A stretch of DNA of 64,000 nucleotides from an uncultured Gammaproteobacteria bacterium (GTDB lineage Bacteria > Patescibacteriota > Patescibacteriia > UBA9934): the NCBI GenBank assembly GCA_964355955.1, contig CAYHFQ010000004.1, positions 1,162 to 65,161 of the forward strand, in the 5' to 3' direction. Of this stretch, positions 1 to 64,000 are shown piece after piece. A model generated the notes under the pieces. That model made no database searches, was not told where the DNA came from, and saw nothing but the letters and a program-made list of their open reading frames with translations. Both the position numbers and the translations under genes were made by a program. Position 1 is the stretch's first letter. Every line of letters begins with the position of its first letter.

Positions 1-281
1 AATGGAGTGAAGAGCCAAAAGAATTCATCCGTCACGCGTTGGCTCCAAGTAAAATTACTTCGATTACGATTCATGACGATGAACGCTCGGCGACTGCACT
101 GGTGGCCGCTGATCAGTTGTCGTTGGCAATTGGCCGTGGTGGTCAGAACGTCCGTTTGGCTGCTAAGTTGACCGGTTGGAAGTTGAATATTCAGGAAGAC
201 GGCGCACCAAAAATTGCGGCCGCTGACGTAGAAGCAGCCGAGTCGTCCATTGAACCAATTCTTGAAGGGACAGCTGAATAA
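1..281 (+). CDS. nusA: Transcription termination/antitermination factor NusA, C-terminal fragment (5' end outside window)
   Basis: Frame 3 reads ...EEPKEFIRHALAPSKITSITI...LAIGRGGQNVRLAAKLTGWKLNIQ, the tandem KH-domain signature of NusA. Stop codon at 279-281. Confidence 0.7.
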   Translation, partial: WSEEPKEFIRHALAPSKITSITIHDDERSATALVAADQLSLAIGRGGQNVRLAAKLTGWKLNIQEDGAPKIAAADVEAAESSIEPILEGTAE

Positions 282-283
282 GT

Positions 284-1045
284 ATGGGAAATATCTTTTT
301 CACCATCCTTTACCAGCCGCTGTACAACTTGCTAGTTCTGCTATTTAACCTGATTCCGGGTGGTGGCTTGGGCTTGGCGATTATCATCATGACGGTCTCG
401 ATCAAGGGTATTTTGTTCCCGTTGACTTACAAGAGCATGAAGTCGCAAAAGGACATGCAGGAGATTCAACCGAAGATTGCGGAGATTAAGGCAAAGTACA
501 AGGATGATAAGGAAACGCAGGCTAAGGAGTTGATGAGCGTGTACAAGAATAACAAGGTAAATCCGTTTGCTTCTTGTTTGCCGACCATTATACAGTTAGT
601 GATTTTTATCACTTTGTATCAAGTGTTGCGTAACGGATTAGGTACGATTGATGCCGCTAATCTCTACTCATTCGTGTATAACCCGGGTGAAATGGGCCAC
701 TGGTTCCTAGGCATTGATCTTGGCAAGGTGTCCATTCCTCTGGCGGTAATTTCTGCGATTGCGCAGTATTTCCAGGCTAAACAGATGGTGGGAGCACGTC
801 CGCCGAAGGAGGTGCGCCAGACATCCGCGGCGATGGATGAAGATATGACGGCAACTATGAACCGAATGACGGTAATAATGTTGCCACTCATGACGTTGCT
901 GATTGGTGTGACTACGTTGCCTGGTGGCTTAACTTTGTACATCTTAATTTCGACGATAGTAACTTTTGGCTTGTACCATTTCTTCTTGGGCAAGACCAAG
1001 GCTACGCCTACTACGCCGGGAATAATTGACGTAGTCGCCAAATAA
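284..1045 (+). CDS. yidC: Membrane protein insertase YidC/Oxa1 family (short Gram-positive type)
   Basis: 253 aa, multi-TM. Conserved N-terminal LYQPLYNLLVLL and the lumenal region KSMKSQKDMQEIQPKIAEIKAKYKDDKETQAKELMSVYKNNKVNPFASCLP are typical of YidC. Confidence 0.8.
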   Translation: MGNIFFTILYQPLYNLLVLLFNLIPGGGLGLAIIIMTVSIKGILFPLTYKSMKSQKDMQEIQPKIAEIKAKYKDDKETQAKELMSVYKNNKVNPFASCLPTIIQLVIFITLYQVLRNGLGTIDAANLYSFVYNPGEMGHWFLGIDLGKVSIPLAVISAIAQYFQAKQMVGARPPKEVRQTSAAMDEDMTATMNRMTVIMLPLMTLLIGVTTLPGGLTLYILISTIVTFGLYHFFLGKTKATPTTPGIIDVVAK

Positions 1046-1072
1046 ACTGGATAGGGTACAATAGCTAGCGAT

Positions 1073-2086
1073 ATGGCTACAGCTAAACATCGTATTAAGA
1101 AGGCTCTGTTAATTCTGTTAGCTTTTTTGATTGGTGGCGGTTTGTTCGCCTTGCTAATTTGGCGTACAGGACCTACGGAAACCTATGATAGCTTAGTGAT
1201 GTTCGGGATCTTGCCGTGCTTAGGCTTCATTACAATCTCACTAACTAACTTTGTACTTTATAGTTTGCGTTGGAAGTTGATTACAGACGACATTGCGCCG
1301 ACGCACAAGCTGAGTTTGGGTCGCTTCTTCTTGCACCGGATGAGTGGTTATGCGGCTGGGTATTTGACGCCAGGCTCGCAGGTAGCTGGTGAGCCAATCA
1401 GGGTGGCAATGTTGGTGGGAGACGGTATTAGTGCAAAAGAAGCGACGAGTTCGGTGGTCCTGGACCTAGCCTTTGAAATTTCGGCCGTGGTGGCGTTCAT
1501 TATTTCCGGTATTATCATTGCGGTCAGTGAAGGACTCGGTGGTACTAAAGCGGTGGCTGGAGCAGGCGTCTTTATTGTAGTAATCGTGCTAATTCTGTTG
1601 GCTTTCTTTTGGCGCTTGGCTAAAGGGGATGGCTTCTTCTCGGCGTTAATGAGACTATTCCGCTTCAATAGGGTTAAGAAGATGAAAGGGGCATATGAAT
1701 GGTTGGTGGAAACGGAAGGCCTCATGAGTAAATTTTTTGCTGGTAAGAAGGCACGCTTGGCGTTAATTGTCTGCTTGAGCATTGTCATGGTGTCGTTCAA
1801 GGCGGTGGAGGCGTTCTTTATTACGCATTTCTTTGGGGTGCCAATTAGCTTCCGTGATGGTTTCTTGTTGGCGACGTTGCCAGGCCTCGCCCTGTTGTTG
1901 CCGGTACCAGGCGGTTTGGGAGTTTACGAGGGTAGTAATGCGGCTGTCTTCTCCATGCTTGGTTTGCAATTGAATGCGGTGGCTTATACGGCGATTATTC
2001 GTATTCGTGATTTCGTATTTATCATGATTGGTGTTATTCACGCGGTGCGTCGAGGAGAGAAGCTCATAGTCTCTGAACCTGTTTAA
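1073..2086 (+). CDS. Integral membrane protein, UPF0104 / lysyl-phosphatidylglycerol-synthase TM-region-like family (flippase-like)
   Basis: 337 aa, about 8 predicted TM helices, basic N-terminus MATAKHRIKK followed by a hydrophobic run. The family assignment rests on topology and length only. Confidence 0.35.
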   Translation: MATAKHRIKKALLILLAFLIGGGLFALLIWRTGPTETYDSLVMFGILPCLGFITISLTNFVLYSLRWKLITDDIAPTHKLSLGRFFLHRMSGYAAGYLTPGSQVAGEPIRVAMLVGDGISAKEATSSVVLDLAFEISAVVAFIISGIIIAVSEGLGGTKAVAGAGVFIVVIVLILLAFFWRLAKGDGFFSALMRLFRFNRVKKMKGAYEWLVETEGLMSKFFAGKKARLALIVCLSIVMVSFKAVEAFFITHFFGVPISFRDGFLLATLPGLALLLPVPGGLGVYEGSNAAVFSMLGLQLNAVAYTAIIRIRDFVFIMIGVIHAVRRGEKLIVSEPV

Positions 2087-2087
2087 T

Positions 2088-3014
2088 ATGTTCACCGAAC
2101 CCGAAAGCATATCGCTCGCTTCGGTGCTCGAGTGGGATTGTTTTAGAGTGCTGGCTTATTTTGCGTATTTTAAATATCCGTTGACGGCGTTTGAGGTGTG
2201 GAAGTGGCTATATGCGCCGGAAGGAAAGTGGGCGTTGGCTGAGGTGGTAGATGTACTCCAGAATTCTAGTTGGCTGAATGAACGAGTGAGTAGTAAGAAC
2301 GGGTTTTATGCGCTCGGCACAAGTATTGACGAACAGCTGCAAGATAGGCAATTGCGCTTACATGATGCTTTGCGGAAGTATGGGGTGCTGGCACCGGTGT
2401 TGAAATATTTGGGACGTTTGCCCTTTGTAGAAGGGGTGTTTGTCTGTAACTCGCTAGCTTGGCAGCACACCAATGCGGAGAGTGATATTGATTTGTTTAT
2501 AGTGACGCGGCCAGGTCGAGTATGGACGGTTAGACTACTAGCCGTGGCGATGATGGCGCTGCTGCGTAAACGCCCAGGGGAAGCGAAGATTGACCCGGTT
2601 TGTTGTAGTTTTTTTGTAGATTGTGATCACCTGGATTTGGCGTCGCTTAAAATTGACGAACAGGACCCGTATTTAGCTTTTTGGTTGGCTACTTTGGTGC
2701 CAATGGTGGATAAAAAGGGGATTGCGACTAGGTTGCGGGTAATGAACAGGTGGGTCGACGAGGTACTACCGAATGCTAAGAGCGTGGTACGAGTTAGCCG
2801 TTGGCTGCCGAAACAGATGAAAGCCTGGCCGTTGCCGATCCTGGCCGAAGCGAAGTCGCGGGAAATACAGGAGAAGAGGTTTACTGGTGTCATTCGAGAA
2901 ATGAGGAATGTTGATACGCGGGTGGTAGTCAATGATTTTATGTTAAAATTCCATGAGAATGATAGACGGGCTGAGATTATTCAAGCTTTAGCAGATACTC
3001 TATGCGCTTCTTAA
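2088..3014 (+). CDS. Hypothetical protein (contains ESDIDLFIV nucleotidyltransferase-like acidic motif)
   Basis: 308-aa ORF placed tightly between two membrane glycan-related genes. I recognise no confident family. Confidence 0.4.
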   Translation: MFTEPESISLASVLEWDCFRVLAYFAYFKYPLTAFEVWKWLYAPEGKWALAEVVDVLQNSSWLNERVSSKNGFYALGTSIDEQLQDRQLRLHDALRKYGVLAPVLKYLGRLPFVEGVFVCNSLAWQHTNAESDIDLFIVTRPGRVWTVRLLAVAMMALLRKRPGEAKIDPVCCSFFVDCDHLDLASLKIDEQDPYLAFWLATLVPMVDKKGIATRLRVMNRWVDEVLPNAKSVVRVSRWLPKQMKAWPLPILAEAKSREIQEKRFTGVIREMRNVDTRVVVNDFMLKFHENDRRAEIIQALADTLCAS

Positions 3015-4315
3015 AGGAATTTTTTGCTAAGTATAGTTGGTTGACGTGGTGGCTGACGGCTTTCTTCTTTTTGCTGCCGTGGCAGACACATTATCTTTTT
3101 GCGACGACCTTGATTGGTGGCGTGGCCTCGCCGTTTGGAGACGTGAGTTTGTATGTGACTGAAGTGTTTTTGTGGGTTGGCGTGTTGGCCTCGTTTGTGA
3201 GAAAGCAAGACAGGCCTAAGTTTGACGTTTCGAGTAAGAAGCCGTTGTTGTTTGCCGCCTTGGTGTTTGTGATGGCGACGTTGTCAGTGATGGGGAGCGC
3301 TCACGAGTCAATTTCGTTCGCGATGCTGTTGCACTTGGCCTCGGCTTTGGCGGTGTTTGTGATGTTATTGAGCAGGAAAGTTGAATGGCGGCCGATTTTG
3401 GCTGGCTTTGGTTTGGGCTTGGTGGTTCCGGCAGTTGTCGGGGTTTGGCAGATTGTGGTTGATTGGTCGCCAGCATCGACGATTTTTGGCTTGGCCAGCC
3501 GAGATGCGAATAATTTAGGTGATGCAATTACGCTCAAAAATGGCGTGCGCGAACTGCGGGCTTATGGCAGCTTTCCACACCCGAATATTTTCGCTGGTTA
3601 CTTGGCGGTTGGCGTGTTGTGTTTGCGGACGCTGTTGATTCGAGCGAAGAAGGGAAATTATCGACGGATGCTGCTGGCGAGCATGTTACTGCTGACAATT
3701 TTGTTGGTTTATACAGGGTCGCGCTCGGCCATGCTCGGCTTGCTGCTCGGCATTGGTTTGGCGGCGTTCGTGACGTATTACAAGAATACGGCCAAGGCGA
3801 GAATACTGGTGGTGCCAATCGCGCTTGTGGTGATTGGTGGCGCCTTGCTTGGCACGTTTTTGGCGCCGAATATTGCGGCTTCATTGCGTGGCGGGGGAGT
3901 ATTCGAGGATCAATCGGTTAGTGACAGAGTAGCGCAGTATACAGCGTATCCGGCAATGATTGGCCGTGATGTTGGGCAAGTGCTGGTTGGGTCAGGCATT
4001 GGCACTTATGCCATGACTTGGTCTGAAGTTAAACCAGGCCAGTCAGTGTGGGATTACGAGCCGATTCATAATATTCCGTTCTTGATTTTGGCGGAAATTG
4101 GCTTGCTTGGCTTGATTGCGGTGCTACTGTGGGCGTCGTCGATTGATAAGATTAACTTTGCACGCTTCCCGAACCATGACGCCTTGATGGCGTTTGCGAT
4201 GGGGAATGTGGTGCTCGTCATTCTTTTCTTCGATCATTACATTTGGTCGAGTTATGCGGGGCTCGTATTGATTGCGTTCGTGATGGCGCTGACTGTACGA
4301 ATGGGAGAGAAATAG
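3002..4315 (+). CDS. O-antigen ligase (Wzy_C) family polytopic membrane protein
   Basis: 437 aa with more than 10 TM helices. The motif YTGSRSAMLGLLLGIGLAAF resembles the conserved Wzy_C/WaaL loop. Confidence 0.5.
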   Translation: MRFLKEFFAKYSWLTWWLTAFFFLLPWQTHYLFATTLIGGVASPFGDVSLYVTEVFLWVGVLASFVRKQDRPKFDVSSKKPLLFAALVFVMATLSVMGSAHESISFAMLLHLASALAVFVMLLSRKVEWRPILAGFGLGLVVPAVVGVWQIVVDWSPASTIFGLASRDANNLGDAITLKNGVRELRAYGSFPHPNIFAGYLAVGVLCLRTLLIRAKKGNYRRMLLASMLLLTILLVYTGSRSAMLGLLLGIGLAAFVTYYKNTAKARILVVPIALVVIGGALLGTFLAPNIAASLRGGGVFEDQSVSDRVAQYTAYPAMIGRDVGQVLVGSGIGTYAMTWSEVKPGQSVWDYEPIHNIPFLILAEIGLLGLIAVLLWASSIDKINFARFPNHDALMAFAMGNVVLVILFFDHYIWSSYAGLVLIAFVMALTVRMGEK

Positions 4316-4316
4316 A

Positions 4317-4463
4317 CGCTCGCAACCGCCGTATCTCCTGTTCCTAGCTGCGCCTCGTCAACCGTGCCAGCCGGCTCACCTCGTATGACTCGGGGGTTGG
4401 CACAGGGCCGAGGCTGGCGTCGTCACAGGAGACACGACAGTCGTTCGCTTCTACAAGGCTCTG
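4317..4463 (+). repeat. Family-1 GC-rich structured intergenic repeat, copy A
   Basis: About 150 nt starting 2 nt after the stop codon. Shares CGCTCGCAACCG...TTCCTAGCTGCGCCTCGTCAACCG...GTCTCACCTCGTATGACTCGGG...CAGGGCCGAGGCTGGCGTCGTCACAGGAGACA...CTACAAGGCTCTG with the copies at 4838, 57884 and 60447. Confidence 0.85.
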
Positions 4464-4481
4464 ACCCTAAGAATTTACGAT

Positions 4482-4508
4482 TTGGCAGTCATTGACAATG
4501 AGTGCCAA
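4482..4508 (+). promoter_or_regulatory. CIRCE-like inverted repeat (HrcA operator) upstream of groES
   Basis: TTGGCAGTC-N9-GAGTGCCAA versus consensus TTAGCACTC-N9-GAGTGCTAA. It sits 40 nt upstream of the groES start, with TTGACA hexamers nearby. Confidence 0.7.
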
Positions 4509-4547
4509 TTTTGACAATATGAGGTTGAAAACTTAACTGATATTTCT

Positions 4548-4835
4548 ATGCAATTAAGACCGCTCGGAGGACATATCATTGTTGAGGCTAAGGTAAAAGA
4601 AAGTAAGACCGCTTCGGGGATTTTTTTGCCAGAGAATGAGGAAAAACAGCCGGAACAGGGTAAAGTGATTGCTGTCGGTCCGGGCAAGTTTTTGGAGAAT
4701 GGGATGAGGCAGATTATAGAAGTGAAGGTTGGCGATACCATCGTTTTTAAAAAATATGGGCCGGATGAGGTGGAGGTTGAAGGGAAGAAGTTTTTAGTGG
4801 TCGCCGCGGAAGATATTATGGCAGTGATTGAATAG
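4548..4835 (+). CDS. groES: Co-chaperonin GroES
   Basis: 95 aa reading MQLRPLGGHIIVEAKVKESKTASGIFLPE...KVIAVGPG, a full-length GroES match. Confidence 0.95.
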   Translation: MQLRPLGGHIIVEAKVKESKTASGIFLPENEEKQPEQGKVIAVGPGKFLENGMRQIIEVKVGDTIVFKKYGPDEVEVEGKKFLVVAAEDIMAVIE

Positions 4836-4837
4836 TT

Positions 4838-4985
4838 CGCTCGCAACCGCCGTATCTCCTGTTCCTAGCTGCACCTCGTCAACCGTAACGGCCGTCTCAC
4901 CTCGTATGACTCGGGCGCCGTTACAGGGCCGAGGCTGGCGTCGTCACAGGAGACACGGCAGTCGCTCGCTCCTACAAGGCTCTGG
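4838..4985 (+). repeat. Family-1 structured intergenic repeat, copy B (inside the groES-groEL spacer)
   Basis: Near-identical to copy A. The internal stem differs (CCGTAACGGC/GCCGTTACAGG here versus GTGCCAG/TTGGCAC in A), which is a compensatory change. Confidence 0.85.
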
Positions 4986-5001
4986 CTCATGAATGATTTA
5001 A

Positions 5002-6663
<1,662 letters not shown>

Positions 6664-6860
6664 CTTCGTAACTCGTACAGCTTCTCGTTCGGCCTTCATC
6701 GGGTCCTGCCGACTGCGGACCCCATTGGGTGCTCACTAGCGTTGCGCGCCCAATAGGGGACCCCCCTCCGTGTCACCCGATTAGAGGAAGCTTGTTTACG
6801 AGGCCTTCTCTCGAAGCTATTCTCCACGCTAAAGGCCTCCGTCACACTAAAAAGTTTAAT
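6664..6860 (+). other. GC-rich multi-hairpin intergenic element (possible structured RNA / leader)
   Basis: Hairpins GGGTCC-N10-GGACCC and CCCCATTGGG/CCCAATAGGGG, plus AGCTTCG...CGAAGCT. GC is well above the flanking sequence. It lies between the groEL stop and the prfB leader. Confidence 0.35.
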
Positions 6861-6899
6861 CTACTTTCTACCCTCTACAATCTACCAACCTATTACCCT

Positions 6900-8018
6900 A
6901 TGTCCCACCTCCGTAATCGCTTAAAAGAATTAGAGAATAGGCTCGCGAAGGCGACGGTGGCTTTGGGTTTAGAAGTGTCGAGGGCGAGGATTGCGGAGAT
7001 TGAGGGGGAGATGAATGACCCGGCTTTTTGGAGTGAGCAGGCAAAGGCCCGCATGGTGTCGCAGGAGTCGGCGGAATTGAAGAAAGAGCTAGCTGAGTTT
7101 GATTCGGTTAAGAAAGAATTAGCGGATTTAGATGCGCTCGATAAAATGGCGGAGGAAGAAAATGATGATGAGATGCTGAAGGAGGAAGAGGTGGCGTTGA
7201 CGGTTTTGGAGGCAAAGTTTGCCAAAATGGAGTTCCAGATGCTGCTCAGCGGTGAGTATGACCAGCGCAATGCGATTATGTCATTTCATGCCGGAGCAGG
7301 CGGTACTGATGCGCTCGATTGGGTGGCGATGTTGATTAGGATGTATGCCCGATTTGCGGAGACGCATGATTGGACGTTCGAGGTACTCGATGAATCGCGG
7401 GGTGAAGAAACGGGCTATAAGAGCGCGACGATTGCGGTGCGCGGCAGGTTTGCTTACGGTTGGCTGCGGAGTGAAGCTGGCGTCCACCGCTTGGTGCGTA
7501 TTTCACCGTTTGATGCGGAGAAGATGCGACACACCACGTTTGCGCTAGTGGAGGTGCTGCCGGAGTTTGAGGAGGTGGATGAAAAGAATCTGGTGATACC
7601 GGACGATGACTTGCGGATTGATACGTTCTTGTCTTCGGGCAAGGGTGGGCAGTCGGTAAATACCACATATTCCGCGGTACGAATTACGCATTTACCAACG
7701 GGGATCGCGGTGTCGTGTCAAAATGAGCGTTCGCAGTCACAGAATAAAGAGACGGCCATGCGGGTGTTGAAGTCCCGGCTCCACGCGATTATGGTGAAGG
7801 AACGGGCGGCGGCACTGAGCGATATTAAAGGCGAACACAAGAGTGCAGAATGGGGCAATCAGATTAGGAGTTACGTATTGCACCCATATAAGCTGGTAAA
7901 GGATCACCGCACAGACGTGGAGACGGTGGATACGGAAGCGGTGTTGGGTGGCGGTTTAACCCAGTTTATGGAGGCTTATTTGCGAATGGATGCGGAAGTG
8001 CGGAATGGTGTTGCCTAG
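6900..8018 (+). CDS. prfB: Peptide chain release factor 2
   Basis: SPF motif (ISPFDAEK) and GGQ motif (GKGGQSVNTTYSAVRITHLPTGI). One continuous frame with no +1 frameshift site. The track ORF starting at 6729 has a 57-aa non-homologous extension, so I chose the ATG at 6900. Confidence 0.85.
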   Translation: MSHLRNRLKELENRLAKATVALGLEVSRARIAEIEGEMNDPAFWSEQAKARMVSQESAELKKELAEFDSVKKELADLDALDKMAEEENDDEMLKEEEVALTVLEAKFAKMEFQMLLSGEYDQRNAIMSFHAGAGGTDALDWVAMLIRMYARFAETHDWTFEVLDESRGEETGYKSATIAVRGRFAYGWLRSEAGVHRLVRISPFDAEKMRHTTFALVEVLPEFEEVDEKNLVIPDDDLRIDTFLSSGKGGQSVNTTYSAVRITHLPTGIAVSCQNERSQSQNKETAMRVLKSRLHAIMVKERAAALSDIKGEHKSAEWGNQIRSYVLHPYKLVKDHRTDVETVDTEAVLGGGLTQFMEAYLRMDAEVRNGVA

Positions 8019-8049
8019 AGATGCGAAGAGTGTTACTTTGGATAAATCT

Positions 8050-8973
8050 ATGGCGTACTCGAAAGTAATCGTAACTGGCGGGGCGGGGTTTATTGGCTCG
8101 CATTTAGTTGATGCTTTGGTGGCCAAGGGCTGCCAAGTTGTTGTGTTAGATAAAGAAGCTCCGAATGAGGAGAGGCGCAATGTGGCGGCGAAGTATGAGC
8201 AGTGTGATATTCGTGATGCGGTCGTGCGAGAGATTTTTATTACTGAGCAGCCGGAAGTAGTTTTTCATTTGGCGGCGCATGTTGATGATAGGGAATCGGT
8301 GAAGGAGCCAGTCATGAATGCGGAGAATAATATCATTGGTTCATTGAACGTTTTTGAGGCGGCGCGATTAGTCGGAATAAAAAAGATTATTTTTCCGTCG
8401 ACGAGTGTGGTTTACGGCTCGGCGGAAATGAGGCCGACGAGTGAAGACGAACTGCCTAAGCCGTTAACACCGTACGCGGTGTCGAAGCTAGCTGGTGAAC
8501 GTTATTTGCATTGTTACCGCGCTTTGTATGGTGTCGACTATGTGGCTTTGCGTTTGAGTAATGTTTACGGGCCAAGGCAGGACGGCAGTAAAGAATGTGG
8601 AGCGATGGCGATTTTTACCAGCAAGTTGTTGGCTGGGGAACCGGTCAAGATGAATAATGACGGCTTGACGACGCGTGATTATGTTTATGTAAGCGACGTG
8701 ATAGAGGCAATGCTGGCGGCGGCTGAGAGCGAGGCTACGGGCGTTTATAATATTGGAACGGGAGTTGCTACGTCGACGAATGAGCTGTTGGCTATGGTGG
8801 TAAAAGAGCTTGGTGTGATGCCAGAAATTGTGGCTCGACCAGAAGTAATGGATGAGGTGAAGCACGTCGCACTTGAGGCTACGAAGGCTAAGAATGAGTT
8901 TAGTTGGACGCCGCAAGTGCGGTTGGCCGATGGGCTAGCGTCGACGATTGCTTGGTATAAAGCTCGCTTATGA
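8050..8973 (+). CDS. NAD-dependent epimerase/dehydratase (UDP-sugar 4-epimerase-like)
   Basis: Rossmann motif VTGGAGFIGSHLVDAL and catalytic YAVSKLAGE (YxxxK). Start moved to the ATG at 8050 (MAYSKVIV). Confidence 0.8.
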   Translation: MAYSKVIVTGGAGFIGSHLVDALVAKGCQVVVLDKEAPNEERRNVAAKYEQCDIRDAVVREIFITEQPEVVFHLAAHVDDRESVKEPVMNAENNIIGSLNVFEAARLVGIKKIIFPSTSVVYGSAEMRPTSEDELPKPLTPYAVSKLAGERYLHCYRALYGVDYVALRLSNVYGPRQDGSKECGAMAIFTSKLLAGEPVKMNNDGLTTRDYVYVSDVIEAMLAAAESEATGVYNIGTGVATSTNELLAMVVKELGVMPEIVARPEVMDEVKHVALEATKAKNEFSWTPQVRLADGLASTIAWYKARL

Positions 8974-9902
8974 AAGTTTTAGTCACAGGTGGAGCTGGGT
9001 TTGTGGGGTCACATCTGGTAGATGGCTTGGTTGAGGCTGGCTATGACGTGGTAGTGGTGGACCATCACCAGCGGGAGAAGTTACGTTATCCGAATGAAAA
9101 AACGGTGGTCTATAAAATTGCTTTTAATGATCCGCAGATGGCGGACGTATTGGCGGATGAAAAGCCGGACGTGATTTGTCATTTGGCGGCGCAGATTAGT
9201 GTGACCAAGTCGATTGCCGATCCGTTGTTTGATGCCGATCGTAACATTGTTGATTCATTGCAGCTGTTGGAACGAGCACGCTTGGCTGGGGTCAAGAAAA
9301 TCGTCTTTGCTTCGAGTGGAGGAGCGATTTATGGCGATTATGCGGTGCGACCGACGCCACTAGCGGAAGATAGTCAGCCGACCACGCCGTATGGTGTGAG
9401 TAAACAGGTTTTTGAATATTATTTGGCAGCCTATTACAAAATGTATGGGTTGGACTACGTGGCGCTGCGTTTTGCGAATATTTACGGGCCACGTCAACAG
9501 GCGAGCAAACTGGGAGAAGAGGGCAATGTGATCTCCATCTTTTTGAACCGTTTGTTGACGGGGAAGCCAGTGACAATTTTTGGTGATGGATCCGCTTCGC
9601 GCGATTATTTGTTCGTGTTGGATGCGGTGCAGGCGTTTATTCGGGCGATTGAGAGCGATTACGTGGGGAAGGTGAACGTTAGTACGAGTGAGGAGACTTC
9701 GGTGCAAGAGTTGTTCGATAAAATGGTGGCCATTCACGGGACGAAACACGAGGCGGATTACGAGCCGTTTCGTAATGGGGAGACCATGAGAAGTGTGCTC
9801 GATAACTCGTCGGCTAAGGCATTTTTGGGTTGGGAGCCGGAAACGAGTCTCGACGAAGGGTTGAAAGAGACGTACGATTGGTTCATGCAGGTTTTTAAGT
9901 AA
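8970..9902 (+). CDS. NAD-dependent epimerase/dehydratase, second paralogue
   Basis: MKVLVTGGAGFVGSHLVDGL...YGVSKQVFEYY (YxxxK). Overlaps the upstream stop by 4 nt. Confidence 0.8.
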   Translation: MKVLVTGGAGFVGSHLVDGLVEAGYDVVVVDHHQREKLRYPNEKTVVYKIAFNDPQMADVLADEKPDVICHLAAQISVTKSIADPLFDADRNIVDSLQLLERARLAGVKKIVFASSGGAIYGDYAVRPTPLAEDSQPTTPYGVSKQVFEYYLAAYYKMYGLDYVALRFANIYGPRQQASKLGEEGNVISIFLNRLLTGKPVTIFGDGSASRDYLFVLDAVQAFIRAIESDYVGKVNVSTSEETSVQELFDKMVAIHGTKHEADYEPFRNGETMRSVLDNSSAKAFLGWEPETSLDEGLKETYDWFMQVFK

Positions 9903-9905
9903 AAT

Positions 9906-10511
9906 ATGAAACGTTTAACCGTGGACGATATTGAGGAAGCGATTACCCTCCTGAAGAATGGAGGAGTTATTGTGTATCCAACGGAAACGTCATACGGTTT
10001 GGGTTGTGATGCGACAAATTTGGCGGCAGTGGAAAGGATTTTTGCGATCAAGGGGCGGCCGGAGAGTAAAGCATTGTCGGTAATTTTACCGTCGCTTAAA
10101 GAGGCGACTAAGTATGTTATTTTGCGGACGTATTCTAGCCGTTTAGCCGCACATTATTGGCCAGGGCCATTTACGTTGGTGTCGGAAAAGCAACCAGCGT
10201 CGCCCTTGTCACCGCATTGTGCTAGGCGAAATAGGCATGCGGTACGAGTTTCGTCGCATCCGGTGGCAGCAGCTTTGGCAGTAGGCTTGGGTGTGCCGAT
10301 TGTGGCTACGAGTGCCAATATTTCTGGAACAAAGGATATTTATAATATTGCTGACGTTTTGGCGACGTATGAGGGTTCGGCAAATGAGCCGGATGCCTAT
10401 ATTGACGGGGGAGATTTGCCGGTGGTGCCGCCGAGTACAATTGTGGAGCTGGGTCAAGAAGGTTTTAAGGTATTGCGCCAAGGTGGCCTCGTAATTCGAC
10501 CAGTATGGTAG
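9906..10511 (+). CDS. tsaC: L-threonylcarbamoyladenylate synthase TsaC/YrdC family
   Basis: VIVYPTETSYGLGCDATNLAAVERIFAIKGRPESKALSV matches the YrdC/Sua5 core. Confidence 0.8.
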   Translation: MKRLTVDDIEEAITLLKNGGVIVYPTETSYGLGCDATNLAAVERIFAIKGRPESKALSVILPSLKEATKYVILRTYSSRLAAHYWPGPFTLVSEKQPASPLSPHCARRNRHAVRVSSHPVAAALAVGLGVPIVATSANISGTKDIYNIADVLATYEGSANEPDAYIDGGDLPVVPPSTIVELGQEGFKVLRQGGLVIRPVW

Positions 10512-11326
10512 TACCAAAGAAATCATTCGGGCAACATTTTTTGCATGATCAGAGTGTGATTGGCAAGATTATTGCGGCGGCGGAGCCTGAGGCTTTTAAG
10601 TTTGTAGTAGAAGTAGGGCCAGGGACGGGGGCGTTGACCAAGTACCTAAAGGCCTCCCCTAACCCCTCCATAACTGGAGGGGGGCTTACGTTGCTTGAGG
10701 CTGATAATGAGTTGATTGCGCAACTGGCTACGGATTATCCTGAAGCGACGATAGTCAGAACGGATGCGGCTGCTTTTGATTATGACTCGTTGCCGTTTGG
10801 TGATGAACCGTGGCTGTTAATTGGCAACTTACCTTATAATGCGGCGACAGCGATTGTCATGAAGGCGCTAGAGGCTAAACACCCACCAGCCAGATTGGTG
10901 ATAATGGTGCAGAAAGAGGTGGGGGAGCGCATGTTGGCACTGCCTGGACACATGAGTGTGCTGAGTGTGGCAATTGGGGTGTACGCCACAGCGGAGAGAG
11001 TTTGTATCGTGAAGCCAGGAGCGTTTATACCGCCGCCCAAGGTGGATAGCATGGTGTTGAAATTGAGTACTAGAAAGTACAACGAAATTTCAGAATGTAG
11101 CAATGCACGACCTGACCCCAGTCAAGTTATTTTGATAGCGAAGGCGGGATTTGCGAGCAGACGAAAGTTTTTGGTAAGTAATTTGGTGAAAGCAGAAATG
11201 GGAAAGCCAGATGAGATTAGAGGCTGGCTCGTGGCGAACGGGTTTACGGACAAGGCGAGGGCAGAAGAGTTGATGGTTGAACACTGGAAGCAGCTCACTG
11301 CACACCTGACTGTGCACACAAGTTAA
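10505..11326 (+). CDS. rsmA: 16S rRNA (adenine1518/1519-N6)-dimethyltransferase RsmA/KsgA
   Basis: KKSFGQHFLHDQSVIGKII...VVEVGPGTGALT. Carries an unusual insertion of about 14 aa (KASPNPSITGGGLT) directly after the SAM motif. Confidence 0.85.
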   Translation: MVVPKKSFGQHFLHDQSVIGKIIAAAEPEAFKFVVEVGPGTGALTKYLKASPNPSITGGGLTLLEADNELIAQLATDYPEATIVRTDAAAFDYDSLPFGDEPWLLIGNLPYNAATAIVMKALEAKHPPARLVIMVQKEVGERMLALPGHMSVLSVAIGVYATAERVCIVKPGAFIPPPKVDSMVLKLSTRKYNEISECSNARPDPSQVILIAKAGFASRRKFLVSNLVKAEMGKPDEIRGWLVANGFTDKARAEELMVEHWKQLTAHLTVHTS

Positions 11327-11344
11327 TAACCTGTGCATAAAAAG

Positions 11345-11377
11345 TACTCATCGCGTTCCAGGCGATGAGTATTTTTG
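11345..11377 (+). terminator. Rho-independent terminator after rsmA
   Basis: TACTCATCGC-GTTCCAG-GCGATGAGTA followed by TTTTTGG. Confidence 0.7.
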
Positions 11378-11422
11378 GTATACTACTGTTGTACTAGGAG
11401 GATTGCCGTTCGCTTCGCGTCT

Positions 11423-12082
11423 ATGGCCGAGAACATTGAAGTAACTAAAGCAACGCGCCACGTTTTTTCGCGGCAAGAAAAAGTTGGTTACTCCGTAGTG
11501 GTTGCTACGGGGTGTTTGGCTATTGTGCTAGGAGTGTTTTACATGGGGACGCATTTACATGCACCTTTTAGTATTACCTATACCGGCAACCATTATTTAT
11601 CTGCTGACGATCAGCAACAAGCGCAGATTGCGGCACAGAAAAAGTTAGATACGGATAATGATGGCATCAATGACTATGACGAGCTGAACGTCTACGGCAC
11701 CAGTCCGTATTTGAGTGATACTGATGGCGATGGTTTGCTTGATGGATCAGAAATTAATAGTGGCGGGGATCCATTATGTGCGACAGGCAAGACGTGTGGT
11801 AATACTACGAATAAGGTGTCTATGCCGACGCCGGACGTGGGCCCAGAGCCGGTGGTACCGGTCGACGTTGACCCGGTTGCGGCTTTGAAGACGAGCTTAC
11901 TGGAGGCCTCGATTGATGATATTAAGGCAATGTTAATACAGTCTGGTGTTACGCAGGCCCAGTTGGATGCGATGACGGAAGCTGAGATTAAGACGACTTA
12001 TACTGGTGTGATTGATCAATTGGAATCGTCTGGAGAGTTGGCTAAGATTGTGAATGAAACTTCTACTCAAACATCTCCGTAG
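11423..12082 (+). CDS. Membrane-anchored protein with thrombospondin-type-3-like Ca-binding aspartate repeats
   Basis: One N-terminal TM helix, then DTDNDGINDYDELNVYGTSPYLSDTDGDGLLDGSEIN. The track ORF begins at TTG 11375 and the first ATG is 11423. It ends 4 nt before the giant gene. Confidence 0.55.
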   Translation: MAENIEVTKATRHVFSRQEKVGYSVVVATGCLAIVLGVFYMGTHLHAPFSITYTGNHYLSADDQQQAQIAAQKKLDTDNDGINDYDELNVYGTSPYLSDTDGDGLLDGSEINSGGDPLCATGKTCGNTTNKVSMPTPDVGPEPVVPVDVDPVAALKTSLLEASIDDIKAMLIQSGVTQAQLDAMTEAEIKTTYTGVIDQLESSGELAKIVNETSTQTSP

Positions 12083-12085
12083 CGT

Positions 12086-15000
12086 ATGAAAGTTCGCGGT
12101 TTTAAAAGATTGAGCATAGTAGCCTTGTTGGCCCTGTTAGTTTTGCCGACATTGTTTTTGACGGTTAAGCCTGCGTTAGCTATTCCTACCGAATCGCCGG
12201 ATCTGGTGGCTAGTGATAATGCTAACGCTATCAGGTTGCAATCACAAAAAAAGGCTGAGAATTTAGCTAAGAAATCATTGTCTGGAATATTATTTTCGGG
12301 ATTGATTAACTTAATGCAATTTGCTGCAGATAAAGCTGCATATACGATGGCAACAGCTTTGGTGTCTGGTGGTGCAGCGGGTGACCCATTAGTGGAATTT
12401 AGGACGCCTGGTGTTTTGGCGCGTGACTACTTCCAATCGGTCGGTGGCGAGTTGGTTGGTTTGGTCAGCGAGGATTTGCAAACCACTAAGATTGGTGGCG
12501 TGGCCTATTTTGCCAACTTCAACTTATGCGCACCAAGTAGCCCAGCGGTGCTACTTAGTTTGAAATTGGGTATTAAATCCATGTTTGAAGAGCCGTTACC
12601 AAAATGCGAATGGAATGCTATAAAGACTAATTGGGCTGGTTTTATTGCAGATAATGCAAATACATTTGTTGGTGAGGACAGCATATTGAAGAATGACGCT
12701 GTGCTAACGCAATTAGCTAGTGCTTTTGACCCACAAACGAATGAATTTTCGGCTAGTATAAGTTTGTTTAATAAGGTGTTGTATCAGGCAAAGGGTAAGA
12801 GTGATACTGCTTTGATTAATTTGATTGTAAAGGGTCCAACTAAGGATATTTTGGACGTTGTTACGGGTAATGTTAAAACTGCTTCACAGACAATTGATTG
12901 GTATAGAATTTCTCAGAATGATCACATTGAAAATCAGAAGTATGATTTTGGAAAGATGCTGATAAGCAACTCAGCGGCTTTTGAACAGGTTGGTTTGCAT
13001 GCTGCTAGCATGTTCGCTAATACTTTGGTGACTTCTGGTTTGCAGGCACTTTTGAGCGGTCAATTTAAAACTAATGCTAATACAGTGGATCCATTCAATG
13101 CTGGTTTGGTGGCTTTGATGGATAAGGAGACTGAGCAGGCTAGATTAAAATCTCTTTATACTTCGGTACCATTTGAGGTCACGAATTATGATGCATTGTC
13201 TGATTATGCGAATTGTCCAAATAGCGGTAATAGGGGATTGTATAACTGTGTAATGGATACTAGTTTTGCGAGTGCGGTGGCTAGTGCTGCGGCTGATAAC
13301 GCTCTCACAGTGCAGGGGGCAGTTGATCAGGGTTTGGTGAATGGTGATTGGGCACTCATTCCAAGTTCGGATAAGTCGCGCGATCAAGATCCGTATTGCT
13401 ATACCTATGGTTATTGCTACAGTAACTTGGTGAAGTTACGTAAGGCTCGGATCATTCCTGACGGTTGGGAGATGGCGGCGGATTCAATTTATAATAGTGA
13501 GAGTAGTCCGGTGACCTTACAGACGGTGATGGACGGTTTTGATGATTGTAATGCGGCTGGACAGCCTGATGAGAGTCATAACTGGTGTAAGCTGATTGAT
13601 CCGAATTGGATTCTTAAGTATCCAGACACGACTTGTAAGAACTTGGCGTACGGTGAATTGCTAGAGTCCTCAACCGATGCTACTCGTCAACAAAACTGTG
13701 TAGATGCGCCAAGCTGTATTAGTACGGATGCGGATGGTAATTGTACTGGTGGTTATGGCTATTGCGTACGGGAAAGCAATGTATGGCAGTTCCGGGGTGA
13801 TAGCTGTCCGGACTATGCTTCATCCTGTTTATCATTTACCACGAGCGAGGGAGCGAAGGCTAATTACCTAACGAATACTGTTGATTACGGTAGTTGTAAT
13901 GCTGACAACGCTGGTTGTACATGGTACGCCACAGATAAGACCGTTCAGGATGATGGGACCTATGCTTGGCCAACGGTAACGAGCGTGGCAGAGGCAGACA
14001 TTGCTACTGATACTTATAAAACCCGCATTTACTACAATGATAATGTAGAAACTTGTGATGCGAGTGCGGCTGGCTGCAATAAGTTGGTAGAGCGTGGTAG
14101 TGATGTCGGCCTTAACTTAATTCCAAATTCGAGCTTTGAAACCGATGCTGACGTTAACGGCTTGCCAGATAATTGGTTGAGTACTAATGCGACGGCAGTG
14201 ACTTATGATGACAGCGGCGTAGCCTTGAATGGCGACTGGGTTATCGGCTCCAATCTCGGTGGTCTGCTTTATCAAAGTGGTATTGTGTTGCAGCAGGGTA
14301 GTTTTTACACCTTGTCCTATTATGCTCGATTGATGGATAGTTCTGATGGCGAAGAGACTGCTAACATGTTGATTAGTTTGAATGCAGATAATGGTGAAGT
14401 GATTGATTTGCGGGGTACTAGCATGAGTACGAGCTGTAATATTTACGTTGACGGCAGTAGCGTGACACAGCCTGAAGTATTGCAGTTATCCGGGTATACA
14501 ACTACTACCGACTATCAGCGTTATACCTGTACTTTTACTGCTCCAATTTTGACTGACCGATCAGCTACAGTGAGAGCATATGTTGACGTTGGTGACGGCG
14601 TGAATGTGGCTGATGTCTGGATGGATGAAATTCAACTTGAACAGTCAGAAACGGTGACAGCTTGGCATGATGGTTACAGCACGGCGTCGCCAACCTTTGT
14701 GTATGCTAACGTGCCACCAACCTACCTTGGTTGTACGGGGGCGGATACAGATGCTGCTGAATGTGCCGATTACTCGACCGTTTGTCAGGAGCAGGATGTT
14801 GGTTGTACGGAATATACGCCGGCTAATGGTGACCCAGCCGTGTTTGGTGTGGTGAGTAGTTTAGATACTTGTCCAGCCACTTGTGATGGTTATGACAGTT
14901 ATAAGCAGGAGGCCACATTGTACGAACCGGATGGTGACTTCCCAGTTTACTTTATTCCAAGCAGCGCCACCACTTGTAGCGCCGCGGACGCCGGTTGTGA

Positions 15001-18000
15001 CGAGTTTACTAAGCTGAGCGACGAATCGCTTGGTTACTTTACTTATCTCCGTGCTTGTTTGACGCCAGAGCAGGATGCTGGTTCCACTTACTATACTTGG
15101 GAGGGTAGCGACGCCACTGGTTACCAGTTGGTGACTTGGAAGTTGCTGGAATCTGATTTGGGTGATAGCGCTTCGAGTACATATACTGCCAGTTCTAACG
15201 TTGAGACGAATGTTGGCAAGGCCCCTTGTACAATGTGGGAAACTTCGGCGACTGGCATGACTTGCGATGATAACGCTGACGGTGACACTGGTGAACATTT
15301 TGATACAGATACTGAGACCTGTGATCAGCACGATGACATTTTCGCTGACCCAGATTGTCGCGAGTTCTATGACACTGCTGGTGATATTCACTACCGTTTG
15401 TGGAGTAAAACGGTGACGGTGAACGAGGCATGTGCTAGTTACCGTAAGACGGATTTGGTTGGCCTTGGACTTGATTCAAATGGTGACCTTGTAGACGATG
15501 GTGATGCCAATTGTACTAACTCCGGTGGCTTCTTCGATGATACTCTGAACGAGTGTACTTATTACGGTTACTCGGATGAAAGTAATACTTGTGCGGCGGC
15601 AGCTAACGGTTGTCGCGACTACACTGGTGGCCGCAGTGCCAACAGTCGTGTGGCCTTTACGGATACTTTAGAAACTGGGGACTATACGAGCTGGGATTCG
15701 ACGAGTACAGCGAATGTGACTTATAGCAATGAATCCGTAGCGACGGATGGGCACTCGCTGTCTTCACTTGGTCAGACCGTGTGGACGTTTATGGGTGGTG
15801 ACGGCACGGTGTGTGTGGACGAAGCTGGTTGTGATGAAACGGCGGTGGCTCTTGGTGGTACTTGTACCGTGGGGCTCGACGGTGGCTATTGCGGCACTTT
15901 GCAGGATGAACTTTACGCAGGTAAGACTTATACTTTAAGCTTCTGGGCTAAGGGAACTGGGACTTTGACGGCTGGGTTCAATGTCGACGCAGTAACTTCG
16001 GGTATTAACTTGAATACGGCTTCTGGCGCTGGACGTGATGCCACCTTCGGCACGGCTACGTTGTCGGCTAGTGACTGGCAGGAATATAGCTTGGGACCAC
16101 TCAACATGACGGCTGATGATTATGCTGACTTTGGCAACGGTACGGTCTTGGCCTTTATTCCAGATAGTTCCAGCAGCCGCTTCTACTTGGACAACGTGGT
16201 GCTGCGTGAGGGTGAGGATAGTATTGATGTGATTAAGGGTTCTTGGACGACGCCAACTGAATGTGACGCTACGCCAGAAGGTACGGCGTTCCCACAGTAT
16301 TACCTGGGTTGTCAGCAGTACACCTCGCAGACGGGTGAGACTAGCTATGAGAAGTCGTTCTCGTCCTTGTGTTCCGAGAAAAAAGTAGGTTGTTCGGCTT
16401 ACTACAGCACGGCCCAGACGGATAGCGCTTATGGCCAGGTGTATGGTTTGACGTGTTCGACTTTGGATGGCGCGATTGTCGGCGCGGCTACTAACTGTTA
16501 TTACGGCGTGATTGATGAGGATAGTGCGGATACTGTCGACCCAGTTTACGACACGACCAGCGCCTTTATGTGTACGATCGGTGTCGGGTTCTCGAGCTGT
16601 AGCGCCAACATGGACTGGAGTATTCCAGCTGATCAGTTGCTAAGTCACTTGAGTTACGGTCCTTCAGCACATGTGGTGCCGGCCGATGCACCGTTGTACT
16701 TGATTGTGGGTGATACTAATTCCTGTCAGTCGGCTGACGCTGGTTGTGAAGAGGTGGGCTTGCCAACTTTCAGCCCAGACCATACGGCAGTGACGGCTAG
16801 CACGAGCACCTACTTGCTTAACTCGCCAGCGGATTATGACACGACGCTGTGTTCGCAGGATGATTTGTTCTGTCAGGCTTGGGATGCTGGTGATAAAGGT
16901 GAATACTACTTTAAAGATCCGGGTAACCAGAGCTGTGAATACCGCACTGGCGTGACGGTGAATAATACGAGTTATGATGGTTGGTTCCGCACCGGAACAG
17001 ATAACTTCTGCTACGGCAGCGGGACTTGTGTGACTACTGATGGCTCTGTTGGTGCTAGTTGTACCACGGACGCTGAATGTGGCACGGGGGTTAGCTGTAA
17101 CATAACCAGCGGCTCTTACTTAGTTGGCGGTGATCAGTCTGGTATTTGGCATAATGGTGACCCTAGTTACAATAACTGGGTGGGTACTTGTGATGCGGGG
17201 GATAGTACTTGTAGCGAGTTCCAGGATCTATTGCAGATTCCAGACGGTCACTTGTACGGCGAGTCAGACGGTACCTCTTACTTCTTCTTGGATAATAGTA
17301 GTTTAGATGAATCTGGTTTGACCACTAACGAACAATGTAATGGATTGGTGAGCCAGAAGGCTGGTTGTGTCTTGTTTAACAACACGGCTGTGACAGCCCA
17401 GACTTATAATGCATCGGCCAGCTATGTTGCTAGCTTGCATGCGGATACGTTGTTTGGTGACAAGCCAAACGATTTAGAAAACCCGATTTCTTGTACGGAT
17501 GCCGTCACCTCGACGATTACTACGCCAGCGGGGGACAGTGTGGACTTGTGTGCCAGCCGCTGTGCTTACGGTAGTTATGCATTGCATGATGCGAATAACG
17601 GTAGTACGGATGTAAGTGATACTAGTGTAGGTGGTTATTATGCCGGGCGTTCAGCGGCGCAGATGGCTAGTGTTAATGGTTTAGCAGCTCTTGGTTTAAC
17701 AGCAACTGACCTATATACCTTTGGTGCTTCTTGTCTTAGCGATAGTGACTGTCCAGCTATGACCAGCGATTTGGGAGATGAGGTAGATGGAACATGTGGG
17801 ACAACTGTTATAACAATTTCTGAATCTTTCTATTCTACTGAAGTGAGTGAAATAGTGCCACGTCTAGAAGACGATAGTAACCGCGTACTTAAAGTTGACC
17901 GTGACCGTCAGTGTAGTGAATGGTTGAGCTGTGCTGATAGTCAGCAGGTGTGGGATGCCAGGACCGGTACTTACCGCACAATTTGTGGCGACATCGATCT

Positions 18001-21000
18001 CTGTAATGCTTATTCTGGCACTGGCGATGCCTCATTCTGTAGCAGTTGGGTGCAGGACGACGTGGCAACGGCGCTTGATGTGACTCGCTATACCAGTCGT
18101 GATACCAGTTGGTATGGTCACGAGTATTCAGGCTACGCCATTCCTGATTTGTTGCCGGTGCAGATGTTGAGTCAGGTCAACATTACGCCGCCACCGGGTT
18201 ACTGTAATTTGCCGATGTCGGCTGGACCGGCAGTGCGGTCTGAGTACCAGGGCGATACATGTAGTGTGGATGCTGACTGTAGTAATCAGGCAACTGCTTT
18301 CCCGACTATCTATCATGGCTCTTGCTCGCAAGCTACGGCAGCAGATTACCGCTTGGTTTTTGACGCTGGGAGTTGCGACGAGTCTTACGGCGCAAGCTGT
18401 ACAGTAGGTTACTGTAGCGACACTGCAGCGGCCTGTAGCAGTAATGATCAGTGTGGCAGTAACAGCTGTGTGATTGGTACCTGTTACACTGTTGGTAGCA
18501 CGGATTGTGTGACGGATAGCGATTGTAGCAGTGGTGATACTTGTTTGGCGGAAGGCAAATGTGCGACCGATAACGGTCAACTAGATGTGGGTGCTAGCTG
18601 CGATACAGGTGAAACTCTATATGCGGACCTTAACGATAAAACTGGAACGTGTATTAATGCGTCATGTTTGTTGACGGCAGAGGGACAGCCGGTGGATACA
18701 GGATTGACAGAAGCTAAGGATTGCCGAGCATATCCAGAAAGCAGTAGTCCGTTTGACAATGAGGTGGTGAGCATGTGGGTGAATCCGGATATGAGTGAGG
18801 AGCCTAATGGTAATGATAGTAAACAGCCGTTTGCTGATGTAGCATCAAAACTTGATATTGCGCCAGACATGGTGCCGTACTCGTTTATTACTGGTTTTGA
18901 TAATGCTAATGTTTGCGTGGGTGGTGTTGACTGCAGCTGTAGCTATAAAAAGATTACTTATGGTACTGGTAGCACAACCAGTTATGTTTCGGCTGATCCG
19001 GCAGTCTCGATAATAAACCAGTCGCTGGGTATTTGTAGCGGTGGTGGATTCGATGGTGCAGCTTGTGCAAAATCTGATGAGGACACCGGAGTTATTAGTG
19101 AAGCTATGTGTGAGCGTGGCTGCACCAGTACTGATTGTAGTGATGGCATAGCTGTGACAAGTGATGGAAATGATTCAGATGGTCATAGTACGACACTAAA
19201 TAATTCTGGTGATGTAAAAGGTGGCGGTACGTGTAATTATCCAACGCAGGAAGATACTATTCTTGGCCTAGACGGATATTGCTTGGAGCGCGATACGTCT
19301 ATTAATGTTAACGGTAACCGCGATGATGCTCACCGGGCATGTCTCACTTGGTTGCCGGTGGACCAGTTGGCGGGCAGTACAGACCTGTATGGCAAGGACT
19401 TGAGTGCTGGTTACTTTGCTCATGCTTCAGTATGTTCCAATGTCAGTATTTTCATGGACCTCGGACCAACATTAGTGCCAGAGTTGAATGCTACGGTTGG
19501 CACGGAGGGTACTCCTGGTGGTCAGATGGTAGCTTGTGCAGAAAGCAAAATAACTGACAGGACAGAAAGTAGCAGTACAGAATTTGATGGTACTGTTGAT
19601 GATGTATTTTCGGATGACACAATGTCGAATTGTGGTCATAATCTTGTTTGTCCTGCAGGATATTGGGCACTGATTGGTCAACCATCATGGGCTGATGGAG
19701 CGATCTCGATCAATAGTCAAGTAATCGCTAATGCGTGTATGGGCGTAGATTCCGCTGAGTATAATGATTGTCCTTACGTTTGTATTCCATTGGGTGCTGT
19801 TGAGCCAACTAGCGGCATGTCATGTGATTATGGCGGTGCCTATACAAACGAGGTATTGGCGAATACGCCAAATGGAGTTTCGGTATTAGATACTGTCAAC
19901 GATAGGCTGCCAGACAATGTGTACGCTATCGGTAGTCAGCCAAGTGGCAGAGCTGAGACTGATAGTTTGTATGGGTATCAGAACTTTGATTATGTAGCTA
20001 GTTCACTGAAATTGTGTCGTGTTAGGGGCGTAGAGTATACCGATGCCTTTGCCATGTCGGTATTTGCCCTTCCAGAGACAACCGATTATTACCGGAACTT
20101 AGTAGCAGGACAAGCTGTTACGGGTGTTGATATTTATACGTTTGATGAAAATGATCTAAATGTTGAATATTATCCAGCGTGTGCCGAAGTATTAAATGTT
20201 GTTGATTCTGCTACTGACATTGGTTACCCATTCACAGATCGTATTCTCAATGATTCCCAGAATTACATGATTAGTGATGACACTTATTCAAACATGCAGT
20301 ATGAACGAACGACTACTCCAGAGCCATTCGGTGTTATAACAACTGATTTATCAGCTAGAGATAATTCTGATCCACCAATAATTGCTGCATCCTGTGCTGA
20401 TTTAGCGGATGCTTCTGATGTGTATCGGAACTTTGATACTATTGTGCCACCTCTTGGTGATAGTTTGAACTCGTGTGATTCGTTAATCGATTATAGTGAT
20501 AAGGTAGCCGAATCGTATCCTGGTAATGCATTAGCACGAGCTTGGGTTAGTTTTACACTGAGTATACAAAAGGTCACCCATGGTACCTTCAGTGTTAAGA
20601 CATCAATGTGGTCTGTATTGCCTTCTGTGGGTGCTGCAGAAGAGGCATTTACTAGAATCAGTAAAATATTTGCCAAGGCTGACATTGGTACTGACGATAA
20701 CTTGAGTACCTGGGTCGGTGAGTGGTCTTCGGATGGGGGAGACGCGCTTGGTTATCAGACGGCTGCAACAACTTCTGATGATGGTTATGATGTTTATGAC
20801 GTACGCGGCGCTGAGGGTAATCCACCAAAGGTGTGGGCCTTGAGTAATAGTACGTGTGACGGGACGCAGTGTGAGGAGGGAGATGAAGGGGCGCTGACGT
20901 TGAATGATCAGAACAGTGGCGATTTGGAGGGAACGGGCGGGTTCTACCGTGCCTACCTCAAGTTCTATGCCGCGGCGGATAAGAACCAACTGCCGATTAG

Positions 21001-21562
21001 AAGAGTGATTGTTGATTGGGGTGACAATAAGCAGTCGGGTGCGGTTGATGGGGGTAACTTCTACAAGAACCATCGTGGGTATCAGGACGGTACGACGACG
21101 AGTATCTGTGATACGGATCCGAATGAGAGTACCTACGAGTGGGGCATGAATGGTGATAGTTGCGACCCTAACTACTTCAGCTATAACCATAACTACACTT
21201 GTAACGACTCCCTGATCTTGGGCATGGACGCTTGTGTCGACGCTAACACGGACGGCATTAACGACGTGTCGCCGTGTATGGCGGTGACGGACGAAGGCAG
21301 CTTCTGTGTCTTTACGCCGAAGGTACATGTACGTGATAACTGGGGTTGGTGTACGGGTAGCTGTGTTGATGCAAGCACGGACTCTATAATCAATCATGAG
21401 GCTGATGCATCAAATAACGGAGGAGCTGGTTGCTTTGACAGCGTTGGTACAATATCCGCAACTTCAATTCAGAGTGAATGTAATTATGAAAGCTATCCGC
21501 TTAATGCATCGAATAATGATCCTTGGGTGCATTATCAGGGAGCGGTATATGTGAAGCCATAA
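12086..21562 (+). CDS. Giant (3158 aa) secreted cysteine-rich surface protein with CBM4/9-like modules
   Basis: Signal peptide MKVRGFKRLSIVALLALLVLPTLFLTVKPALA. Recurrent C-x(3-5)-AGC-x-[ED]-[FY] motifs (TCDASAAGCNKL, TCSAADAGCDEF, SCQSADAGCEEV, CAAAANGCRDYTG). NLIPNSSFETDADVNGLPDNW is carbohydrate-binding-module-like. It is a single uninterrupted ORF. Confidence 0.85.
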   Translation: MKVRGFKRLSIVALLALLVLPTLFLTVKPALAIPTESPDLVASDNANAIRLQSQKKAENLAKKSLSGILFSGLINLMQFAADKAAYTMATALVSGGAAGDPLVEFRTPGVLARDYFQSVGGELVGLVSEDLQTTKIGGVAYFANFNLCAPSSPAVLLSLKLGIKSMFEEPLPKCEWNAIKTNWAGFIADNANTFVGEDSILKNDAVLTQLASAFDPQTNEFSASISLFNKVLYQAKGKSDTALINLIVKGPTKDILDVVTGNVKTASQTIDWYRISQNDHIENQKYDFGKMLISNSAAFEQVGLHAASMFANTLVTSGLQALLSGQFKTNANTVDPFNAGLVALMDKETEQARLKSLYTSVPFEVTNYDALSDYANCPNSGNRGLYNCVMDTSFASAVASAAADNALTVQGAVDQGLVNGDWALIPSSDKSRDQDPYCYTYGYCYSNLVKLRKARIIPDGWEMAADSIYNSESSPVTLQTVMDGFDDCNAAGQPDESHNWCKLIDPNWILKYPDTTCKNLAYGELLESSTDATRQQNCVDAPSCISTDADGNCTGGYGYCVRESNVWQFRGDSCPDYASSCLSFTTSEGAKANYLTNTVDYGSCNADNAGCTWYATDKTVQDDGTYAWPTVTSVAEADIATDTYKTRIYYNDNVETCDASAAGCNKLVERGSDVGLNLIPNSSFETDADVNGLPDNWLSTNATAVTYDDSGVALNGDWVIGSNLGGLLYQSGIVLQQGSFYTLSYYARLMDSSDGEETANMLISLNADNGEVIDLRGTSMSTSCNIYVDGSSVTQPEVLQLSGYTTTTDYQRYTCTFTAPILTDRSATVRAYVDVGDGVNVADVWMDEIQLEQSETVTAWHDGYSTASPTFVYANVPPTYLGCTGADTDAAECADYSTVCQEQDVGCTEYTPANGDPAVFGVVSSLDTCPATCDGYDSYKQEATLYEPDGDFPVYFIPSSATTCSAADAGCDEFTKLSDESLGYFTYLRACLTPEQDAGSTYYTWEGSDATGYQLVTWKLLESDLGDSASSTYTASSNVETNVGKAPCTMWETSATGMTCDDNADGDTGEHFDTDTETCDQHDDIFADPDCREFYDTAGDIHYRLWSKTVTVNEACASYRKTDLVGLGLDSNGDLVDDGDANCTNSGGFFDDTLNECTYYGYSDESNTCAAAANGCRDYTGGRSANSRVAFTDTLETGDYTSWDSTSTANVTYSNESVATDGHSLSSLGQTVWTFMGGDGTVCVDEAGCDETAVALGGTCTVGLDGGYCGTLQDELYAGKTYTLSFWAKGTGTLTAGFNVDAVTSGINLNTASGAGRDATFGTATLSASDWQEYSLGPLNMTADDYADFGNGTVLAFIPDSSSSRFYLDNVVLREGEDSIDVIKGSWTTPTECDATPEGTAFPQYYLGCQQYTSQTGETSYEKSFSSLCSEKKVGCSAYYSTAQTDSAYGQVYGLTCSTLDGAIVGAATNCYYGVIDEDSADTVDPVYDTTSAFMCTIGVGFSSCSANMDWSIPADQLLSHLSYGPSAHVVPADAPLYLIVGDTNSCQSADAGCEEVGLPTFSPDHTAVTASTSTYLLNSPADYDTTLCSQDDLFCQAWDAGDKGEYYFKDPGNQSCEYRTGVTVNNTSYDGWFRTGTDNFCYGSGTCVTTDGSVGASCTTDAECGTGVSCNITSGSYLVGGDQSGIWHNGDPSYNNWVGTCDAGDSTCSEFQDLLQIPDGHLYGESDGTSYFFLDNSSLDESGLTTNEQCNGLVSQKAGCVLFNNTAVTAQTYNASASYVASLHADTLFGDKPNDLENPISCTDAVTSTITTPAGDSVDLCASRCAYGSYALHDANNGSTDVSDTSVGGYYAGRSAAQMASVNGLAALGLTATDLYTFGASCLSDSDCPAMTSDLGDEVDGTCGTTVITISESFYSTEVSEIVPRLEDDSNRVLKVDRDRQCSEWLSCADSQQVWDARTGTYRTICGDIDLCNAYSGTGDASFCSSWVQDDVATALDVTRYTSRDTSWYGHEYSGYAIPDLLPVQMLSQVNITPPPGYCNLPMSAGPAVRSEYQGDTCSVDADCSNQATAFPTIYHGSCSQATAADYRLVFDAGSCDESYGASCTVGYCSDTAAACSSNDQCGSNSCVIGTCYTVGSTDCVTDSDCSSGDTCLAEGKCATDNGQLDVGASCDTGETLYADLNDKTGTCINASCLLTAEGQPVDTGLTEAKDCRAYPESSSPFDNEVVSMWVNPDMSEEPNGNDSKQPFADVASKLDIAPDMVPYSFITGFDNANVCVGGVDCSCSYKKITYGTGSTTSYVSADPAVSIINQSLGICSGGGFDGAACAKSDEDTGVISEAMCERGCTSTDCSDGIAVTSDGNDSDGHSTTLNNSGDVKGGGTCNYPTQEDTILGLDGYCLERDTSINVNGNRDDAHRACLTWLPVDQLAGSTDLYGKDLSAGYFAHASVCSNVSIFMDLGPTLVPELNATVGTEGTPGGQMVACAESKITDRTESSSTEFDGTVDDVFSDDTMSNCGHNLVCPAGYWALIGQPSWADGAISINSQVIANACMGVDSAEYNDCPYVCIPLGAVEPTSGMSCDYGGAYTNEVLANTPNGVSVLDTVNDRLPDNVYAIGSQPSGRAETDSLYGYQNFDYVASSLKLCRVRGVEYTDAFAMSVFALPETTDYYRNLVAGQAVTGVDIYTFDENDLNVEYYPACAEVLNVVDSATDIGYPFTDRILNDSQNYMISDDTYSNMQYERTTTPEPFGVITTDLSARDNSDPPIIAASCADLADASDVYRNFDTIVPPLGDSLNSCDSLIDYSDKVAESYPGNALARAWVSFTLSIQKVTHGTFSVKTSMWSVLPSVGAAEEAFTRISKIFAKADIGTDDNLSTWVGEWSSDGGDALGYQTAATTSDDGYDVYDVRGAEGNPPKVWALSNSTCDGTQCEEGDEGALTLNDQNSGDLEGTGGFYRAYLKFYAAADKNQLPIRRVIVDWGDNKQSGAVDGGNFYKNHRGYQDGTTTSICDTDPNESTYEWGMNGDSCDPNYFSYNHNYTCNDSLILGMDACVDANTDGINDVSPCMAVTDEGSFCVFTPKVHVRDNWGWCTGSCVDASTDSIINHEADASNNGGAGCFDSVGTISATSIQSECNYESYPLNASNNDPWVHYQGAVYVKP

Positions 21563-21570
21563 AAGAGAAA

Positions 21571-21597
21571 AGAGCGGGCGCTGGCTCGCTCTTTTCG
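21571..21597 (+). terminator. Terminator after giant gene
   Basis: AGAGCG-GGCGCTGGCT-CGCTCT followed by TTTCGTT. Confidence 0.6.
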
Positions 21598-21607
21598 TTG
21601 GAATAGG

Positions 21608-21639
21608 AAAACCCCCACTCGCTCTCCACGAATGGGGGT
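21608..21639 (-). terminator. Terminator for convergent minus-strand lipoprotein gene
   Basis: ACCCCCA-N15-TGGGGGT with a T-run on the minus strand. Confidence 0.55.
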
Positions 21640-21668
21640 CTACTCCTGGTCTTGTTCAGGAAGACATA

Positions 21669-22472
21669 CTACTGGCAGGTGACACTCTCGCCAGCACTGG
21701 TGGTGAACGACACGATGCCGTTTTTCTGGTCGATGCTCGAGGCAGTGATGGTGCGTTCGGAGTCACCACCGAACTTCAGTGATTCTCCATCAATCTCGAT
21801 CCAAAGTCCGGTGCTGTCGGTCACGCCGATCATGTCCAGTTTGTACCCGTACTGCACGGCCAGATCGCTCTGGTCGAAGTCGTCGGTGTAGCTGTTCAGG
21901 ACGTAGTGGCACGTCACAGCCCCCAGGTCGAACCAGAGGTTCAGGTTGGCCGTGAGCGTCATCACGCCGTCGGGGACGGGGTAGCTGGACAGGGCTGCCT
22001 CGGGCTCGGTGTCCGACGGATCGTAGGTCGGGCTGTAAATGTCCAGCACGTCCAGAACGTCGTCGAAGTAGAGCTGCCTCGGCATGGTGGCCCAGAGACC
22101 GGCCTCGTCCTCGAACTTGGGCGTGACTTCACCTTCCACGAGGTTGTTCGCATCGCCGGCGGTGAGCCAGGTCAGCTTGTTCGCCTCGAGGGTAAGCACG
22201 GCGTTGGCCAGGCTGCCGTCACCGGACTTGGCAGACTGGTCGCCCAGGTGCGTGTCGATGACGTCGCCGAGCTGGGTACCGAGCTCGCTGATGAGGTACG
22301 CCAACTGCATGGTTGCGGGTGGATCTGCGGTGTCCGTGTCGCTGTCGCAGTTGCTCGTGCAGTCCGTGCTGTCCTGGTTGTTGCTGTCGTTGGGGTCAAC
22401 GCAGCCGACGAGGGCGAGCAGGGCGGTGAGGGTGAAGAGTGCGGACAGGGTGGGGGTGAGGGTCTTGGTCAT
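21669..22472 (-). CDS. Lipoprotein, Asp/Thr-rich (high-GC gene)
   Basis: MTKTLTPTLSALFTLTALLALVGC carries an L-V-G-C lipobox. About 60% GC against a ~47% background. The track ORF extends 30 codons further upstream. I chose the ATG giving the signal peptide. Confidence 0.6.
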   Translation of the reverse strand: MTKTLTPTLSALFTLTALLALVGCVDPNDSNNQDSTDCTSNCDSDTDTADPPATMQLAYLISELGTQLGDVIDTHLGDQSAKSGDGSLANAVLTLEANKLTWLTAGDANNLVEGEVTPKFEDEAGLWATMPRQLYFDDVLDVLDIYSPTYDPSDTEPEAALSSYPVPDGVMTLTANLNLWFDLGAVTCHYVLNSYTDDFDQSDLAVQYGYKLDMIGVTDSTGLWIEIDGESLKFGGDSERTITASSIDQKNGIVSFTTSAGESVTCQ

Positions 22473-22677
22473 GTGATCTCCGGCCAGGTTGTCTGGCTGT
22501 TGGTTGGAAATAACGAGGGAATCTCGTGCGCTAACCGTAGCCCAAAAATGGCTTTTTGTCAATGGTGTGGATAAGATTTTTGGATGGTTGCCAATTAAAA
22601 AATGGCTAATTTGAGAGAAGAATGTTAATTACGAATGTCTTTATTAATTTGTCTAAATAATGAATAAATTTTAAATA

Positions 22678-23370
22678 TTAATGAAACAAAGCGGTTCTGC
22701 GCTGACTCTCCGGCAATTCGCGCTGTGCGTCTTTGACGATGTCACCGTAATCGCGAAGTTCAAGCTGGTCTTTTGGCAGTTGTAATAGGGCAATCATGTA
22801 GTCGAGTTCTTCTGGGGTGCGCGTTTCTATTTCCAAGTAGGTGCCGATGTCTTTGGGAAAGGTATCGAAGGTGACGTGATTAGTGCCTTTTGAATATTGA
22901 GTCCGTTTCTTTTCAATAAAAATTCTTAGAGCAGGGAAGCTAATAATACCGAGGAACGATTGGAGCTGACGCAAATCCTGGAATGAATGAATTGTTTCTG
23001 GCAGTGTGTGTTTAGTAGTTTGCTCAAGAATCGTATTGATCGCCTTAAATATATCGTAATTTATGTTAGAAAAGTAATATTCTAATTCTCGAGCATCTTG
23101 AAAACCTTTTTTATTGGTTTTGCCAATTTTAAGTGAGAGTAAAATGTCGTCCTTGGTTTCGTTTCTGACTTGTCTAAACCTGAGCAATAGATTATTTTGG
23201 CGGCAGAGAAAATCTTCTGTGTCGGGGAGGAAGTCAGTTTCTAATTGTTCTGGAGCGGCGATGAAATGATTGTTGAGTAGGATGGATTGGAATTTTAGAA
23301 GTGTTTCTTGTCCGTAAAGAGCGAATTTGACCTCGCACTCTCTAATTCCTACGGTTTTAGCAATTGGCAT
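22678..23370 (-). CDS. CYTH-domain protein (CyaB-type adenylyl cyclase / triphosphate tunnel metalloenzyme-like)
   Basis: N-terminal ExExK motif (GIRECEVKF) and C-terminal YLEIETRTPEE are the CYTH signatures. The gene is AT-rich. Confidence 0.5.
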   Translation of the reverse strand: MPIAKTVGIRECEVKFALYGQETLLKFQSILLNNHFIAAPEQLETDFLPDTEDFLCRQNNLLLRFRQVRNETKDDILLSLKIGKTNKKGFQDARELEYYFSNINYDIFKAINTILEQTTKHTLPETIHSFQDLRQLQSFLGIISFPALRIFIEKKRTQYSKGTNHVTFDTFPKDIGTYLEIETRTPEELDYMIALLQLPKDQLELRDYGDIVKDAQRELPESQRRTALFH

Positions 23371-23391
23371 ATATCTCTATACTAGCATAGA

Positions 23392-23967
23392 ATGGTGAAT
23401 AATAAAGGGAAAATGTTAATATTACGTATGGATATTTTAAAGGAGATTAGTGGTCGTGTTAAGGAGCAATTCGCCAAAGAATACGCCTGTCATTTGGTAT
23501 TCGTTCATAAAGTCGCCGTAGAATTGCAGCAGCGCTATGGTGGAGATTTAGAGGTAATTGAGATTGCAGCGATGGCGCACGATATTGGTAGAGTAGAGGA
23601 TGGTGATAATTCCATGCATCCAGAGATTGGGGCGACCAAGATTATTCCGTGGTTGCAGGAGTTTGCTTATGAGAATGAAGAGGCCAAGTCGTTGATTGCC
23701 CGCTGTATTTTAATGCACAATAAGGTCGACGGCTTTCAAGGAATAGAAGAGGAGATAATCAGTAATGCGGATGGTTTGTCGAAGCTGTTGTATCACGACA
23801 TGTTCATGTTGATGTGCAGGAAGGATAATTACCTCGATAAGGCTAAGTGGGGACTCAAGTATATCGAGAAGGGTTATAGTAAGTTGACGCTGCCTGGATT
23901 GAGGGAGGAATATAAAGGGTTGTATGAGGGTTTGAAAGGGAGGTATGAGGGTGTGTTGAAAGTTTAG
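23392..23967 (+). CDS. HD-domain phosphohydrolase
   Basis: HLVFVHKV...IEIAAMAHDIGR is an H...HD metal-binding motif. Divergent from the CYTH gene, separated by a 21-bp spacer. Confidence 0.55.
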   Translation: MVNNKGKMLILRMDILKEISGRVKEQFAKEYACHLVFVHKVAVELQQRYGGDLEVIEIAAMAHDIGRVEDGDNSMHPEIGATKIIPWLQEFAYENEEAKSLIARCILMHNKVDGFQGIEEEIISNADGLSKLLYHDMFMLMCRKDNYLDKAKWGLKYIEKGYSKLTLPGLREEYKGLYEGLKGRYEGVLKV

Positions 23968-24431
23968 AGTCAAAACTTATCCCCCGACTTTGCCGACAGC
24001 CGCCGACACGAGAAGTGTAGTATAAACTCGCAGAAAAGTGGCAGTACGTAAAACCTGTCGGTGGGCGTCGACAAGAAATGGCCAGGATGGGCCATTTTTT
24101 GTTTGAGGGAGAATTTTAGTCGAGCTATAGTTTAAGCACGACGTCGACAGAAGGAGACAGCCTACTATCACAAACGTTTGGTAAAAGTCGTGAACATCTA
24201 AATTAGGTAGATGCGAGCGGCACGGTAGCAAAGCGTTGTCATGGTCGGAATGTCTCGGGCCTAGAGAAGACAACTGGGGAGTAGTTTTTCCCTAGGCCTC
24301 GTCGCTTCTGTAAATTTGGTTAATCGAAGAGGTAACACCGCCCTAAGGCTGTTCCGTGAAAGTCATGGACACTCCTAAAGCCAAAGGGATGTGTTGACCA
24401 ATTCCGGTTGACCATCTCAGTGGAGAGTATC

Positions 24432-26183
24432 ATGCGTTCCTTGTATTTCCTGTTCGGTGTTTCGATCTCGCTCGCGTTGATGGCGGCCATGAGCGGCTGC
24501 TGTGGCCCGTTCTGTATGGTCGAGCGTGACGTCAGCCAGGTTGGCGGCGAAGATGCGGTGACTGTCGACATGCCTTTTGCCATGGGCTACCAGAGCCGGT
24601 GCGTGCAGGGCGTCGATGGCAGCTACTCACATCACTCCAACTCCACCTACTTCGACGTGGACTTTGACACGCCGAATGGGGAGGACGACATCGTCTATGC
24701 TCCGGTGAGCGGGACGGCCTACGTGCACGAGAGTGACCCAACGCGCAACTTTGGCAACCACATCAACCTCGACATGAACGACGGGACCTACCTGGTGCTT
24801 GGGCACATGGAGGACATCTTCGTCAGTGACGGGAGTGAGGTGGCGGCCGGGCAGATCCTCGGTTTCGAGGGCACGACCGGCTACAGCACTGGCGATCACG
24901 TCCACATGGGGCGACACGACGGTGATGCGACGCAGGACGCGGTGCGCGGGACGTCGATTGAGGGGCTGGAGTTCAGCCTGTATGACGCGACGACGCGGCA
25001 AACGCTGACCGAGTCGACGGGCGACATGACTTGCGACTTGTCGAGCGGCCACGTCTACCAGTCCACCCTGCCAGTCAACCGCTGGCACCCGGACGGTAGC
25101 TTGGTCAAAACGCCGAGCGACGCCCAGGTGTACCTGGTGGAGAGCGGGCAATTGCGCTACATCAGCGATGAAACCGCGTTCTGGAGCCGTAACTACAGCT
25201 TCAGCGACGTGGCGCTCATCGACACCGACGAAGAAGCCTGCTACGGCCTGGGCAGCGACATCAGCGGCAGTAGCGAAGTGCAGGCCGTGTACCAGTCGGG
25301 CGTGGTCTGGCTACTGCTCGAGACGCCGAGTACCAGCAATCGGCAACGGTTGCGGGTCAAGAGCACGGGCTGGCAAGCGGTGTTGAAGAGCTGGGGCGTG
25401 GTGGCCAGTACCTACGACGACCTGGCGACCAAGCCGATGGACGGCAATCTGACCGACTGGCCAGACAGCGGATACGCTTTGTTCCGCGACGGTAGCCTCA
25501 TCTCGGAAGTCTCGAGCAGCGCGGTCTACGTCGTGAGCGACGGGATTGCTATGCCAATCGAGAGCTGGGATACGTACCTGCTCATGGGCTTCGGTTCACG
25601 GGCGGTCAGCGAGGTGGACAATGGCACAGTGGCCAGCGTCATGAGCCGTGTCGGGGACTGCAACACCAACACCTACTGCGTCAGCCATGAGGACGCGACG
25701 ACCTGTGGCGGACCCTCCGGCAGCGAAGGGGCGTACGACAGCGGCGGTGAAGGTGGCGCGCCGGATACGGGGCAACTCGACACGGGCTATGTGCCACAAC
25801 AGACGGACACGGGCAGCGAGGCGGCGAACCAGAGCCTGAGCGTGAGCTGGTCAACGCCCAGCTTGGCCACGGCCAGCCGCATTGCCCTCTCTGGCGAGTA
25901 TTCGTCAGGTGGGGCAGCGCAAGGCTGGCAGAACTACGGAGAGGTGAGCAATGCGAGCAACCTGACGCAGGTGTTCGTGAACGCGGCACCAGGCGACAGT
26001 CTGCGCTTCTCCGTGGAATACACCATCGGCGGCAACACCAGCTGGTCGTGTTTGGCGCCATTCCCGCCGGGCACCGTACAAGGCAGCCCGAGTGCAGTGT
26101 GGAACGGGCAAGCACTCCCCGTGGTGGCGACGGACGACCCGAGCAGCGATGGCTGTGGGCTGACGGTGACCGTGCCGAACTAG
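24432..26183 (+). CDS. Secreted peptidase M23 (LytM-like) family protein with long C-terminal Ser/Gly-rich domain (high-GC gene)
   Basis: Signal/TM segment MRSLYFLFGVSISLALMAAMSGC. M23 motifs FGNHINLD and TGYSTGDHVHMG. GGAGAG Shine-Dalgarno 4 nt upstream of the ATG at 24432. About 60% GC. Confidence 0.75.
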   Translation: MRSLYFLFGVSISLALMAAMSGCCGPFCMVERDVSQVGGEDAVTVDMPFAMGYQSRCVQGVDGSYSHHSNSTYFDVDFDTPNGEDDIVYAPVSGTAYVHESDPTRNFGNHINLDMNDGTYLVLGHMEDIFVSDGSEVAAGQILGFEGTTGYSTGDHVHMGRHDGDATQDAVRGTSIEGLEFSLYDATTRQTLTESTGDMTCDLSSGHVYQSTLPVNRWHPDGSLVKTPSDAQVYLVESGQLRYISDETAFWSRNYSFSDVALIDTDEEACYGLGSDISGSSEVQAVYQSGVVWLLLETPSTSNRQRLRVKSTGWQAVLKSWGVVASTYDDLATKPMDGNLTDWPDSGYALFRDGSLISEVSSSAVYVVSDGIAMPIESWDTYLLMGFGSRAVSEVDNGTVASVMSRVGDCNTNTYCVSHEDATTCGGPSGSEGAYDSGGEGGAPDTGQLDTGYVPQQTDTGSEAANQSLSVSWSTPSLATASRIALSGEYSSGGAAQGWQNYGEVSNASNLTQVFVNAAPGDSLRFSVEYTIGGNTSWSCLAPFPPGTVQGSPSAVWNGQALPVVATDDPSSDGCGLTVTVPN

Positions 26184-26304
26184 AATTCGGCAACAAGTTT
26201 CTTCTCGATGACGTTCGTTTCCGCTCCTGGGACGAACGTCATTTTCTTTGCTGTGCAAAACCTACGGCGCAGAGTTGAGGGGTGTGATATACTTCTTACT
26301 AACT

Positions 26305-29142
26305 ATGTCGTATCTAGTTAAGTTGGCGAAGTTTGGTCAGAATTTTTTAAGAAATTACGGGAAAATTATTTTTCCAGTATTGCTGTTGATGGCACTTGGT
26401 ACGCCTCAGTTATTGAAGGCTGAAGATCCAGTGACGACAATTCCACAAGGTGTTACACATACAGAGAGCATTGCGGATCTTCAGGCTTCTATTGATGCCA
26501 CTAATGCTGCTGCTGATGCAGGTTTAGCGGCAGACGCAGGATCTAACGTGCCACCGGCAACTAACGCGCCGTCAGCAGCGAGTTATTTGGCAGATGAGGG
26601 TTTAACACAGACAGCGGTGAATGGCGTTATTCTGTTGCTCGGTACGGTTTTTACGTACCTGGCCCAGGGCGTGGGGTGGATTATCTTGCTATTGATTAAG
26701 ATTATCTTGATCCCCATTCTGCATTACGATGGTTTTGCGACCAGTCGTATTATTGGCTTGGGCTGGAGTTTAGTGCGTGACGTTGTCAACATGTTCGTAG
26801 TGGTGGTGCTTTTAGTGATTGCCGTGATGACCATTGTTGGCAGTCCTAAGGCTAACTGGGAACAGCAAATTCCACGATTGTTTATTTATGTCGTGGCTGT
26901 CAACTTTAGCCGTACTATCTGTGGTTTATTGCTCGACGTCGGCAATGTAGTGATGTTTCAGTTTGTTAATGCTATTTTAGATGTTGGAGCTGGTAACTTT
27001 GCTCAGTTGCTGAAGTTAAATATTACCGGAACATTTACTGATCACTTGAATACTACGATTGGTTCGGCCCAGTTGTTAGCCGGTGCTTATATGCAGCTGG
27101 CGTTATTGCTGGCGGTGCTGGCGGTGATTGGTATCATGGTTCTGGTCTTTTTATACCGTATTGTAGTGTTGTGGGTGTTGATTATTATGTCGCCGGCAGC
27201 CTTTTTTGCTGGTGGAATCAAAGATGTGTTGGGTCAAGCTGGAAGTGCTTATAATGACTGGTGGAAGAAGTTCAGTTCGGCGATTATCCTTGGCCCGTTG
27301 TTGACGTTCTTCTTGTGGCTAGCACTAGCAGCGGCTAGTAGCGGTGACATTATTTCGAGTGAAAATTTCCCAACTGGTGGAGCGAGCGAGAACATTCCAG
27401 GTATTGTGTTGCAGCAGTTTGATATGTCGCAATTGGCTGGCTTGATGCTTGGCTTGGTGTTGCTGGTGGTGGGTATGCAACAAGCGTCGCACGCAGCTGG
27501 AGCGCTTGGCCCGATTGCTGCTGGTTTGGTGAGTGAAGGCATGGGTATGAGGATTGTAAAGGGTGCCATGCGTATGCCGGCGCAGCAGTTTGGACGACAG
27601 GCGAACAAGCGTTTGGCGCCAGCTGGGAGTACTCTTACTTCGGAAATTGGTAAGGGTGTTATTGGGCTCGGTCAGGCAGCGAGAAGTACCGGTATACCTA
27701 TTTTAGGTACGGCTTTTGGGGCGACGATTGGCAAAGGCTTGTCCATTGCTGGTAGCGCAATCCAGAAGACTGGTGATGATCAGTTGCATGAGTCGCAGCA
27801 TAATGCTGAGGAGCGAGTTAAGGCTTGGAGCCCAGAGCGTTTGGCTTCTGAATTGGCGTTGGTGGCCAGTGGTGAGAGAGCTGTGTTGCTTTCTAGTGGT
27901 GGCTCGAAAGAGGCGGCTGTTAAGAAGTTGGTGACGGATAAGGGGACTCAGGATATGGTGGCGGCTCAGTTGTATAAGAAAGACAAGGTAAACGGTGCGC
28001 AACAATTCCAGGATTTGATGAGGACTGCTATTGGTCAGGTTGAGCATCATGAGTCGCATATTATTGGTGACGACGACAAGGCCGGTCAAGCCTTTAACGC
28101 GACTAAGTCACGCTATGTGCACTTGATTGGTGCTATGGCTGATGATAAGGGTGAGATGCATACAGCAGCTGAGCGTATGAAGGCACACATGGATAATCCT
28201 AAGTTTAAGGCCGGTGACATGAGTACAGATGCGGTCAAGAATGAAGTGGTGCAGAATAACGCTCGTAACATTGTGACCGGAACTGACGCGGCTGGTAATA
28301 ATATTACAATGTGGGATGAGATTATATCTGGTAAGGGCGTATCTAATAAAATTCGTGAAGCTGCTTTGGCGACGCCTGTTAGAGCTAGTATTGCACCGGA
28401 CGACAAACAGGCTGCACGTTGGGTTTCTGGCGGAGTACGAATTGGTACTTTGAATAACCGTGATGTTACAGAAGCGGATATTCAAAATAACATTACAGGT
28501 GGAGCGCTTGAGATTAATAGTTTAACGAATGCTGACTTTGCGGCTGCTGGAGGTCCAAATCCAGGACATCGAGGAGAAGAAATTGCCAGGTCTATTGCTT
28601 TGTCTGGAGCCAACTTTACGCTGCCTCACAATCAACTTAATGCTGGTGCTTTGGCTGAATTTGAGAGGAATATTACGCGTGTTATCGGTGACACGACTAA
28701 TAATACAAAGGAAGAGATTGTTAAAGCAATTGCGGCTAAATTCGCTTTGCAAAATGCGGCTGGTGTGCCTAATGACTTGTTCGATCCTGCCAATGGTCGA
28801 GGTGTTGGTGATGATATGGCCGCTTTGGCTGAGGCTATGAAGATTGATCAATCCGCTATTAGGTATGTTGATCCAGCCGCACACGGTGGTGTTAATAAGG
28901 AAGTTATTGAAAAAGCGATTGACAGTGCGGTGTCAGTTAATATGATAAACACCTTGCTAGCCAAGATGAAGAAACTGAAAAAGACAGATGTGGAGTATGT
29001 CAATTACAAAGCGGCTATTGACCGAATTGATGCTGCATTGATTAGTTTAGATACTGCGGGTGGTCCATCAGGATCTAAGCAAACATCTGGCTTCAAAAAC
29101 AAGCGCAACCGAGCTCATGAAGTTAAGATTGAAACGGATTAA
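26305..29142 (+). CDS. Large polytopic membrane protein, VirB6/TrbL-like by topology and context, with ~530-aa soluble C-terminal domain
   Basis: Signal peptide, then about 7-8 TM helices at aa 110-420, then a hydrophilic tail. Position upstream of the VirB3/VirB4-like genes. The track start is TTG 26248. The ATG at 26305 gives the signal peptide. Confidence 0.35.
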   Translation: MSYLVKLAKFGQNFLRNYGKIIFPVLLLMALGTPQLLKAEDPVTTIPQGVTHTESIADLQASIDATNAAADAGLAADAGSNVPPATNAPSAASYLADEGLTQTAVNGVILLLGTVFTYLAQGVGWIILLLIKIILIPILHYDGFATSRIIGLGWSLVRDVVNMFVVVVLLVIAVMTIVGSPKANWEQQIPRLFIYVVAVNFSRTICGLLLDVGNVVMFQFVNAILDVGAGNFAQLLKLNITGTFTDHLNTTIGSAQLLAGAYMQLALLLAVLAVIGIMVLVFLYRIVVLWVLIIMSPAAFFAGGIKDVLGQAGSAYNDWWKKFSSAIILGPLLTFFLWLALAAASSGDIISSENFPTGGASENIPGIVLQQFDMSQLAGLMLGLVLLVVGMQQASHAAGALGPIAAGLVSEGMGMRIVKGAMRMPAQQFGRQANKRLAPAGSTLTSEIGKGVIGLGQAARSTGIPILGTAFGATIGKGLSIAGSAIQKTGDDQLHESQHNAEERVKAWSPERLASELALVASGERAVLLSSGGSKEAAVKKLVTDKGTQDMVAAQLYKKDKVNGAQQFQDLMRTAIGQVEHHESHIIGDDDKAGQAFNATKSRYVHLIGAMADDKGEMHTAAERMKAHMDNPKFKAGDMSTDAVKNEVVQNNARNIVTGTDAAGNNITMWDEIISGKGVSNKIREAALATPVRASIAPDDKQAARWVSGGVRIGTLNNRDVTEADIQNNITGGALEINSLTNADFAAAGGPNPGHRGEEIARSIALSGANFTLPHNQLNAGALAEFERNITRVIGDTTNNTKEEIVKAIAAKFALQNAAGVPNDLFDPANGRGVGDDMAALAEAMKIDQSAIRYVDPAAHGGVNKEVIEKAIDSAVSVNMINTLLAKMKKLKKTDVEYVNYKAAIDRIDAALISLDTAGGPSGSKQTSGFKNKRNRAHEVKIETD

Positions 29143-29213
29143 TATTGCTTATGGAGGGGGGTGACATTCGCGGTATTCCAATAGTTAGCCAGTTTTTAAC
29201 GAATGGGGAGTCC

Positions 29214-31073
29214 ATGGAAAAACTGGAGACGATGCAAGAAAAGTATAAACTGCCTGTTGATCGGGCGGACGAGTATTTAATGTTATGTCGGGCGGTGTTG
29301 GACGGGGATATACAACTTGACCACATGCCAGAGATGATTGCCGAGGCGTTTGGGGTGGATGAGGAGATGGCTAAGAAGATTGCTATGGATGTGGTGGCGA
29401 TTAGGTTGTTGCCGCTTGAGGGTTACTGGCCGGGAGTTGAGGCGCAGATTGTGAAGTGGGGTGGAAAAGTGAGTGATTATTCGGCATTTCGTGTAGGTAA
29501 GGAGAAGATTACGGCGGATAGGTTTGCTGGTAATTTAACGGAGAACTTAGAATTGACGTTGTCGCCCGTGCATATTAAGCGTTTGGGATTTTTGGTGAAG
29601 AGTTATTTTGCTGGCGAGAAGACGAGGGATGCGACAATGACGTTTTTTGCCCGACCGGTGAATATCGGAGGCTTGGGGTTGGCGCTTGAACAAGCTAAGG
29701 GTTTGATGGAGAGTATTGATGAGTCTAAAGAGATGGTGGAGTTGGTGGATGATGAGAGGGATGAGACTTTTAGGGAGGAATCTGAAGAGCCGGTAGAACC
29801 AGTTAATGAGGTTACTGAGAGTGATAATATTTTAAAGGAGGCTCGGCCGGTAGAAGAGATGAAAATTGAGACACTAATAGGCGGGGATACCATGCCCCGC
29901 CAGGAGGAGCCTGTAGTCGAGCCAATTATTGAAGATGTAAAGCGGGGGACGGTGACCCCGCCTATTACGAAGATAAAAGAAGAGGTCGTTGCAGAGAAGA
30001 TACCCGAAGAAATTCCAGTGATAGCGAATTTGCCGGAGGTGGCGCCGAGTATGGTAGTTTCGACCACGACGCCGGTGACGCCGAGGGTGATGGTGGCTGG
30101 GGGAGAGCTTGCGTCCGACAGCGAAGAGATTGCGGCGCAGGCTAAAGTGATTGCCAAGAAAGATATTGCGAGTGAGGGTAATGACGAGAAGTTAAAGGCG
30201 GCGGTGGATTTGGTGCTGACGTCAGCGTCGACCTTATTGCAGGCTAAGAGATTGGCGAAGAAAGAGTTTGCGCCAGTTTGCGAGATGATGATTAGAGGCG
30301 TACGAGATGTCATGCAGACGCGGGGAGTGCTAGTGAAAGAGTTTGGATTGGACGAGGCGTCGATTGATGCTTTGCTGGGATTCGTCGATGATGGGGCGAA
30401 ATTCTATCATCAGGCTGAGATTAAGCGGGGGACGGTGACCCCCCCTATTGAAGTGAAAGCTGCGGTGCCAACAGTAGGTGAAGTGATGGACCGGAGGTTC
30501 GCGGAGGTGACGAAAACGTTGCCTAAGGCACCGATTGTGCCGGTGATGGATGAAGCTAGGGTGAGTGCAGCCAGAAGCAAAGAAGATGAGGTAGCGGAAC
30601 AAGCGGCGAAGATTGATGTGGCTAAGCTCGAAGTGGCGGCAGAAGCGGCCAAGCCGGTGTTAGCGAAAGCGATGCTGACGGTGGGCAGTGTGGCGCCAAG
30701 CTTGCCAGGTGAGCCTGTGATGATGAACGACGTGAAGTTTAAGCCGCGATTGGTTGGCCCGGTGGATGAGCTCGGTACTATGATGCCGGCTGACTTTAGG
30801 CGTTTGTCGAGCGATCCAGTAGAGGCGACCAAGAAGATTGAAGATTTGTTGGCGGCGCTGCAGACAACGTCGTTTGAAGAAAGGATTAGAGGTATTCAGG
30901 CTTGGCGCGTGAGCCCAGTTTGTAGATTATATGCGGCCATGGCTGGCGAAGCGTTGCAGGCTGGCGTGGCGTTGGCGGAAGTAGCGAGTAAGAGACGTAA
31001 TAAGGGCGAGGAGAGTTTGAGCCCGGCGGAGATGAAGGCGATAGGATCGTTGAACGCAAAGATGAGATTCTAG
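29214..31073 (+). CDS. Acidic hypothetical protein with internal repeat (KRGTVTPPI twice)
   Basis: GGGGAG Shine-Dalgarno 4 nt before the ATG at 29214. Glu-rich with no TM helix. The repeat lines are VKRGTVTPPITKIKEEV and IKRGTVTPPIEVKAAV. Confidence 0.55.
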   Translation: MEKLETMQEKYKLPVDRADEYLMLCRAVLDGDIQLDHMPEMIAEAFGVDEEMAKKIAMDVVAIRLLPLEGYWPGVEAQIVKWGGKVSDYSAFRVGKEKITADRFAGNLTENLELTLSPVHIKRLGFLVKSYFAGEKTRDATMTFFARPVNIGGLGLALEQAKGLMESIDESKEMVELVDDERDETFREESEEPVEPVNEVTESDNILKEARPVEEMKIETLIGGDTMPRQEEPVVEPIIEDVKRGTVTPPITKIKEEVVAEKIPEEIPVIANLPEVAPSMVVSTTTPVTPRVMVAGGELASDSEEIAAQAKVIAKKDIASEGNDEKLKAAVDLVLTSASTLLQAKRLAKKEFAPVCEMMIRGVRDVMQTRGVLVKEFGLDEASIDALLGFVDDGAKFYHQAEIKRGTVTPPIEVKAAVPTVGEVMDRRFAEVTKTLPKAPIVPVMDEARVSAARSKEDEVAEQAAKIDVAKLEVAAEAAKPVLAKAMLTVGSVAPSLPGEPVMMNDVKFKPRLVGPVDELGTMMPADFRRLSSDPVEATKKIEDLLAALQTTSFEERIRGIQAWRVSPVCRLYAAMAGEALQAGVALAEVASKRRNKGEESLSPAEMKAIGSLNAKMRF

Positions 31074-31114
31074 AAGGTAGAGGGTAGAGAGTAGAACGTA
31101 GATTGTGCTATAAT
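31071..31114 (+). promoter_or_regulatory. Five tandem heptamers TAGA-N-N-G followed by extended -10 (TGCTATAAT)
   Basis: TAGAAGG TAGAGGG TAGAGAG TAGAACG TAGATTG then TGCTATAAT. The ATG at 31121 lies 7 nt after the -10 box, so the message is predicted leaderless. Confidence 0.55.
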
Positions 31115-31120
31115 GAAAGC

Positions 31121-31561
31121 ATGGCTGGTCGCAATCAATTTGTCGTGCCGCAGTTCCTCGACGTCGAGGCGAAAATTATCGGGCCAATTACGGCGCGGCA
31201 GTTTGTTATTTTTTTAGTGGTGCTGTTGTTTGAGTTCTTATTATATCGAATATTTTTAAGTTTAGCTGTCATTCTAATAGTTGGTTTGCCAGTGTTGGGC
31301 CTAGGTATACTTTTTGCTTTTTTTAAGGTTAATGGTCAACCTTTCCATTATATTCTGCTGAACGTAATTCAGACCATGCGGAAACCACGCTTAAGAGTTT
31401 GGGATAAGACGTTGTCTGATGCTGACATTAGGGTCTTTATGTTGCCGCCAGTAGTCGCTCCACCGCCACCGCCAGTAGCCAAGTCACCGATCGAAAGAGG
31501 AAGGTTGTCGGAATTGACGCTCGTGGTTAATACAGGCGGAAGTTACAATCCGGAGGACTAA
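31121..31561 (+). CDS. Small two-TM membrane protein, VirB3/PrgI-like
   Basis: N-terminal VVPQFLDVEAKIIGPITARQFVIFLVVLLFEF followed by a hydrophobic hairpin. Located immediately upstream of the VirB4-family gene, which is the canonical order. Confidence 0.45.
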   Translation: MAGRNQFVVPQFLDVEAKIIGPITARQFVIFLVVLLFEFLLYRIFLSLAVILIVGLPVLGLGILFAFFKVNGQPFHYILLNVIQTMRKPRLRVWDKTLSDADIRVFMLPPVVAPPPPPVAKSPIERGRLSELTLVVNTGGSYNPED

Positions 31562-31570
31562 AATAACTAT

Positions 31571-32257
31571 ATGGCAACCAATAAATTAGCTAAGCCAAAG
31601 GCGGGGCCACCAACACAGAGATATTTGGATATTGCCGAGATTCGTGAAGATGTGGTGGTGATGAAAGACGGAACACTGCGAACGGTGCTGATGACGAGCA
31701 GCCTAAATTTTGCTTTGAAGAGTGAAGACGAACAACAGGCCGTGATTCAGGGGTATATGCAGTTTTTAAATAGTTTGGAGCACCCGATTCAGATCGTTAT
31801 TCAATCGAGAAGGATGAACGTGGATGGGTATTTGGAACGTTTAAAGCAACAAGAAGATACGATTGGCAATGAGTTACTGAAGTCACAAATTCGAGACTAC
31901 ACGTCGTTTATTAGCGAGTTGGTGGAGTTAGGTGAGATCATGCAAAAGAGATTTTTTGTCATTATTCCGTTTGACCCACTGCAAGATAAGAAGCAAAGTT
32001 TTGTGACTAAATTGCAGACTGCCTTGGCACCAGCTTCGGTAGTGAAGTTGAATGAAAAGGTGTTTCGTACTAGGCGGGATAGTCTGATGCAGCGCACGAG
32101 CAATGTGGCTGGCGGCTTGGGCAGTATGGGCTTGCAAAGCGCTATGCTCGATACGCAGGGTCTGATTGAGTTGTATTATTCGGTGTATAATCCAGATATT
32201 GCAGAAACGCAGAAAATGACCGATATCAATAAGTTAAGAATCGAGACAAAATTCTAG
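31571..32257 (+). CDS. VirB4-family protein, N-terminal segment (separated from ATPase segment by a single in-frame TAG)
   Basis: DVVVMKDGTLRTVLMTSSLNFALKSEDEQQAVIQGYMQFLNSLEHPIQIVIQS. It is in the same reading frame as the 32261 ORF, with only TAG at 32255-32257 between them. Confidence 0.5.
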   Translation: MATNKLAKPKAGPPTQRYLDIAEIREDVVVMKDGTLRTVLMTSSLNFALKSEDEQQAVIQGYMQFLNSLEHPIQIVIQSRRMNVDGYLERLKQQEDTIGNELLKSQIRDYTSFISELVELGEIMQKRFFVIIPFDPLQDKKQSFVTKLQTALAPASVVKLNEKVFRTRRDSLMQRTSNVAGGLGSMGLQSAMLDTQGLIELYYSVYNPDIAETQKMTDINKLRIETKF

Positions 32258-32260
32258 TTT

Positions 32261-34174
32261 ATGGCTTTTGATGTCGAAAAACTGCAGCAGAGTAAGGTGA
32301 CTGTAGCTGCGCCTAAAGTTCAGCGCGTTTTGTCGCCGCAGGAATTAGCAGCGGCGCAGGAAAGAGTAACGCTTGAAGAAGAGCGAACTTACAGGCGCGG
32401 TGTGGTGTCGATCAGAGATTTGATTGCGCCAGCGGCGTACCAGATTTTTCCTAACTATTTGTTGTTGGGCGATACTTACGTCCGAACGTTGTTTGTGACG
32501 ATGTACCCTCGTTATGTGGGTATTGGTTGGGGGACGCCGATTATCAACTACAACAGTACCATTGATATCGGCATGTTCTTCTATCCAGTAAAACCGGAGA
32601 TTATTTTGAAGCAACTCAAGAATAAAGTAGGTGTACTTTCTGCGCAGATTATTTCTGATAATGAGAAAGGCGCGGCTCGTGACCCGATTCGTGAAACGGC
32701 GTTACGTGATATTGAACAATTGCGCGATGACTTGACGCAAGGCATCGAGCATTTCTTTCAATTTGCTTTTTATGTCACTGTTTACGCCAAGAATAAAGAG
32801 GAACTGGATAAACGATCGGAACAAATTGAAAGTATTTTTGGAACAAAATTAATTTCTAGTAAACGCGGTTTCTATCAGGCGGAGCAGGGCTTTAATTCCA
32901 CCATGCCACTTGGCAATGATGAGTTGATGATTAGCTTTAACATGAATACGTCGCCAATTGCGTCGTCATTCCCATTCACGTCAAGCGATTTGAGTAGCGA
33001 TAATGGTATTTTGTACGGCATTAATAGGCACAATAACTCGCTTATTTTGTTTGACCGTTTTAGCTTGCAGAATGCGAATGCCTTGGTGTTTGCGACTTCT
33101 GGTGCGGGTAAATCTTACACGGTCAAACTGGAAATTTTACGTTCGCTCATGATGGGAACGGACGTGATTGTTATTGACCCGGAAATGGAATACCGACACC
33201 TGAGCGATGCGGTTGGTGGGACGTATGTGAACGTTTCTTTGGCGTCCGATGCGAAGATTAACCCGTTTGATTTGCCACGCAGCAAGGGGGATGAAACGAG
33301 TTCGGAAGATGTTTTGCGAAGTGCGGTGATTACAATTAAGGGCTTGCTCCGGATCATGATTGGGACGCCGCGCGGTGAGAAGAGTCAGCTTGGTTTTACG
33401 CCGGAAGAAGATTCGTTGCTCGACCGGGCGTTGCTTGAAACGTATGCTAAGAAAGATATTACAGCTGATCTGCCTAACTTTATTGGGGTTGAATATCCGG
33501 TGCTGCAAGATTTGCAGGATGTGTTGCAAGGCATGCAAGGAGCAACGGATTTGGTGGCGCGTTTGCAAAAGTATACCGAGGGGACGTTTGCTGGCTTGTT
33601 GAATAGTTTGACGACGGTGGAGATGCGTAACCAGTTGGTTATTTTCTCAGTACGAGATTTGGAGGACGAGTTGCGCCCAATGGCGATTTATACCATCGTT
33701 AACTACATTTGGAATGTGGTGCGCAGTGAACGTAAGAAGCGTATTCTCGTGATCGACGAGGCTTGGTGGCTCATGCAGAATGAAGACTCGGCCAAGTTTA
33801 TTTTTGCGCTAGTCAAGCGAGCGCGTAAGTACTTCCTGGGCGTGACAACGATTACGCAGGATGTGAACGACTTTTTAACCAGTGTTTACGGCCAGGCGAT
33901 TGTGACCAACTCTTCCATGCAGATGTTGCTGAAACAGTCACCAGCGGCGATTGACTTGATTCAGAAGACGTTTAACCTGACAGATAGCGAGAAGTACTTG
34001 TTGCTTGAGAGCGCAGTGGGTGAAGGAATTTTCTTTGCTGGGCAGAAACATGCGGCCATTAAGGTGGTGGCGAGTTATACTGAGGACCAGTTAATTACGA
34101 CGAACCCACAGCAGTTATTGGAGCAAGAGCAAGCTAAAAAACAGTTTGAGAAATCATTAGGCGGCGGCAGTTAG
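32261..34174 (+). CDS. VirB4/TrbE/CagE-family type IV secretion ATPase (C-terminal ATPase segment)
   Basis: Walker A LVFATSGAGKSYTVK and Walker B RILVIDEAWWLM (the DEAW motif typical of VirB4/TraC). Conserved C-terminal TQ...ESAVGEGIFFAG. Confidence 0.7.
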   Translation: MAFDVEKLQQSKVTVAAPKVQRVLSPQELAAAQERVTLEEERTYRRGVVSIRDLIAPAAYQIFPNYLLLGDTYVRTLFVTMYPRYVGIGWGTPIINYNSTIDIGMFFYPVKPEIILKQLKNKVGVLSAQIISDNEKGAARDPIRETALRDIEQLRDDLTQGIEHFFQFAFYVTVYAKNKEELDKRSEQIESIFGTKLISSKRGFYQAEQGFNSTMPLGNDELMISFNMNTSPIASSFPFTSSDLSSDNGILYGINRHNNSLILFDRFSLQNANALVFATSGAGKSYTVKLEILRSLMMGTDVIVIDPEMEYRHLSDAVGGTYVNVSLASDAKINPFDLPRSKGDETSSEDVLRSAVITIKGLLRIMIGTPRGEKSQLGFTPEEDSLLDRALLETYAKKDITADLPNFIGVEYPVLQDLQDVLQGMQGATDLVARLQKYTEGTFAGLLNSLTTVEMRNQLVIFSVRDLEDELRPMAIYTIVNYIWNVVRSERKKRILVIDEAWWLMQNEDSAKFIFALVKRARKYFLGVTTITQDVNDFLTSVYGQAIVTNSSMQMLLKQSPAAIDLIQKTFNLTDSEKYLLLESAVGEGIFFAGQKHAAIKVVASYTEDQLITTNPQQLLEQEQAKKQFEKSLGGGS

Positions 34175-34177
34175 AAC

Positions 34178-34292
34178 TTGCCCAGTTGGCCTATTTTGAG
34201 CTTGTCGCTGCGCCAATCTCTTCACCGCACGCCAAAGTGCGCCTCAGAGACTTGGCTTGCTCCGCACTCAAACTAGTCGCAACTGAACAAGT
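34178..34292. repeat. Family-2 MITE-like repeat, copy E1
   Basis: Imperfect terminal inverted repeats CAGTTGGCCTATTTTG ... CAAACTAGTCGCAACTG. Internal hairpin GCAC-GCCAAA-GTGC. Confidence 0.75.
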
Positions 34293-34309
34293 CCTCCCGA
34301 ATCACTTTA

Positions 34310-34867
34310 ATGTATAATATGCAACGTAAAACTGAAATCATCATTGCTATCATCATCATTGTCGCTTTAGCGATTCTGCTGTTTTTCTGGTTCAACCGAA
34401 CGGTTAAGCAGGCTGCTACGCCAACTAAGGTGACACCTGAGGTGACGACGTCGATTAAGACGACGCCAACTCCGAGTGCAACTGGTATAGCAGTGGCAGC
34501 TCCATCATCGGCTAGTACGGTGGCTCGAGTTTTTGTCGAAAGATTTGGAAGCTATTCGACCGAGTCGGGTTATACGAATATTGATGACGTGATGTCACTG
34601 ACGACAAAAGATTTGCAGGGTCGCTTGCAGAGTTTATTAGAGGCGGCGCAAAAGGAGGCACAGAGTGATTATTACGGTGTCTCGACGCGCTTGATGGGGA
34701 GTAAGACAGAAGTGACGGCTGAAACGTCCATGACGTATAAGATGTCGACGCAACGGCAAGAGTCGTTTGATTCGCCAGCTAATACTTCGGTGAGGTACCA
34801 GGATATTCGAGTTGTGCTGACAAAATCTGGTGATAGTTGGCTCGTAAGCGACTTCACCTGGCTGTAG
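34310..34867 (+). CDS. Bitopic membrane protein (N-terminal TM, ~120-aa extracytoplasmic domain), function unknown
   Basis: IIIAIIIIVALAILLFFWF TM helix then a Thr/Pro linker. Bracketed on both sides by family-2 repeats. Confidence 0.5.
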   Translation: MYNMQRKTEIIIAIIIIVALAILLFFWFNRTVKQAATPTKVTPEVTTSIKTTPTPSATGIAVAAPSSASTVARVFVERFGSYSTESGYTNIDDVMSLTTKDLQGRLQSLLEAAQKEAQSDYYGVSTRLMGSKTEVTAETSMTYKMSTQRQESFDSPANTSVRYQDIRVVLTKSGDSWLVSDFTWL

Positions 34868-34987
34868 AACTTCCTCGGTTGGCCTATTTTGGGCTTGTCG
34901 CTGCGCCAATCTCTTCACCGCACTGCTCTAGTGCGCCTCAGAGACTTGGCTTGCTTCGCACCCAAACTAGTCACAACTGTGAAAGTT
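34868..34987. repeat. Family-2 MITE-like repeat, copy E2
   Basis: About 90% identical to E1. The internal hairpin loop is changed (GCACT-GCTC-TAGTGC). Confidence 0.75.
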
Positions 34988-35005
34988 CTCTAATGATCGA
35001 ATCAT

Positions 35006-35680
35006 ATGTCTGGTTTGGCTGAGCGAGTGCTCGAGGCGGTGTTCCCGAGGTTTTGTGTGAGCTGCCAGCGGGAAGGCGGCTTGTTATGTTTGGCGTGTGA
35101 CGAAGGGTGGAATCCAGAGAGGCCGAGAGTGCTCGAGAGCAAAGATGAGGGAGTTGACTGCGATATTAGCAAGCTGTGGGCGGTGTTGCCGTATGCTAAT
35201 CCGGTGGCGAGGGAGCTGATAACGTCGTGGAAGTACAATTACGATACTTCGGCATGGGCAATATTGCGTCGACGATTGGCGCCACAGATAGCTACATTGA
35301 CGCTGACGTTGGCCATGCATAAGATTGAGGCGATTGTGCCGTTGCCGCTGATGAATCAACGAAGATGCGAAAGGGGGTTCGATCAGTCGGTGGAGATTGC
35401 TGAGTGGCTGAGTAAGTTGACCAACTTGCCGGTGGCTCATTTGTTGGTACGAAAGCATACGGCGGGACACCAAGCAGATAGAACGGTAGACGAAAGATTA
35501 AAAGCGATGATGGCGTCGCCTTTTTCGTTGAGCACCGAGCTTTGTAATGCTATACCTCGAAGGGTTCTGTTGGTGGATGACGTATGGACGACGGGGGCGA
35601 CGATGAGTGCTGGGGCGAGGACGTTGAAGAGTGGGGGAGTAGAGGAGGTTTTTGGGTTTGCATTGGCGAGAGGAAAGTAG
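35006..35680 (+). CDS. comF: ComF family phosphoribosyltransferase-domain competence protein (ComFC-like)
   Basis: N-terminal Cys4 (CVSCQ...CLAC) and a C-terminal PRTase motif VLLVDDVWTTGATM. Confidence 0.7.
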   Translation: MSGLAERVLEAVFPRFCVSCQREGGLLCLACDEGWNPERPRVLESKDEGVDCDISKLWAVLPYANPVARELITSWKYNYDTSAWAILRRRLAPQIATLTLTLAMHKIEAIVPLPLMNQRRCERGFDQSVEIAEWLSKLTNLPVAHLLVRKHTAGHQADRTVDERLKAMMASPFSLSTELCNAIPRRVLLVDDVWTTGATMSAGARTLKSGGVEEVFGFALARGK

Positions 35681-35741
35681 AAATGTGGATAAGTTGTGGG
35701 TAAAGTGGGGAAGAGGTGGGGATAAATAAAGCTGTGGCAAC

Positions 35742-35770
35742 AAAAAATCCAGACAATGTCTGGATGTTTT
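35742..35770. terminator. Bidirectional terminator between comF and tRNA-Ser
   Basis: AAAAAATCCAGACAATGTCTGGATGTTTT. Confidence 0.6.
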
Positions 35771-35858
35771 TGGCGGAGGAGGTGAGATTCGAACTCACGG
35801 TGCCTTGCAGCACGGCGCATTTCAAGTGCGCTGGAATAAACCACTATCCGACTCCTCC
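35771..35858 (-). tRNA. tRNA-Ser (anticodon TGA)
   Basis: The reverse complement folds as a cloverleaf with anticodon loop CTTGAAA, a long variable arm (GTGC-TGCAA-GGCAC), T-loop GTTCGAATC, and CCA encoded. Confidence 0.8.
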
Positions 35859-35924
35859 GAACTCATTTACCCGACTGATGGGTCGACAAAATACTATCTG
35901 AAAAAGAGGTTTTCGTAAAGTACT

Positions 35925-36066
35925 GCTGACTCGATACGACTCGCCGGCGCCTCTCACCTCGTCGACACTCGGTTCGGGCTGGGCACCGCCTCGCCATGCT
36001 CGCTGGTGCTCGCATAAGGCTCCGGCGTTCTCGTCGTGACGCAAGCCAAGCAGTTGGCTTGCTCCG
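35925..36066. repeat. Degenerate composite of family-1 loop motif (TCTCACCTCGTCGACACTCGG) plus an 8-bp hairpin related to family 2 (GCAAGCCA-AGCAGT-TGGCTTGC)
   Basis: GC-rich spacer between two tRNA genes that shares sub-motifs with both repeat families. Confidence 0.4.
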
Positions 36067-36073
36067 GGCGCAA

Positions 36074-36103
36074 CAAAAAAACCCAGCCAAAGCTGGGATT
36101 TTT
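36074..36103. terminator. Terminator downstream of tRNA-Arg (bidirectional hairpin)
   Basis: AAAAAAACCCAGC-CAAA-GCTGGGATTTTTT. Confidence 0.65.
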
Positions 36104-36180
36104 TGGTGCGCCCGGCACGACTCGAACGTACGACCCTCAGCTCCGCAAGCTGATGCTCTATCCAACTGAGCTACGGGCGC
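36104..36180 (-). tRNA. tRNA-Arg (anticodon read as GCG)
   Basis: The reverse complement GCGCCCGTAGCTCAGTTGGATAGAGCATCAGCTTGCGGAGCTGAGGGTCGTACGTTCGAGTCGTGCCGGGCGCACCA folds as a cloverleaf. Anticodon loop TTGCGGA and CCA encoded. Confidence 0.7.
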
Positions 36181-36245
36181 TCGAATAAATAGCAAAGCTA
36201 TTTATGTAAGCATGGATTGAATTCGTTCAAAAAAGTACGAATTGC

Positions 36246-36782
36246 TCAGAGTTTATACAGTCTGGAGAGCATATCTGTCAAGTATTCACGCTCTCTATTG
36301 AGGTTTTCGAAGGCATACGGTAAAAGTGCCTTGCGGACGTCGTTGGGATTCATGTCTTCCAGTGGAACAGTCAAAGTTGGGGCTAAAGAACCATGAAAAG
36401 CCACATAAAGGGTTTTTACATCAGGTGGGTTGTAAATAATTGAAAAATCTCGCACATCCTGATAAGGATAGAAATTATGGCCGAAAACCACGCCACCAGT
36501 AGTTAAGTGAATTTCAACCCTATCTGGCTTACGGATATCACGCATGAGCGTAATAACCGCAAACATGATAATAATCACGGCAAACACGAAGTTCGCTGCG
36601 ATTATTGCATAGAGGAGTAAAGCTAGACCAAGGGTACTAGCAATAATGTACCAACGGCGCGATCGCACCACTGGCGGGTATTCCCAAGTCTCCCAACTAA
36701 GAATGGACGCTCCAGCGTCAATTTTCTCTTTATTCTCTTCCATATTTTGCTTAACTTCAGGCATGTTCATAGTATACCACAC
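36246..36782 (-). CDS. Hypothetical membrane protein (two central TM helices)
   Basis: 178-aa ORF with the hydrophobic core YIIASTLGLALLLYAIIAANFVFAVIIIMFAVI. Confidence 0.45.
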   Translation of the reverse strand: MWYTMNMPEVKQNMEENKEKIDAGASILSWETWEYPPVVRSRRWYIIASTLGLALLLYAIIAANFVFAVIIIMFAVITLMRDIRKPDRVEIHLTTGGVVFGHNFYPYQDVRDFSIIYNPPDVKTLYVAFHGSLAPTLTVPLEDMNPNDVRKALLPYAFENLNREREYLTDMLSRLYKL

Positions 36783-36942
36783 TGGCCCTTGAAAACATCC
36801 GGTTTATAAGCTACCCTAATGAGGCTTTACGAGCCCCCGCCAAGCGCAGCGCAGGCGAGACGAGCGGACCAACGTGCCGCGAGTGAGCGTGAGGTAGTTT
36901 GTTACGCGAACGCGAACGGCAGGCCGTTGCGTCCGCGAGTAC

Positions 36943-37032
36943 GGAGAGGTGGCCGAGTGGCTGAAGGCACAGGTTTGCTAAACCTGCGTACTTGAAAGAG
37001 TACCGGAGGTTCGAATCCTCTCCTCTCCGCCA
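36943..37032 (+). tRNA. tRNA-Ser (anticodon GCT)
   Basis: GGAGAGGTGGCCGAGTGG... with anticodon loop TTGCTAA, a long variable arm, T-loop GTTCGAATC, and CCA encoded. Confidence 0.85.
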
Positions 37033-37034
37033 CG

Positions 37035-37066
37035 AAAAAATGACAGCTTCGGTTGTCGTTTTTTCG
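37035..37066 (+). terminator. Terminator after tRNA-Ser(GCT)
   Basis: GACAGC-TTCG-GTTGTC followed by GTTTTTTCGTTTT. Confidence 0.6.
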
Positions 37067-37122
37067 TTTTAAGGGCTTATCAGATGGCGTGTTTGTTGTT
37101 ATAGTTTCTTTAGGTAATTTCT

Positions 37123-37674
37123 GTGTATATGCGATTGATGAGAAAATCCATCCTGACTGTCGCGGCTGTTAGTTTGTTGCTTGGCTGGTTTGGTCGACCA
37201 ACTGCGGTCTTGGCTTGTTCCTGCGTCTCAGCGACGCCAGCTGAGCATTTTGCTAATGCGACGACTGTGTTTATGGGTACGGTGAAGAATATTTCTGGGG
37301 ATGGCCGGAATGGTCAGAAGAGGCTAGTTGATTTTGCGGTTACTGAAGCACGGAAAGGTATTCTCGATAAAACGGTGACTGTGGCAACTGGTGCGGGTGG
37401 TGGGGATTGCGGCTTCGATTTTCAAGAAGGGCAAGAATATGTGGTTTATGCCTATGATGATGGTGGCAAGTTAGGTACGGGGATTTGCAGCGGTACCGCA
37501 TTAGTTAATGATGCTTCAGATAATGTCGACGAGTCTTTAATGAATAATATTTCCGAAGGGTCGATGGAAGAGGTAGAAGAAGGGAGTAATTTACTAGTCA
37601 CGACTGTGGTTTTAGGGGCTGCCTTTGGTGCCGGAATGTTGATGATGCATTTGTGGGGACGGAGGCGATTATAA
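37123..37674 (+). CDS. Hypothetical secreted/membrane-anchored protein (signal peptide, C-terminal TM)
   Basis: SILTVAAVSLLLGWFGRPTAVLACSC... and a C-terminal LLVTTVVLGAAFGAGMLMMHLWGRRRL, which resembles a sorting or anchor tail. Confidence 0.45.
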   Translation: MYMRLMRKSILTVAAVSLLLGWFGRPTAVLACSCVSATPAEHFANATTVFMGTVKNISGDGRNGQKRLVDFAVTEARKGILDKTVTVATGAGGGDCGFDFQEGQEYVVYAYDDGGKLGTGICSGTALVNDASDNVDESLMNNISEGSMEEVEEGSNLLVTTVVLGAAFGAGMLMMHLWGRRRL

Positions 37675-37680
37675 TAAGTT

Positions 37681-38220
37681 ATGAAAGATGAATATTTAGC
37701 TATTCTTGGTCTTGGTTCCAATGTTGGCGAGCGCGAAAGCTGGCTTAGACAAGCGGTGACTTGTTTACAAGAGATCGCCGGGCTGAGTGATGTTCGCGTC
37801 TCTTCGTTGTACGAGTCGGTGGCGCTTTTGCCGCCAGATGCTCCAGCGGATTGGGATAAGCCTTATTATAATGTGGTTATTAGTGGTAATACATTGTATT
37901 CGCCGCGGCAGTTGTTAGAAATTGTGCAGAAGATTGAAACTATGTTGGGCCGTGAAGAGGATCATCGATATTGGAGTCCAAGAATCATTGACATCGATAT
38001 TTTAGCTTATGGATCCGAAATAGTTAACGAAGATGATCTGGTTATTCCGCATAGGTTTTTAGGTCAACGAGTTTTTACACTTCTGCCATTACTAGAAATT
38101 TTACCTGTTTGGCGATTTCCAATCGGCAGTGAGATGGCGGGAAAAACTGCGAGTCAGGCATATGACGAACTCCCAATTTTGGATAAGCAGAACATTAATA
38201 AGATTGAAAACTTATGGTAA
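37681..38220 (+). CDS. folK: 2-amino-4-hydroxy-6-hydroxymethyldihydropteridine pyrophosphokinase
   Basis: AILGLGSNVGERESWL, IIDIDILAYGSEIV and DLVIPHRF are HPPK motifs. Confidence 0.8.
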   Translation: MKDEYLAILGLGSNVGERESWLRQAVTCLQEIAGLSDVRVSSLYESVALLPPDAPADWDKPYYNVVISGNTLYSPRQLLEIVQKIETMLGREEDHRYWSPRIIDIDILAYGSEIVNEDDLVIPHRFLGQRVFTLLPLLEILPVWRFPIGSEMAGKTASQAYDELPILDKQNINKIENLW

Positions 38221-38999
38221 CGAACGGTTGCTCGCTGGTTGGTATTTTGAATGTTACGCCTGATTCTTTTTCGGACGGGGGAACGTTTGTTGATCCGGAA
38301 GCGGTGGTTGTTAGGGTAGTACAGATGGTCAGTGAGAGGGCGACGGTAATCGATATTGGGGCTGAGTCGACCAGGCCTGGGGCGACGCCGTTAACTCACG
38401 AAGAAGAATGGCTGCGGCTTGAACCGATCTTACGAGCAGTTTTGACTCACGTGGCATGTGAGATTAGTGTTGATACTCGGCACCCGCAAACTGCGGAAAA
38501 GGCTTTGGCGCTAGGGGTACATTGGATAAATGACGTGAGTGGATTTTCTCAGCAGATGGTAGACGTGGTGAAGAATAGCAAATGTCGATTAGTGGTGATG
38601 CATAGTTTGAGTGTTCCGGCACGGAAAGATCTTGTATTTGACGAGACGGTTGACGTTGTAGAAGCGGTGCGTGACTGGTGTTTGGAAAAGTTGGCTATGC
38701 TTGAGCGTCATGGCATAGCTCGCGAACGGATTATATTCGATCCAGGAATTGGGTTTGGGAAGACGGCTGAGCAGTCAATGAAACTGATTGAACGAGTAAG
38801 TTATTTGAAAGTGCCTGGTACACAGTTATTAGTCGGTCATTCCCGTAAATCATTTTTGACAACCCTCGGCATAAAATCGCTGGCCGAGCGTGACGAGGCG
38901 ACGGGGCAACTATCAGCTTTTTTAGCGACTCAGGGGGTCGACTATGTGCGAGTTCACAATGTCGCAGTGAATCGATTGGCGATGAAGATGTTAGTGTAA
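38214..38999 (+). CDS. folP: Dihydropteroate synthase
   Basis: GILNVTPDSFSDGG motif and a pterin-binding TIM-barrel pattern. Overlaps folK by 7 nt. Confidence 0.85.
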   Translation: MVTNGCSLVGILNVTPDSFSDGGTFVDPEAVVVRVVQMVSERATVIDIGAESTRPGATPLTHEEEWLRLEPILRAVLTHVACEISVDTRHPQTAEKALALGVHWINDVSGFSQQMVDVVKNSKCRLVVMHSLSVPARKDLVFDETVDVVEAVRDWCLEKLAMLERHGIARERIIFDPGIGFGKTAEQSMKLIERVSYLKVPGTQLLVGHSRKSFLTTLGIKSLAERDEATGQLSAFLATQGVDYVRVHNVAVNRLAMKMLV

Positions 39000-39031
39000 T
39001 ACTATAGCTAGGAGTAGGATAATGATTAAAT

Positions 39032-39361
39032 ATGATCGATTGTTTAGATTTAACAGCCGAAGAGTTTGCTACTCTTGAACGGGCTAGTCAGGAGCGCGTG
39101 CCTGTTTTAGTTAACGGTCGGGAAGTGCTGCTCAAGCCTTTTAATGCTGAAAAAGAACACGTTCATTCAGACTGTGGCAGCTGTCCAGATGAGATGATGA
39201 TGGACGAAGTTGGTGGCAAGGCTTGTTTAGCGGCTTCCAGAGATGTCGACGAGGAAACTTGGCGCGTCCATGCTATGCGACCGTTGCTGTGGGGTTGGTT
39301 TGGTTATTTGGGGAGTAGTTTGCGAACGTTGAGTGTTGGTGGACGGGAGTTAGGAAGATAA
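39032..39361 (+). CDS. Hypothetical small protein
   Basis: 109-aa ORF with no recognised motif. Confidence 0.3.
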   Translation: MIDCLDLTAEEFATLERASQERVPVLVNGREVLLKPFNAEKEHVHSDCGSCPDEMMMDEVGGKACLAASRDVDEETWRVHAMRPLLWGWFGYLGSSLRTLSVGGRELGR

Positions 39362-39431
39362 TAAAAGAGCGCGTCCCGTCGAACAAGGATGCCGACGGTC
39401 GGCGCCTCTTATTTCGCGGAACGCGCGAGCG

Positions 39432-40010
39432 CTATTTTGTCTGCAGATCTTGCATCTTCCTGTGCACGGCCATTCCGAGAAGGCTTAGTTGCAGTGTTTC
39501 GACGGGATCTTCGTCTTTATCTAGCACCTCGTTGCTGGCTGCGATGATCAGGTATTTATCCAACAATGCCAGAGGTTTCTGTACTTGACGTCGATTTATT
39601 GTGGGGGTACTCCCGATGAAGTGCTTGACGATGGTACTCCTGGGAATCCGTTGGCCGTAATAACCATAGAACCAGTTGAGCAGCGCGTAGATCGTCTGAG
39701 CGTTGCGTCGGCTCATCAGGTCTTTGACAATGGCCGTCGCCCTGGCGTCAAATTGCGCGCGCTGTATGCCTTCTGCCAGGCCTAGGATTCGGCCAAGTTG
39801 TTCGGAGGCTGCAACGGATGGTGATGGTACGTCTATACGAGCTCGAAAGAGAGTGACTACTGCTTGGAGGTATTCTTGCATGAATGGTGTCTCGAACGAA
39901 CCTGTGAGCAGGCTACCGATCATTTGTCGTCTTTCTCGATGCGCTACGTCTGTATCTTCCCAGAGCTTATATAGACTCTGGACGAAACTTGGTAGATCTT
40001 GTTCTGTCAC
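39432..40010 (-). CDS. Hypothetical protein
   Basis: 192-aa ORF, convergent with the upstream gene, with no recognised motif. Confidence 0.4.
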   Translation of the reverse strand: MTEQDLPSFVQSLYKLWEDTDVAHRERRQMIGSLLTGSFETPFMQEYLQAVVTLFRARIDVPSPSVAASEQLGRILGLAEGIQRAQFDARATAIVKDLMSRRNAQTIYALLNWFYGYYGQRIPRSTIVKHFIGSTPTINRRQVQKPLALLDKYLIIAASNEVLDKDEDPVETLQLSLLGMAVHRKMQDLQTK

Positions 40011-40141
40011 CTTGACTCCCGTGTCGACGTTGCCCGGTATGGGTAATTGTCGACTAAGAACCTTACAGCGGTAGAATACTTAAGTCAATCAACTCGAATA
40101 TATGCTATACTTTTAGTATTAGATGTCATCAGTATTTTAGT

Positions 40142-40663
40142 ATGGGAGAGATTGTTATCCGTATCCCTTGGAATAAGAAGATAATCAAGCGCGTAGTTAT
40201 TGGCTTGTTGATTGCCTTGCCGATTGTTTATATTTTGGTCATGCATGGTGCGGAGAAATACATTAACGTTATACAGAGAAGTGCGATTTGTGACTTATGT
40301 GAACCAAGTGGAAATAACACCGAGTCTAGCTGGATTGTCACCCTGCGGCATGATTTGCCGTTTGAGAGTAAATATGGCCAGAGATATGAGGTGTGCTTGG
40401 ATCAGATTCATTTAGAGCGAGTCTATGTTCGTAATAGTAGCGGTGGATTTGATTCGAGTAGAGCGTATTTTAATAAGGACGGTGAGGCGATGGGTACTTG
40501 GAGTAGTGATGATACCGGACAGGCTTACCAAAATGGAGAGTATGTCGGTAGCATAATAGACGAAGTAAATCCGGCTAAAGATTTGTTTAGAGAGAGTCTT
40601 TGGAACTGTAAGAGGGTGCCGGCTTGGTTTTTTAATATGAAGGTAGATGTTAGCTCTTCTTGA
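40142..40663 (+). CDS. Hypothetical protein with N-terminal TM anchor
   Basis: VVIGLLIALPIVYILVM, followed by a Cys-containing soluble domain. Confidence 0.4.
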   Translation: MGEIVIRIPWNKKIIKRVVIGLLIALPIVYILVMHGAEKYINVIQRSAICDLCEPSGNNTESSWIVTLRHDLPFESKYGQRYEVCLDQIHLERVYVRNSSGGFDSSRAYFNKDGEAMGTWSSDDTGQAYQNGEYVGSIIDEVNPAKDLFRESLWNCKRVPAWFFNMKVDVSSS

Positions 40664-40675
40664 GACTATTCTGTT

Positions 40676-41317
40676 GTGGTAGGATCATTTTGTATGAATG
40701 ATTTTTTACGCGAGACTATACGGTTTTATAACGATTATGCCGATTCTTTTGAGGAGAAAACAAAGAATAAGCAAAAGCGAGAATGGCTTGATCGATTTGT
40801 AGCGGCCTTGCCAGCAAAAGGCGAAGTTCTTGATTTGGGCTGTGCTTATGGTCGCGACTTGCGAACTTTTGTGGATCTTGGATTGAGTGCAGTAGGAATT
40901 GATGGATCCGAGGTGATGGTTGGCAAGGCACAAGAACTTGTCCCTGAGGCCAAAGTTATGGTCGGCGATGTGCGGAAGTTGCCATTCAATGTTGAACAAT
41001 TTGTTGGAGTTTGGGCGTCGAATATTTTTGTTCATTTGCCAAAGAGCGATATGCCAGCTGCTCTTAAGGGGATTGCAGATTGTCTTGTAACTGATGGCGT
41101 GCTTTACGGGTCGTTATATCTTGGGGACTCGGAAGGCATGGAAGAAGATTCGCGCTACGAAAATGCTGCAAAATATTATTCATATTTTACGGAGGAGGAA
41201 ATTCGTAAGCTCTTAAGCGATGCTGGCTTTGAGATAGTGGCTTTTGAACCGAGGGATAAAGATGAATATGAGAGGGCGGATATTCTTGAGTTTTTGGCGA
41301 AGAAAATGTCGATGTAG
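40676..41317 (+). CDS. Class I SAM-dependent methyltransferase
   Basis: Motif I VLDLGCAYGRDL and motif post-I AVGIDGSEVMV. The first ATG is at 40694. Confidence 0.7.
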   Translation: MVGSFCMNDFLRETIRFYNDYADSFEEKTKNKQKREWLDRFVAALPAKGEVLDLGCAYGRDLRTFVDLGLSAVGIDGSEVMVGKAQELVPEAKVMVGDVRKLPFNVEQFVGVWASNIFVHLPKSDMPAALKGIADCLVTDGVLYGSLYLGDSEGMEEDSRYENAAKYYSYFTEEEIRKLLSDAGFEIVAFEPRDKDEYERADILEFLAKKMSM

Positions 41318-41443
41318 ACGGGTGGTGAAGTATTGACGATGCATGGCGAGGTGAAGATTATCGGCTAGGGTGAAGCTGGACAAAAAGGGGGATTAATGCT
41401 ACAAAACCCCCTTATTCTTGCTTGGGAAGTCCAATAAACCTGT

Positions 41444-42436
41444 ATGAAACGTCAACTATTCGCGGTTTTGTTGAGTGTGATTGTGGTAGTAATGCCAGTG
41501 ACGCAGGCAGAGGCGGCGTCGACGGACGGCCGAATATTGCTGGCGGTTGAGAGCCATGGCGAGACTTGGTATGTTGATCCGGTGACGAGTGAACGTAGTT
41601 TTTTGAATCATGGTGCGGGCTTGGTGGCGGTAATTCCGACTGTAGCGCTTGGTATTAGTAATGCGGATATTTGGCGCATTCCGGTGGGTGTTTTGGTGCC
41701 ACTTAAGGGCGAGGTAGATGCCGACCATGATGGTTTAACGAATCAAATGGAACAGGCTTTGGGTACATATTCTGGGAGCGCCGATACCGATCATGACGGT
41801 TATAGCGACGGTGTTGAATTCAGCAATAACTACACGCCGTTTGGAGCTGGCAAGATTCCCGTCGATACCGCGTTGGTGAATCGCTTGAAAGGTCGCATTC
41901 TCTTGCAGGTGGAGGGTAGAGGTGAAGCCTGGTATTTGAATCCGACTGATGGCAGACGTTACTTTATTGGTAATGCGGATGAGGCTGACCGTTTGATCAC
42001 CATGTTTAGCTTGGGGATTACGAATGCTGACTTGGCGAAGATTGCGGTTAGCGCCGAGTCTGATGTGCCAGGTTGTGAGAGTTCGTGGAGTTTGTTTACG
42101 AGTGAGGAAGTGAGCTTCTGTTACCCAACTGGTGTAGTGGTACAGAGTCGGGGGGATAGCGAATTTGTAAATACAGAAATATTGGTGGCTAAAGCGACTG
42201 GTAATTTAACTACACAAGAAATGGTTAGCATGCCAGAGAGTTACGGCGTGGCTAAAACTTATAATGGAATTGCTGGCGTAGAGTTTACTGACGCAGGCTA
42301 TGGCGCCATAAGTGCTTTTGTTTTCCAGATCGGAGGCAAGACGTATTCCATTGTCGAGGCTAAGCCTTTGTCACAGCGAGAGTTAACGATTACTGAGTGG
42401 CAGCAGATGCTCGGCTCTTTGATTATCTCACAATAA
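41444..42436 (+). CDS. Secreted protein with duplicated module (ILLAVESHGETWYVDP / ILLQVEGRGEAWYLNP) and TSP3-like Asp-rich linker
   Basis: Signal peptide MKRQLFAVLLSVIVVVMPVTQAEA. The internal ~130-aa duplication is linked by DADHDGLTNQ...DTDHDGYSDG. Confidence 0.55.
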   Translation: MKRQLFAVLLSVIVVVMPVTQAEAASTDGRILLAVESHGETWYVDPVTSERSFLNHGAGLVAVIPTVALGISNADIWRIPVGVLVPLKGEVDADHDGLTNQMEQALGTYSGSADTDHDGYSDGVEFSNNYTPFGAGKIPVDTALVNRLKGRILLQVEGRGEAWYLNPTDGRRYFIGNADEADRLITMFSLGITNADLAKIAVSAESDVPGCESSWSLFTSEEVSFCYPTGVVVQSRGDSEFVNTEILVAKATGNLTTQEMVSMPESYGVAKTYNGIAGVEFTDAGYGAISAFVFQIGGKTYSIVEAKPLSQRELTITEWQQMLGSLIISQ

Positions 42437-42458
42437 ATAGAAGTAGTTCGGTTGCGCA

Positions 42459-42486
42459 TAAATCCCTATTAAGTTAGGGATTTTGT
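42459..42486. terminator. Hairpin terminator
   Basis: ATCCCTA-TTAAGT-TAGGGAT followed by TTTGTG. Confidence 0.55.
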
Positions 42487-42521
42487 GTTATAGTGAAGGT
42501 GCCTAACGGCAAGGAGCCAAC

Positions 42522-42929
42522 ATGAATCGAGAACGTGCTAGTCGGCCAGAGTGTGCGGTGTGTGAGGTGATTGATTTTGGAGATTACCATAGTTACGGGC
42601 TTTTTCCGGAACGGGTGTGTACCCTCCGCTTTCGCTATCCACGAGCAGCGCCGCCACGTTGGTTGGTCAGTTTGATCGGGACCGAAGAGGACAGGGGAGA
42701 AGAGGTGACGGAAACACCGAGAAGCCTGTGGAGGGACGACGAAGTGAGCTTTCGAGTAGTTCGTCTGCTGCCTCCGCCGGCAGCTGGCTGGCTGCTCGAG
42801 ACCTGTCAACACGAGGTTTTCAACTGGGGAGCACATGAGCAACGTCTGGTTGTGATGGTGGTTCCGGAAGGGGATCGTCGTAGAGGGATCGTCATGGCTG
42901 AAGCCACCTGGCAGGAGTGCTACAAGTAA
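42522..42929 (+). CDS. Small hypothetical protein in locally GC-rich segment (strand ambiguous)
   Basis: AAGGAG Shine-Dalgarno 6 nt upstream of the ATG. An overlapping antisense ORF runs 42474-42989 on the minus strand. Confidence 0.3.
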   Translation: MNRERASRPECAVCEVIDFGDYHSYGLFPERVCTLRFRYPRAAPPRWLVSLIGTEEDRGEEVTETPRSLWRDDEVSFRVVRLLPPPAAGWLLETCQHEVFNWGAHEQRLVVMVVPEGDRRRGIVMAEATWQECYK

Positions 42930-43022
42930 TGAGGCGTCGTCTTGGCTCGATCTTACCGAAAGGTGAGGTCGAGCTTTACATTTTTTCAAAATCTGTCATA
43001 ATGGCGCGGATAATATACGCCT

Positions 43023-45095
43023 ATGGCTTGTCTCAGCCAAGAAATTTCCATGTTGCGCGGAGTCGGTGCGATTAAGGCGCGCGATTTTGCTAGGTTGGGT
43101 TTAAAGACGCTGGAAGAAGCGTTGTATGACTTTCCTTTTAGGTACGACGACTTGAGCAACGTCTTGGCGATTGCTGAGGTAAAAGCCGGCATGAAAGTGA
43201 CGGTACAGGGTCGGATTAGCACGATTGAGAACCGTAAAAGCACGCAATCACGACGGATGATGGTAACGGAGGCGATCGTGGAAGATGGTAGTGGCACGAT
43301 TAAAGCGACTTGGTTTCACCAAGGTTTTTTGACGAAAGTTTTGAAGCCGGGCGTGATTGTTTCTTTGGCTGGTAAAGTTGATGACCGTTACGGGTTGTCT
43401 TTAGTGAACCCGGCTTACGAGATAGTTGGTAAGTCTTCCACAACCAGTAATACTGGGCGAATTGTGCCGATTTATCGCTTGACTGGTGCATTGACGCAGA
43501 AGGCTCGTCGATTAGTCGCGGAGAAGGCGATCGTGTGCGTGCCGGAGGTGGCCGAATGGATGCCGGAATATATTAAGACGGATTTGCGTTTGCAACCGCT
43601 CGGCGCAGCACTCCGCGAAATGCATTTTCCAGAGTCGACGGAAACTAAGGATAAAGCGATTTATAGGTTGAAGTTTGACGAGTTCTTGTTGCACCAGTTA
43701 TTGCACGCCAAGTCACGTCGCGATTTGCAAAAGCAAAAAGCGCCGAAGATTGCTTTTAACGAACGTGAGGTGAAATCGGCGATTAGTGAACTGCCGTTTA
43801 CGTTGACGGGAGCGCAGAAGAAGGCGGTGTGGGCGATTATTAAGGACATGGACCGCACGGAGCCAATGAACCGTTTACTTGAAGGTGACGTAGGTAGCGG
43901 TAAAACGGCAGTGGCGGCACTCGTGGCTGTAAACGCAGCGGCTGATGGTTGGCAGACTTCCATGTTGGCCCCGACCGAAATTTTGGCTGAACAGCATGCC
44001 AAGACGTTGGAACGCTTGCTGGGGAGTCGCTTAAGGATTGCGCTTTACACGAGGACCAAACGCCGAATTCACGGTAAAGAGGTGACGAAGGAGGAATTGC
44101 TCAAGGCCTTGCGTAACGGCGAGGTTGATTTAGTGGTAGGTACTCATGCTCTGCTCACCGAGCAAGTTTTGTTCTTGCGTTTGGGATTGATTGTGGTCGA
44201 CGAACAGCACAGGTTCGGCGTGAAGCAACGTCAGGCTTTGAAGGACAAACAAGGGGATAAAGATGGTATCCCGCACTTGCTCTCCATGACGGCGACACCG
44301 ATTCCACGTTCATTGGCGTTGGTGGTTTATGGCGATTTGGACCGATCGTTGCTCGACGAATATCCAGCCGGACGTCAGCCGATTGATACGCATATTGTCG
44401 ACGTTGGTCGCGAGAATGAGGCTTATGCGAAGATGCGACTCGACATGGATAATGGCCGACAGGTTTTTGTGGTCTGTCCGTTGATTGAGGAGAGCGATGC
44501 ACTGGGTGTGCAGAGCGTGAATGAAGTATTTAGTAGTTTTAGTGAAGGTCCGTTTGCTGGTTACCGCTTGGCGATGTTGCACGGTAAGCTGAAGACTAAG
44601 GAAAAAGATGGTGTGATGCGCGCGTTTGCAGCTGGGGAGTTTGATATGTTGATTGCGACCACGGTTGTTGAAGTCGGCATTGACGTGCAGAACGCGACCA
44701 TTATGTACGTGGAAGGTGCGGAACGGTTTGGTTTGGCGCAGTTGCACCAGTTGCGTGGTCGAGTAGGACGTGGTGAGCACGGTAGTCATTGTTACTTGCA
44801 TGCCAGTGCAATGCTCTCGCCGATGGCTAAGGAACGTTTGTTGGCGCTTGTGAACAGCCAGGATGGCTTCGAGCTGGCGGAAGCTGACTTGCGCTTGCGT
44901 GGGCCAGGTGATGTGTTCGGTACACGGCAGAGTGGCTTTGAGGAGTTTAAGCTTGGCACGTATGCGGATATTGATGTGATCAGCAAGGCTAAGGATTTTG
45001 CTAAGGAGTTGTTGGACCAAGATATTGATCTCAAACAATATCCAAAACTACGCGAAAGGATGATGGCTTATGCGCAAGAAGTTCACTTTGAATAA
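43023..45095 (+). CDS. recG: ATP-dependent DNA helicase RecG
   Basis: Wedge-domain N-terminus, helicase motif I GDVGSGKTAVAAL, and DEQHRFGV. Confidence 0.9.
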   Translation: MACLSQEISMLRGVGAIKARDFARLGLKTLEEALYDFPFRYDDLSNVLAIAEVKAGMKVTVQGRISTIENRKSTQSRRMMVTEAIVEDGSGTIKATWFHQGFLTKVLKPGVIVSLAGKVDDRYGLSLVNPAYEIVGKSSTTSNTGRIVPIYRLTGALTQKARRLVAEKAIVCVPEVAEWMPEYIKTDLRLQPLGAALREMHFPESTETKDKAIYRLKFDEFLLHQLLHAKSRRDLQKQKAPKIAFNEREVKSAISELPFTLTGAQKKAVWAIIKDMDRTEPMNRLLEGDVGSGKTAVAALVAVNAAADGWQTSMLAPTEILAEQHAKTLERLLGSRLRIALYTRTKRRIHGKEVTKEELLKALRNGEVDLVVGTHALLTEQVLFLRLGLIVVDEQHRFGVKQRQALKDKQGDKDGIPHLLSMTATPIPRSLALVVYGDLDRSLLDEYPAGRQPIDTHIVDVGRENEAYAKMRLDMDNGRQVFVVCPLIEESDALGVQSVNEVFSSFSEGPFAGYRLAMLHGKLKTKEKDGVMRAFAAGEFDMLIATTVVEVGIDVQNATIMYVEGAERFGLAQLHQLRGRVGRGEHGSHCYLHASAMLSPMAKERLLALVNSQDGFELAEADLRLRGPGDVFGTRQSGFEEFKLGTYADIDVISKAKDFAKELLDQDIDLKQYPKLRERMMAYAQEVHFE

Positions 45096-45220
45096 AAAAT
45101 CACCGAGTTGGCCTATTTTCGTCTCACAACTGCACAAATCTTTTTCAACTTAGCACCAACTAAGCTTCAAAATATTTGTTTGTTGTTCAACGAAACTAGT
45201 CTCAACTGGGTGGTTTTTTT
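45096..45220. repeat. Family-2-related MITE-like element, copy E3 (between convergent recG and radA)
   Basis: Ends GAGTTGGCCTATTTTCG ... CGAAACTAGTCTCAACTGGG, flanked by an A-run and a T-run. The interior has diverged. Confidence 0.55.
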
Positions 45221-45228
45221 AAATACAA

Positions 45229-46512
45229 TTATTTACTCAATACTTCGCTAATATTTTTTATTGTTTTGGGGGTGAGGAGAGTGTGACAACCGAGGCGTTC
45301 GGCTTCTTTGAGGCGGCGGTCCAAGAAGGGGACGGAGCGAATTTCACCGCCGAGACCAAGTTCTCCAATGACGACGGCGTCTTTGGGGAGGGCGACGTTT
45401 TTGATGGCGGAAAGAATGGCGGCAGCGACAGCTAGATCCGCGGCCTTCTCCGTAATCTTCATGCCGCCGACGACGTTAACGTAGACGTCCAAGTCGCCAG
45501 TGCGGGCGCCGCAGCGTTTGCTTAAAATGGCGAGGAGCATTTGCAGACGGCTGGCGTCGAAACCGCTGGTACGGCGAACGGGGTTGGCGAAGAGCGACTT
45601 GTCGACGAGGGCCTGAACTTCGAGCAGGAATGGCCGACTACCTTCCATGATGCAGGTAACGACGGAACCGGCGCCGGCGACACGCTCGGCTAAGAACTTG
45701 GCGGAGGGATTCTCCACAGCCATCATGCCGTTCTCGGTCATTTCGAAAACGCCAACTTCGTCTGTGCTGCCAAAACGGTTCTTGGTACTGCGGAGGATGC
45801 GGTAGGAGGAATCAGGGTCGCCTTCGAGCGTGAGGAGGGTGTCGACTAAATGCTCCATGGTTTTGGGGCCAGCAATGCCGCCATCTTTAGTGACTTGGCC
45901 GATGATGAGGACGGGCACGTTGCTGCTTTTGGCGTAGTTGATGAGTTCGCTCGTAGCAGCCCGGACGGCGTTTGGGGTGCCAGGGTAGGCCTCGAGACCG
46001 TCGACCATCATGGTCTGGATGGAGTCGATGATGAGGAGACTTGGTTTTTGAGTTTTGGCGGCCGCTAAAATACTGCCGATTTCTACGGCATTACTGAACA
46101 TGATGGATTCTGGGGGCAGGCCGAGGCGGTTAAAGCGCAAGAGAACTTGACCTTCGGATTCTTCGCCGGAGACGTAGTAAGTGAGACCAGGAATGGCGTG
46201 AGCCAGCTGAGCGACGAGGGTTGATTTACCAATACCAGGTTCGCCAGCGAGCAGAGTGACGGAACCGGCCACGAGGCCACCGGAGAGCACGCGGTCTAGT
46301 TCCGAGAGGCCACTTGGCGTGCGGCTGACTTGAGCCTTGCTGGCCGCGCTCAAGGCGAGGACGGGAGCTGGTTTGGCTTTGGTCGAAGTGAGACTCGGAG
46401 CTTTACCTGGTGCCGTACCGCCTTCTTCGCTTAACGTGCCCCAACCGCCGCATTCGGTGCAACGGCCTTGCCATTTACTGTATTGGTAGTCGCATTTTGA
46501 ACAGGAGAACAT
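45229..46512 (-). CDS. radA: DNA repair protein RadA/Sms
   Basis: N-terminal zinc finger CSKCDYQYSKWQGRCTECGGW, Walker A LLAGEPGIGKST, and a Lon-like C-terminus. Confidence 0.9.
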   Translation of the reverse strand: MFSCSKCDYQYSKWQGRCTECGGWGTLSEEGGTAPGKAPSLTSTKAKPAPVLALSAASKAQVSRTPSGLSELDRVLSGGLVAGSVTLLAGEPGIGKSTLVAQLAHAIPGLTYYVSGEESEGQVLLRFNRLGLPPESIMFSNAVEIGSILAAAKTQKPSLLIIDSIQTMMVDGLEAYPGTPNAVRAATSELINYAKSSNVPVLIIGQVTKDGGIAGPKTMEHLVDTLLTLEGDPDSSYRILRSTKNRFGSTDEVGVFEMTENGMMAVENPSAKFLAERVAGAGSVVTCIMEGSRPFLLEVQALVDKSLFANPVRRTSGFDASRLQMLLAILSKRCGARTGDLDVYVNVVGGMKITEKAADLAVAAAILSAIKNVALPKDAVVIGELGLGGEIRSVPFLDRRLKEAERLGCHTLLTPKTIKNISEVLSK

Positions 46513-46521
46513 AGTGGGGCA

Positions 46522-48021
46522 TTAACCGCAGGTGGTGGTGGGGCACATGGTGGTTGGCTTATTTTTAGGATCTGTAGCGATGTGACAGCAATGGTTTTTA
46601 TAGTCCCAGATAGAACAGGTAGAGTCTGGATTGTTTGTGCCGGTAGTGTGAGAGTTGGTATTAGTGGGACGACAACTTGTTTTGTCGACCTTGACCTTAT
46701 CTAGCTCAAAGTGCCAGGCTTCACTATCTAAGCGACAGAAACCATAGGCAGGATCGGTCATGGTTTTGGCTAGAGCGTCCATTTCCACTACGCTAGCACA
46801 GAAGCTGCCTGAATGGCCACTTTCTGGCCAGATGTCGACGGCAACGTTTGAAGTGTGAGGGCAGTTACTAGTTTTACTGTCAGCAATGAGAGCAGAGAGA
46901 ATTGTGCCGCGGTTGGTGGCGTTGGCGGTGAGTCCAATCAATGCACCTTTGAGGGTGAAGACACGGGGTTTAGAAGAACTACGATTAATGGTTGTTGAGC
47001 CATTCGTGTAGCCACTACCAGTTGGATCACAGGTGCCTGGATTGCAGATGCCGCCGTTAGCTAGACAGTTGTCATAAAAGAGGGACGCCTGTTTGTTAGT
47101 TGTGCGACTGGCGGAAGTGACGCGAATACCGGTGATGCCGAGGCTTGAACGGTAATTATTATAGTAGGCTGTGGCCGCAGAATTTAAGGCAGTCAAGACC
47201 TCGTTACCTATTTGACCATCGTCTCCGGTTTGATTGTTAATATGAGTACCAGTAACAGTGCTCAGACCGCCAGTGTAAGCAGTGCCCGCTGTGCCGCCTT
47301 GATCAAAGTCTTCTTCTGGTTCGTACAACTCAACTCGAGCAACGGATTCGATTTTGAGACTAGCAAAACTTGTGGTGGAAGGATCAATGAGATAGGCCAG
47401 GGTGTAGGCACACATTAGAAGGACCAGGCCGATGACGGCGTTTTTAATACGGTCTTTGGCTTTGGTTATGCCTTTGGGGTTGCCGCGAGCGAGGGTGTAT
47501 TGCAGGCCAGCGACCATGATCATGGTGACAGCTATAATACTACCAGAGACCATGAGGAGTTTGTAGATGGCATTAAGATAGGTAGCGAAGAAATTTACTT
47601 GAGTCTTGCCATTTATTATAGTTGGAGCAGTGAAGACAGCACCAACGTCGACGTTGAGAATAGGGATGACTGGACTTGGTTTTTCTTCGGCGGTTGAGGG
47701 AGGGGCGACGTAGGTGATGGGGCCAGCGACGTAGGTGATGGTAGTGGAGGGTGTGGCTTTGTTGGTGCAAGTAATAGAGTACTGAGTTTCACTAGAATAA
47801 TCTGTAGCGCAACTAGCTTGACAAGCAGTAGAATCGAGAGGCGCACTAAGAGCTACAGCACTCGGTTTAGTACCGCAATAACATTTGTAAGTTGCCGTGT
47901 TGCAAGTAGTGGCTAATTCTTGAGTGATGACGCTTCTGCTAGATTCGTCGCTGGCAGCAAAAACAAAAGTAGCAGGAATGAATAGGGCTAGCAGGAGGCT
48001 AAGTAAGAAAAAGCGACGCAT
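46522..48021 (-). CDS. Secreted Cys-rich protein with pilin-like double hydrophobic hairpin and C-terminal LAS/M15-like peptidase motifs
   Basis: Signal peptide MRRFFLLSLLLALFIPATFVFA. Two helices joined by a basic loop (SIIAVTMIMVAGLQYTLARGNPKGITKAKDRIKNAVIGLVLLMCAYTLAYLI). H-x6-D (HTSNVAVD) and ExxH (EAWHFE). Confidence 0.45.
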   Translation of the reverse strand: MRRFFLLSLLLALFIPATFVFAASDESSRSVITQELATTCNTATYKCYCGTKPSAVALSAPLDSTACQASCATDYSSETQYSITCTNKATPSTTITYVAGPITYVAPPSTAEEKPSPVIPILNVDVGAVFTAPTIINGKTQVNFFATYLNAIYKLLMVSGSIIAVTMIMVAGLQYTLARGNPKGITKAKDRIKNAVIGLVLLMCAYTLAYLIDPSTTSFASLKIESVARVELYEPEEDFDQGGTAGTAYTGGLSTVTGTHINNQTGDDGQIGNEVLTALNSAATAYYNNYRSSLGITGIRVTSASRTTNKQASLFYDNCLANGGICNPGTCDPTGSGYTNGSTTINRSSSKPRVFTLKGALIGLTANATNRGTILSALIADSKTSNCPHTSNVAVDIWPESGHSGSFCASVVEMDALAKTMTDPAYGFCRLDSEAWHFELDKVKVDKTSCRPTNTNSHTTGTNNPDSTCSIWDYKNHCCHIATDPKNKPTTMCPTTTCG

Positions 48022-48027
48022 ACAAGA

Positions 48028-48672
48028 TTAGCGAAGGGCAGCTTTAATAGCAGCATTGATGTCAGACTTTGCTAGAGTGCCGGTGAAGCGGGCACCGTTG
48101 ATGAAGATGGTTGGCGTAGCACTGATTTTGAGAGCAAGGCCTTCTTCGTAAGTGCGTTGGACCAGAGGAAGAGTGTCTTGTTTGGTTAGGCAGTTGGTGA
48201 GAGTCTCGGCTTTGAGGCCAAGTTGGGTGGCGAGGGTGGAATAGAGTTCAGTGCCGAGGCTGCCTTGATTGGCAAAGAGATTGTCGTGGTAAAGGAAGAA
48301 AATCGAAGAGTCTTGCTTAGCGGCACAGCGAGCGGCCATAGCGGCGTTGAGAGCTTCTGGGTGAGCGGAAGTATTAGGCATATCCTTCCAGATGATGCGG
48401 AGGTCGTTCGGGTAGATGTTGCTTAGTTCGGTTAGTGTGGAGTCGACGCTTTTGCAAGATGGGCAAGCGTAATCGCCAAAGTCGACGATGGTGACACGGG
48501 CGGTGGCGGGGCCGAGACTTGGATCCGCGATAGTTACTTCTGGGGCGCTGAGTGTGGGCAATTCGTCCGTGTAGGAGATGTGGTTTTTGGTTTGGATGGA
48601 TAAGAAGAAGAAAGCAAACATGGCAGCGGCCAGAAGTGTGATAGCGATGATTGCGTGCCAAAAATAGCGCAT
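48028..48672 (-). CDS. DsbA-like thiol:disulfide oxidoreductase, membrane-anchored
   Basis: N-terminal TM helix and a CPSC active site (DFGDYACPSCKS). Confidence 0.7.
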   Translation of the reverse strand: MRYFWHAIIAITLLAAAMFAFFFLSIQTKNHISYTDELPTLSAPEVTIADPSLGPATARVTIVDFGDYACPSCKSVDSTLTELSNIYPNDLRIIWKDMPNTSAHPEALNAAMAARCAAKQDSSIFFLYHDNLFANQGSLGTELYSTLATQLGLKAETLTNCLTKQDTLPLVQRTYEEGLALKISATPTIFINGARFTGTLAKSDINAAIKAALR

Positions 48673-48677
48673 ATTTT

Positions 48678-49901
48678 TTATTTAACGCGCATGGCACTTA
48701 GGAGGCCATTGCTATCTTGATAATATAAGGTTTTGCCGTCGCTTGAGAGAGAGAGATTTTGCATTTGCGTTTGGATGGCAGGGAAACCAACTAGGGTGAC
48801 TTTGCCGGATGGGACTTCCACTTTGTAAACATTGTCCATGGCAGTGGCTAGGGTGTGGTCGGCGCCATCACCGGCGGCGATGGTGCTTGGCGCGGCACAG
48901 TAAAGAGTGCTGGCATCGGCGTAAGTACACTTTTCTACCCAGGTACTCAGGTTGATCTTAACGCGAGCATCGCCATTGCGGTCTCCGCGACTGTCGGCGT
49001 ACCACAGGGCGGCGTTGTAGGTGTTGCTAGGATCGGCCACGGAATAGAGAAGGTGATTACCGTCAGGTGCCCAGATGGCACTGAAGTTGCTACCGTCGAC
49101 GATGAGTGCGCCGCTCGCTTGACCGTCGAGTCCAAGGAGATAGTATTGTTGACGACCAAAGCCTGATTGCACAGTACCAGTGCGGGAAAAAGCTACGACG
49201 TTGTTGCTTGGTGAGAGGTTGACGATTACCTTGCCAGCATTGTCACCGAGGGCAGCGATGACGCTAGTTTGTGAGCCGTCGGTGCTGGTCATGATTAGGG
49301 AGCGATTGCTGGCGTCATTACCGATGCTTTTAGCAGCAATGGCGTTGCCGTCGCTTGAGAAAGAGAAGTCAGTCCAGTGACTTGGCATACTGACTTGTTG
49401 GCCGGTAGTGAAGCCGTAAACGATGTTGCTACCGTCTGGGTATTCGAGGATGGCGCTGTCAGCGTTGTTAGAGAAGATGACGTTGCTGGCGGCAGGAAAC
49501 TGCTTGGGTGAAATAGCTGTGGCTGTACCTTGATCGGTGATGGTATAAAAGCGGCCATCGGCGGGGTCATAATAAGCGAGAGAGCCGCTTGCGGTGAGGG
49601 TGGGGGAGACGATGGCGCTGGTAGTGAGTTGACGAACGAGCGTTGAACCACCGTCGGCGATAGGGGATGGGGGCAGTGTGCCGGGACCGGTGGTACCGGG
49701 AGCTGCGGTGCCAGCACCTGGTAATTCACCAGCCGAACCAGCTCCGGTGAGACTACCGGTTGGTGTTCCTTGGCCGGTGGTGGTACCTGGGACGACAGCC
49801 GGAGTGCTGCGGAAGAAGGCGAAATAAAGTCCTAAGCCGATGAGACCCACGGCAAGAAGGAAGATTATTAGACGAAGGATGAGCTTGGCGCGATCAGACA
49901 T
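48678..49901 (-). CDS. Membrane-anchored beta-propeller protein (TolB/PD40-like repeats)
   Basis: TM helix, then a Pro/Gly/Thr linker, then repeated SSDG...A[IL]xY blocks (FSFSSDGNAIAA, LSLSSDGKTLYY). Confidence 0.5.
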   Translation of the reverse strand: MSDRAKLILRLIIFLLAVGLIGLGLYFAFFRSTPAVVPGTTTGQGTPTGSLTGAGSAGELPGAGTAAPGTTGPGTLPPSPIADGGSTLVRQLTTSAIVSPTLTASGSLAYYDPADGRFYTITDQGTATAISPKQFPAASNVIFSNNADSAILEYPDGSNIVYGFTTGQQVSMPSHWTDFSFSSDGNAIAAKSIGNDASNRSLIMTSTDGSQTSVIAALGDNAGKVIVNLSPSNNVVAFSRTGTVQSGFGRQQYYLLGLDGQASGALIVDGSNFSAIWAPDGNHLLYSVADPSNTYNAALWYADSRGDRNGDARVKINLSTWVEKCTYADASTLYCAAPSTIAAGDGADHTLATAMDNVYKVEVPSGKVTLVGFPAIQTQMQNLSLSSDGKTLYYQDSNGLLSAMRVK

Positions 49902-49910
49902 AGGGAGAAA

Positions 49911-50681
49911 TTAGAGAGCTGAGGCAATATGATAGAAAGTGTAGAGAATGGCTGCACCAGTAGTACCGATGACGGAAGCGATGATGATTGGTACTAGCAT
50001 AATGAGAGCTAGGCCGACTAGGCTCCAAAGTAGCACAAAGACGGCGTTGACTATCATGCCCCAGCCGACAATGGTTTTTTTATTGAAGCGTGGGGGTAGA
50101 GCCTTGCCTAAGCCACTGCTATCCATGTTATCGCCCACTTCATCCCAAAAAGTGATGAGGAGTTGATAAGCTGAGGTGACAGAAGCTAGGAGTAGAGCAA
50201 AACCACCGTCTTCACAGGGAGTGTCGCTATCACCGATGACGCCAGGGGCCGCGCCGTAAATTTCTTTGCCAGCTGATTCGATAGCTGAACTGGTTTGTTG
50301 GTCGGCTAAATTTCTGGTAGCTTCTTTGATTCGAGAAAGAGCGCGAACGGGGTCGTAGTCGTCGTTATCGACGTTGTCACGAATTTCATTTTGACTAACA
50401 GTCCAGGCATCATTATAGGCGTCGATGTTGGCTAAATCCTCTTCGCTTGGGTCATAATCAGTATTACCAACTGGAGTGTTGGTAGGCGGCTGAATGGCGA
50501 GACGAATGCGGTCGCGTTGTTGGGCGGCTTGGAGCATTTGTCCCCAGGAGCCGGTTGCTTCGGCGTTGATGGCTTGCTGTAAAGTTTTTGGAGCTAATTC
50601 GAAAGTACCGCCAGGTGGTTGTTGGCGGGCATTGCGGGCGGCAAATTGTGTTTGATTCCAAGTACCCAGGTTGGAGTCCAT
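49911..50681 (-). CDS. Hypothetical protein with C-terminal double TM hairpin
   Basis: Soluble N-terminal domain, then IVGWGMIVNAVFVLLWSLVGLALIMLV and PIIIASVIGTTGAAILYTF. Confidence 0.4.
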   Translation of the reverse strand: MDSNLGTWNQTQFAARNARQQPPGGTFELAPKTLQQAINAEATGSWGQMLQAAQQRDRIRLAIQPPTNTPVGNTDYDPSEEDLANIDAYNDAWTVSQNEIRDNVDNDDYDPVRALSRIKEATRNLADQQTSSAIESAGKEIYGAAPGVIGDSDTPCEDGGFALLLASVTSAYQLLITFWDEVGDNMDSSGLGKALPPRFNKKTIVGWGMIVNAVFVLLWSLVGLALIMLVPIIIASVIGTTGAAILYTFYHIASAL

Positions 50682-50705
50682 AGACCCCAGTAGTATAACA
50701 TGAAG

Positions 50706-53330
50706 TTACTTTTTTGTTTTGATTTTTTGTTTGTGGGTGGGGACTAAATGAGATATTTTTCTGGTGGTTTTGATGGTCGGGCGGATTTTATAGCGGGGCA
50801 TGGTAATCCCGCCTATTATGCGAAGAGAGATTGAGCCATTTTTGTCGAGCTCGACGAAGAATTTGTTAGCATTTGGTTGGTTGAGGATAAGGTCGGTTAG
50901 GGGATGTTCGATTAGTTCTTCCACTAAGTGGCGGACGTCGCGGGCACCCTGTTTGACGGAGACTCGGCTCGCGATGAAAGCGGCGATTGGTTTAGCGAAG
51001 TTGAGGGTGAGGTTTTGTTCTTGCAGACGTTGCTTGAGATTGTCGAGAGCCATGGTGGCGATGGTGGTGAAGTCGGACGTGTCGAGCGGACGGAAAAGAC
51101 AGGTGTGATCAATGCGATTTAATAATTCTGGGCGGAAGCTATCTTCGAGTAGTCCACGGATGTCTGTGGCGAGTTTTTGGTCGACGAGACTCTCGACATC
51201 GGTGAAACCAAGTCCAGCCTGGGTGAAGCGTTCGCGGCCGGCGTTCGTAGTCATGATGATGATGGTGTTGCGAAAGTTGACAGTGCGGCCGGTGGCGTCG
51301 GTTAACAAACCTTCGTCTAAAAGTTGGAGGAGGAGGTTGTGGACGTCGCCGTGAGCTTTTTCGAGTTCGTCAAAAAGGACCACGCTGTGGGGTTTGGCGC
51401 GAACGGCGTCGGTGAGCTTGGCGCCTTCACGGAAACCGACGTAGCCAGCGGGAGAGCCTAGGAGCTTGCTGACGGCGTAGCTTTCGGCAAATTCGCTCAT
51501 GTCGAGGCGGATGAGTGCTTGCTGGTCGTCAAAGTAATGGTTAGCAACGGCGCGGGCGAGTTCTGTTTTACCCACACCTGAGGGGCCGACAAAAAGGAAC
51601 GAGGCTAGCGGACGGTTGGGGCGATTGAGGCCTAATTTGGCACGTTTGAGGGCTTGCGTGACGCGAGCGGTGGCGCTCACTTGGCCGATGACTTGAGTTT
51701 GTAAGCGAGACTCGAGATTTTTGAGGGCGGTGGTTTGGTCGGTTGAGAGAGTGGTTAGGGGAATGCCGGTTAAGTGGGAAACGGCGCGCAAAATATCCTC
51801 GTGGTCAACCGTTTTAATAGGGGCTTTGAGATCTTTTTGATCAAGCTGATCGTATTCGAGGCGCAAGGCATCTTCGCGTTTTTTGAAGTCAGAGGCGGCC
51901 AGGAATTGTTCGCCCATGACGGCGTTGGCTTTGTTTAAGCGAGCCAGGGTGAGGGCGTCGGCGAGGCTGCGGCGCTTGAGGGTGGCGCGGGCAGCAACGT
52001 TGGTGAGCATGGCAGCGGCACCGGCTTCGTCGAGAATATCTACGGCTTTGTCCGGGAATTGTTTGCCGTGTAAGTAGCGCTCGGCCAGCTTGAGCGTGGT
52101 GTCGATAGCGGCTGGAGTGAATTTAACACGATGATAAGCCTCGTACTTGGGACGGAGGCCGTTAATGATGAGACGTGTTTCCGCCAGGGTTGGTTCCTTG
52201 ACGTTGATGGTTTGGAAGCGGCGTTCCAAGGCGGCGTCTGACTCAATGTGTTTTTTGAATTCGCTCCAGGTGGTGGCGCCAATACAGCGAATATCGCCCC
52301 GAGCTAAGGCGGGTTTGAGCATATTGGCCGCGTCGCCTGTACCGCCGGGGGAGCCAGCGCCGACGAGGTTGTGGATTTCGTCGATGAAAAGAATGATGTT
52401 CGGCTGCTCGGCTAGTTCTTCCAGAATTTCTTGCACGCGACTTTCAAAATCACCACGGTAGGTGGTGCCAGCGACGAGATTGGTGAGGTCCAAACGGAAG
52501 ATGCGTTTGTCGGCTAGAGCATCGGCTACTTTGCCGTTAACAATCATTTTAGCTAAACCTTCGACGATGGCGGTTTTACCAACGCCAGCTTCGCCGAGAA
52601 GAAGAGGATTATTTTTATTTTTGCGGAGAAGAATGCTGGCCAGGCGACTGACTTCCACTTCGCGACCAATGAGAGGATCGAAACGATCGGTCATTGCTTT
52701 CGTAGTAAGCTCGACGCCGAAGTATTCTAAAGCAGAAGTGGATGATTCGTGGTCACTTTCTTCGTTTAAGGCAGCTTCAGCTTCACGCAGAGCGCCTTCT
52801 AAATCTTCAAGATGACCTGCTTGATGAGAAGCGGCTCCGGGATTTCGTACGGCTGCTTTGTGCTTTTCAGGGAAAGTGGCGGTGGTGCGGAAGATGTTGC
52901 CGAGGGCGATGGTAATGGATTTTTCGGTAATGTTATGGTCGTGAAAGAAGTCACGAATATTAGGCTTCTCTAATTGCAGAAGACCGGACAAGAGGTGCTC
53001 GGTGCCGACGTAGCGATGCTCGAACATGGTGGCGGTAAGAACGGCTTTCTCGATGGCGTTTTTGGAGGCGGTTGAGAGGAGAGGAGTTGGTGCCGATTTG
53101 GCTGGTTTGGTAGGTACAGTAATGAAAGCACCGCCGAAAGCGCGTAACGAGTCTTCAGGGATCCCAGCTTTTTTCAGAATTTCACCGCCGATGGAGCCGG
53201 TTTCTGTGCCAATGGCCCAGAGTAAATGATGAGGTTCAATAATTTTGCCGTTTTGCTCGACGACTAAACAGAGTGCTCGGGTGAGCACGGTTTTGAGGTG
53301 GTTAGTAAATTTGTCGGTGACTTCGACCAT
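50706..53330 (-). CDS. Clp/Hsp100 AAA+ chaperone, two nucleotide-binding domains (ClpC/ClpB-like)
   Basis: Clp_N repeats, D1 Walker A LLLGEAGVGKTAIVEGLA, and D2 Walker A FVGPSGVGKTELARAVA. Start set at the ATG at 53330 (MVEVTDKF). The track ORF extends 61 codons further with no homology. Confidence 0.85.
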   Translation of the reverse strand: MVEVTDKFTNHLKTVLTRALCLVVEQNGKIIEPHHLLWAIGTETGSIGGEILKKAGIPEDSLRAFGGAFITVPTKPAKSAPTPLLSTASKNAIEKAVLTATMFEHRYVGTEHLLSGLLQLEKPNIRDFFHDHNITEKSITIALGNIFRTTATFPEKHKAAVRNPGAASHQAGHLEDLEGALREAEAALNEESDHESSTSALEYFGVELTTKAMTDRFDPLIGREVEVSRLASILLRKNKNNPLLLGEAGVGKTAIVEGLAKMIVNGKVADALADKRIFRLDLTNLVAGTTYRGDFESRVQEILEELAEQPNIILFIDEIHNLVGAGSPGGTGDAANMLKPALARGDIRCIGATTWSEFKKHIESDAALERRFQTINVKEPTLAETRLIINGLRPKYEAYHRVKFTPAAIDTTLKLAERYLHGKQFPDKAVDILDEAGAAAMLTNVAARATLKRRSLADALTLARLNKANAVMGEQFLAASDFKKREDALRLEYDQLDQKDLKAPIKTVDHEDILRAVSHLTGIPLTTLSTDQTTALKNLESRLQTQVIGQVSATARVTQALKRAKLGLNRPNRPLASFLFVGPSGVGKTELARAVANHYFDDQQALIRLDMSEFAESYAVSKLLGSPAGYVGFREGAKLTDAVRAKPHSVVLFDELEKAHGDVHNLLLQLLDEGLLTDATGRTVNFRNTIIIMTTNAGRERFTQAGLGFTDVESLVDQKLATDIRGLLEDSFRPELLNRIDHTCLFRPLDTSDFTTIATMALDNLKQRLQEQNLTLNFAKPIAAFIASRVSVKQGARDVRHLVEELIEHPLTDLILNQPNANKFFVELDKNGSISLRIIGGITMPRYKIRPTIKTTRKISHLVPTHKQKIKTKK

Positions 53331-53615
53331 ACTATTATTTATTTCGTCTTTGCGAGCGTCAGCGAAGCAATCTTGGTGAGCTCTCCATTCCAGCCAACGC
53401 GAGACTCGGGGAGTCCCTTTCTTTCTCTCTCGGGCATTTTGACGATCGATATTTACTACTTGAGTGAAATATCGCCACCAAAATGCGCGTCCCTCGGTCG
53501 ACGAAAGGGACATCCCACTCGTCTTCGTTGACTTCGGGCTCGTACCGTTGACATCCGAGGAAGACGGGGTCTACCTCGGATGTCGGCTCGTTAAGACGCG
53601 GTGGCTGCGAGTGCG

Positions 53616-54509
53616 TTACTTAATCATCTCATTCAACCGGGCGATGCGGTCAGCGACGGGTGGGTGAGTACTGAAAAGATTGGCGAACCAGCCGCGGGTA
53701 GTGTGACTGCCGAAGGGGTTAGCAATGAAGAGGTGGGCGGTAGCGCGGTTGGCGGTGCGGAGAGGTTGGGGGACGCCGGCGATTTTTTGGAGAGCAGCGG
53801 CGAGACCGGCGGGATAGCGGGTGAGGAGGGCGCTTGAAGAGTCGGCGAGATATTCACGGCGCCTGCTAATGGCGAATTTGATGAGTTGGGCGAAGAGCGG
53901 GGAGAGAATGGCGAGTACGAGGCCGATGATGAGCAGGGCGTTGCCACCTGAGTTTTCACTATTGCCTCGTCGACGGAAGAAGGTGGAGCGAAGCATGACG
54001 TCGGCCACTAACATGATGGCACCAATGAGAACGACGACGATGGTCATGACGCGAATGTCGTAATTTTTGATATGGGAGAGTTCATGAGCGGCCACGCCTT
54101 CGAGTTCGTTCTTGGCGAGTAAGGCGAGGATACCGGTGGTGAAAGTGATGGCAGCGTGTTCGGGGTCGCGACCAGTAGCGAAAGCGTTGGGGCTCACGTC
54201 GTCAATAACGTAGATGCGCGGCATGGGCAGGCCGCTCGCAATGGTGAGGTTCTCGACCAAGTTGTAGAGATCAGGCGCTTGGGCTTTGCTGATTTCTTTG
54301 GCGCCAGAAACGCTGAGGGCGATGTTGCTACTAAAGAAATAACTGAAGAGCGAGAAGCTGGTGGCTAGGATGATGCCGATAACGAGACTGTCTGTGGTCG
54401 CCAGGCCGTACATTCGACCTAGCAACCAAATAAGACCAACCAAAATGGCTGAGGCGCTAATGATGAGGAGCCAGGTTTGGCGCTTGTTGGCCGCAATCGC
54501 CGAGTACAT
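53616..54509 (-). CDS. htpX: Zinc metalloprotease HtpX (M48)
   Basis: HEXXH in AAHELSHIKNYD, with 4 TM helices. Confidence 0.85.
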   Translation of the reverse strand: MYSAIAANKRQTWLLIISASAILVGLIWLLGRMYGLATTDSLVIGIILATSFSLFSYFFSSNIALSVSGAKEISKAQAPDLYNLVENLTIASGLPMPRIYVIDDVSPNAFATGRDPEHAAITFTTGILALLAKNELEGVAAHELSHIKNYDIRVMTIVVVLIGAIMLVADVMLRSTFFRRRGNSENSGGNALLIIGLVLAILSPLFAQLIKFAISRRREYLADSSSALLTRYPAGLAAALQKIAGVPQPLRTANRATAHLFIANPFGSHTTRGWFANLFSTHPPVADRIARLNEMIK

Positions 54510-54524
54510 AAGGCGAGAGCTGGG

Positions 54525-55076
54525 TTAGAACTTTACTTCGACTGGTTCGTTCACAGCGTCAGGAGCGTCAAAGAAAGGGAACTTGTTGAAACCGAGTGCG
54601 CCACCGACCAAGTTGGTTGGAAAGACCTGTAGCTTGATGTTGAAGTCGCGAGCTTGGCCGTTGAAGAAACGACGTGAGGCAGAAATTTTGTCTTCGGCGT
54701 CGACCAATTCTTTTTGTAGATGCAAGAAATTGTCGGCGGCTTTGAGGGCTGGATAGTTCTCGGCGACAGCGAAGAGGGACTTGAGAGACTGGGAGAGCAT
54801 GTTTTCCGCGGCTGAATGTTCAGCCATGGTACCGGCGTTCATGGCGGCGGTGCGAGCTTCGGTTACTTTAACGAAGACGCCTTCTTCGTGAGCAGCGTAA
54901 CCTTTAACGGTGTTGACCAAGTTTGGAATGAGGTCATAACGACGCTTGAGCTGGACCTCGATGTCGCTCCAGGCTTCTTCGGTGCGGTTTTTGCCGCGGA
55001 TTAGGCCGTTAAAAGCGGTGATGAGCCAGAGTCCGAGAACTGCTACTACGATTAGGATGATTCCGATAATGGACAT
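54525..55076 (-). CDS. lemA: LemA family protein
   Basis: N-terminal TM helix and the conserved block EEAWSDIEVQLKRRYDLIPNLV. lemA and htpX lie in tandem. Confidence 0.85.
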   Translation of the reverse strand: MSIIGIILIVVAVLGLWLITAFNGLIRGKNRTEEAWSDIEVQLKRRYDLIPNLVNTVKGYAAHEEGVFVKVTEARTAAMNAGTMAEHSAAENMLSQSLKSLFAVAENYPALKAADNFLHLQKELVDAEDKISASRRFFNGQARDFNIKLQVFPTNLVGGALGFNKFPFFDAPDAVNEPVEVKF

Positions 55077-55147
55077 AGTAATTTGGGCAAAAGATGAATT
55101 ACTGTTAGAATGAGAGTACGTTTTTTGAAGCTTAATGTCAAAGAAGT

Positions 55148-56482
55148 ATGCTAGTTCCAGCTCATATTTTTAAGAAAAATGACATTCGTGGATTATTGGC
55201 TGAGGTTACGGTAGAAATCGCTAGGCAAACGGGCATGGCGTTGGTGGATATTACTAATGCTAAGAAAATTGTGGTTGGCCGGGATATGCGCAGCACCAGC
55301 CCAGCATTGGCTAAGGCGGCGATTGAGGGGATAACGGCGATGGGAGTAGATGTACTAGATATTGGCCAATGTACTACGAGTTTGTTCAATTTTGCGGTGT
55401 CTTCGCAGGCCGACGTCGACGCTGGCCTGATGGTGACGGCTTCGCATAATCCGGCTGAGTATAACGGAATTAAGTGTGCATGGGCGAATGGTTTGCCTAT
55501 TTCGGGGACAGATTTTTTGCCGTTGATGACGCAAGAATACGGGTTGGCGAAAGTGATGGGTCAAGTAGAAGATGGCGGCTTGCTCGACGAATATATTGAT
55601 TTTTGTTTGGCTGGCGTGGACGTACGGGATTTTGCGGGGACTAAGGTGGTGATTGATTATGGGAATGGCATGGGCGCATTAACGGTGCGAAAATTAGCCA
55701 AGAAGCTCGGCCTAGAAGCGGTTGAGTTGTATGCTGAGCCGGATGCACGTTTCCCTAATCATGAGGCTAATCCAGCGAAGGAGGAAACATTAACAGATAT
55801 CAAGGCGGCGGTATTGAGAGAGGGAGCTGACTTTGGTATTGCGCTTGACGGTGATGCTGACCGAGTAGCGTTTATTGATAACGAGGGTGTGAGTTTGCGG
55901 GGGGATCAGACGTTAGCGTTGTTGGCGTCTGTGGTGTTGGCTAGCCACCCAGAGGCAAAGGTGATTGTGGCACCAAACCAGTCATGGGCAACACGCGAGG
56001 CGATTACTGGAGCCGGTGGTGAATGCGTTGAGGTGGCAGTTGGTAGGACGACGGTAATTAGAGCAATGCATGATACTGGCGCGTTGCTTGGCGGCGAGTT
56101 GTCGAGCCATTTTATGTTTGCTGAGTCGCATAATTTAGAAGCGGTGGATTTGGCGATTGTGAAAATTTTAGCTTTGTGGAAAGAATCTGGGATGGCGTTT
56201 GCTGACTTAGTGCGACCACTCCGGGCGATGAGTAATAGTGGTGAAGTAAATATTGAGGTGCATGATAAAGAGTCGGCGCTTGGCAGACTTGAATCGATGT
56301 TTGTGGCGGATGCGACATTTGTTAATAGATTAGATGGAATCCGCTGCGAATACGGCCGCGACTGGTGGTTTTTGGTGCGAGCTAGTAATACGGAACCAAT
56401 CCTGCGCTTGATCGTGGAAGCGAAGTCGGAAGAACTGATGAAAGAGAAACGAGATGAACTGGCGGCGATTATTAAAGCTTAA
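55148..56482 (+). CDS. Alpha-D-phosphohexomutase (phosphoglucomutase/phosphomannomutase/GlmM family)
   Basis: Active-site TASHNPAEYNGIK, metal loop DGDADR, and the N-terminal IFKKNDIRG. Confidence 0.8.
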   Translation: MLVPAHIFKKNDIRGLLAEVTVEIARQTGMALVDITNAKKIVVGRDMRSTSPALAKAAIEGITAMGVDVLDIGQCTTSLFNFAVSSQADVDAGLMVTASHNPAEYNGIKCAWANGLPISGTDFLPLMTQEYGLAKVMGQVEDGGLLDEYIDFCLAGVDVRDFAGTKVVIDYGNGMGALTVRKLAKKLGLEAVELYAEPDARFPNHEANPAKEETLTDIKAAVLREGADFGIALDGDADRVAFIDNEGVSLRGDQTLALLASVVLASHPEAKVIVAPNQSWATREAITGAGGECVEVAVGRTTVIRAMHDTGALLGGELSSHFMFAESHNLEAVDLAIVKILALWKESGMAFADLVRPLRAMSNSGEVNIEVHDKESALGRLESMFVADATFVNRLDGIRCEYGRDWWFLVRASNTEPILRLIVEAKSEELMKEKRDELAAIIKA

Positions 56483-56484
56483 GT

Positions 56485-57882
56485 ATGCAGAAGATTGTCT
56501 CGTCGTATAAAACTTTCCGTTTTGTAAGTTATGACTTTGACGCAGACAGCGGCGAGGCGAGTTTTGTGTATGGGTTGGATGATAAGATGACGTTTACGGA
56601 GAAAGTAAAATTTCGAATTCCAGACCCGGCCCCAGCCCGCTCAATTGCCGAAATTGTAATAGGCGGGGTTACCATGCCTCGCCAGAATTTCGACGAGCTG
56701 CACAAGGCGTTATTTGCGCTGCATTTGATGGCTGGTATTAGTTATTATAAAACGTACTGTCCGGCCGAGATTGTCATCGAATCTGGGGAGTTGAGCGCCG
56801 ACGAGGCCGCCTTTTGGAATAAGTTGTATACGCATGGCTTGGGTGAGTTTTTTTACAAAAATGATTTGGATTTTAGGGGGTATATTAAGTTTCCGGTAAA
56901 TAGCGAAGGGGTCAGGTCTAGAATCGAGCATTTTGAGGATTTGTTGGCAAATGATGGGGCAATTGTACCGATAGGCGGAGGGAAAGACTCGCTAGTGGCG
57001 ATTGAGATGTTGCAGAAAGCGGGGATTGATTTCGACTTGGTGGCGTTGGGCAGACATGAACGAATTCAAGAAGTTGCCGAAGCGATTGATCAGCCGCTGC
57101 ATATTATTGAACGTCAACTAGATCCGCAGTTGTTTGAGTTGAACAAGCAGGGGGCGTTAAATGGTCATGTACCGATTAGTGCGTATATTGCTTTTACGAT
57201 GGTGGTGCATGCGTTACTAAATAATAAACGTGACATTGTGCTCAGTAATGAACGCAGCGCAAATGCTGGCAACGTGATGATGGGTGATATCGAGATTAAC
57301 CATCAGTACAGCAAGAGTTTGGAATGCGAACGTGATATTCAGGAGTACATTAAAAATTCGATTACGCCGAATGTGCGTTACTTTAGTTTGCTCAGGCCGT
57401 TGTCGGAGTTGGCGATTGTGAAGAAGTTTGTCGAGGAGGGGAAGTATTTTGAGGTGTTCTCGAGCTGTAATAGGAATTATGCGATTAATAAGAAGGCGAC
57501 GCAGCGCTGGTGCGGTGAGTGTCCGAAGTGTGCTTTCGTCTTTACGTTGCTAGCCGCGTTTATGCCGAAGGAAGGGATAGTCGAAGTCTTCGGTAAGAAT
57601 TTATATGCGGATGAGAGTTTGTTGTCGACGTATAAAGAATTATTAGCGATTGAAGGAATTAAGCCGTTTGAATGTGTGGGTGAGCCGGATGAAGTGTTAG
57701 CGGCGTTTGTGTTGGCGCAACGTAAAGGAGAGTTTGCTGAGGATGTGATTATGAAGTGGTTTGAGTCGGAAATTTTACCAACGAAGAAGAATGTTGAGGA
57801 GATTATCAATGAGGTGATGAAGCTGAGTAGTGAACATGCGATGCCAGAAGAATATGCTAAAATGATGATTGACGAAAAATAA
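56485..57882 (+). CDS. PP-loop ATP pyrophosphatase-domain protein (QueC-like core with ~160-aa N-terminal extension), function unknown
   Basis: PP-loop IVPIGGGKDSLVAIEM and a downstream CxxCxxC cluster (WCGECPKC) about 190 aa later, as in QueC-type enzymes. Lies between the phosphohexomutase and murD. Confidence 0.45.
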   Translation: MQKIVSSYKTFRFVSYDFDADSGEASFVYGLDDKMTFTEKVKFRIPDPAPARSIAEIVIGGVTMPRQNFDELHKALFALHLMAGISYYKTYCPAEIVIESGELSADEAAFWNKLYTHGLGEFFYKNDLDFRGYIKFPVNSEGVRSRIEHFEDLLANDGAIVPIGGGKDSLVAIEMLQKAGIDFDLVALGRHERIQEVAEAIDQPLHIIERQLDPQLFELNKQGALNGHVPISAYIAFTMVVHALLNNKRDIVLSNERSANAGNVMMGDIEINHQYSKSLECERDIQEYIKNSITPNVRYFSLLRPLSELAIVKKFVEEGKYFEVFSSCNRNYAINKKATQRWCGECPKCAFVFTLLAAFMPKEGIVEVFGKNLYADESLLSTYKELLAIEGIKPFECVGEPDEVLAAFVLAQRKGEFAEDVIMKWFESEILPTKKNVEEIINEVMKLSSEHAMPEEYAKMMIDEK

Positions 57883-57883
57883 C

Positions 57884-58027
57884 TTCACTCTCAACCGTCA
57901 TGTTTCCTATTCCTAGCTGCACCTCGTCAACCGCACCACCCGTCTCACCTCGTCTGACTCGGGCGGTGGCGCAGGGCCGAGGTTGGCGTCGTCATAGGAG
58001 ACAATGACAGTTGTTCGTTTAGATCGG
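57884..58027 (+). repeat. Family-1 structured intergenic repeat, copy C
   Basis: Carries TTCCTAGCTGCACCTCGTCAACCG...GTCTCACCTCGTCTGACTCGGG...CAGGGCCGAGGTTGGCGTCGTCATAGGAGACA. The outer stem covaries (TCCTAT/ATAGGA versus CTCCTGT/ACAGGAG). Confidence 0.8.
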
Positions 58028-58048
58028 TAAAGAAGTAAAATTGTTTGT

Positions 58049-59305
58049 ATGAAAATTAACGATTTAAAAAATAAAAAAGTAGTCATTTTTGGCTACGGTC
58101 GCGAAGGACAGGCGACGCTGGTTGCACTGCGAAATCGAGGGATTGGTCAGATTGTGGTGACGGATGAGAAGACACTTGATGTGCCAGAGTTTGTAGCTGT
58201 TGATGAGGTGACGGTTGATGCGGAGACAGTGGTGATTAAGGCGCCGGGGATTCCGCTGACGAATTCGATGATTGTGAAATGGCGAGAGGCAGGTGCGGTG
58301 ATTACGTCGTCGACCAATATTTTTATAGCGGAGCGAAAGGGGAGAGGGAAGTTGATTGGCGTGACGGGCACGAAGGGTAAGAGTACAACGTCGGCTTTGT
58401 TGGCTCATGTTTTGGTGACGGCTGGGTTGCCGGTTAGACTCGTCGGTAATATTGGTGTGCCGTCGATTAGTGAAGTAGAGGCGACTGATGACACAATTTT
58501 CGTGCTTGAGATGTCGAGCTATCAGCTGGCAGATTTAGAGGTCGCGCCTAATATTGGCATTATTTTGAACTTGTACGAGGAGCATATGGATTGGCACGGA
58601 AGTGTCGACGAATATCAAAAGGCGAAGTTACGTTTGGGGGAGGTGATGACCATGAATGATACGTTGGTTTATAACGCGAAGTTTCCGCGCTTGGCGGAGC
58701 TCGGCGATAAGACGGAGGCTTGGCCGTGTCCGATTGATTTTATTGAAAGGGAAGTTTTACATTCGTTGAAACTGTTGGGGGAGCATAACCGGGAGAATGC
58801 CTGTGCAGTGCTTGAAGTGGCGAAGATTTTGCGAATCGACGAGAATGTGGTGAAAGAAGCGTTCGCTAGTTTTGAGCCGTTGCCGCACAGACTACAAGAA
58901 GTCGGCAAGATTGGTGAGGTGCTATTTGTGAATGACTCGATTTCAACGACGCCTGAGAGTGCTATGGCAGCTATTGAGGTTTACGCGGATAATCCATTGA
59001 CGATAATTCTTGGGGGGCAAGACAGAGGTTATAATTTTACGGAGTTGGCGAAGCGATTAAGTAAAGTCGATAACGTGTTGGCGCTCGTGATGCCGGGAGG
59101 TGAACGAGTGTTTACGGCACTCGAGGAGGCTGGGGTCGCGGCCGAGAGAGTGGCGACGCTTGATGAAGCGGTAGCTAAGTCGTTGGCGCATTTGTCTAAT
59201 GGTGGAGTTTGCTTGTTGTCCCCTGCGTCGCCGAGTTATGGGCAGTTTAAGAATTTTGAGGAGCGGGGGAGGATGTTTGCGGAGGTGGTTAAGAAGATTG
59301 CCTAA
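58049..59305 (+). CDS. murD: UDP-N-acetylmuramoyl-L-alanine--D-glutamate ligase
   Basis: N-terminal Rossmann-like KKVVIFGYGREGQA and Mur ligase P-loop GVTGTKGKSTT. Confidence 0.85.
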   Translation: MKINDLKNKKVVIFGYGREGQATLVALRNRGIGQIVVTDEKTLDVPEFVAVDEVTVDAETVVIKAPGIPLTNSMIVKWREAGAVITSSTNIFIAERKGRGKLIGVTGTKGKSTTSALLAHVLVTAGLPVRLVGNIGVPSISEVEATDDTIFVLEMSSYQLADLEVAPNIGIILNLYEEHMDWHGSVDEYQKAKLRLGEVMTMNDTLVYNAKFPRLAELGDKTEAWPCPIDFIEREVLHSLKLLGEHNRENACAVLEVAKILRIDENVVKEAFASFEPLPHRLQEVGKIGEVLFVNDSISTTPESAMAAIEVYADNPLTIILGGQDRGYNFTELAKRLSKVDNVLALVMPGGERVFTALEEAGVAAERVATLDEAVAKSLAHLSNGGVCLLSPASPSYGQFKNFEERGRMFAEVVKKIA

Positions 59306-59329
59306 GTTGAGCTTTTATCGTAGAATTGA

Positions 59330-60436
59330 ATGACTATGATTTGGACTATTTTGTTGTTTTTACTCATTTTGAGCGTGCTGGTGCTGGGCCATGAGTGGGG
59401 TCATTACTTTGCCGCCAAGAGAATGGGCATGAAGGTGGATGAGTTTGGTTTGGGTTTTCCGCCACGGTTGTGGGCTTGGAAGCGCAAAGATGGCATGGAA
59501 GTTTCGCTGAATATGATTCCGCTTGGCGGATTCGTGAAGATTAAGGGGGAGACCCCAGCAGTAGACGACGGGGTCGTCACTGCGGGGTCCGTTGAAGCAG
59601 ATGACAGCTTTGCGAGTAAGAGTATTCCCCGGAGGTTTGTGGTGTTGGTGGCTGGTGTCGCTATGAACTTGGTGATGGCCTGGGTGATTTTTACGGTTGG
59701 TTTTTGGGTAGGTATTCCAGCGATCACGGACGGTGGCGTGACTGGTGGCACAGTGACGAATGAAGGCGTGACGATTTTTGACGTGATGAAGGACTCGCCA
59801 GGTGCGCAGGCTGGTATGGAAATTGGCGACATGGTGAAGAGTATTGATAATGTGGTTTATACGGAGAGTGACGCGGCAAGATTGGCTTTAGCGCCAGGCA
59901 TGACGCACCAGGTGGTACTTGATCGTAGCGGCAAAGAAGTAAGTGTCGACGTGACCGCGAGTTTGATTGAGAGTTTGGGGCATGAGGCGATTGGGATTGA
60001 ATTGCTGAAGACCGGGACGGTGCGCTTCCCGTGGTACCAGGCACCATGGCGGGGCATGAAGCAGGCGGTGGAAGGTACTGTGGCGATTTTTGCAGCCTTG
60101 GGTGGGTTAATAGCTGGTATTTTTAGCCATAACGGCGTTGGGGCGGCAGTGTCAGGGCCGGTCGGGATTGCGGTGGTAACAGGCCAAGTGGCCAAGATGG
60201 GCTTTGCTCATATTCTACAATTTGCCGCTATGCTTAGCTTAAACTTGGCGGTGCTGAACGTGTTGCCAATTCCGGCACTCGACGGCGGCCGGGTAGGGTT
60301 CTTGTTTATTGAGGCGATTCGACGTAAAAAGGCTAGCGTGCAGTTCGAGAGCACCGTGCATGCCATTGGGTTTGCACTGTTGATGTTGCTGGTTGTTTTT
60401 GTGACGTTTAAGGATATACTGGGACTGGTTCGTTAG
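59330..60436 (+). CDS. rseP: Site-2 protease RseP family zinc metalloprotease (M50) with PDZ domain
   Basis: HEXXH in LGHEWGHYFAAK, a PDZ region, and a C-terminal LDGG motif (ALDGGRVGF). Confidence 0.85.
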   Translation: MTMIWTILLFLLILSVLVLGHEWGHYFAAKRMGMKVDEFGLGFPPRLWAWKRKDGMEVSLNMIPLGGFVKIKGETPAVDDGVVTAGSVEADDSFASKSIPRRFVVLVAGVAMNLVMAWVIFTVGFWVGIPAITDGGVTGGTVTNEGVTIFDVMKDSPGAQAGMEIGDMVKSIDNVVYTESDAARLALAPGMTHQVVLDRSGKEVSVDVTASLIESLGHEAIGIELLKTGTVRFPWYQAPWRGMKQAVEGTVAIFAALGGLIAGIFSHNGVGAAVSGPVGIAVVTGQVAKMGFAHILQFAAMLSLNLAVLNVLPIPALDGGRVGFLFIEAIRRKKASVQFESTVHAIGFALLMLLVVFVTFKDILGLVR

Positions 60437-60446
60437 CTTAAAATTC

Positions 60447-60603
60447 ATCGCTCGCAACCGGCAGGGTAGTCCTTTTCCTAGCTGCGCCTCGTCAACCGTA
60501 ACGGCCGTCTCACCTCGTCTGACTCGGGCGCCGTTACAGGGCCGAGGCTAGCGTCGTCAGAGGGCCACCCCGCCAGTCGCTCGCTCCTACAAGACTCAGG
60601 CTC
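60447..60603 (+). repeat. Family-1 structured intergenic repeat, copy D
   Basis: CATCGCTCGCAACCGG...TTCCTAGCTGCGCCTCGTCAACCGTAACGGCCGTCTCACCTCGTCTGACTCGGGCGCCGTTACAGGGCCGAGGCTAGCGTCGTCAGAGGG...CTACAAGACTCAGG. Confidence 0.8.
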
Positions 60604-60624
60604 TTAAAAGTTTTATCGTGATTT

Positions 60625-61695
60625 ATGGAAAATGAATTAAGACAATTATTAGCGGAGGCGCAAGTGAAGTTAGTGGTGGTGAGTACGCTCGCCGATCTCG
60701 AAGTGGAAAGAATCGAGGTACTGGGCCGGAAGGGCAAGCTTGCCGAATTGTTGAAGGGATTGGCGGCGTTGTCGATTGAAGAGAAGAAAACGGTCGGTAT
60801 GGCTGCGAATGAGGTCAAGATGGGGATTGAAAAAGCGTTTGCGGAGGCAGAGAGTAGGTTGAGCGTGGCAGCGGCTTTGGCAAAGAACGAGAGTGAATGG
60901 CTCGATGTGACGTTGCCGGGGATTGCGCCGGAGGTTGGTCATGCTCATTTGACCACACAGGCGATTGAGGATATTACAAATATTTTTGCGCACTTGGGTT
61001 TTGTGCGGTCGCGGCACCCAGAAGTGGATTGGGATTATTATGCTTTTGAGGCCATGAACATGCCGAGTGACCACCCGGCACGCGATGATTGGGAAACATT
61101 TTTTGTACGAGGACAAAATGGTGAGGTGATGACGGGTGAGAAGGGTAAGGTTTTATTGACGCCGCATACCAGTAACGGTCAGGTACGGGAAATGGAAAAG
61201 GGCGTGTTTCCGATTCGCATGATTAGTATTGGTAAGTGTTTTAGACGCCAGGCTGATGTGCGTCACTTGCCGATGTTCTACCAGTTTGAAGGTTTGGTGA
61301 TTGATAAGAAAGCGAGTGTGACGGAATTGAAAGGCGTGTGTGATTATTTCGCTAAGCATTATTTTGGACCAGATAGGGTAACGCGTTTGCGACCATATCA
61401 TTTTAGGTTTACGGAACCGAGTTTTGAGCTCGACGTTTCCTGCAGTATGTGTGGTGGGAGTGGTTTGGTGGACGGCGTGAAATGTAAGTTGTGTAAGGAA
61501 GGTTGGTTGGAGTTGGGTGGCGCTGGCATGGTGCACCCGAATGTGATTAAAGCAGGGGGCTTGGATCCAGATGAGTACTCGGGATTCGCCTTTGGTTGGG
61601 GCGTTGAACGAACGATGATGATGCGGGCTGGTTTGAATATCGATGACATCCGAATACTCTACAAAAATGATTTACGTTTCATTCGCCAATTCTAG
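60625..61695 (+). CDS. pheS: Phenylalanine--tRNA ligase alpha subunit
   Basis: Class II aaRS motifs including FRFTEPSFELDV and GAGMVHPNV. Confidence 0.9.
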   Translation: MENELRQLLAEAQVKLVVVSTLADLEVERIEVLGRKGKLAELLKGLAALSIEEKKTVGMAANEVKMGIEKAFAEAESRLSVAAALAKNESEWLDVTLPGIAPEVGHAHLTTQAIEDITNIFAHLGFVRSRHPEVDWDYYAFEAMNMPSDHPARDDWETFFVRGQNGEVMTGEKGKVLLTPHTSNGQVREMEKGVFPIRMISIGKCFRRQADVRHLPMFYQFEGLVIDKKASVTELKGVCDYFAKHYFGPDRVTRLRPYHFRFTEPSFELDVSCSMCGGSGLVDGVKCKLCKEGWLELGGAGMVHPNVIKAGGLDPDEYSGFAFGWGVERTMMMRAGLNIDDIRILYKNDLRFIRQF

Positions 61696-61698
61696 TTT

Positions 61699-64000
61699 AT
61701 GAATAATCTTGCGAGCTATAACTGGTTGAAGGAATATTGCGCGACTAATTTGTCGGTGGTAGATTTTGCACGAGAACTGAGTTTACGTTCGATGTCGGTG
61801 GAGAAGATCGACGACGTGGCGGCACGGTTCGATAAGATTGTAGTTGGTTTGGTGAATGAAGTGCGGCCACATCCGAACGCGGATAAGTTGCGTTTGGTGA
61901 CGACTAACATTGGCGCTGAGACGGTGGAGATTGTGTGCGGTGGCGTCAACGTGGTGACCGGCATGAAGGTGTGTGTAGCGATGCCTGGCAGCCGTGTGCG
62001 GTGGCATGGTGAAGGTGATTATATTACGCTCGGCGAGAGTGAGATTCGCGGTGTGAAGAGTATTGGCATGATTTGTGGGGCGGGCGAGGTGGGCTTTCCA
62101 GATTTAGAAAAAGGTGACAAAGAGATTTGGGATTTAAGTTTTATTAAGGCGCCAGCCGGGACTAATTTGGCGGTGGCGTTGGAACTTGAGGACACGGTGT
62201 TTGATATTGAAGTGACGACCAATCGCCCAGACGTGATGGGTATTATTGGTTTGGCACGTGAGGCGGCGGTAGCGGTCGGCGGTAAATTTAGCGATAAGAA
62301 GCCGGCGACGATTGTGCCTGGAACGAGCATTCCGTTTACAGTAAAGATTGAGGACGTGGCGCGTTGTGCCCGGCAAATGGCGGTAGTGATTGATGACGTG
62401 ACCGTGGCCGAGTCGCCGTGGTGGTTGCAGAAGCGTTTATTGTTGGCTGGAGTGCGACCGATAAATAACATTGTCGACGTGACGAATTATGTGTTGCTTG
62501 AGTACGCTCAGCCGCTCCATGCTTTTGATTATAAAAAGATTGAGGGTAGTGAGATTATTGTGCGGGCTGGTAAGACAGGTGAAAAGATTAAGGCATTGAA
62601 TGGCAAAGAGTACGCTCTTGATGGTCATATTGTGTTGGCCGACGCTGTGAAGCCGCTAGACATTGCTGGCATTATGGGTGGTGACGAGACTGGGACAACT
62701 GTGGCAACTAAGACTATTGTACTGTCAGCGTCGACCTTTGATGGTACGGTGATTAGGCGGACGGCGCGAGCTTTGAATTTGCAGAGTGATGCACAGTTAT
62801 TGTTTGAGAAAGGCTTGTCGACGGAAGCACTACCGATGGCTTTAGCGCGAGCTGTTGAACTTATCTTGCAGACGGCAGGTGGTACGGTGGCGAGTGCGGT
62901 TTGTGATACGAGGGTGAAAGAATATGCGGCGTTGGTTTTTCCATTCCGCCCAGTTATGGCGCGACAAAGAATTGGCGTAGAGATTGCGGATGAGAGAATG
63001 GAAAAGATTTTAGCTGAGCTGGGTTTTGGCGTCGACCGCACTGCGGAAGTGTGGCAGGTGACGGTACCGTTTTGGCGCGACCATGACATTGAGGCGGAGG
63101 TCGACTTGGGCGAGGAGATTGCTAGAATGTATGGCTACCACTTGATGACGGGCGTATTGCCAGCTGGGAGCCCACCAACTACGCAGGAACCGGTGGCGAT
63201 TACTTGGGAGAGATTCACTAAGAAATTGTTGATGACAGCAGGATACGACGAGTTCTTCAGTTACTCGTTTACGAACGCGGAAGATATTGCGAAGTATGGC
63301 GATGACGCGTCGACGGCTTATGCGATTCTTAATCCTTTAGTTTCTGAACAGAGCCACTTGCGTGTCAGCTTGATGCCGGGCATTTTGCGGGCGATTGAGG
63401 GTAATCAGGGGCATACGCGAGCCGCCAAATTCTTCGAGTTGTCGAGAGTGTATTTGCCACGGACTAACGATTTGCCAGACGAAGCGACGCAGTTAGTGTT
63501 CGGCGAGTATGGCTATACTGATGCCGAAAGTGTGTTCCGAAAGTTGCGCGGGACGCTTGAGATGCTGACTGGCAAGACTGGGCTTGAAATGAAATTAGTC
63601 AGAGAAGATATTAGTGATAAATGGCACGCGACGAGAAGTGCTAATATCGTCATCGGCGAAAAGGTAGTTGGCACGATTGGTGAGGTGGCCGAGAAGATTC
63701 AGCAGAGTTTTGGCGTCGACCTGCGCGTGTTCGTGGTGACGCTGGAGATTGAAAAGTTATTCGAGTTCATGAAGCTGACGCACCGTTATGCTCCAAGTAG
63801 CGAGTTCCCGGCGATTACGCGCGATTTGTCCGTAGTAGTGGCAGAACGTGTGGAGTTTGCGGCGTTGGCGAATGAGTTGAAAAATGATTTGTTGACGGCG
63901 ATTGCTTTGGCTGATGTTTATCGTGGTAAGGGGGTTGAGGCGGGGCAGAAGAGTTTGACGTTGTCGCTAACGCTCCAGGCACCAGACAAGACTTTGACGG
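61699..64000 (+). CDS. pheT: Phenylalanine--tRNA ligase beta subunit (3' end outside window)
   Basis: Translated by hand from the ATG at 61699: MNNLASYNWLKEYCATNLS...VNEVRPHPNADKLRLVTTNIGAETVEIVCGG is the tRNA-binding domain, and the later B3/4 and B5 regions follow. The frame stays open to the window end. Confidence 0.85.
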   Translation, partial: MNNLASYNWLKEYCATNLSVVDFARELSLRSMSVEKIDDVAARFDKIVVGLVNEVRPHPNADKLRLVTTNIGAETVEIVCGGVNVVTGMKVCVAMPGSRVRWHGEGDYITLGESEIRGVKSIGMICGAGEVGFPDLEKGDKEIWDLSFIKAPAGTNLAVALELEDTVFDIEVTTNRPDVMGIIGLAREAAVAVGGKFSDKKPATIVPGTSIPFTVKIEDVARCARQMAVVIDDVTVAESPWWLQKRLLLAGVRPINNIVDVTNYVLLEYAQPLHAFDYKKIEGSEIIVRAGKTGEKIKALNGKEYALDGHIVLADAVKPLDIAGIMGGDETGTTVATKTIVLSASTFDGTVIRRTARALNLQSDAQLLFEKGLSTEALPMALARAVELILQTAGGTVASAVCDTRVKEYAALVFPFRPVMARQRIGVEIADERMEKILAELGFGVDRTAEVWQVTVPFWRDHDIEAEVDLGEEIARMYGYHLMTGVLPAGSPPTTQEPVAITWERFTKKLLMTAGYDEFFSYSFTNAEDIAKYGDDASTAYAILNPLVSEQSHLRVSLMPGILRAIEGNQGHTRAAKFFELSRVYLPRTNDLPDEATQLVFGEYGYTDAESVFRKLRGTLEMLTGKTGLEMKLVREDISDKWHATRSANIVIGEKVVGTIGEVAEKIQQSFGVDLRVFVVTLEIEKLFEFMKLTHRYAPSSEFPAITRDLSVVVAERVEFAALANELKNDLLTAIALADVYRGKGVEAGQKSLTLSLTLQAPDKTLT

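What the first reader, a model, noticed from the sequence alone, without database searches (positions are those of the whole stretch)
11423..21562. Giant 3158-aa cysteine-rich surface protein preceded by a Ca-binding TSP3-repeat protein
A single uninterrupted 9.5-kb ORF encodes a secreted protein. It is studded with a recurrent C-x(3-5)-AGC-x-[DE]-[FY] disulfide motif and carries at least two CBM4/9-like carbohydrate-binding segments (NLIPNSSFETDADVNGLPDNW and TGDYTSWDSTSTANVTYSN). Four nucleotides upstream lies a small membrane-anchored protein with thrombospondin-type-3 aspartate repeats. Proteins of this scale in reduced genomes are candidate adhesins or host-contact structures, and the repeated Cys module looks like a lineage-specific domain.
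Basis: partly seen in the sequence, partly recalled or inferred. Interest (0 to 1): 0.6.

Follow-up and report, generated by a model that had tools for sequence, protein, structure and literature searches.

The report
Conserved giant cysteine-rich surface protein operon
A two-gene operon of an ultra-small (Candidatus Uhrbacteria / Patescibacteria) bacterium encodes a calcium-binding membrane anchor and a 3158-residue, disulfide-rich secreted protein with two sugar-binding modules; the pair is real, is kept in hundreds of related species, has never been characterised, and most likely forms a cell-surface contact structure.

Summary
The ORF is real. It spans 12086-21562 and encodes 3158 aa with no stops. 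The identical protein occurs on five independent contigs. pN is far below pS along its whole length. A 219-aa membrane-anchored TSP3-repeat protein ends 3 nt upstream.

A relaxed C-x5-G-C motif occurs 7 times, against 0.46 in shuffles. Of the 130 Cys, 120 are at least 90% conserved in 52 homologues, whereas other positions average 35% identity. Both CBM4/9-like modules are supported, and an ancient [CBM + Cys module] duplication is detectable. About 90% of the protein matches no Pfam family and no PDB fold.

The family is large, colinear and restricted to Patescibacteria: 1159 clusters at 50% identity and at least 447 species genomes. The order ksgA–TSP3–giant is almost invariant, even for relatives at 24-25% identity. 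A monoderm-type T4SS-like cluster (M23 hydrolase, VirB6-like, VirB3-like, VirB4) usually lies just downstream, and in some distant genomes it follows after 7-12 nt.

Best reading: a Sec-exported, disulfide- and calcium-stabilised, glycan-binding surface structure, tethered by the TSP3 partner and used for cell contact, possibly as the outer arm of the T4SS-like machine. The function is inferred, not shown. I rate it a new variant of a known kind, of moderate-to-good interest.

The parts
11341..11377 (.). Hairpin flanked by A/T runs directly after ksgA (stop 11326). It is terminator-like and separates ksgA from the TSP3-giant unit.
   Evidence: The scan reports it on the minus strand. On the plus strand the same stem is followed by TTTTTGG.
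11396..11401 (+). AGGAGG Shine-Dalgarno-like hexamer, 21 nt upstream of the TSP3 gene's ATG (unusually long spacing).
   Evidence: Sequence read.
11423..12082 (+). Gene 1: 219-aa single-pass membrane protein. It has a cytoplasmic N-tail, a TM helix, two TSP3 Ca-binding repeats, a conserved DPxC-x-GK-x-C loop, a Pro-rich linker and a C-terminal helical region.
   Evidence: The repeat region also matches lanmodulin/EF-hand loops weakly (E 0.016-0.02).
11480..11557 (+). TM anchor of gene 1 (residues 20-45). The basic N-tail suggests an N-in orientation, placing the TSP3 domain outside.
   Evidence: Hydropathy; orientation is inferred from the positive-inside rule.
11636..11764 (+). Two bacterial TSP3 repeats (DTDNDGINDYDE and DTDGDGLLDGSE), residues 72-114.
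   Evidence: Pfam PF18884, E 7e-9. Conserved in 50 upstream ORFs.
12086..21562 (+). Gene 2: 3158-aa secreted, very acidic protein (436 D+E against 144 K+R) with 130 Cys.
   Evidence: Over 850 full-length-type relatives.
12086..12181 (+). Signal peptide (residues 1-32) with A-x-A cleavage site PALA|IP. The Pro and A-x-A are conserved in the family.
12182..13210 (+). N-terminal, Cys-poor, mainly helical domain (residues 33-375). It is one of the two most variable regions.
   Evidence: AlphaFold model (helices, pLDDT 35-60). dN/dS 0.33.
13211..14101 (+). Most conserved core (residues 376-672). It includes DPYCYTYGYCYSNLVKLRKARIIPxGWE and several Cys hairpins. No known fold or family matches it.
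14102..14701 (+). CBM4/9-like beta-sandwich 1 (residues 673-872).
   Evidence: Pfam tile 26.0 bits. PDB profile hit to CBM16. Foldseek E 6e-7, TM 0.65-0.70.
14702..15670 (+). Cys-hairpin beta modules (residues 873-1195), with C-x5-G-C motifs at residues 900, 964 and 1169.
15671..16240 (+). CBM4/9-like beta-sandwich 2 (residues 1196-1385).
   Evidence: Pfam best stretch 1270-1335. Tile 22.2 bits. PDB profile hit to 1gui CBM4, E 1.6e-3. hhalign to CBM1, 78% probability.
16241..17962 (+). Second set of Cys-hairpin modules and Cys-rich stalk (residues 1386-1959). Its start is homologous to the modules after CBM1: 844-910 aligns with 1366-1439, and 944-974 with 1528-1557.
   Evidence: hhalign probabilities 94% and 90%.
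17963..21559 (+). C-terminal third (residues 1960-3158). It is mostly beta, is predicted to be fairly compact, and includes Cys-knot-like repeats (2097-2194). Its C-terminal beta domain carries the conserved motifs NQLPIRRVIVDWGD and RDNWGWCTG.
   Evidence: AlphaFold model with pLDDT 66 and pTM 0.58. No PDB or viral fold match at E<=1e-3. No Pfam hit.
19454..20491 (+). Most variable segment of the giant protein (residues 2457-2802). It is a candidate specificity-determining region.
   Evidence: Column conservation 0.19-0.36 and 13-47% gaps. pN 0.39 against L002.
21576..21601 (+). Weak terminator-like hairpin plus T-run, 14 nt after the giant gene's stop.
24408..34174 (+). Context, possibly functionally linked: a T4SS-like cluster. 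It comprises an M23 peptidase lipoprotein (24408), a polytopic VirB6-like 964-aa protein (26248), a 642-aa protein, a PrgI/VirB3-like protein (31103), a 228-aa protein and a VirB4-like ATPase (32261).
   Evidence: Linkage to the giant gene in other genomes.
48028..48672 (-). Context: exported DsbA-like thiol-disulfide oxidoreductase, a plausible catalyst of the giant protein's disulfides.
   Evidence: A DsbA-like gene lies within about 2-8 kb upstream of the operon in 5 of 7 distant loci.

Best explanation
Positions 11423-21562 form a two-gene unit conserved across a large part of the Patescibacteria (Candidatus Uhrbacteria, Falkowbacteria and more distant 'Parcubacteria').

Gene 1 encodes a small N-in single-pass membrane protein. 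Its outside part carries two thrombospondin-type-3 calcium-binding repeats, a small disulfide loop and a helical tail.

Gene 2 starts 3 nt later and is probably translationally coupled. It encodes a Sec-exported, extremely acidic protein of 3158 aa. Its roughly 65 possible disulfides are almost all conserved.

Proposed mechanism:
1. The giant protein is exported unfolded and oxidised outside the cell. A DsbA-like enzyme is encoded in the window.
2. It folds into a long, rigid chain of small disulfide-stapled beta modules. Two CBM4/9-type beta-sandwiches interrupt this chain. They arose by an ancient duplication of a [CBM + Cys-module] unit.
3. The chain ends in a compact C-terminal region of about 1200 aa that contains the most variable segment.
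4. The giant protein has no anchor of its own, so it is held at the membrane by the TSP3 partner, with calcium bridging the acidic surfaces.
5. The assembly projects from the cell. It binds glycans on another surface, most plausibly a host cell wall, through the CBM modules and the variable C-terminal region.
6. Because the gene pair is so often followed by the T4SS-like cluster, the structure may be the contact element for that machine.

Shown: the sequence features, their conservation, the synteny and the CBM fold. Inferred: extracellular oxidation, tethering by TSP3, calcium dependence, glycan binding, and the role in adhesion or host contact.
For: - The gene is real and under purifying selection. 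The identical protein is on 5 contigs. There are over 120 colinear homologues. pN 0.22 against pS 0.68 versus L002, dN/dS about 0.15.
- Export: a signal peptide with a conserved A-x-A site and no other TM segment.
- Structural disulfides: 120 of 130 Cys are at least 90% conserved, against 35% identity elsewhere. Cys spacing motifs are enriched. A DsbA-like gene is in the window and near the operon in distant genomes.
- Glycan-binding modules: CBM_4_9 in 15 of 16 members, PDB profile hits, and a fold match at E 6e-7.
- Partner: a TSP3-repeat ORF lies directly upstream in about 50 of 51 full loci. It is also upstream in 7 of 7 loci reached through distant TSP3 homologues, whose giants are only 24-25% identical.
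- Calcium: TSP3 repeats, similarity to lanmodulin/EF-hand loops, and a net charge of about -290.
- Variable region 2457-2802 inside a conserved scaffold.
- T4SS neighbourhood. The literature states that Patescibacterial T4SSs are of the monoderm type, which depend on surface adhesins, and that no adhesin was found for them (PMC12102498).
Against: - No experiment and no expression data are available.
- No adhesin domain is recognised. About 90% of the protein matches nothing.
- The AlphaFold models are only moderate (pLDDT 60 and 66), and the N-domain that should bind the partner is poorly predicted.
- Deep conservation and fixed length are more typical of a structural envelope component than of a host-specific adhesin.
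- Carbohydrate binding by the CBM-like modules is untested. Module 2 alone scores below the Pfam cut-off.
- Conserved adjacency alone is weak evidence of functional coupling here. The unrelated ksgA is the most constant neighbour of all.
- No cell-wall anchor motif was noticed on reading the C-terminus. No pattern search for LPXTG or similar motifs was run. How the protein stays on the cell is therefore unknown.
Confidence: 0.5

Rival explanations
1. Extracellular arm of the T4SS-like machine. On this reading the TSP3 protein and the giant protein are dedicated components of the Patescibacterial monoderm-type type IV secretion apparatus. They would be the functional analogue of the PrgB/PrgC-type surface adhesins, making and holding the cell-cell junction through which DNA or other material passes. 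This is a more specific version of the best explanation.
For: - The window has an M23 hydrolase, a VirB6-like protein, a PrgI/VirB3-like protein and a VirB4-like ATPase on the same strand, starting 2.8 kb downstream.
- The M23 gene lies within 6 kb downstream in 20 of 38 family loci with a full flank.
- In distant lineages (giants 24-25% identical) the VirB6-like gene follows the giant gene after 12 nt (L086) or 7 nt (L090), or after one small gene (L084).
- PMC12102498 reports that no adhesin was detected for the Patescibacterial T4SS.
Against: - In the window and in L029 and L074, convergent or unrelated genes separate the two units. They are therefore separate transcription units there.
- In 18 of 38 loci no T4SS gene lies within 6 kb.
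- ksgA adjacency is even more conserved, which shows that non-functional synteny persists in these genomes.
- There is no sequence or fold similarity to PrgB, PrgC or any T4SS component.
Confidence: 0.3
2. Envelope scaffold. On this reading the giant protein is a constitutive structural component of the cell envelope, such as an S-layer-like or wall-spanning lattice or sheath. It would attach to the cell's own wall glycans through the CBM modules and to the membrane through the TSP3 partner. Its role would be mechanical stability rather than contact with other cells.
For: - Near-invariant cysteines, fixed architecture and length, and one syntenic locus next to housekeeping genes.
- Strong purifying selection.
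- Nucleotide-sugar epimerase/dehydratase genes and a Wzy_C protein lie upstream in the same conserved block.
- An acidic, Ca-binding character is common in S-layer proteins (own knowledge).
Against: - No SLH or other S-layer or wall-binding domain was found.
- On general knowledge, S-layer proteins are usually Cys-poor and much smaller; this was not checked here.
- A clearly variable region (2457-2802) and a variable N-domain fit a specificity function better.
- No abundance data are available.
Confidence: 0.17
3. Secreted polysaccharide- or cell-wall-processing enzyme. On this reading the CBM modules target an unrecognised catalytic domain, hidden in the conserved core or the C-terminal third, to a polymer substrate.
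For: - On general knowledge, CBM4/9-type modules are usually appended to glycoside hydrolases; consistent with this, the PDB hits are CBMs of laminarinase, endoglucanase and xylanases.
- The conserved core has invariant charged residues: K450, R452, K453, R455, E462, D505.
Against: - No hydrolase, lyase or esterase family was found in any of 16 members, or in separately searched tiles.
- No enzyme fold was found among the PDB matches. The best non-CBM hit has E 0.035.
- 130 structural cysteines and a 3-kb scaffold are not needed for an enzyme.
Confidence: 0.05
4. Artefact: a mis-joined assembly or a non-coding long ORF.
For: None found.
Against: - The same 3158-aa protein is on 5 contigs from NCBI, ENA and Logan assemblies, one of them 1.085 Mb.
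- 52 full-length colinear homologues and 1159 representative clusters.
- pN is far below pS in every 300-codon window.
Confidence: 0.01

Closest known systems
Large cysteine-rich extracellular proteins of CPR bacteria (Peregrinibacteria; Anantharaman et al. 2016, PMC4736985)
   Same: They come from the same superphylum. They are large (mean about 1650 aa), carry a signal peptide, are unusually Cys-rich, have no functional annotation, and were proposed to give rigidity or attachment.
   Different: - Those occur as a multi-gene cluster with strain variation and higher Cys content (about 7%).
- This is a single, deeply conserved gene of about 3000 aa with 4.1% Cys, a fixed TSP3 partner and CBM modules.
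Surface adhesins of Gram-positive conjugative T4SSs (PrgB/PrgC of pCF10 type)
   Same: They are Sec-exported large surface proteins encoded beside a monoderm-type T4SS (PrgI/VirB3, VirB4, VirB6-like, wall hydrolase). The role proposed for them is cell-cell contact.
   Different: - No sequence or fold similarity.
- No LPXTG anchor motif was noticed on reading the C-terminus; no pattern search was run.
- Not inside the T4SS operon in this window.
- Far larger and disulfide-rich.
- Conserved chromosomally across a phylum-level group rather than plasmid-borne.
CBM4/CBM9/CBM16/CBM22 carbohydrate-binding modules
   Same: Two segments have the beta-sandwich fold and reach or approach the Pfam threshold. 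They begin with the typical N-L-x-x-N-x-x-F-E strand.
   Different: - Only 13-19% identity to solved CBMs.
- They are embedded in a non-enzymatic giant protein.
- The ligand is unknown, and the ligand-binding loops are the least conserved parts.
TSP3-repeat surface proteins of bacteria (e.g. Myxococcus CglD and MtsD, OmpA-TSP3 proteins)
   Same: They share D-x-D-x-D-G-x-x-D-x-x-E calcium-binding repeats in an envelope protein implicated in adhesion or cohesion.
   Different: - Similarity is confined to the repeats. The CglD model scores 19.6 bits against a cut-off of 400.
- Here the protein is a 200-260-aa single-pass membrane protein with only two repeats.
- It always precedes the giant gene.
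Giant repeat adhesins of Gram-negative bacteria (LapA, SiiE, RTX adhesins)
   Same: Size, acidity, calcium dependence and surface location.
   Different: - Those are T1SS substrates built from dozens of near-identical Ig-like repeats, with C-terminal RTX signals and almost no Cys.
- This protein has a Sec signal, non-repetitive modules and 130 Cys.
- No Big or RTX hits in 15 of 16 members scanned; one member (of 16) has a single Big_9 hit at E 1e-5.

Membership tests
CBM_4_9 (Pfam PF02018) carbohydrate-binding module | Sequence match above the Pfam gathering score | tested here: met
   The whole protein scores 32.7 bits against 25.9. The module-1 tile scores 26.0 bits. The module-2 tile scores only 22.2 bits. 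15 of 16 family members match.
CBM_4_9 (Pfam PF02018) carbohydrate-binding module | Beta-sandwich (jelly-roll) fold | tested here: met
   The AlphaFold model of residues 672-872 has pLDDT 75-90. Foldseek matches it to CBM16/CBM4/CBM22 structures at E 6e-7 to 1e-5, target TM 0.55-0.70. Module 2 was not modelled.
CBM_4_9 (Pfam PF02018) carbohydrate-binding module | Binds a carbohydrate ligand | not testable with these tools
   Needs glycan arrays or binding assays with recombinant modules.
Bacterial TSP3 repeat (Pfam PF18884) | Repeat D-x-D-x-D-G-x-x-D-x-x-E above the gathering score | tested here: met
   35.8 bits against 25, two stretches. The motif is present once or twice in 50 upstream ORFs.
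Bacterial TSP3 repeat (Pfam PF18884) | Binds calcium | not testable with these tools
   Only indirect evidence: weak similarity to lanmodulin/EF-hand loops.
Gram-positive T4SS surface adhesin (PrgB-like) | Encoded within the T4SS operon | tested here: inconclusive
   In the window the gene is separated from the cluster by 2.8 kb that includes minus-strand genes. In L086 and L090 it is adjacent to the VirB6-like gene with a 7-12 nt gap. A T4SS gene lies within 6 kb in 20 of 38 loci.
Gram-positive T4SS surface adhesin (PrgB-like) | LPXTG cell-wall anchor and a recognisable adhesin or Ig domain | tested here: not met
   The adhesin-domain part was tested: Pfam and NCBIfam find only CBM_4_9. For the anchor, the C-terminus was only read by eye: it ends ...YQGAVYVKP with no TM segment, and no sortase motif was noticed. 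No pattern search for LPXTG was run.
S-layer protein | SLH or other wall-anchoring domain; self-assembling abundant lattice | tested here: not met
   No SLH or S-layer family hit. Lattice formation and abundance cannot be tested here.
T1SS/RTX giant adhesin | C-terminal RTX repeats or secretion signal and tandem Ig-like repeats | tested here: not met
   The protein has an N-terminal Sec signal instead. No RTX or Big repeats were found, except a single Big_9 hit (E 1e-5) in 1 of 16 members. Internal similarity is limited to one ancient duplication.
CBM-bearing glycoside hydrolase | A catalytic GH/PL/CE domain | tested here: not met
   None was found by Pfam, NCBIfam, PDB sequence profile or Foldseek on two thirds of the protein. 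Residues 1196-1959 were not modelled.

The most novel reading that the evidence does not exclude
The TSP3 anchor and the giant disulfide-rich protein form the missing extracellular component of the Patescibacterial T4SS-like machine. They would be a conserved, calcium-stiffened arm, tens of nanometres long, that recognises host wall glycans and docks the ultra-small cell so that the VirB4/VirB6 channel can exchange DNA or nutrients. This would make it a new class of T4SS-associated contact structure and a core determinant of the episymbiotic lifestyle in ABY1-class and related Patescibacteria.
Probability: 0.25. Interest if true: 0.8.

Novelty: new variant of a known kind. Interest (0 to 1): 0.55.

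Why it matters
Patescibacteria (CPR) make up a large share of bacterial diversity. Most are thought to live attached to other cells, yet the molecules that make contact are known for only a few cultured Saccharibacteria.

This operon takes up about 1% of a roughly 1.09-Mb genome. It is kept, colinear and cysteine-for-cysteine, in hundreds of species, down to 24% identity. That argues for an important envelope or contact function in a lineage with no cultured member.

The finding gives a defined pair of candidate proteins to test. Possible routes are CBM ligand screens, multimer modelling, metaproteomics and cryo-ET. It also suggests a specific candidate for the adhesin that a recent survey could not find for the Patescibacterial T4SS.

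If instead it is a structural envelope protein, it would be an unusual, giant, disulfide-based wall component.

Tried and rejected
Searches that found nothing:
- Apart from the CBM_4_9 matches in the giant and TSP3-repeat-level matches in the upstream protein, Pfam, NCBIfam and PDB sequence-profile searches found nothing. This covers the whole giant protein, ten separate tiles of it, 16 family members and the conserved core alone.
- I suspected from memory that the C-terminal domain is PKD-like because of its 'VDWGD' motif. Pfam gives no PKD hit. Foldseek gives only a weak PKD match (4xed, E 0.5). I dropped the idea.
- Foldseek of the C-terminal model against PDB and BFVD gave nothing at E<=1e-3.
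- Literature searches for Uhrbacteria or ABY1 giant Cys-rich proteins found no description of this family.
- The cluster look-up returned no names or accessions.

Tools or inputs that were unavailable:
The models therefore rest on 32-33 sequences.

Ideas rejected:
- That the giant gene and the T4SS cluster form one operon in this window. A minus-strand lipoprotein gene and a CYTH-like gene lie between them.
- That the +222-aa ORF at 21906-22574 (called in the Logan record) is a gene. Its sequence looks like the antisense of the minus-strand lipoprotein gene at 21669-22562.

Full report
**The observation.** The window contains one uninterrupted ORF at 12086..21562 on the plus strand, encoding 3158 aa.
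- The product starts with a hydrophobic signal sequence that ends in PALA|IP. It has no other hydrophobic segment.
- It contains 130 Cys (4.1%). It is rich in Ser, Asp, Thr, Ala and Gly, and it is very acidic: 436 D+E against 144 K+R.
- The upstream ORF is best read from ATG 11423 to 12082 (219 aa). It has a basic N-tail, one TM helix (residues 20-45) and two bacterial TSP3 repeats (PF18884, 35.8 bits against a cut-off of 25).
- Its stop codon is 3 nt before the giant gene's ATG.
- A hairpin with flanking A/T runs follows ksgA, and an AGGAGG lies 21 nt before the ATG at 11423. A weak terminator-like hairpin follows the giant gene. These signals fit a two-gene transcription unit, but they are only consensus matches.

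**The cysteine motif.**
- What is recurrent is C-x5-G-C, usually followed by x2 and an aromatic or hydrophobic residue. It occurs at residues 604, 657, 900, 964, 1169, 1429 and 1547: 7 copies against 0.46 in 3000 shuffles.
- Variants without the Gly occur at 574, 1589 and 1702.
- A second motif, C-x2-[DN]-x-[DEQ]-C, occurs 5 times against 0.13 expected.
- C-x6-C and C-x5-C spacings are each about three-fold over expectation.
- These motifs are conserved column by column in the family.

**The gene is real.**
- The identical protein is found on five contigs from independent sources, the longest 1.085 Mb.
- Against a 64%-identical homologue, pN is 0.22 and pS is 0.68. pN is far below pS in every 300-codon window, and dN/dS is about 0.15.
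- The most variable parts are residues 1-306 and 2457-2802.

**The family.**
- A word-indexed search found more than 120 proteins of 2900-3400 aa that are 30-77% identical over the whole length. All are unnamed or 'hypothetical'. They come from Candidatus Uhrbacteria, Falkowbacteria, 'Parcubacteria' or unclassified Patescibacteria.
- An exhaustive HMMER search with residues 33-700 found 1159 representative clusters (50% identity) at E<=1e-3, and 855 at E<=1e-30. The full-length ones are nearly all 2600-3900 aa, with shorter entries that are probably fragments. The match lies near the N-terminus of the hit in almost all listed cases.
- A scan of one genome per species found 447 genomes with a relative. 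This is a lower bound, because two exact peptide patterns were required.
- In 52 full-length sequences, 120 of the 130 Cys are at least 90% conserved, while other positions average 35% identity.
- The best-conserved block is DPYCYTYGYCYSNLVKLRKARIIPxGWE, residues 435-462.

**Anatomy.**
- Pfam recognises only CBM_4_9. It matches the window protein and 15 of 16 members scanned. The separate tiles score 26.0 bits (module 1) and 22.2 bits (module 2).
- A profile of the family against PDB sequences finds only CBM4 (1gui) and CBM16 (2zew).
- An AlphaFold model of residues 33-1195 (32 sequences, mean pLDDT 60) gives four regions. There is a low-confidence helical N-domain (33-375) and a better-defined small domain (382-512, pLDDT 75-89). 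A highly conserved Cys-rich stretch (513-620) is unpredictable. Module 1 (672-872) is a confident beta-sandwich, followed by confident beta modules (950-1180).
- Foldseek matches only the sandwich, to CBM16/4/22 at E 6e-7 and TM up to 0.70.
- Profile-profile self-comparison shows an old duplication of a [CBM + Cys-module] unit. Residues 844-910 align with 1366-1439 (94% probability). Residues 944-974 align with 1528-1557 (90%). Residues 734-770 align with 1275-1303 (78%).
- A model of residues 1960-3158 (pLDDT 66, pTM 0.58) is mostly beta and fairly compact. It has no match at E<=1e-3 in the PDB or in viral models.
- About 90% of the protein therefore belongs to no described family or fold. 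Residues 1196-1959 were not modelled.

**The partner.**
- A 200-260-aa ORF with the TSP3 motif lies directly upstream of the giant gene in about 50 of 51 loci that hold the full gene. The gaps range from small overlaps to about 20 nt in most loci, with a few up to 340 nt.
- Its conserved features are the TM helix, DTDxDGLxDYDELYVYKTSPYLxDSDSDG, a DPNCPxGKxC loop, a Pro-rich linker and a helical tail.
- I also searched from the partner's side. Seven distant homologues (27-36% identical) on long contigs were all preceded by ksgA and followed by a 2568-2883-aa ORF (2648 aa in L089, where the gene had not been called).
- Two of those giants were compared with the window protein. They are colinear at 24-25% identity (BLASTP E 3e-77 and 1e-105).
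- The ksgA–TSP3–giant order is therefore older than the Uhrbacteria.

**Surroundings.**
- Upstream in the window, all on the plus strand, are YidC, an LPG_synthase_TM protein, a Wzy_C protein, GroEL, a release factor, two NAD-dependent sugar epimerase/dehydratases, Sua5 and KsgA. This block is conserved in 35-66 of 80 loci, depending on the gene.
- Downstream there is first a minus-strand lipoprotein gene, a CYTH-like gene and an HD gene.
- A T4SS-like cluster follows: an M23 peptidase lipoprotein (24408), a polytopic VirB6-like 964-aa protein (26248), a 642-aa protein, a PrgI/VirB3-like protein (31103, E 1.6e-10), a 228-aa protein and a VirB4-like ATPase (32261, E 1.8e-29).
- The M23 gene lies within 6 kb downstream of the giant gene in 20 of 38 family loci with a full flank. 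The intervening genes vary, and in L029 and L074 one of them is convergent.
- In the distant loci the VirB6-like gene follows the giant gene after 12 nt (L086), after 7 nt (L090), or after one small gene (L084).
- A published survey shows that the Patescibacterial T4SS is homologous to the monoderm conjugation machinery. It notes that in class ABY1 the T4SS sits with comF, recG and radA, and that no PrgB-like adhesin was detected (PMC12102498). The window has the same arrangement: ComF-like at 35006, RecG at 43023, RadA at 45229.
- That Uhrbacteria belong to GTDB class ABY1 is my own knowledge.
- A DsbA-like oxidoreductase is encoded at 48028-48672, next to a Cys-rich T4SS_pilin-domain protein. 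DsbA-like genes lie about 2-8 kb upstream of the operon in five of the seven distant loci.

**Interpretation.**
- Shown: a Sec-type signal, conserved cysteines with characteristic spacing, CBM-type sandwiches, a Ca-binding-type membrane partner, fixed pairing, and a frequent T4SS neighbourhood.
- Inferred: the protein is oxidised outside the cell into a rigid chain of disulfide-stapled modules. It lacks an obvious anchor of its own, so the TSP3 protein holds it, with calcium bridging acidic surfaces. It binds glycans through the CBM modules and the variable C-terminal segment.
- I consider a cell-contact (adhesin-like) role the most likely, at about 0.5. Within that, coupling to the T4SS-like machine has a probability of about 0.25-0.3.
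- The main rival is a constitutive envelope scaffold, at about 0.17. The extreme conservation and the neighbouring sugar-nucleotide and Wzy_C genes favour it. The variable segment, the Cys content and the lack of any S-layer or wall-anchoring domain argue against it.
- A hidden enzyme is unlikely (about 0.05), and an artefact is excluded.
- One caution applies to all synteny arguments here. ksgA is functionally unrelated, yet it is the most constant neighbour. Gene order in these small genomes can therefore persist without functional coupling.

**Comparison with what is known.**
- Large Cys-rich extracellular proteins have been noted in another CPR group, the Peregrinibacteria. There they form a variable multi-gene cluster and were proposed to give rigidity or attachment (PMC4736985).
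- In cultured Saccharibacteria, predicted surface adhesins and the T4SS are essential (PMC11665869).
- The present family fits that general kind. It differs in being a single, very deeply conserved 2600-3900-aa gene with an obligatory TSP3 partner, two CBM modules and a fixed chromosomal position.
- It is not a member of the PrgB-like adhesins, the S-layer proteins, the RTX adhesins or any glycoside hydrolase family. The defining features that could be tested were not met.
- I found no paper describing this family.

**Verdict.** I rate the feature a new variant of a known kind (giant surface proteins of ultra-small bacteria), with interest 0.55.

Noticed in passing
window 24408-34174 (+): A monoderm-type T4SS-like cluster. 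It comprises an M23 peptidase lipoprotein, a VirB6-like polytopic 964-aa protein with a long C-terminal extension, a 642-aa acidic protein, a PrgI/VirB3-like protein, a 228-aa protein and a VirB4-like ATPase. ComF-like (35006), RecG (43023) and RadA (45229, minus strand) genes follow, as described for class ABY1 in PMC12102498.
   Followed up: partly
window 46522-48021 (-) and 48028-48672 (-): A 499-aa protein has a signal peptide, a T4SS_pilin (VirB2-like) domain (E 3.5e-12), 19 Cys and a Cys-rich C-terminal extension. It lies directly downstream of a DsbA-like thioredoxin gene. In distant genomes, T4SS_pilin domains fused to SLT or M15 hydrolase domains sit beside DsbA, within about 10 kb upstream of the giant operon (L085).
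   Followed up: partly
window 21669-22562 (-) versus 21906-22574 (+): The Logan gene call places a 222-aa gene on the plus strand here. Its translation looks like antisense noise. The minus-strand ORF encodes a plausible lipoprotein (signal peptide ending LVGC, from the internal Met) with homologues in only two related loci.
   Followed up: partly
window 1-64000: GC skew is strongly positive in every 2-kb window (0.10-0.38), and most genes are on the plus strand. YidC lies at 284-1045. Both features would fit a position on the leading strand close to the replication origin, where Patescibacterial T4SS loci are reported to lie.
   Followed up: no
window 41444-42436 (+): A second, 330-aa ORF with a weak TSP3_bac hit (E 0.005) and no other annotation.
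   Followed up: no
window 24001-26000: Local GC rises to 0.60, against about 0.49 elsewhere. The rise coincides with the M23 peptidase gene, whose C-terminal half is Gly/Ser/Ala-rich.
   Followed up: no
giant protein residues 569-572 (window about 13790-13801): An R-G-D tripeptide (FRGDSCP) sits in the most conserved Cys-rich stretch and is kept in the family consensus (WxFRGDxCP). This is probably coincidental, but it is conserved.
   Followed up: no
L089 10652-18596: A 2648-aa ORF homologous in position to the giant gene is absent from the deposited gene calls of this NCBI assembly. Only a 66-aa fragment is called there. The family is therefore under-counted in protein databases.
   Followed up: partly
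window 3002-4315, 7990-9902: A Wzy_C (O-antigen ligase or O-oligosaccharyltransferase-type) membrane protein and two NAD-dependent sugar epimerase/dehydratases lie in the conserved block upstream of the operon. The giant protein is 19% Ser+Thr and has 31 N-x-S/T sequons, so it could be glycosylated.
   Followed up: no

Follow-up and report, generated by a model that had tools for sequence, protein, structure and literature searches.

The locus at positions 24432–35680 of the window (the whole 64-kb stretch of DNA analysed here) is very probably a chromosomal, vertically inherited type IV secretion system (T4SS) of an ultra-small Candidatus Uhrbacteria bacterium (Patescibacteria, class ABY1), derived from the Gram-positive MPF_FATA conjugation machinery. 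Class ABY1 takes in Uhrbacteria (PMC12577380), and the system is already known as the chromosomal Patescibacteria T4SS (Wang 2023, PMC10633639; Quinonero-Coronel 2025, PMC12102498). A large part of the uncultured bacterial diversity belongs to Patescibacteria, most of which seem to spend their lives attached to other microbes. The window provides a clean, complete example, every part of it assigned, from a Uhrbacteria contig of 1.09 Mb, and not a new kind of system; it also brings out two conserved, unannotated partners, an acidic 642-aa protein and a VirB8-like protein.

Organization of the T4SS locus

The locus consists of eight genes running in one direction, together with a possible terminator.

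24432–26183, + strand: secreted M23 metallopeptidase, possibly a lipoprotein (Pfam Peptidase_M23)
26207–26243, + strand: terminator-like hairpin with a 15-bp stem between the M23 and VirB6-like genes (consensus scan alone; weak lead)
26305–29142 (ORF from 26248), + strand: extended VirB6-like polytopic membrane protein (predicted model)
29145–31073, + strand: acidic cytoplasmic protein, 642 aa, in the slot between the VirB6-like and PrgI genes (present in 78 of 80 loci)
31121–31561 (ORF from 31103), + strand: PrgI/VirB3-like two-TM protein (Pfam PrgI)
31571–32257, + strand: TrsD-like protein, 228 aa, a detached VirB4 N-terminal domain (NCBIfam)
32261–34174, + strand: VirB4-family ATPase, the motor of the system (NF045971)
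34310–34867, + strand: VirB8-like bitopic protein (AF2 model, Foldseek)
35006–35680, + strand: ComF (ComFC-type) competence protein (TIGR00201 comF, 1.3e-24)

The genes and motifs listed in an earlier note on this DNA are all found at the positions it gave, but its inventory lacked the TrsD-like gene, the eighth. About 78 of 80 species-level genomes keep the order M23, VirB6-like, acidic protein, PrgI, TrsD, VirB4, VirB8-like, ComF; the arrangement is far beyond chance, and its maintenance argues for vertical inheritance. These 80 loci belong to the best VirB4 relatives (best 80 of more than 508), which share 72–99% identity and nearly all come from MAGs labelled Uhrbacteria/Patescibacteria. 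All genes of the locus are intact, and dN/dS values of 0.01–0.29 across the eight indicate purifying selection. The base composition is that of the chromosome, the M23 gene excepted. The identities of VirB4, the TrsD-like, PrgI/VirB3, VirB6-like and VirB8-like proteins, the M23 peptidase and a linked pilin-domain protein are established by homology or fold.

Some MAGs among the 80 are mislabelled as Gammaproteobacteria.

VirB4, TrsD-like and PrgI proteins

The ATPase is a genuine VirB4 and belongs to the Gram-positive kind (MPF_FATA, CD1110 type). It matches NCBIfam NF045971 (conju_CD1110) at 2.4e-105 and 353 bits (cutoff 325) and P-loop_TraG at 1.8e-29, the VirB4_plasma, TraC and VirB4_CagE models match too, and a weak resemblance extends to the Ced ATPase CedB (NF041017, 2.7e-13). 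Walker A lies at nt 33092–33121 and Walker B at nt 33749–33772. The family assignment in the earlier note is borne out, and the unrelated FtsK/HerA-type protein that it had named as the refuting alternative is not what is found. VirB4 occurs in 2,417 of 3,035 Patescibacteria genomes as a clade nested in MPF_FATA (PMC12102498), and its nearest neighbours suggest a placement of the window protein in this clade. The gene has a dN/dS of 0.014–0.034.

Positions 2–88 of the CD1110 VirB4 model correspond to the TrsD-like protein and positions 158–730 to VirB4 proper. The TrsD-like protein matches NF045975 (VirB4_plasma N-terminal region) at 2.7e-9 and NF041427 (TrsD/TraD family) at 2.9e-6, and its gene is found in 78 of the 80 loci (56–92% identity; dN/dS 0.01–0.02). 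A sequencing frameshift or pseudogene as the origin of the split is ruled out by its presence in those 78 loci and by the dN/dS of about 0.01–0.03 in both parts. The PrgI protein, which carries the IGPITARQF motif and had been read as VirB3/PrgI-like, does match PF12666 (1.6e-10, 41.8 bits, cutoff 27); 78 of 80 loci encode it, at 46–83% identity and with a dN/dS of 0.03–0.07.

VirB6-like, acidic and VirB8-like proteins

The VirB6-like protein has a signal-like segment, followed by six hydrophobic/TM segments (aa 109–390); its soluble C-terminal tail, about 555 aa long, differs among species. Structure prediction of this product, which the earlier note had proposed, yields a VirB6-like model of moderate confidence (pLDDT 66.6), and the VirB6 assignment is made at that strength. 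Among the profile families that the note had named, Peptidase_M23, PrgI and VirB4 are matched, but for VirB6 neither Pfam nor NCBIfam gives a match. A tblastn search against plasmids returns no match and a PDB profile search coiled-coil noise alone, and the 964-aa protein has no detectable sequence similarity to PrgH of pCF10 (hhalign probability 0.3%). Word-indexed homologue searches gave 2 and 26 proteins, hydrophobic words having saturated the candidate list.

The acidic protein (D+E 17%) has no TM segment, carries RGTVTPPI twice and is lineage-specific. Its alignment reveals two conserved parts, an N-domain and a C-terminal domain of about 115 aa, with a variable linker between them that is acidic and rich in proline, and the dN/dS of its gene is 0.11–0.18. 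No match is found in Pfam (also searched member by member), NCBIfam, PDB sequences or PDB profiles.

In the VirB8-like protein, an N-terminal TM helix and a variable linker precede an NTF2-like domain (AF2 pLDDT 86.4). The top PDB matches of the model in Foldseek are VirB8 homologues, at 2.6e-5 to 1.3e-3: CagV (2.6e-5, TM-score 0.67–0.70), R388 TrwG, PrgL (2.5e-4), TcpC and Agrobacterium VirB8. The Pfam VirB8 model is matched by 9 of 65 family members (best 2.6e-7), and hhalign aligns the protein with PrgL at E 2.3e-4. The gene is present in 77 of 80 loci. A match to IcmG/DotF is weak, covers the TM helix and linker alone and was disregarded.

M23 peptidase at the head of the locus

The M23 ORF opens with TTG at 24408, and ATG at 24432 is the likely start. 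The N-terminus forms a hydrophobic segment with SGC at its end, residues 84–172 match Pfam PF01551 (Peptidase_M23) at 6.8e-15, and the motifs FGNHINLD (nt 24750–24773) and GDHVHMG (nt 24891–24911) supply HxxxD and HxH. The peptidase is a candidate cell-wall hydrolase in the VirB1 role. An orthologue occupies the same position in at least 46 loci, a count bounded by the length of flank fetched, and dN/dS is 0.17–0.29.

With a GC content of 0.63 and a GC3 of 0.82, the gene stands far above its neighbours. Recent horizontal acquisition is excluded as the source of this composition, since in nearly all of about 45 loci the orthologues also exceed their neighbours in GC, typically by 5–15 points. 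At the hairpin downstream, two transcription units may part, in a scan for promoters and terminators whose match count is not clearly above that of shuffled sequence.

Chromosomal surroundings of the locus

Four further genes of the window bear on the system.

43023–45095, + strand: RecG helicase, part of the ABY1-type T4SS neighbourhood (Pfam RecG_wedge, DEAD, Helicase_C)
45229–46512, − strand: RadA/Sms recombination protein, part of the ABY1-type T4SS neighbourhood (Pfam KaiC-type ATPase, ChlI, zinc ribbon)
46522–48021, − strand: pilin-domain protein, 499 aa (PF18895 T4SS_pilin, 3.5e-12)
48028–48672, − strand: DsbA-like thioredoxin, 6 nt upstream of the pilin-domain gene (Pfam Thioredoxin_4 3.8e-27, DSBA 6.9e-10)

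The surroundings consist of housekeeping genes, including yidC, groEL, prfA/B, ksgA, tRNAs, folK/folP, recG, radA, clpB, murD-like, pheS and pheT. Pfam was run on all plausible ORFs of at least 120 aa in the window and on the called genes in the 10-kb flanks, about 84 kb of the 1.09-Mb contig. Within this span there is no relaxase, no match to a coupling protein (T4SS-DNA_transf, TrwB, FtsK-type) and no integrase, so the locus is not an ICE. Two claims of the earlier note stand on this result: no coupling protein or relaxase accompanies the locus, and no complete ICE with relaxase, VirD4 and integrase flanks it. Its further claim that there is no pilin holds inside 24432–35680 but not in the window, where the PF18895 gene lies.

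The VirB4, PrgI, VirB6-like and VirB8-like proteins are homologues of Gram-positive conjugation proteins in the order of pCF10, which would suit an ICE or integrated plasmid of the ordinary conjugative kind, whether whole or decaying, with its relaxase and coupling protein outside the window. This is very improbable, and an ICE or plasmid origin is rejected: the flanks are housekeeping, place and neighbours are the same in about 78 of 80 species-level genomes rather than patchily distributed, the genes are intact under purifying selection, that on VirB4 included, and the composition is chromosome-like except for the M23 gene. No VirD4/TcpA-type coupling protein, relaxase or integrase appears in the ~84 kb. 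Relaxases are known from just 103 of 3,035 Patescibacteria genomes, and in most of these genomes VirD4-like matches lie far from virB4 (PMC12102498). The absence of a relaxase and a coupling protein nearby argues that the machine does not serve mobile-element transfer.

The window also shows the following features of the Patescibacteria-type T4SS. A PrgI/VirB3 homologue adjoins virB4 and a separate TrsD-like gene stands beside it; a VirB6-like polytopic membrane protein and a VirB8-like component, as reported for ABY1, are encoded; a VirB2-like pilin gene lies within about 20 coding sequences of virB4; and the context is housekeeping, with comF, recG and radA and without relaxase or coupling protein.

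Proximity to the replication origin is not supported here: the gene upstream of yidC is nusA and not dnaA, and the window contains no GC-skew switch.

A possible link to incoming DNA

In ABY1, T4SS loci carry comF, recG and radA nearby (PMC12102498), and all three are within the window. ComF is a conserved neighbour and not a structural part of the T4SS. Its gene comes immediately after the VirB8-like gene in 78 of 80 loci, recG is syntenic in 28 loci and radA in 20, and both lie within 10 kb in many loci. Through these conserved neighbours, a connection with incoming DNA becomes plausible for the lineage. The machine could even be dedicated to DNA import (competence), passing DNA from the host or environment to ComF and on to RecG and RadA for recombination or nucleotide salvage. 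The ABY1 association has been noted before, with a proposal of import of DNA or other macromolecules (PMC12102498); the absence of relaxase and coupling protein in ~84 kb makes export of processed DNA unlikely, and the weak similarity of VirB4 to CedB points the same way. Such a dedicated role is nonetheless somewhat unlikely. Adjacency is not function: comF stands 138 nt from the VirB8-like gene with tRNA genes next, recG and radA are housekeeping genes, and comEC, comEA and dprA were not found in the window. In S. epibionticum, moreover, natural transformation depends on ComEC and on type IV pili (PMC10633639, via the summary in PMC12857230), which weakens a DNA-uptake role for the T4SS; deletion of comEC leaves viability unaffected, whereas the T4SS is essential.

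Proposed working of the T4SS

As a translocation machine acting between cells, the system would work as follows. VirB4 and TrsD would dock on PrgI/VirB3 and power assembly and transport, while the VirB6-like and VirB8-like proteins would form the membrane channel. The M23 peptidase would open the bacterium's own wall, and the pilin-domain protein would form or anchor a surface structure. Macromolecules would thereby move between the epibiont and its host cell, the candidates being export of protein and import of DNA or other substrates. The T4SS genes of S. epibionticum, likewise without a recognizable coupling protein or relaxase, are essential for epibiotic growth, as determined by Tn-seq in strain ML1 alone, a member of Saccharimonadia, a class other than ABY1 (PMC10633639). 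Before the relaxase-less T4SS of Patescibacteria, no T4SS had been shown to be essential for the growth of its owner.

The earlier note had described a minimal, T4SS-like module. It is a real T4SS gene cluster, but ‘minimal’ overstates the case, as TrsD-like, VirB8-like and pilin-domain components exist too. The suggestion of a stripped-down apparatus for host interaction or DNA uptake is reasonable though unproven, and it is not new, having already been published as a hypothesis (PMC10633639; PMC12102498).

Comparison with known systems

The closest counterpart is the ABY1-class T4SS of Patescibacteria (PMC12102498), of which the window locus is an instance, with nothing essential differing. 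Shared features are VirB4 with a separate TrsD, PrgI/VirB3, VirB6-like, VirB8-like and VirB2-like (PF18895) proteins on a housekeeping chromosome, with no relaxase or T4CP nearby, comF, recG and radA around and ksgA upstream. In Patescibacteria T4SSs, TrsD, PrgI, VirB6 and VirB2-like partners are common and relaxases almost absent, and VirB8 homologues are almost confined to ABY1 (PMC12102498). The acidic 642-aa protein, the consistently GC-rich M23 gene at the head and the fusion of a hydrolase with the pilin hairpin were not found in PMC12102498.

The genes SEML1_0006–0019 of Candidatus Southlakia epibionticum ML1 (PMC10633639) encode a Gram-positive-like T4SS that also lacks a recognizable coupling protein and relaxase, and in both systems pilin-like genes and cell-wall hydrolases are encoded alongside. 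The Southlakia system differs in belonging to Saccharimonadia, in having small VirB2-like pilins arrayed within its cluster and in lying near dnaA; no structural homologue of VirB8 is reported for it, unlike the window locus. Essentiality has been shown for the Southlakia system.

In pCF10 Prg/Pcf of Enterococcus faecalis, the MPF_FATA prototype, VirB6 (PrgH), VirB3 (PrgI), VirB4 (PrgJ), PrgK and VirB8 (PrgL) follow one another, and the window locus has VirB6, VirB3, VirB4 and VirB8 in this order; the earlier note had likened its hydrolase, VirB6-like, VirB3-like and VirB4 genes to Gram-positive conjugation cores. NCBIfam family CD1110 takes in both VirB4 proteins, and the fold of the VirB8-like protein corresponds to that of PrgL. 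pCF10 differs in being a plasmid with the T4CP PcfC, the relaxase PcfG, oriT and the adhesin PrgB, and in having a single-polypeptide VirB4, a muramidase plus CHAP hydrolase (PrgK) and no pilin. The Trs system of Staphylococcus pGO1/pSK41 (TrsC, TrsD, TrsE) is the sole MPF_FATA subclass with a separate TrsD, a relative of the VirB4 N-terminus, encoded beside VirB4, although it is a conjugative plasmid system with relaxase and T4CP; no VirB6 is detectable by profile in that subclass (PMC12102498).

H. pylori ComB and archaeal Ced are T4SS-derived, relaxase-less systems, both importers, to which the comF link and the weak CedB similarity relate the window locus. ComB, however, is a diderm system of VirB2–4 and VirB6–10, and Ced uses other membrane proteins.

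Pilin-domain protein with a putative hydrolase domain

In the pilin-domain protein, a signal peptide and a Cys-rich N-terminal region precede a VirB2-like two-TM hairpin (aa ~120–215), which is followed by a Cys-rich C-terminal domain; the protein has 19 cysteines in all. Its gene, syntenic in relatives, lies about 16 coding sequences and 12 kb from virB4, on the opposite strand and in a different operon. The DsbA-like gene is syntenic with it in 10 loci, and the DsbA-like protein probably oxidizes its many cysteines.

Motifs of LAS/VanY-type zinc peptidases are present in the C-terminal domain and invariant in the family alignment: SASR..Q (aa 303), H-x6-D (aa 388–395) and E-x-x-H (aa 434–437). 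Jackhmmer joins this C-terminal domain to the domain of a VanY-positive orthologue, and HMM searches do so transitively. By these motifs and transitive links it is assigned as a putative LAS/VanY-type hydrolase. Pfam (E up to 1), PDB phmmer and PDB profile searches, and BLASTP against the VanY-type orthologue, give nothing usable, and an HMM built from six VanY-type domains matches proteins closely related to the window protein, though not that protein itself.

At the same chromosomal position in other species, the VirB2-like hairpin is fused to peptidoglycan hydrolases of varying family. The families in 13 pilin orthologues include Amidase_2 (4), C39-like (3), M23 (2), NlpC/P60 (2) and VanY (1); those among 111 wider representatives include M23 (14), C39_2 (13), NlpC/P60 (11), M15_4 (9), VanY (6), SLT (2) and 3D (2). 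Within the literature open to searching, no report of a pilin-hydrolase fusion with a species-variable enzyme was found.

Swapping of enzymes in this way is usual in proteins with a variable target. Together with the DsbA-like gene next to the pilin gene, it raises the reading that the device serves mainly in attack on, or adhesion to, the host wall, displaying pilin-anchored hydrolases and the M23 peptidase to breach it, with transport through the channel secondary. We regard this as unlikely. The pilin gene stands apart from virB4, the assignment of its C-domain is by motifs and transitive links, the hydrolases might just as well remodel the wall of the bacterium itself, in the VirB1 role, and the conservation of VirB4 favours a true translocation motor.

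A tentative idea, to which we attach rather low credence, holds that the ‘T4SS pilin’ of Uhrbacteria and their relatives among the Patescibacteria is not simply a pilin but serves to deliver or anchor swappable peptidoglycan hydrolases (amidase, C39-like, NlpC/P60, M23, VanY/M15). The conserved hairpin, at its fixed place beside radA and the dsbA-like gene, would have exchanged its C-terminal enzyme domain among these types again and again. Presented by the T4SS on a pilus-like structure or contact site and matched to the wall chemistry of each host, the hydrolases might open the host envelope for uptake of DNA or nutrients. The pilin-anchored, species-variable wall hydrolases offer a concrete handle on how epibionts breach their hosts.

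Gene content of the locus

The locus consists of eight closely packed plus-strand genes at 24.4-35.7 kb of the window. In order, they encode an M23 peptidase, a polytopic protein, an acidic protein, PrgI/VirB3, a TrsD-like protein, VirB4, a bitopic protein and ComF, with successive intergenic gaps of 64, 2, 29, 9, 3, 135 and 138 nt.

Genes of the locus referred to by position
24408-26183, plus: M23 peptidase
26305-29142, plus: polytopic protein, putative VirB6-like
29145-31073, plus: acidic protein, 642 aa
31571-32257, plus: TrsD-like protein, 228 aa
34310-34867, plus: bitopic protein, 185 aa, assigned VirB8-like

In profile searches, the M23 peptidase matches PF01551 (6.8e-15), PrgI matches PF12666 (1.6e-10) and ComF matches TIGR00201 (1.3e-24). 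VirB4 matches P-loop_TraG (1.8e-29) and, beyond the curated cutoff, NCBIfam conju_CD1110 (2.4e-105). The calls of an earlier note for these four genes are thereby borne out, and every motif it quoted lies where it was placed. The genes it listed stand, but the list is incomplete, the TrsD-like gene having been overlooked. The product of this gene aligns with VirB4 models over their N-terminal portion, and also with the TrsD family, and the model match of VirB4 proper begins at position 158; by these alignments, VirB4 is encoded as two genes, TrsD-like and VirB4 proper.

Membrane and acidic components

The bitopic protein, modelled with 64 homologues (pLDDT 86.4), comprises a transmembrane helix joined through a disordered linker to an alpha+beta NTF2-like domain. 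Among solved structures, VirB8 homologues match it best: CagV (2.6e-5, TM-score 0.67-0.70), PrgL of pCF10 (2.5e-4), R388 TrwG, TcpC and Agrobacterium VirB8. Pfam VirB8 is matched by 9 of the 65 family members (best 2.6e-7), and profile comparison with PrgL gives an E-value of 2.3e-4. On profile and model comparison, the protein is assigned as VirB8-like.

In the VirB6-like protein, six hydrophobic segments follow a signal-like segment and precede a soluble tail of ~555 aa, which is variable. ATG 26305 is the likely start of its gene, because the methionine there is nearly invariant. Sequence methods are almost silent on this protein (Pfam, NCBIfam, PDB profile, tblastn against plasmids, hhalign against pCF10 PrgH). 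Residues 1-500 are modelled at moderate confidence (pLDDT 66.6); Foldseek with this model returns no significant match, and the best TM-scores belong to VirB6 chains.

The acidic, cytoplasmic protein lacks a transmembrane segment, and searches of Pfam, NCBIfam and PDB sequences return nothing for it. Its N- and C-terminal domains are conserved throughout the lineage, and it may be a lineage-specific type IV secretion system (T4SS) subunit. In relatives it measures 414-774 aa and is always encoded between the VirB6-like gene and PrgI; the C-terminal domain follows the pattern GPVDEL...DFRRLS.DP.EA...AWR.SP...LN..LRF.

Conservation and genomic context

VirB4 has >508 relatives in species-representative genomes, and the best 80, at 72-99% identity, lie nearly all in metagenome-assembled genomes (MAGs) that carry the name Candidatus Uhrbacteria or Patescibacteria group. 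Uhrbacteria are placed in class ABY1 (PMC12577380). The order of the eight genes recurs in ~78 of 80 loci by tblastn, and in many loci the 10 kb downstream hold a small membrane protein, RecG, RadA, a pilin-domain protein and a DsbA-like protein. Against three relatives, dN/dS is 0.01-0.29 over all eight genes and 0.01-0.03 for VirB4 and TrsD, values that are approximate with synonymous sites close to saturation.

MAGs with VirB4 relatives that are labelled 'uncultured Gammaproteobacteria' are evidently mislabelled. Related loci L008, L009, L011, L016, L017, L019, L020 and others come from MAGs titled 'uncultured Gammaproteobacteria bacterium' and are of Uhrbacteria type, with VirB4 identity of 73-81% and the same synteny as the window; the organism names given there are evidently erroneous or placeholders.

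Elsewhere in the window, and in 10-kb flanks on both sides, the genes serve housekeeping functions.

Neighbouring genes in the window and 10-kb flanks
Translation/transcription: NusA, release factor, Sua5, KsgA, tRNAs, PheS/PheT, ThrRS
Chaperones/membrane insertion: YidC, GroES/EL, ClpB-like
Replication/recombination: RecG, RadA, DnaE
Metabolism/cell wall: HPPK/DHPS, Mur ligase

No relaxase, VirD4/TcpA-type ATPase or integrase is found across this span. Against these surroundings, it is very improbable that the locus is an integrative and conjugative element (ICE) or the remnant of one. The earlier note had named two findings that would speak against its reading, an ATPase that fails to match VirB4 profiles (one of FtsK/HerA type, for example) and a complete ICE directly beside the window; the ATPase proves to be a true VirB4 and the locus is not flanked by an ICE, so both objections fall away.

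Directly upstream of the T4SS region, a giant ORF of 3,158 aa (12086-21562, plus), preceded by a TSP3-repeat protein gene (11375-12082), has a weak CBM_4_9 carbohydrate-binding match as its sole match; its product is probably a huge surface protein of the kind typical for CPR bacteria. A 178-aa membrane protein (36246-36782, minus) has counterparts in 44 related loci, encoded on either strand within a few kb downstream of comF.

A pilin-domain protein with a hydrolase-like domain

The absence of a pilin, claimed in the earlier note, holds inside 24432-35680 but not for the window, in which a pilin-domain gene lies further downstream.

Pilin-domain gene and orthologues in related loci
46522-48021, minus: pilin-domain protein, 499 aa, between radA and the dsbA-like gene
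Orthologues: L024:20498-21850, L034:19706-21136, L043:19861-21033, L045:18227-19549
Further orthologues: L050:20034-21647, L053:17722-18996, L059:17032-18036, and others

Behind a signal peptide, the protein has a VirB2-like two-TM hairpin (PF18895, 3.5e-12) flanked by a Cys-rich N-terminal region and a Cys-rich C-terminal domain. The hairpin is kept in 13/13 syntenic orthologues, with C-terminal domains drawn from different peptidoglycan-hydrolase families (Amidase_2 in 4, Peptidase_C39_2 in 3, M23 in 2, NlpC/P60 in 2, VanY in 1). An exhaustive search with just the hairpin as query yields 11,006 representative clusters at E <=1e-3. Among the top 111 single-hairpin proteins, 110 match T4SS_pilin, and the C-terminal domains include M23 (14), C39_2 (13), NlpC/P60 (11), M15_4 (9) and VanY (6), more rarely M15 (3), SLT (2), 3D (2) and GDSL lipase (1).

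The C-terminal domain of the window protein itself is not recognised in Pfam or PDB searches. It defines a family common to ~35 of 150 representatives, with invariant R..Q, H-x6-D and E-x-x-H motifs, as LAS/VanY zinc peptidases typically have. The VanY-positive type connects to this family through HMM searches, iterative and transitive, and by these profile links the domain is a divergent LAS/VanY-like type. The fusions may be pilin-anchored wall hydrolases, swappable between species, with a putative tie to the T4SS. They are not mentioned in PMC12102498 or in the literature searched, a limited library, and an earlier description is possible.

Proteins P0218 (1128 aa), P0226 (822 aa), P0235 (820 aa), P0183 and P0219 from the hairpin search bear 3-8 tandem hairpins per polypeptide, which amounts to the 'pilin arrays' described in Patescibacteria in fused form. 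Six minus-strand genes at 45229-53513, with gaps of 5-24 nt, encode a ClpB/ClpC-like ATPase, a 256-aa protein whose TM segments are C-terminal, a 407-aa TM and beta-propeller (PD40) protein, the DsbA-like protein, the pilin-hydrolase and RadA. The arrangement suggests a single operon that combines envelope and recombination functions.

Comparison with the published system and proposed mechanism

The locus is real, and it is an instance of the T4SS that Quinonero-Coronel et al. 2025 (PMC12102498) have already described. In that survey, 2,417 of 3,035 Patescibacteria genomes have VirB4, which forms a clade nested inside MPF_FATA. Its commonest partner is TrsD, alongside PrgI/VirB3, VirB6 and VirB2-like proteins; VirB8 homologues are almost confined to class ABY1, and comF, recG and radA lie in the T4SS neighbourhood specifically in ABY1. 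Relaxases are found in only 103 of the 3,035 genomes, and coupling-protein matches are seldom close to virB4 (PMC12102498). The locus shows the same partners and neighbours and has no relaxase or coupling protein in the window and its 10-kb flanks, and the nearest relatives of its VirB4 are consistent with membership in that clade. In a Saccharibacterium, T4SS genes are essential for growth on the host by Tn-seq, with coupling protein and relaxase not recognisable (Wang et al. 2023, PMC10633639); a 2025 review restates this essential, relaxase-less T4SS and speculates that it could be a conduit through which material is taken up from the host (PMC12857230). Given this agreement, the interpretation of the earlier note, a stripped-down apparatus for host interaction or DNA uptake rather than conjugation, coincides with the published hypothesis; it is sound and not new, and the function is still hypothetical.

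Component identities, conservation and the non-mobile context are supported. By analogy, VirB4 and TrsD would dock on PrgI/VirB3 and energise a membrane channel that the VirB6-like and VirB8-like proteins would form. Opening of the cell's own wall would fall to the M23 enzyme, and the pilin-domain protein would contribute a surface structure. That the T4SS is a dedicated DNA-import machine is rather unlikely. The tight linkage of comF, and the looser one of recG and radA, favours some tie to incoming DNA in the lineage, but transformation in Saccharibacteria needs ComEC as well as type IV pili, and these bacteria can grow without ComEC but not without the T4SS (PMC10633639, PMC12857230).

Base composition

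Two genes stand out at GC 0.61-0.63 and GC3 0.82-0.83, the M23 gene and that of a 297-aa Asp/Ser/Thr-rich protein (21669-22562, minus), with neighbours at GC3 ~0.44-0.61. Both encode secreted or lipoprotein-like proteins. The M23 orthologues are GC-richer than their neighbours, typically by 5-15 points, in nearly all of ~45 Uhrbacteria loci, and recent transfer of this gene is therefore ruled out. GC skew is strongly positive over the whole window 1-64000 (0.10-0.38 per 2 kb), also through the 45-55 kb block of minus-strand genes, so the window lies on one replichore, with origin and terminus absent inside; upstream of yidC lies nusA, not dnaA. Across both GC-rich genes the skew is weaker.

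Follow-up and report, generated by a model that had tools for sequence, protein, structure and literature searches.

Extended -10 promoters of the form TGnTATAAT that give rise to leaderless mRNAs are known in Actinobacteria, Deinococcus and other bacteria. The CtsR operator of Firmicutes consists of tandem A/GGTCAAA heptads set 3 nt apart (A/GGTCAAA-NAN-A/GGTCAAA). At the RNA level, HutP reads UAG-N4-UAG-N4-UAG, and TRAP reads G/UAG repeats with spacers of 2-3 nt. The STRR elements of cyanobacteria are intergenic heptanucleotide direct repeats. Among the long simple-sequence repeats (LSSR) of prokaryotes, those with a heptanucleotide unit occur most often (Mrazek 2007, cited in PMC4679880). 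The TAACTGA repeats of marine Beggiatoaceae (MacGregor 2015, PMC4679880), like LSSR and STRR elements, are unspaced heptamers in sets of 2-6 copies, located between genes and near start codons in genomes where Shine-Dalgarno sites are rare; the unit recurs at many loci, its copy number varies among relatives, and its function is unproven. Operators of the ribbon-helix-helix protein omega of pSM19035 comprise 6-10 unspaced 7-bp repeats with the consensus (T/A)ATCAC(T/A), which cover the -35 region and are functional in either orientation (PMC4627068).

The locus described here bears features of several of these systems. It lies in a stretch of 64,000 nucleotides (the window) whose host is a member of Candidatus Uhrbacteria (Patescibacteria). 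An array of heptads begins at the stop codon of one gene of a T4SS-like module and is followed by an extended -10 element and the VirB3-like gene prgI (Table 1).

Table 1. Features of the prgI locus and of the two sister arrays, in window coordinates
Feature	Position	Strand	Basis
Upstream acidic 642-aa ORF, T4SS-like module	29145-31073	+	ORF list
Stop codon TAG of the 642-aa ORF	31071-31073	+	
Heptad array, solitary post-stop arm	31071-31105	+	repeat finding, phased-motif counts, simulations
Heptad unit TAGAAGG	31071-31077	+	sequence reading
Heptad unit TAGAGGG	31078-31084	+	sequence reading
Heptad unit TAGAGAG	31085-31091	+	sequence reading
Heptad unit TAGAACG	31092-31098	+	sequence reading
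Heptad unit TAGATTG	31099-31105	+	sequence reading
Extended -10 element TGCTATAAT	31106-31114	+	promoter scan, orthologue conservation
TG of the element	31106-31107	+	
Hexamer TATAAT of the element	31109-31114	+	
prgI (VirB3-like) gene	31121-31561	+	Pfam PF12666
ATG of prgI	31121-31123	+	
TraC-like 228-aa ORF	31571-32257	+	Pfam; PF26593 annotated on the identical ORF in L081
VirB4-type ATPase gene	32261-34174	+	Pfam match
Sister array ATCTACT TTCTACC CTCTACA ATCTACC	6859-6886	+	heptad on opposite strand
Sister array ATCTACC AACTACT ATCTACC	5001-5021	+	repeat finding, Pfam of downstream gene

The proposed promoter and start of prgI

The 642-aa upstream ORF has no match in a Pfam search, and its C-terminus (...RF-stop) is kept in orthologues. 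The product of prgI matches the Pfam family PrgI (PF12666, E 1.4e-10). Orthologues align with its N-terminus, MAGRNQFVVPQF, from the ATG at 31121. A TTG at 31103 was rejected as an alternative start, since the orthologue alignment begins at the ATG. TGCTATAAT directly follows the array and carries its TG one base 5' of a hexamer of the TAnnnT form. Six bases, GAAAGC, separate the hexamer from the ATG, the A of which is the seventh base past the -10, and no GGAGG precedes the start. These positions agree with the sequence-only reading, which had placed an extended -10 box against the repeats and the ATG 7 nt further on.

Comparison with 75 orthologous Uhrbacteria loci brings out the element clearly. 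TGNTANNNT ends 5-8 nt, mostly 6 nt, 5' of the prgI ATG in 47 of the 75, against a rate of 1.2% for an extended -10 at random ATGs (4000 control ATGs). Any TANNNT hexamer 3-11 nt before the prgI ATG is found in 54/75 loci, as opposed to 9% of random ATGs. In many relatives the -10 is formed on the stop codon of the upstream gene (TGATAGAAT), and alignment with the nearest relatives leaves only TAGA, TG-TATAAT and the coding flanks invariant. Furthermore, no Shine-Dalgarno motif was found upstream of 49 window genes. An anti-Shine-Dalgarno motif has been detected in just 48% of Parcubacteria 16S rRNAs (PMC9297842). The frequency of the element at prgI and the lack of Shine-Dalgarno motifs strongly support an internal extended -10 promoter that would yield a leaderless prgI-virB4 transcript, as had been proposed from the window sequence.

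We postulate that TGCTATAAT acts as an autonomous sigma-70-type extended -10 element, which would require nothing specific upstream, with transcription predicted to begin some 7 nt further on, at or beside the A of the prgI ATG. The predicted leaderless mRNA would carry prgI, translated as a leaderless gene, and probably also the TraC-like and VirB4-type genes; the gaps between the three ORFs are 9 and 3 nt. In its TGn plus hexamer, in dispensing with a -35, in an AUG 6-7 nt on, in the lack of a Shine-Dalgarno sequence and in an element position kept in orthologues, the prgI promoter resembles the described leaderless extended -10 promoters. It differs from them in its host, a Patescibacteria lineage, and in that its start is a predicted one. 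A literature search found no description of leaderless promoters in Patescibacteria or the Candidate Phyla Radiation. A promoter scan flagged TGCTATAAT and paired it with TAGAGA as a -35 across an 18-nt spacer; this -35 was rejected, as it has no counterpart in the relatives, whose same region is unrelated or coding.

The heptad array and the turnover of its spacer

The array opens with the TAG that terminates the upstream ORF, and its 3' end lies 15 nt from the prgI ATG, so that the heptads cover -16 to -50 relative to the ATG and predicted start. The presence of five unspaced, phased 7-bp repeats directly at this stop, noted earlier, is borne out by our reading of the sequence. The units share the core GTAGA and the form TAGA-N-N-G, with a single C in 35 bases. 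Variation is confined to positions 5-6, and the remaining five of the seven positions are identical in all five copies. Tandem Repeats Finder detects the array with a period of 7 and 4.6 copies.

The array arises by something other than chance. TAGA phased at a 7-nt spacing occurs at only two sites in the 64 kb, namely 31071 (5 copies) and 6884 on the minus strand (4 copies), and all phased GTAG/CTAC pairs of the window fall within three arrays, at 31071, 6859 and 5001. Across 300 third-order Markov simulations of the window, the longest run never exceeded 2 copies. The array is base-for-base identical in three independent assemblies (L081-L083), which come from the samples ERZ4201065, SRR24858483 and ERR3856789, and is thus not an assembly artefact. 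We rejected this identity as a sign of constraint: the contigs share the window haplotype through 31659, with a sharp breakpoint at 31660, and as the same haplotype up to that point they are uninformative on selection.

At prgI, the array is known from the window haplotype only. It is missing in all 78 related loci examined, even where VirB4 is 93-99% identical. Anywhere from 1 to more than 200 nt separate the upstream stop from the prgI ATG, and the gap is 20 nt or less in 33/75 loci. The DNA 5' of the -10 shows no relatedness among the relatives and is the end of the upstream gene in 33 of the 75. In place of the heptads, the spacer contains a GC hairpin in L001, sequence of no evident kinship in L002, and in L040 a D1-like element with a single ATCTACC. 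L001 and L002 read TAGAAG/TAGAAT at this same stop codon. The array may have been seeded on an ancestral TAGAAG at this stop, and would fill a spacer that is freely replaced in evolution. Recent selection on the array is not judgeable, because no relatives between ~84% and 99.7% nucleotide identity were found.

Sister arrays and the period-7 family

Two further arrays in the window carry the heptad in the opposite orientation. The array at 6859 ends 13 nt before the ATG (6900) of the release-factor gene prfB. For the one at 5001 the distance to the groEL ATG (5041) is 19 nt, and TGATTTAAT (4994-5002) precedes it. These are the only other phased arrays of the window, and what they have in common with the prgI array includes the 5-base core, a 12-mer and the end unit GTAGATT. 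The prfB-site array is retained in the relatives L204 and L205. At groEL, L204/L205 carry 4 units to the window's 3, and the array of L206 is interrupted. In all three relatives the groEL and prfB arrays have the same orientation as in the window. The 6859 array is probably a G-free 5' leader, and both arrays stay in a single orientation in comparably distant relatives, where they probably serve as G-poor 5' leaders. At L204 the order is TGGTAGAAT, 9 nt, a CTACC array, 16 nt and the yqeY ATG, so that an array of this kind can be a transcribed leader. As at prgI, a GTAG-orientation array in L205 starts on a TAG stop, that of a VKOR gene. A 57-aa antisense ORF (30886-31059, minus strand) was considered as a leadered gene downstream of the prgI array read in CTAC orientation, and rejected, because it has a TTG start and a low-complexity product and is antisense to a conserved coding region.

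The distant Uhrbacterium L061 contains a GTAGA/TCTACG array in which the spacing is 7 or 9 nt and the core is constant. It was the one match when 80 related loci were scanned for 2.5 copies of TAGANNG, and it lies at a different gene boundary; none was found at prgI. A metagenome scan for 3.5 copies returned more than 120 matches. Most of these come from unidentified organisms and are near-perfect simple repeats, and the motif is therefore too unspecific to serve as the mark of a regulon; an arrangement like that of the array plus TGTATAAT was seen in L084 and L106 alone. Every observed member of the heptad family adjoins a start or stop codon. From these comparisons, the prgI heptads look like one copy of a fast-changing, lineage-specific intergenic family with the core GTAGA/TCTAC.

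In 1.08 Mb of Uhrbacteria loci, period 7 outnumbers every other tandem-repeat class, with 39 of the 125 arrays in all and 20 of the 42 intergenic ones. Post-stop arrays are mainly C-poor and pre-start arrays mainly G-poor, and the two usually occur as paired arms of a long hairpin, with RNA fold z-scores of -5 to -8. We propose that period-7 arrays may mark Uhrbacteria gene boundaries with a C-poor arm after the stop and a G-poor arm before the start, which would fold together, and that the prgI spacer would hold the post-stop arm alone. The lone arm at prgI has fold z-scores of +1.04 and +0.27; no RNA structure above shuffled controls was found in this region, and a terminator, attenuator or riboswitch was rejected on that account. 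Rfam at gathering thresholds returned three tRNAs and no other RNA family in the whole window, and searches at permissive E-values over 30900-31300 and 4300-6950 gave no RNA family besides tRNAs.

As a whole, the Uhrbacteria arrays show the traits of a simple-sequence-repeat family: unspaced intergenic heptamers, recurrence, copy-number variation and an excess of period 7. They share unit length, intergenic placement near start codons, recurrence and varying copy number with the TAACTGA, LSSR and STRR repeats. The unit here, GTAGANN, differs in leaving two positions free where theirs is a fixed heptamer, and the Uhrbacteria arrays often form inverted pairs that make hairpins. The prgI array, in addition, is reversed and lies upstream of the promoter, hence outside the 5' leader.

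Competing explanations and significance

On balance we regard it as somewhat probable that an autonomous leaderless promoter and a lineage-specific simple-sequence repeat lie side by side here but are separate. The array would then most likely have no specific regulatory role at the prgI promoter beyond supplying the DNA from -16 to -50. Several observations count against this explanation. The invariance of five heptad positions is unlike the random decay of a slippage product, and the limitation of variation to positions 5-6 implies some constraint or a templated origin; the constant placement of the family beside start or stop codons hints at function; and the array occupies just the stretch, -16 to -50, from which a repressor or activator would exert its effect. 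An operator, bound cooperatively by a lineage-specific protein with one dimer per heptad as omega does, could repress or activate the prgI promoter and also bind the groEL and prfB arrays, but we hold this to be unlikely. The five contiguous, unspaced heptads extend over the -35 region of a genuine promoter, as omega sites do, and a constant core with two variable positions is typical of recognition sites; all occurrences of the heptad in the 64 kb fall at three gene boundaries, the L061 array keeps its core despite altered spacing, and omega operators tolerate either orientation. However, TAGANNG differs from the omega consensus, and across 78 related loci the promoter is kept but the array is not. 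The earlier proposal that the heptads regulate prgI as an operator finds no support in this comparison, since the array is absent from every other orthologous locus and the DNA 5' of the -10 is unrelated in relatives and often coding. That reading had treated slippage noise as the alternative to recurrence. The array does recur, at two further sites in the window and at more in relatives, and is hence not isolated slippage noise, but the other copies are opposite in orientation and differently placed relative to genes. Equally distant relatives do retain the groEL and prfB arrays, solely in the mRNA-G-poor orientation, which points to an RNA-level rather than a DNA-level role. The array lies 5' of the -10 at prgI but 3' of a -10 at the L204 yqeY gene, and groEL, prfB, yqeY and prgI form no functional regulon. 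Pfam detected no HTH, RHH or other transcription-factor domain in the ~40 window ORFs scanned, although a regulator could be encoded elsewhere. The comparison with CtsR that had been drawn fails on sequence: both are direct heptad repeats near a promoter, and one sister array lies upstream of groEL, but two heptads 3 nt apart contrast with five unspaced TAGANNG units, which do not match the CtsR consensus. No ctsR gene or domain was found among the window ORFs scanned, and the heat-shock control in the window appears to be of the CIRCE type, to judge by a CIRCE-like inverted repeat upstream of groES.

Purely local slippage, in which TAGAAGn at the stop was amplified in place and the likeness to the groEL and prfB arrays is coincidental, with no family behind it, is very unlikely in our estimation. 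The TAGAAG/TAGAAT context at the same stop in L001 and L002 indicates an ancestral seed, the array is absent in relatives, and heptamers are the preferred slippage unit of prokaryotes (PMC4679880). Against this stand the core, 12-mer and GTAGATT end unit shared with the only two other phased window arrays, the restriction of variation to two positions, and the equivalent stop-codon array in L205. An RNA-level element at the 3' end of the upstream mRNA or in read-through transcripts, either a HutP-like site read at UAG or an antisense partner of the groEL and prfB CUACC leaders, appears highly improbable. UAG-N4 occurs five times over, and its triplets keep an exact 7-nt period, as in HutP and TRAP targets; the tract is predicted to be unstructured and so accessible; it is the exact reverse complement of sister arrays that are themselves probably transcribed leaders, with a 12-nt exact complement, GUAGAGGGUAGA, common to it and the prfB leader; and post-stop arms pair in cis with pre-start arms in relatives. 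The HutP spacing fits, but the terminator/antiterminator leader is absent, as is any such alternative fold at 31071 and any cis partner arm. The window showed neither a HutP-, TRAP- or CsrA-like protein nor a hutP- or mtrB-like gene, and the sister arrays would read CUA on their own mRNAs. The idea that mRNAs 24 kb apart pair in trans is purely conjectural, and the array is not conserved in relatives.

The separation of promoter and repeat thus remains our preferred explanation. What stands firm is the comparative evidence that an uncultured Patescibacteria lineage conserves an internal leaderless promoter. This promoter would divide the T4SS-like gene cluster into separate transcription units, and it is of use for the annotation of starts and operons in genomes without Shine-Dalgarno signals. 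The heptads are chiefly a pointer to period-7 intergenic arrays and hairpins at Uhrbacteria gene boundaries, a family reminiscent of the repeats of the same unit length, themselves unexplained, in Beggiatoaceae and cyanobacteria. It is conceivable, though we think it quite unlikely, that period-7 arrays are gene-boundary punctuation of Uhrbacteria read by some factor or process, and that the prgI array may be a real control site within it. The hairpin form would consist of 4-bp helices with 3-nt internal loops between them, and candidate roles include transcript insulation, RNase processing, and ribosome loading without a Shine-Dalgarno or anti-Shine-Dalgarno sequence. At prgI, the array could serve as an operator at -16 to -50 or in RNA pairing with the groEL and prfB CUACC leaders. 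If the arrays are functional punctuation of transcription or translation, the prgI locus would be a convenient test case, with a single arm and a well-defined promoter. Pairing of the prgI array, if true, would link expression of the T4SS-like genes to chaperone and release-factor synthesis.

A probable leaderless extended -10 promoter at prgI

The 146-aa product of the ATG at 31121 matches Pfam PrgI (E 1.4e-10), the VirB3-like component of Gram-positive type IV secretion systems. Its gene lies in a T4SS-like module consisting of an M23 peptidase, a 964-aa membrane protein, the acidic protein, PrgI, a TraC-like 228-aa protein, and a VirB4 ATPase. A reference-genome scan with the VirB4-like protein (32261-34174) as query returned 80 loci with 70-99% protein identity, nearly all labelled Candidatus Uhrbacteria or Patescibacteria.

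The prgI start was located in 75 orthologous loci and TANNNT was sought 3-11 nt upstream; both the start codons and the -10 boxes were called from pattern and homology. TANNNT was present in 54 of the 75 loci and the full extended form, TGNTANNNT, in 47, ending 5-8 nt, nearly always 6 nt, before the ATG; at 4000 random ATGs of the same loci, the corresponding frequencies were 9% and 1.2%. In many relatives the upstream gene's stop codon doubles as part of the -10 (…TTC TGA TAG AAT…). With a fixed 6-nt gap, transcription is expected to start on the A of the ATG, so that a leaderless prgI transcript, whose start site we infer, is well supported. This comparison supports the extended -10 and leaderless start proposed in the sequence-only reading, and the prgI promoter is very probably an autonomous, conserved element of this kind. 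All 49 window genes examined lack an upstream Shine-Dalgarno motif, which agrees with the detection of the anti-SD motif in only 48% of Parcubacteria 16S rRNAs (PMC9297842).

The DNA upstream of the -10 is variable. Between the upstream stop and the prgI ATG lie anywhere from 1 to >200 nt; in 33/75 loci the gap is <=20 nt and the tail of the upstream gene takes the place of the "-35 region". When the nearest relatives are aligned, invariant positions are confined to TAGA at the stop, TG-TATAAT, and the coding flanks. Among the compared loci, L001 (VirB4 99% identical) carries a GC hairpin in place of the heptads, L002 has unrelated sequence, and L040 a structured repeat element with one ATCTACC; no TAGANNG array was found at prgI among the related loci scanned. 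The promoter would evidently function without a specific upstream sequence, which argues against an ancestral operator.

Several further features of the region were observed. The acidic ORF contains two copies of a 30-nt GC-hairpin repeat, TAAAGCGGGGGACGGTGACCCCGCCTATTA (29938-29967 and 30421-30450, encoding KRGTVTPPI), and another gene has a third (50789-50818); the L001 hairpin (about 4820-4850) is near-identical. VirB4-like function is apparently split between the TraC-like ORF (31571-32257; PF26593 is a precomputed annotation on the identical ORF in assembly L081) and a 637-aa P-loop ATPase, a gene pair also called in L081-L083, which share the window's own haplotype at prgI. A 499-aa T4SS_pilin-domain protein is encoded on the - strand (46522-48021), ~12 kb from the virB4 module, and a giant ORF of 3158 aa (12086-21562) lies downstream of a TSP3-repeat protein. 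Over the whole 64 kb the GC skew is positive throughout and strong (0.10-0.38), even across the - strand gene block at 45229-55076, and so tracks the strand of replication rather than that of transcription.

The prgI array and its sister arrays

Five unspaced TAGA-N-N-G heptads, then TG, TATAAT, and the ATG, match the original description of the site. The array is reported by Tandem Repeats Finder. TAGA in 7-nt phase occurs at two sites only in the 64-kb window, phased GTAG/CTAC pairs all fall within three arrays, and Markov simulations (n=300) gave at most two phased copies compared to five here; the array is non-chance. Being identical in three independent assemblies (L081-L083), it is not an assembly artefact. 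As these assemblies represent one haplotype as far as a breakpoint at 31660, we rejected their identity as a sign of constraint. L082 and L083 are identical to the window through 31659 and then diverge abruptly inside the TraC-like gene (63 mismatches in about 360 nt in L082, more in L083), which indicates recombination or chimeric assembly.

Coordinates of the arrays, promoter elements, and intergenic repeats (window positions unless a locus is named)
Feature	Position	Strand	Remark
Acidic ORF, 642 aa	29145-31073	+	TAG stop 31071-31073 = start of heptad array
Heptads TAGAAGG, TAGAGGG, TAGAGAG, TAGAACG, TAGATTG	31071-31105	+	unspaced, read from sequence
TG	31106-31107	+	part of extended -10 element
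TATAAT	31109-31114	+	-10 hexamer; six bases, then ATG 31121
ATCTACC AACTACT ATCTACC	5001-5021		prgI heptad on other strand; ends 19 nt before groEL ATG
ATCTACT TTCTACC CTCTACA ATCTACC	6859-6886		prgI heptad on other strand; ends 13 nt before release-factor ATG
Putative -10 TTTAAT, groEL leader	4997-5002		weak, inferred assignment
Putative -10 TTTAAT, prfB leader	6855-6860		weak, inferred assignment
D1 repeat, about 147 nt	4317-4463; 4838-4984; 57886-58032; 60451-60597		always in the gene's orientation
D2/D4/D5 repeat family, about 125 nt	34172-34300; 34865-34995; 45103-45144
Period-7-arm hairpins	L020 4475-4620; L009 4455-4562; L034 5060-5180; L061 8050-8170; L068 5225-5310		stop to next start/-10

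A search for further TAGANNG arrays was productive, yielding others in relatives and two more in the window, on the opposite strand; these groEL and release-factor arrays are its only other phased arrays and share with the prgI array GTAGAGGGTAGA and the end unit GTAGATT. CTACC-type arrays are kept at both sites, in the same orientation and with 3 vs 4 units, in L204/L205 (about 82-85% nucleotide identity) and L206 (about 75-82%). The prgI array is absent at the same distance; the relatives compared share either up to about 84% or at least 99.7% nucleotide identity with the window. A strong TGGTAGAAT in L204 is followed by 9 nt, a CTACC array, 16 nt, and the yqeY ATG, so the array there must be transcribed as a G-free 5' leader; by extension, the sister arrays look like RNA-level leader elements. 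Their placement is likened to that of the TAACTGA heptamer repeats that immediately precede start codons in SD-poor Beggiatoaceae genomes (PMC4679880). The prgI array has a look-alike in L205, where the stop codon (TAG) of a VKOR gene opens a GTAG-orientation array. In the metagenome contigs L084 (7623-7700) and L106 (- strand, about 11636-11700), TAGAGTG-type arrays lead directly into TGTATAAT with an ATG shortly after, a layout as at prgI.

Period-7 arrays and other intergenic elements

Of the tandem-repeat classes in 1.08 Mb of Uhrbacteria loci, period 7 is the most frequent and makes up 20/42 intergenic arrays, with a core that varies by genome (GCTA, TTCG, AACT, AGGG, and CGTAGA were seen). 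Arrays lie either 2-15 nt after a stop codon, where they are mostly C-poor, or 7-21 nt before a start codon, where they are mostly G-poor. When a spacer holds one array of each kind, the second is the reverse complement of the first and the pair folds as a long hairpin (z -5 to -8); in several relatives, among them L009 and L020, this hairpin separates the acidic gene from the prgI -10. Several folds pair the constant bases and leave the variable ones in periodic internal loops, as seen best in L068 and L020; arm pairing is a possible explanation for a constant core plus free positions. Judged by phased GTAG/CTAC pairs, the window's prgI spacer contains the post-stop arm only, and the array has no predicted RNA structure (fold z +1.04 and +0.27).

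Each D1 copy begins 2-15 nt past the stop codon of a + strand gene. One copy was folded (4836-5045), giving one long hairpin with imperfections, whose energy does not clearly surpass that of shuffled sequences (z -1.4). D1 elements have no Rfam match and may be terminators, 3'-UTR elements, or MITEs. A structured element occupies the groEL-prfB site in the window (6664-6850) and the groES-groEL site in L204/L205, which carry a D1-type element at groEL-prfB (swap regions 9770-9900 and 11625-11815); intergenic cassettes therefore change place or recombine between species that share about 83% nucleotide identity. The groES-groEL gap measures 205 nt in the window (4836-5040; D1 element and heptad array) compared to 4 nt (9996-10001) in L207 (GroEL 87% identical), so the operon was split by insertion, and groEL may have acquired a promoter or leader of its own. 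Upstream of groES (4548), at about 4481-4507, the CIRCE-like inverted repeat TTGGCAGTC-N9-GAGTGCCAA overlaps a TTGACA box and suggests HrcA-type heat-shock control. Two copies of the D2/D4/D5 family start at the TAG stops of virB4 and the next gene, the third just past a recG-like ORF (ends 45095).

Possible roles of the prgI array

The sequence-only reading took the heptads for a repressor or response-regulator operator. Five of the seven heptad positions are invariant, the array spans -16 to -50, and omega-type ribbon-helix-helix operators are likewise built of unspaced heptads (PMC4627068), a likeness in format only; the suggested CtsR resemblance fails on both sequence and spacing. We nevertheless consider regulation through these sites unlikely: the array is missing at prgI in related loci that keep the promoter, sister-array conservation is strand-specific, the gene set is incoherent, and no regulator domain was found among the window ORFs scanned. 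Purely local slippage, set beside the sequence shared with the sister arrays, is an improbable origin. An RNA-level role is also improbable. The array is the reverse complement of the sister arrays and lies upstream of its promoter, and so cannot share their leader role; a HutP site has similar UAG-N4 spacing, but its structural context differs.

We lean towards two juxtaposed features: an autonomous leaderless promoter and a lone arm from a heptanucleotide repeat family specific to the lineage. The arm was probably seeded on an ancestral TAGAAG at the stop codon and would fill the spacer with free turnover; its contribution to the promoter is most likely none, or non-specific. Intergenic heptanucleotide simple-sequence repeats (LSSR, STRR, TAACTGA) provide the best fit for the array. 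Leaderless extended -10 promoters are of a known kind, and the heptanucleotide repeat class has likewise been described; what is new here is its Uhrbacteria-lineage family.
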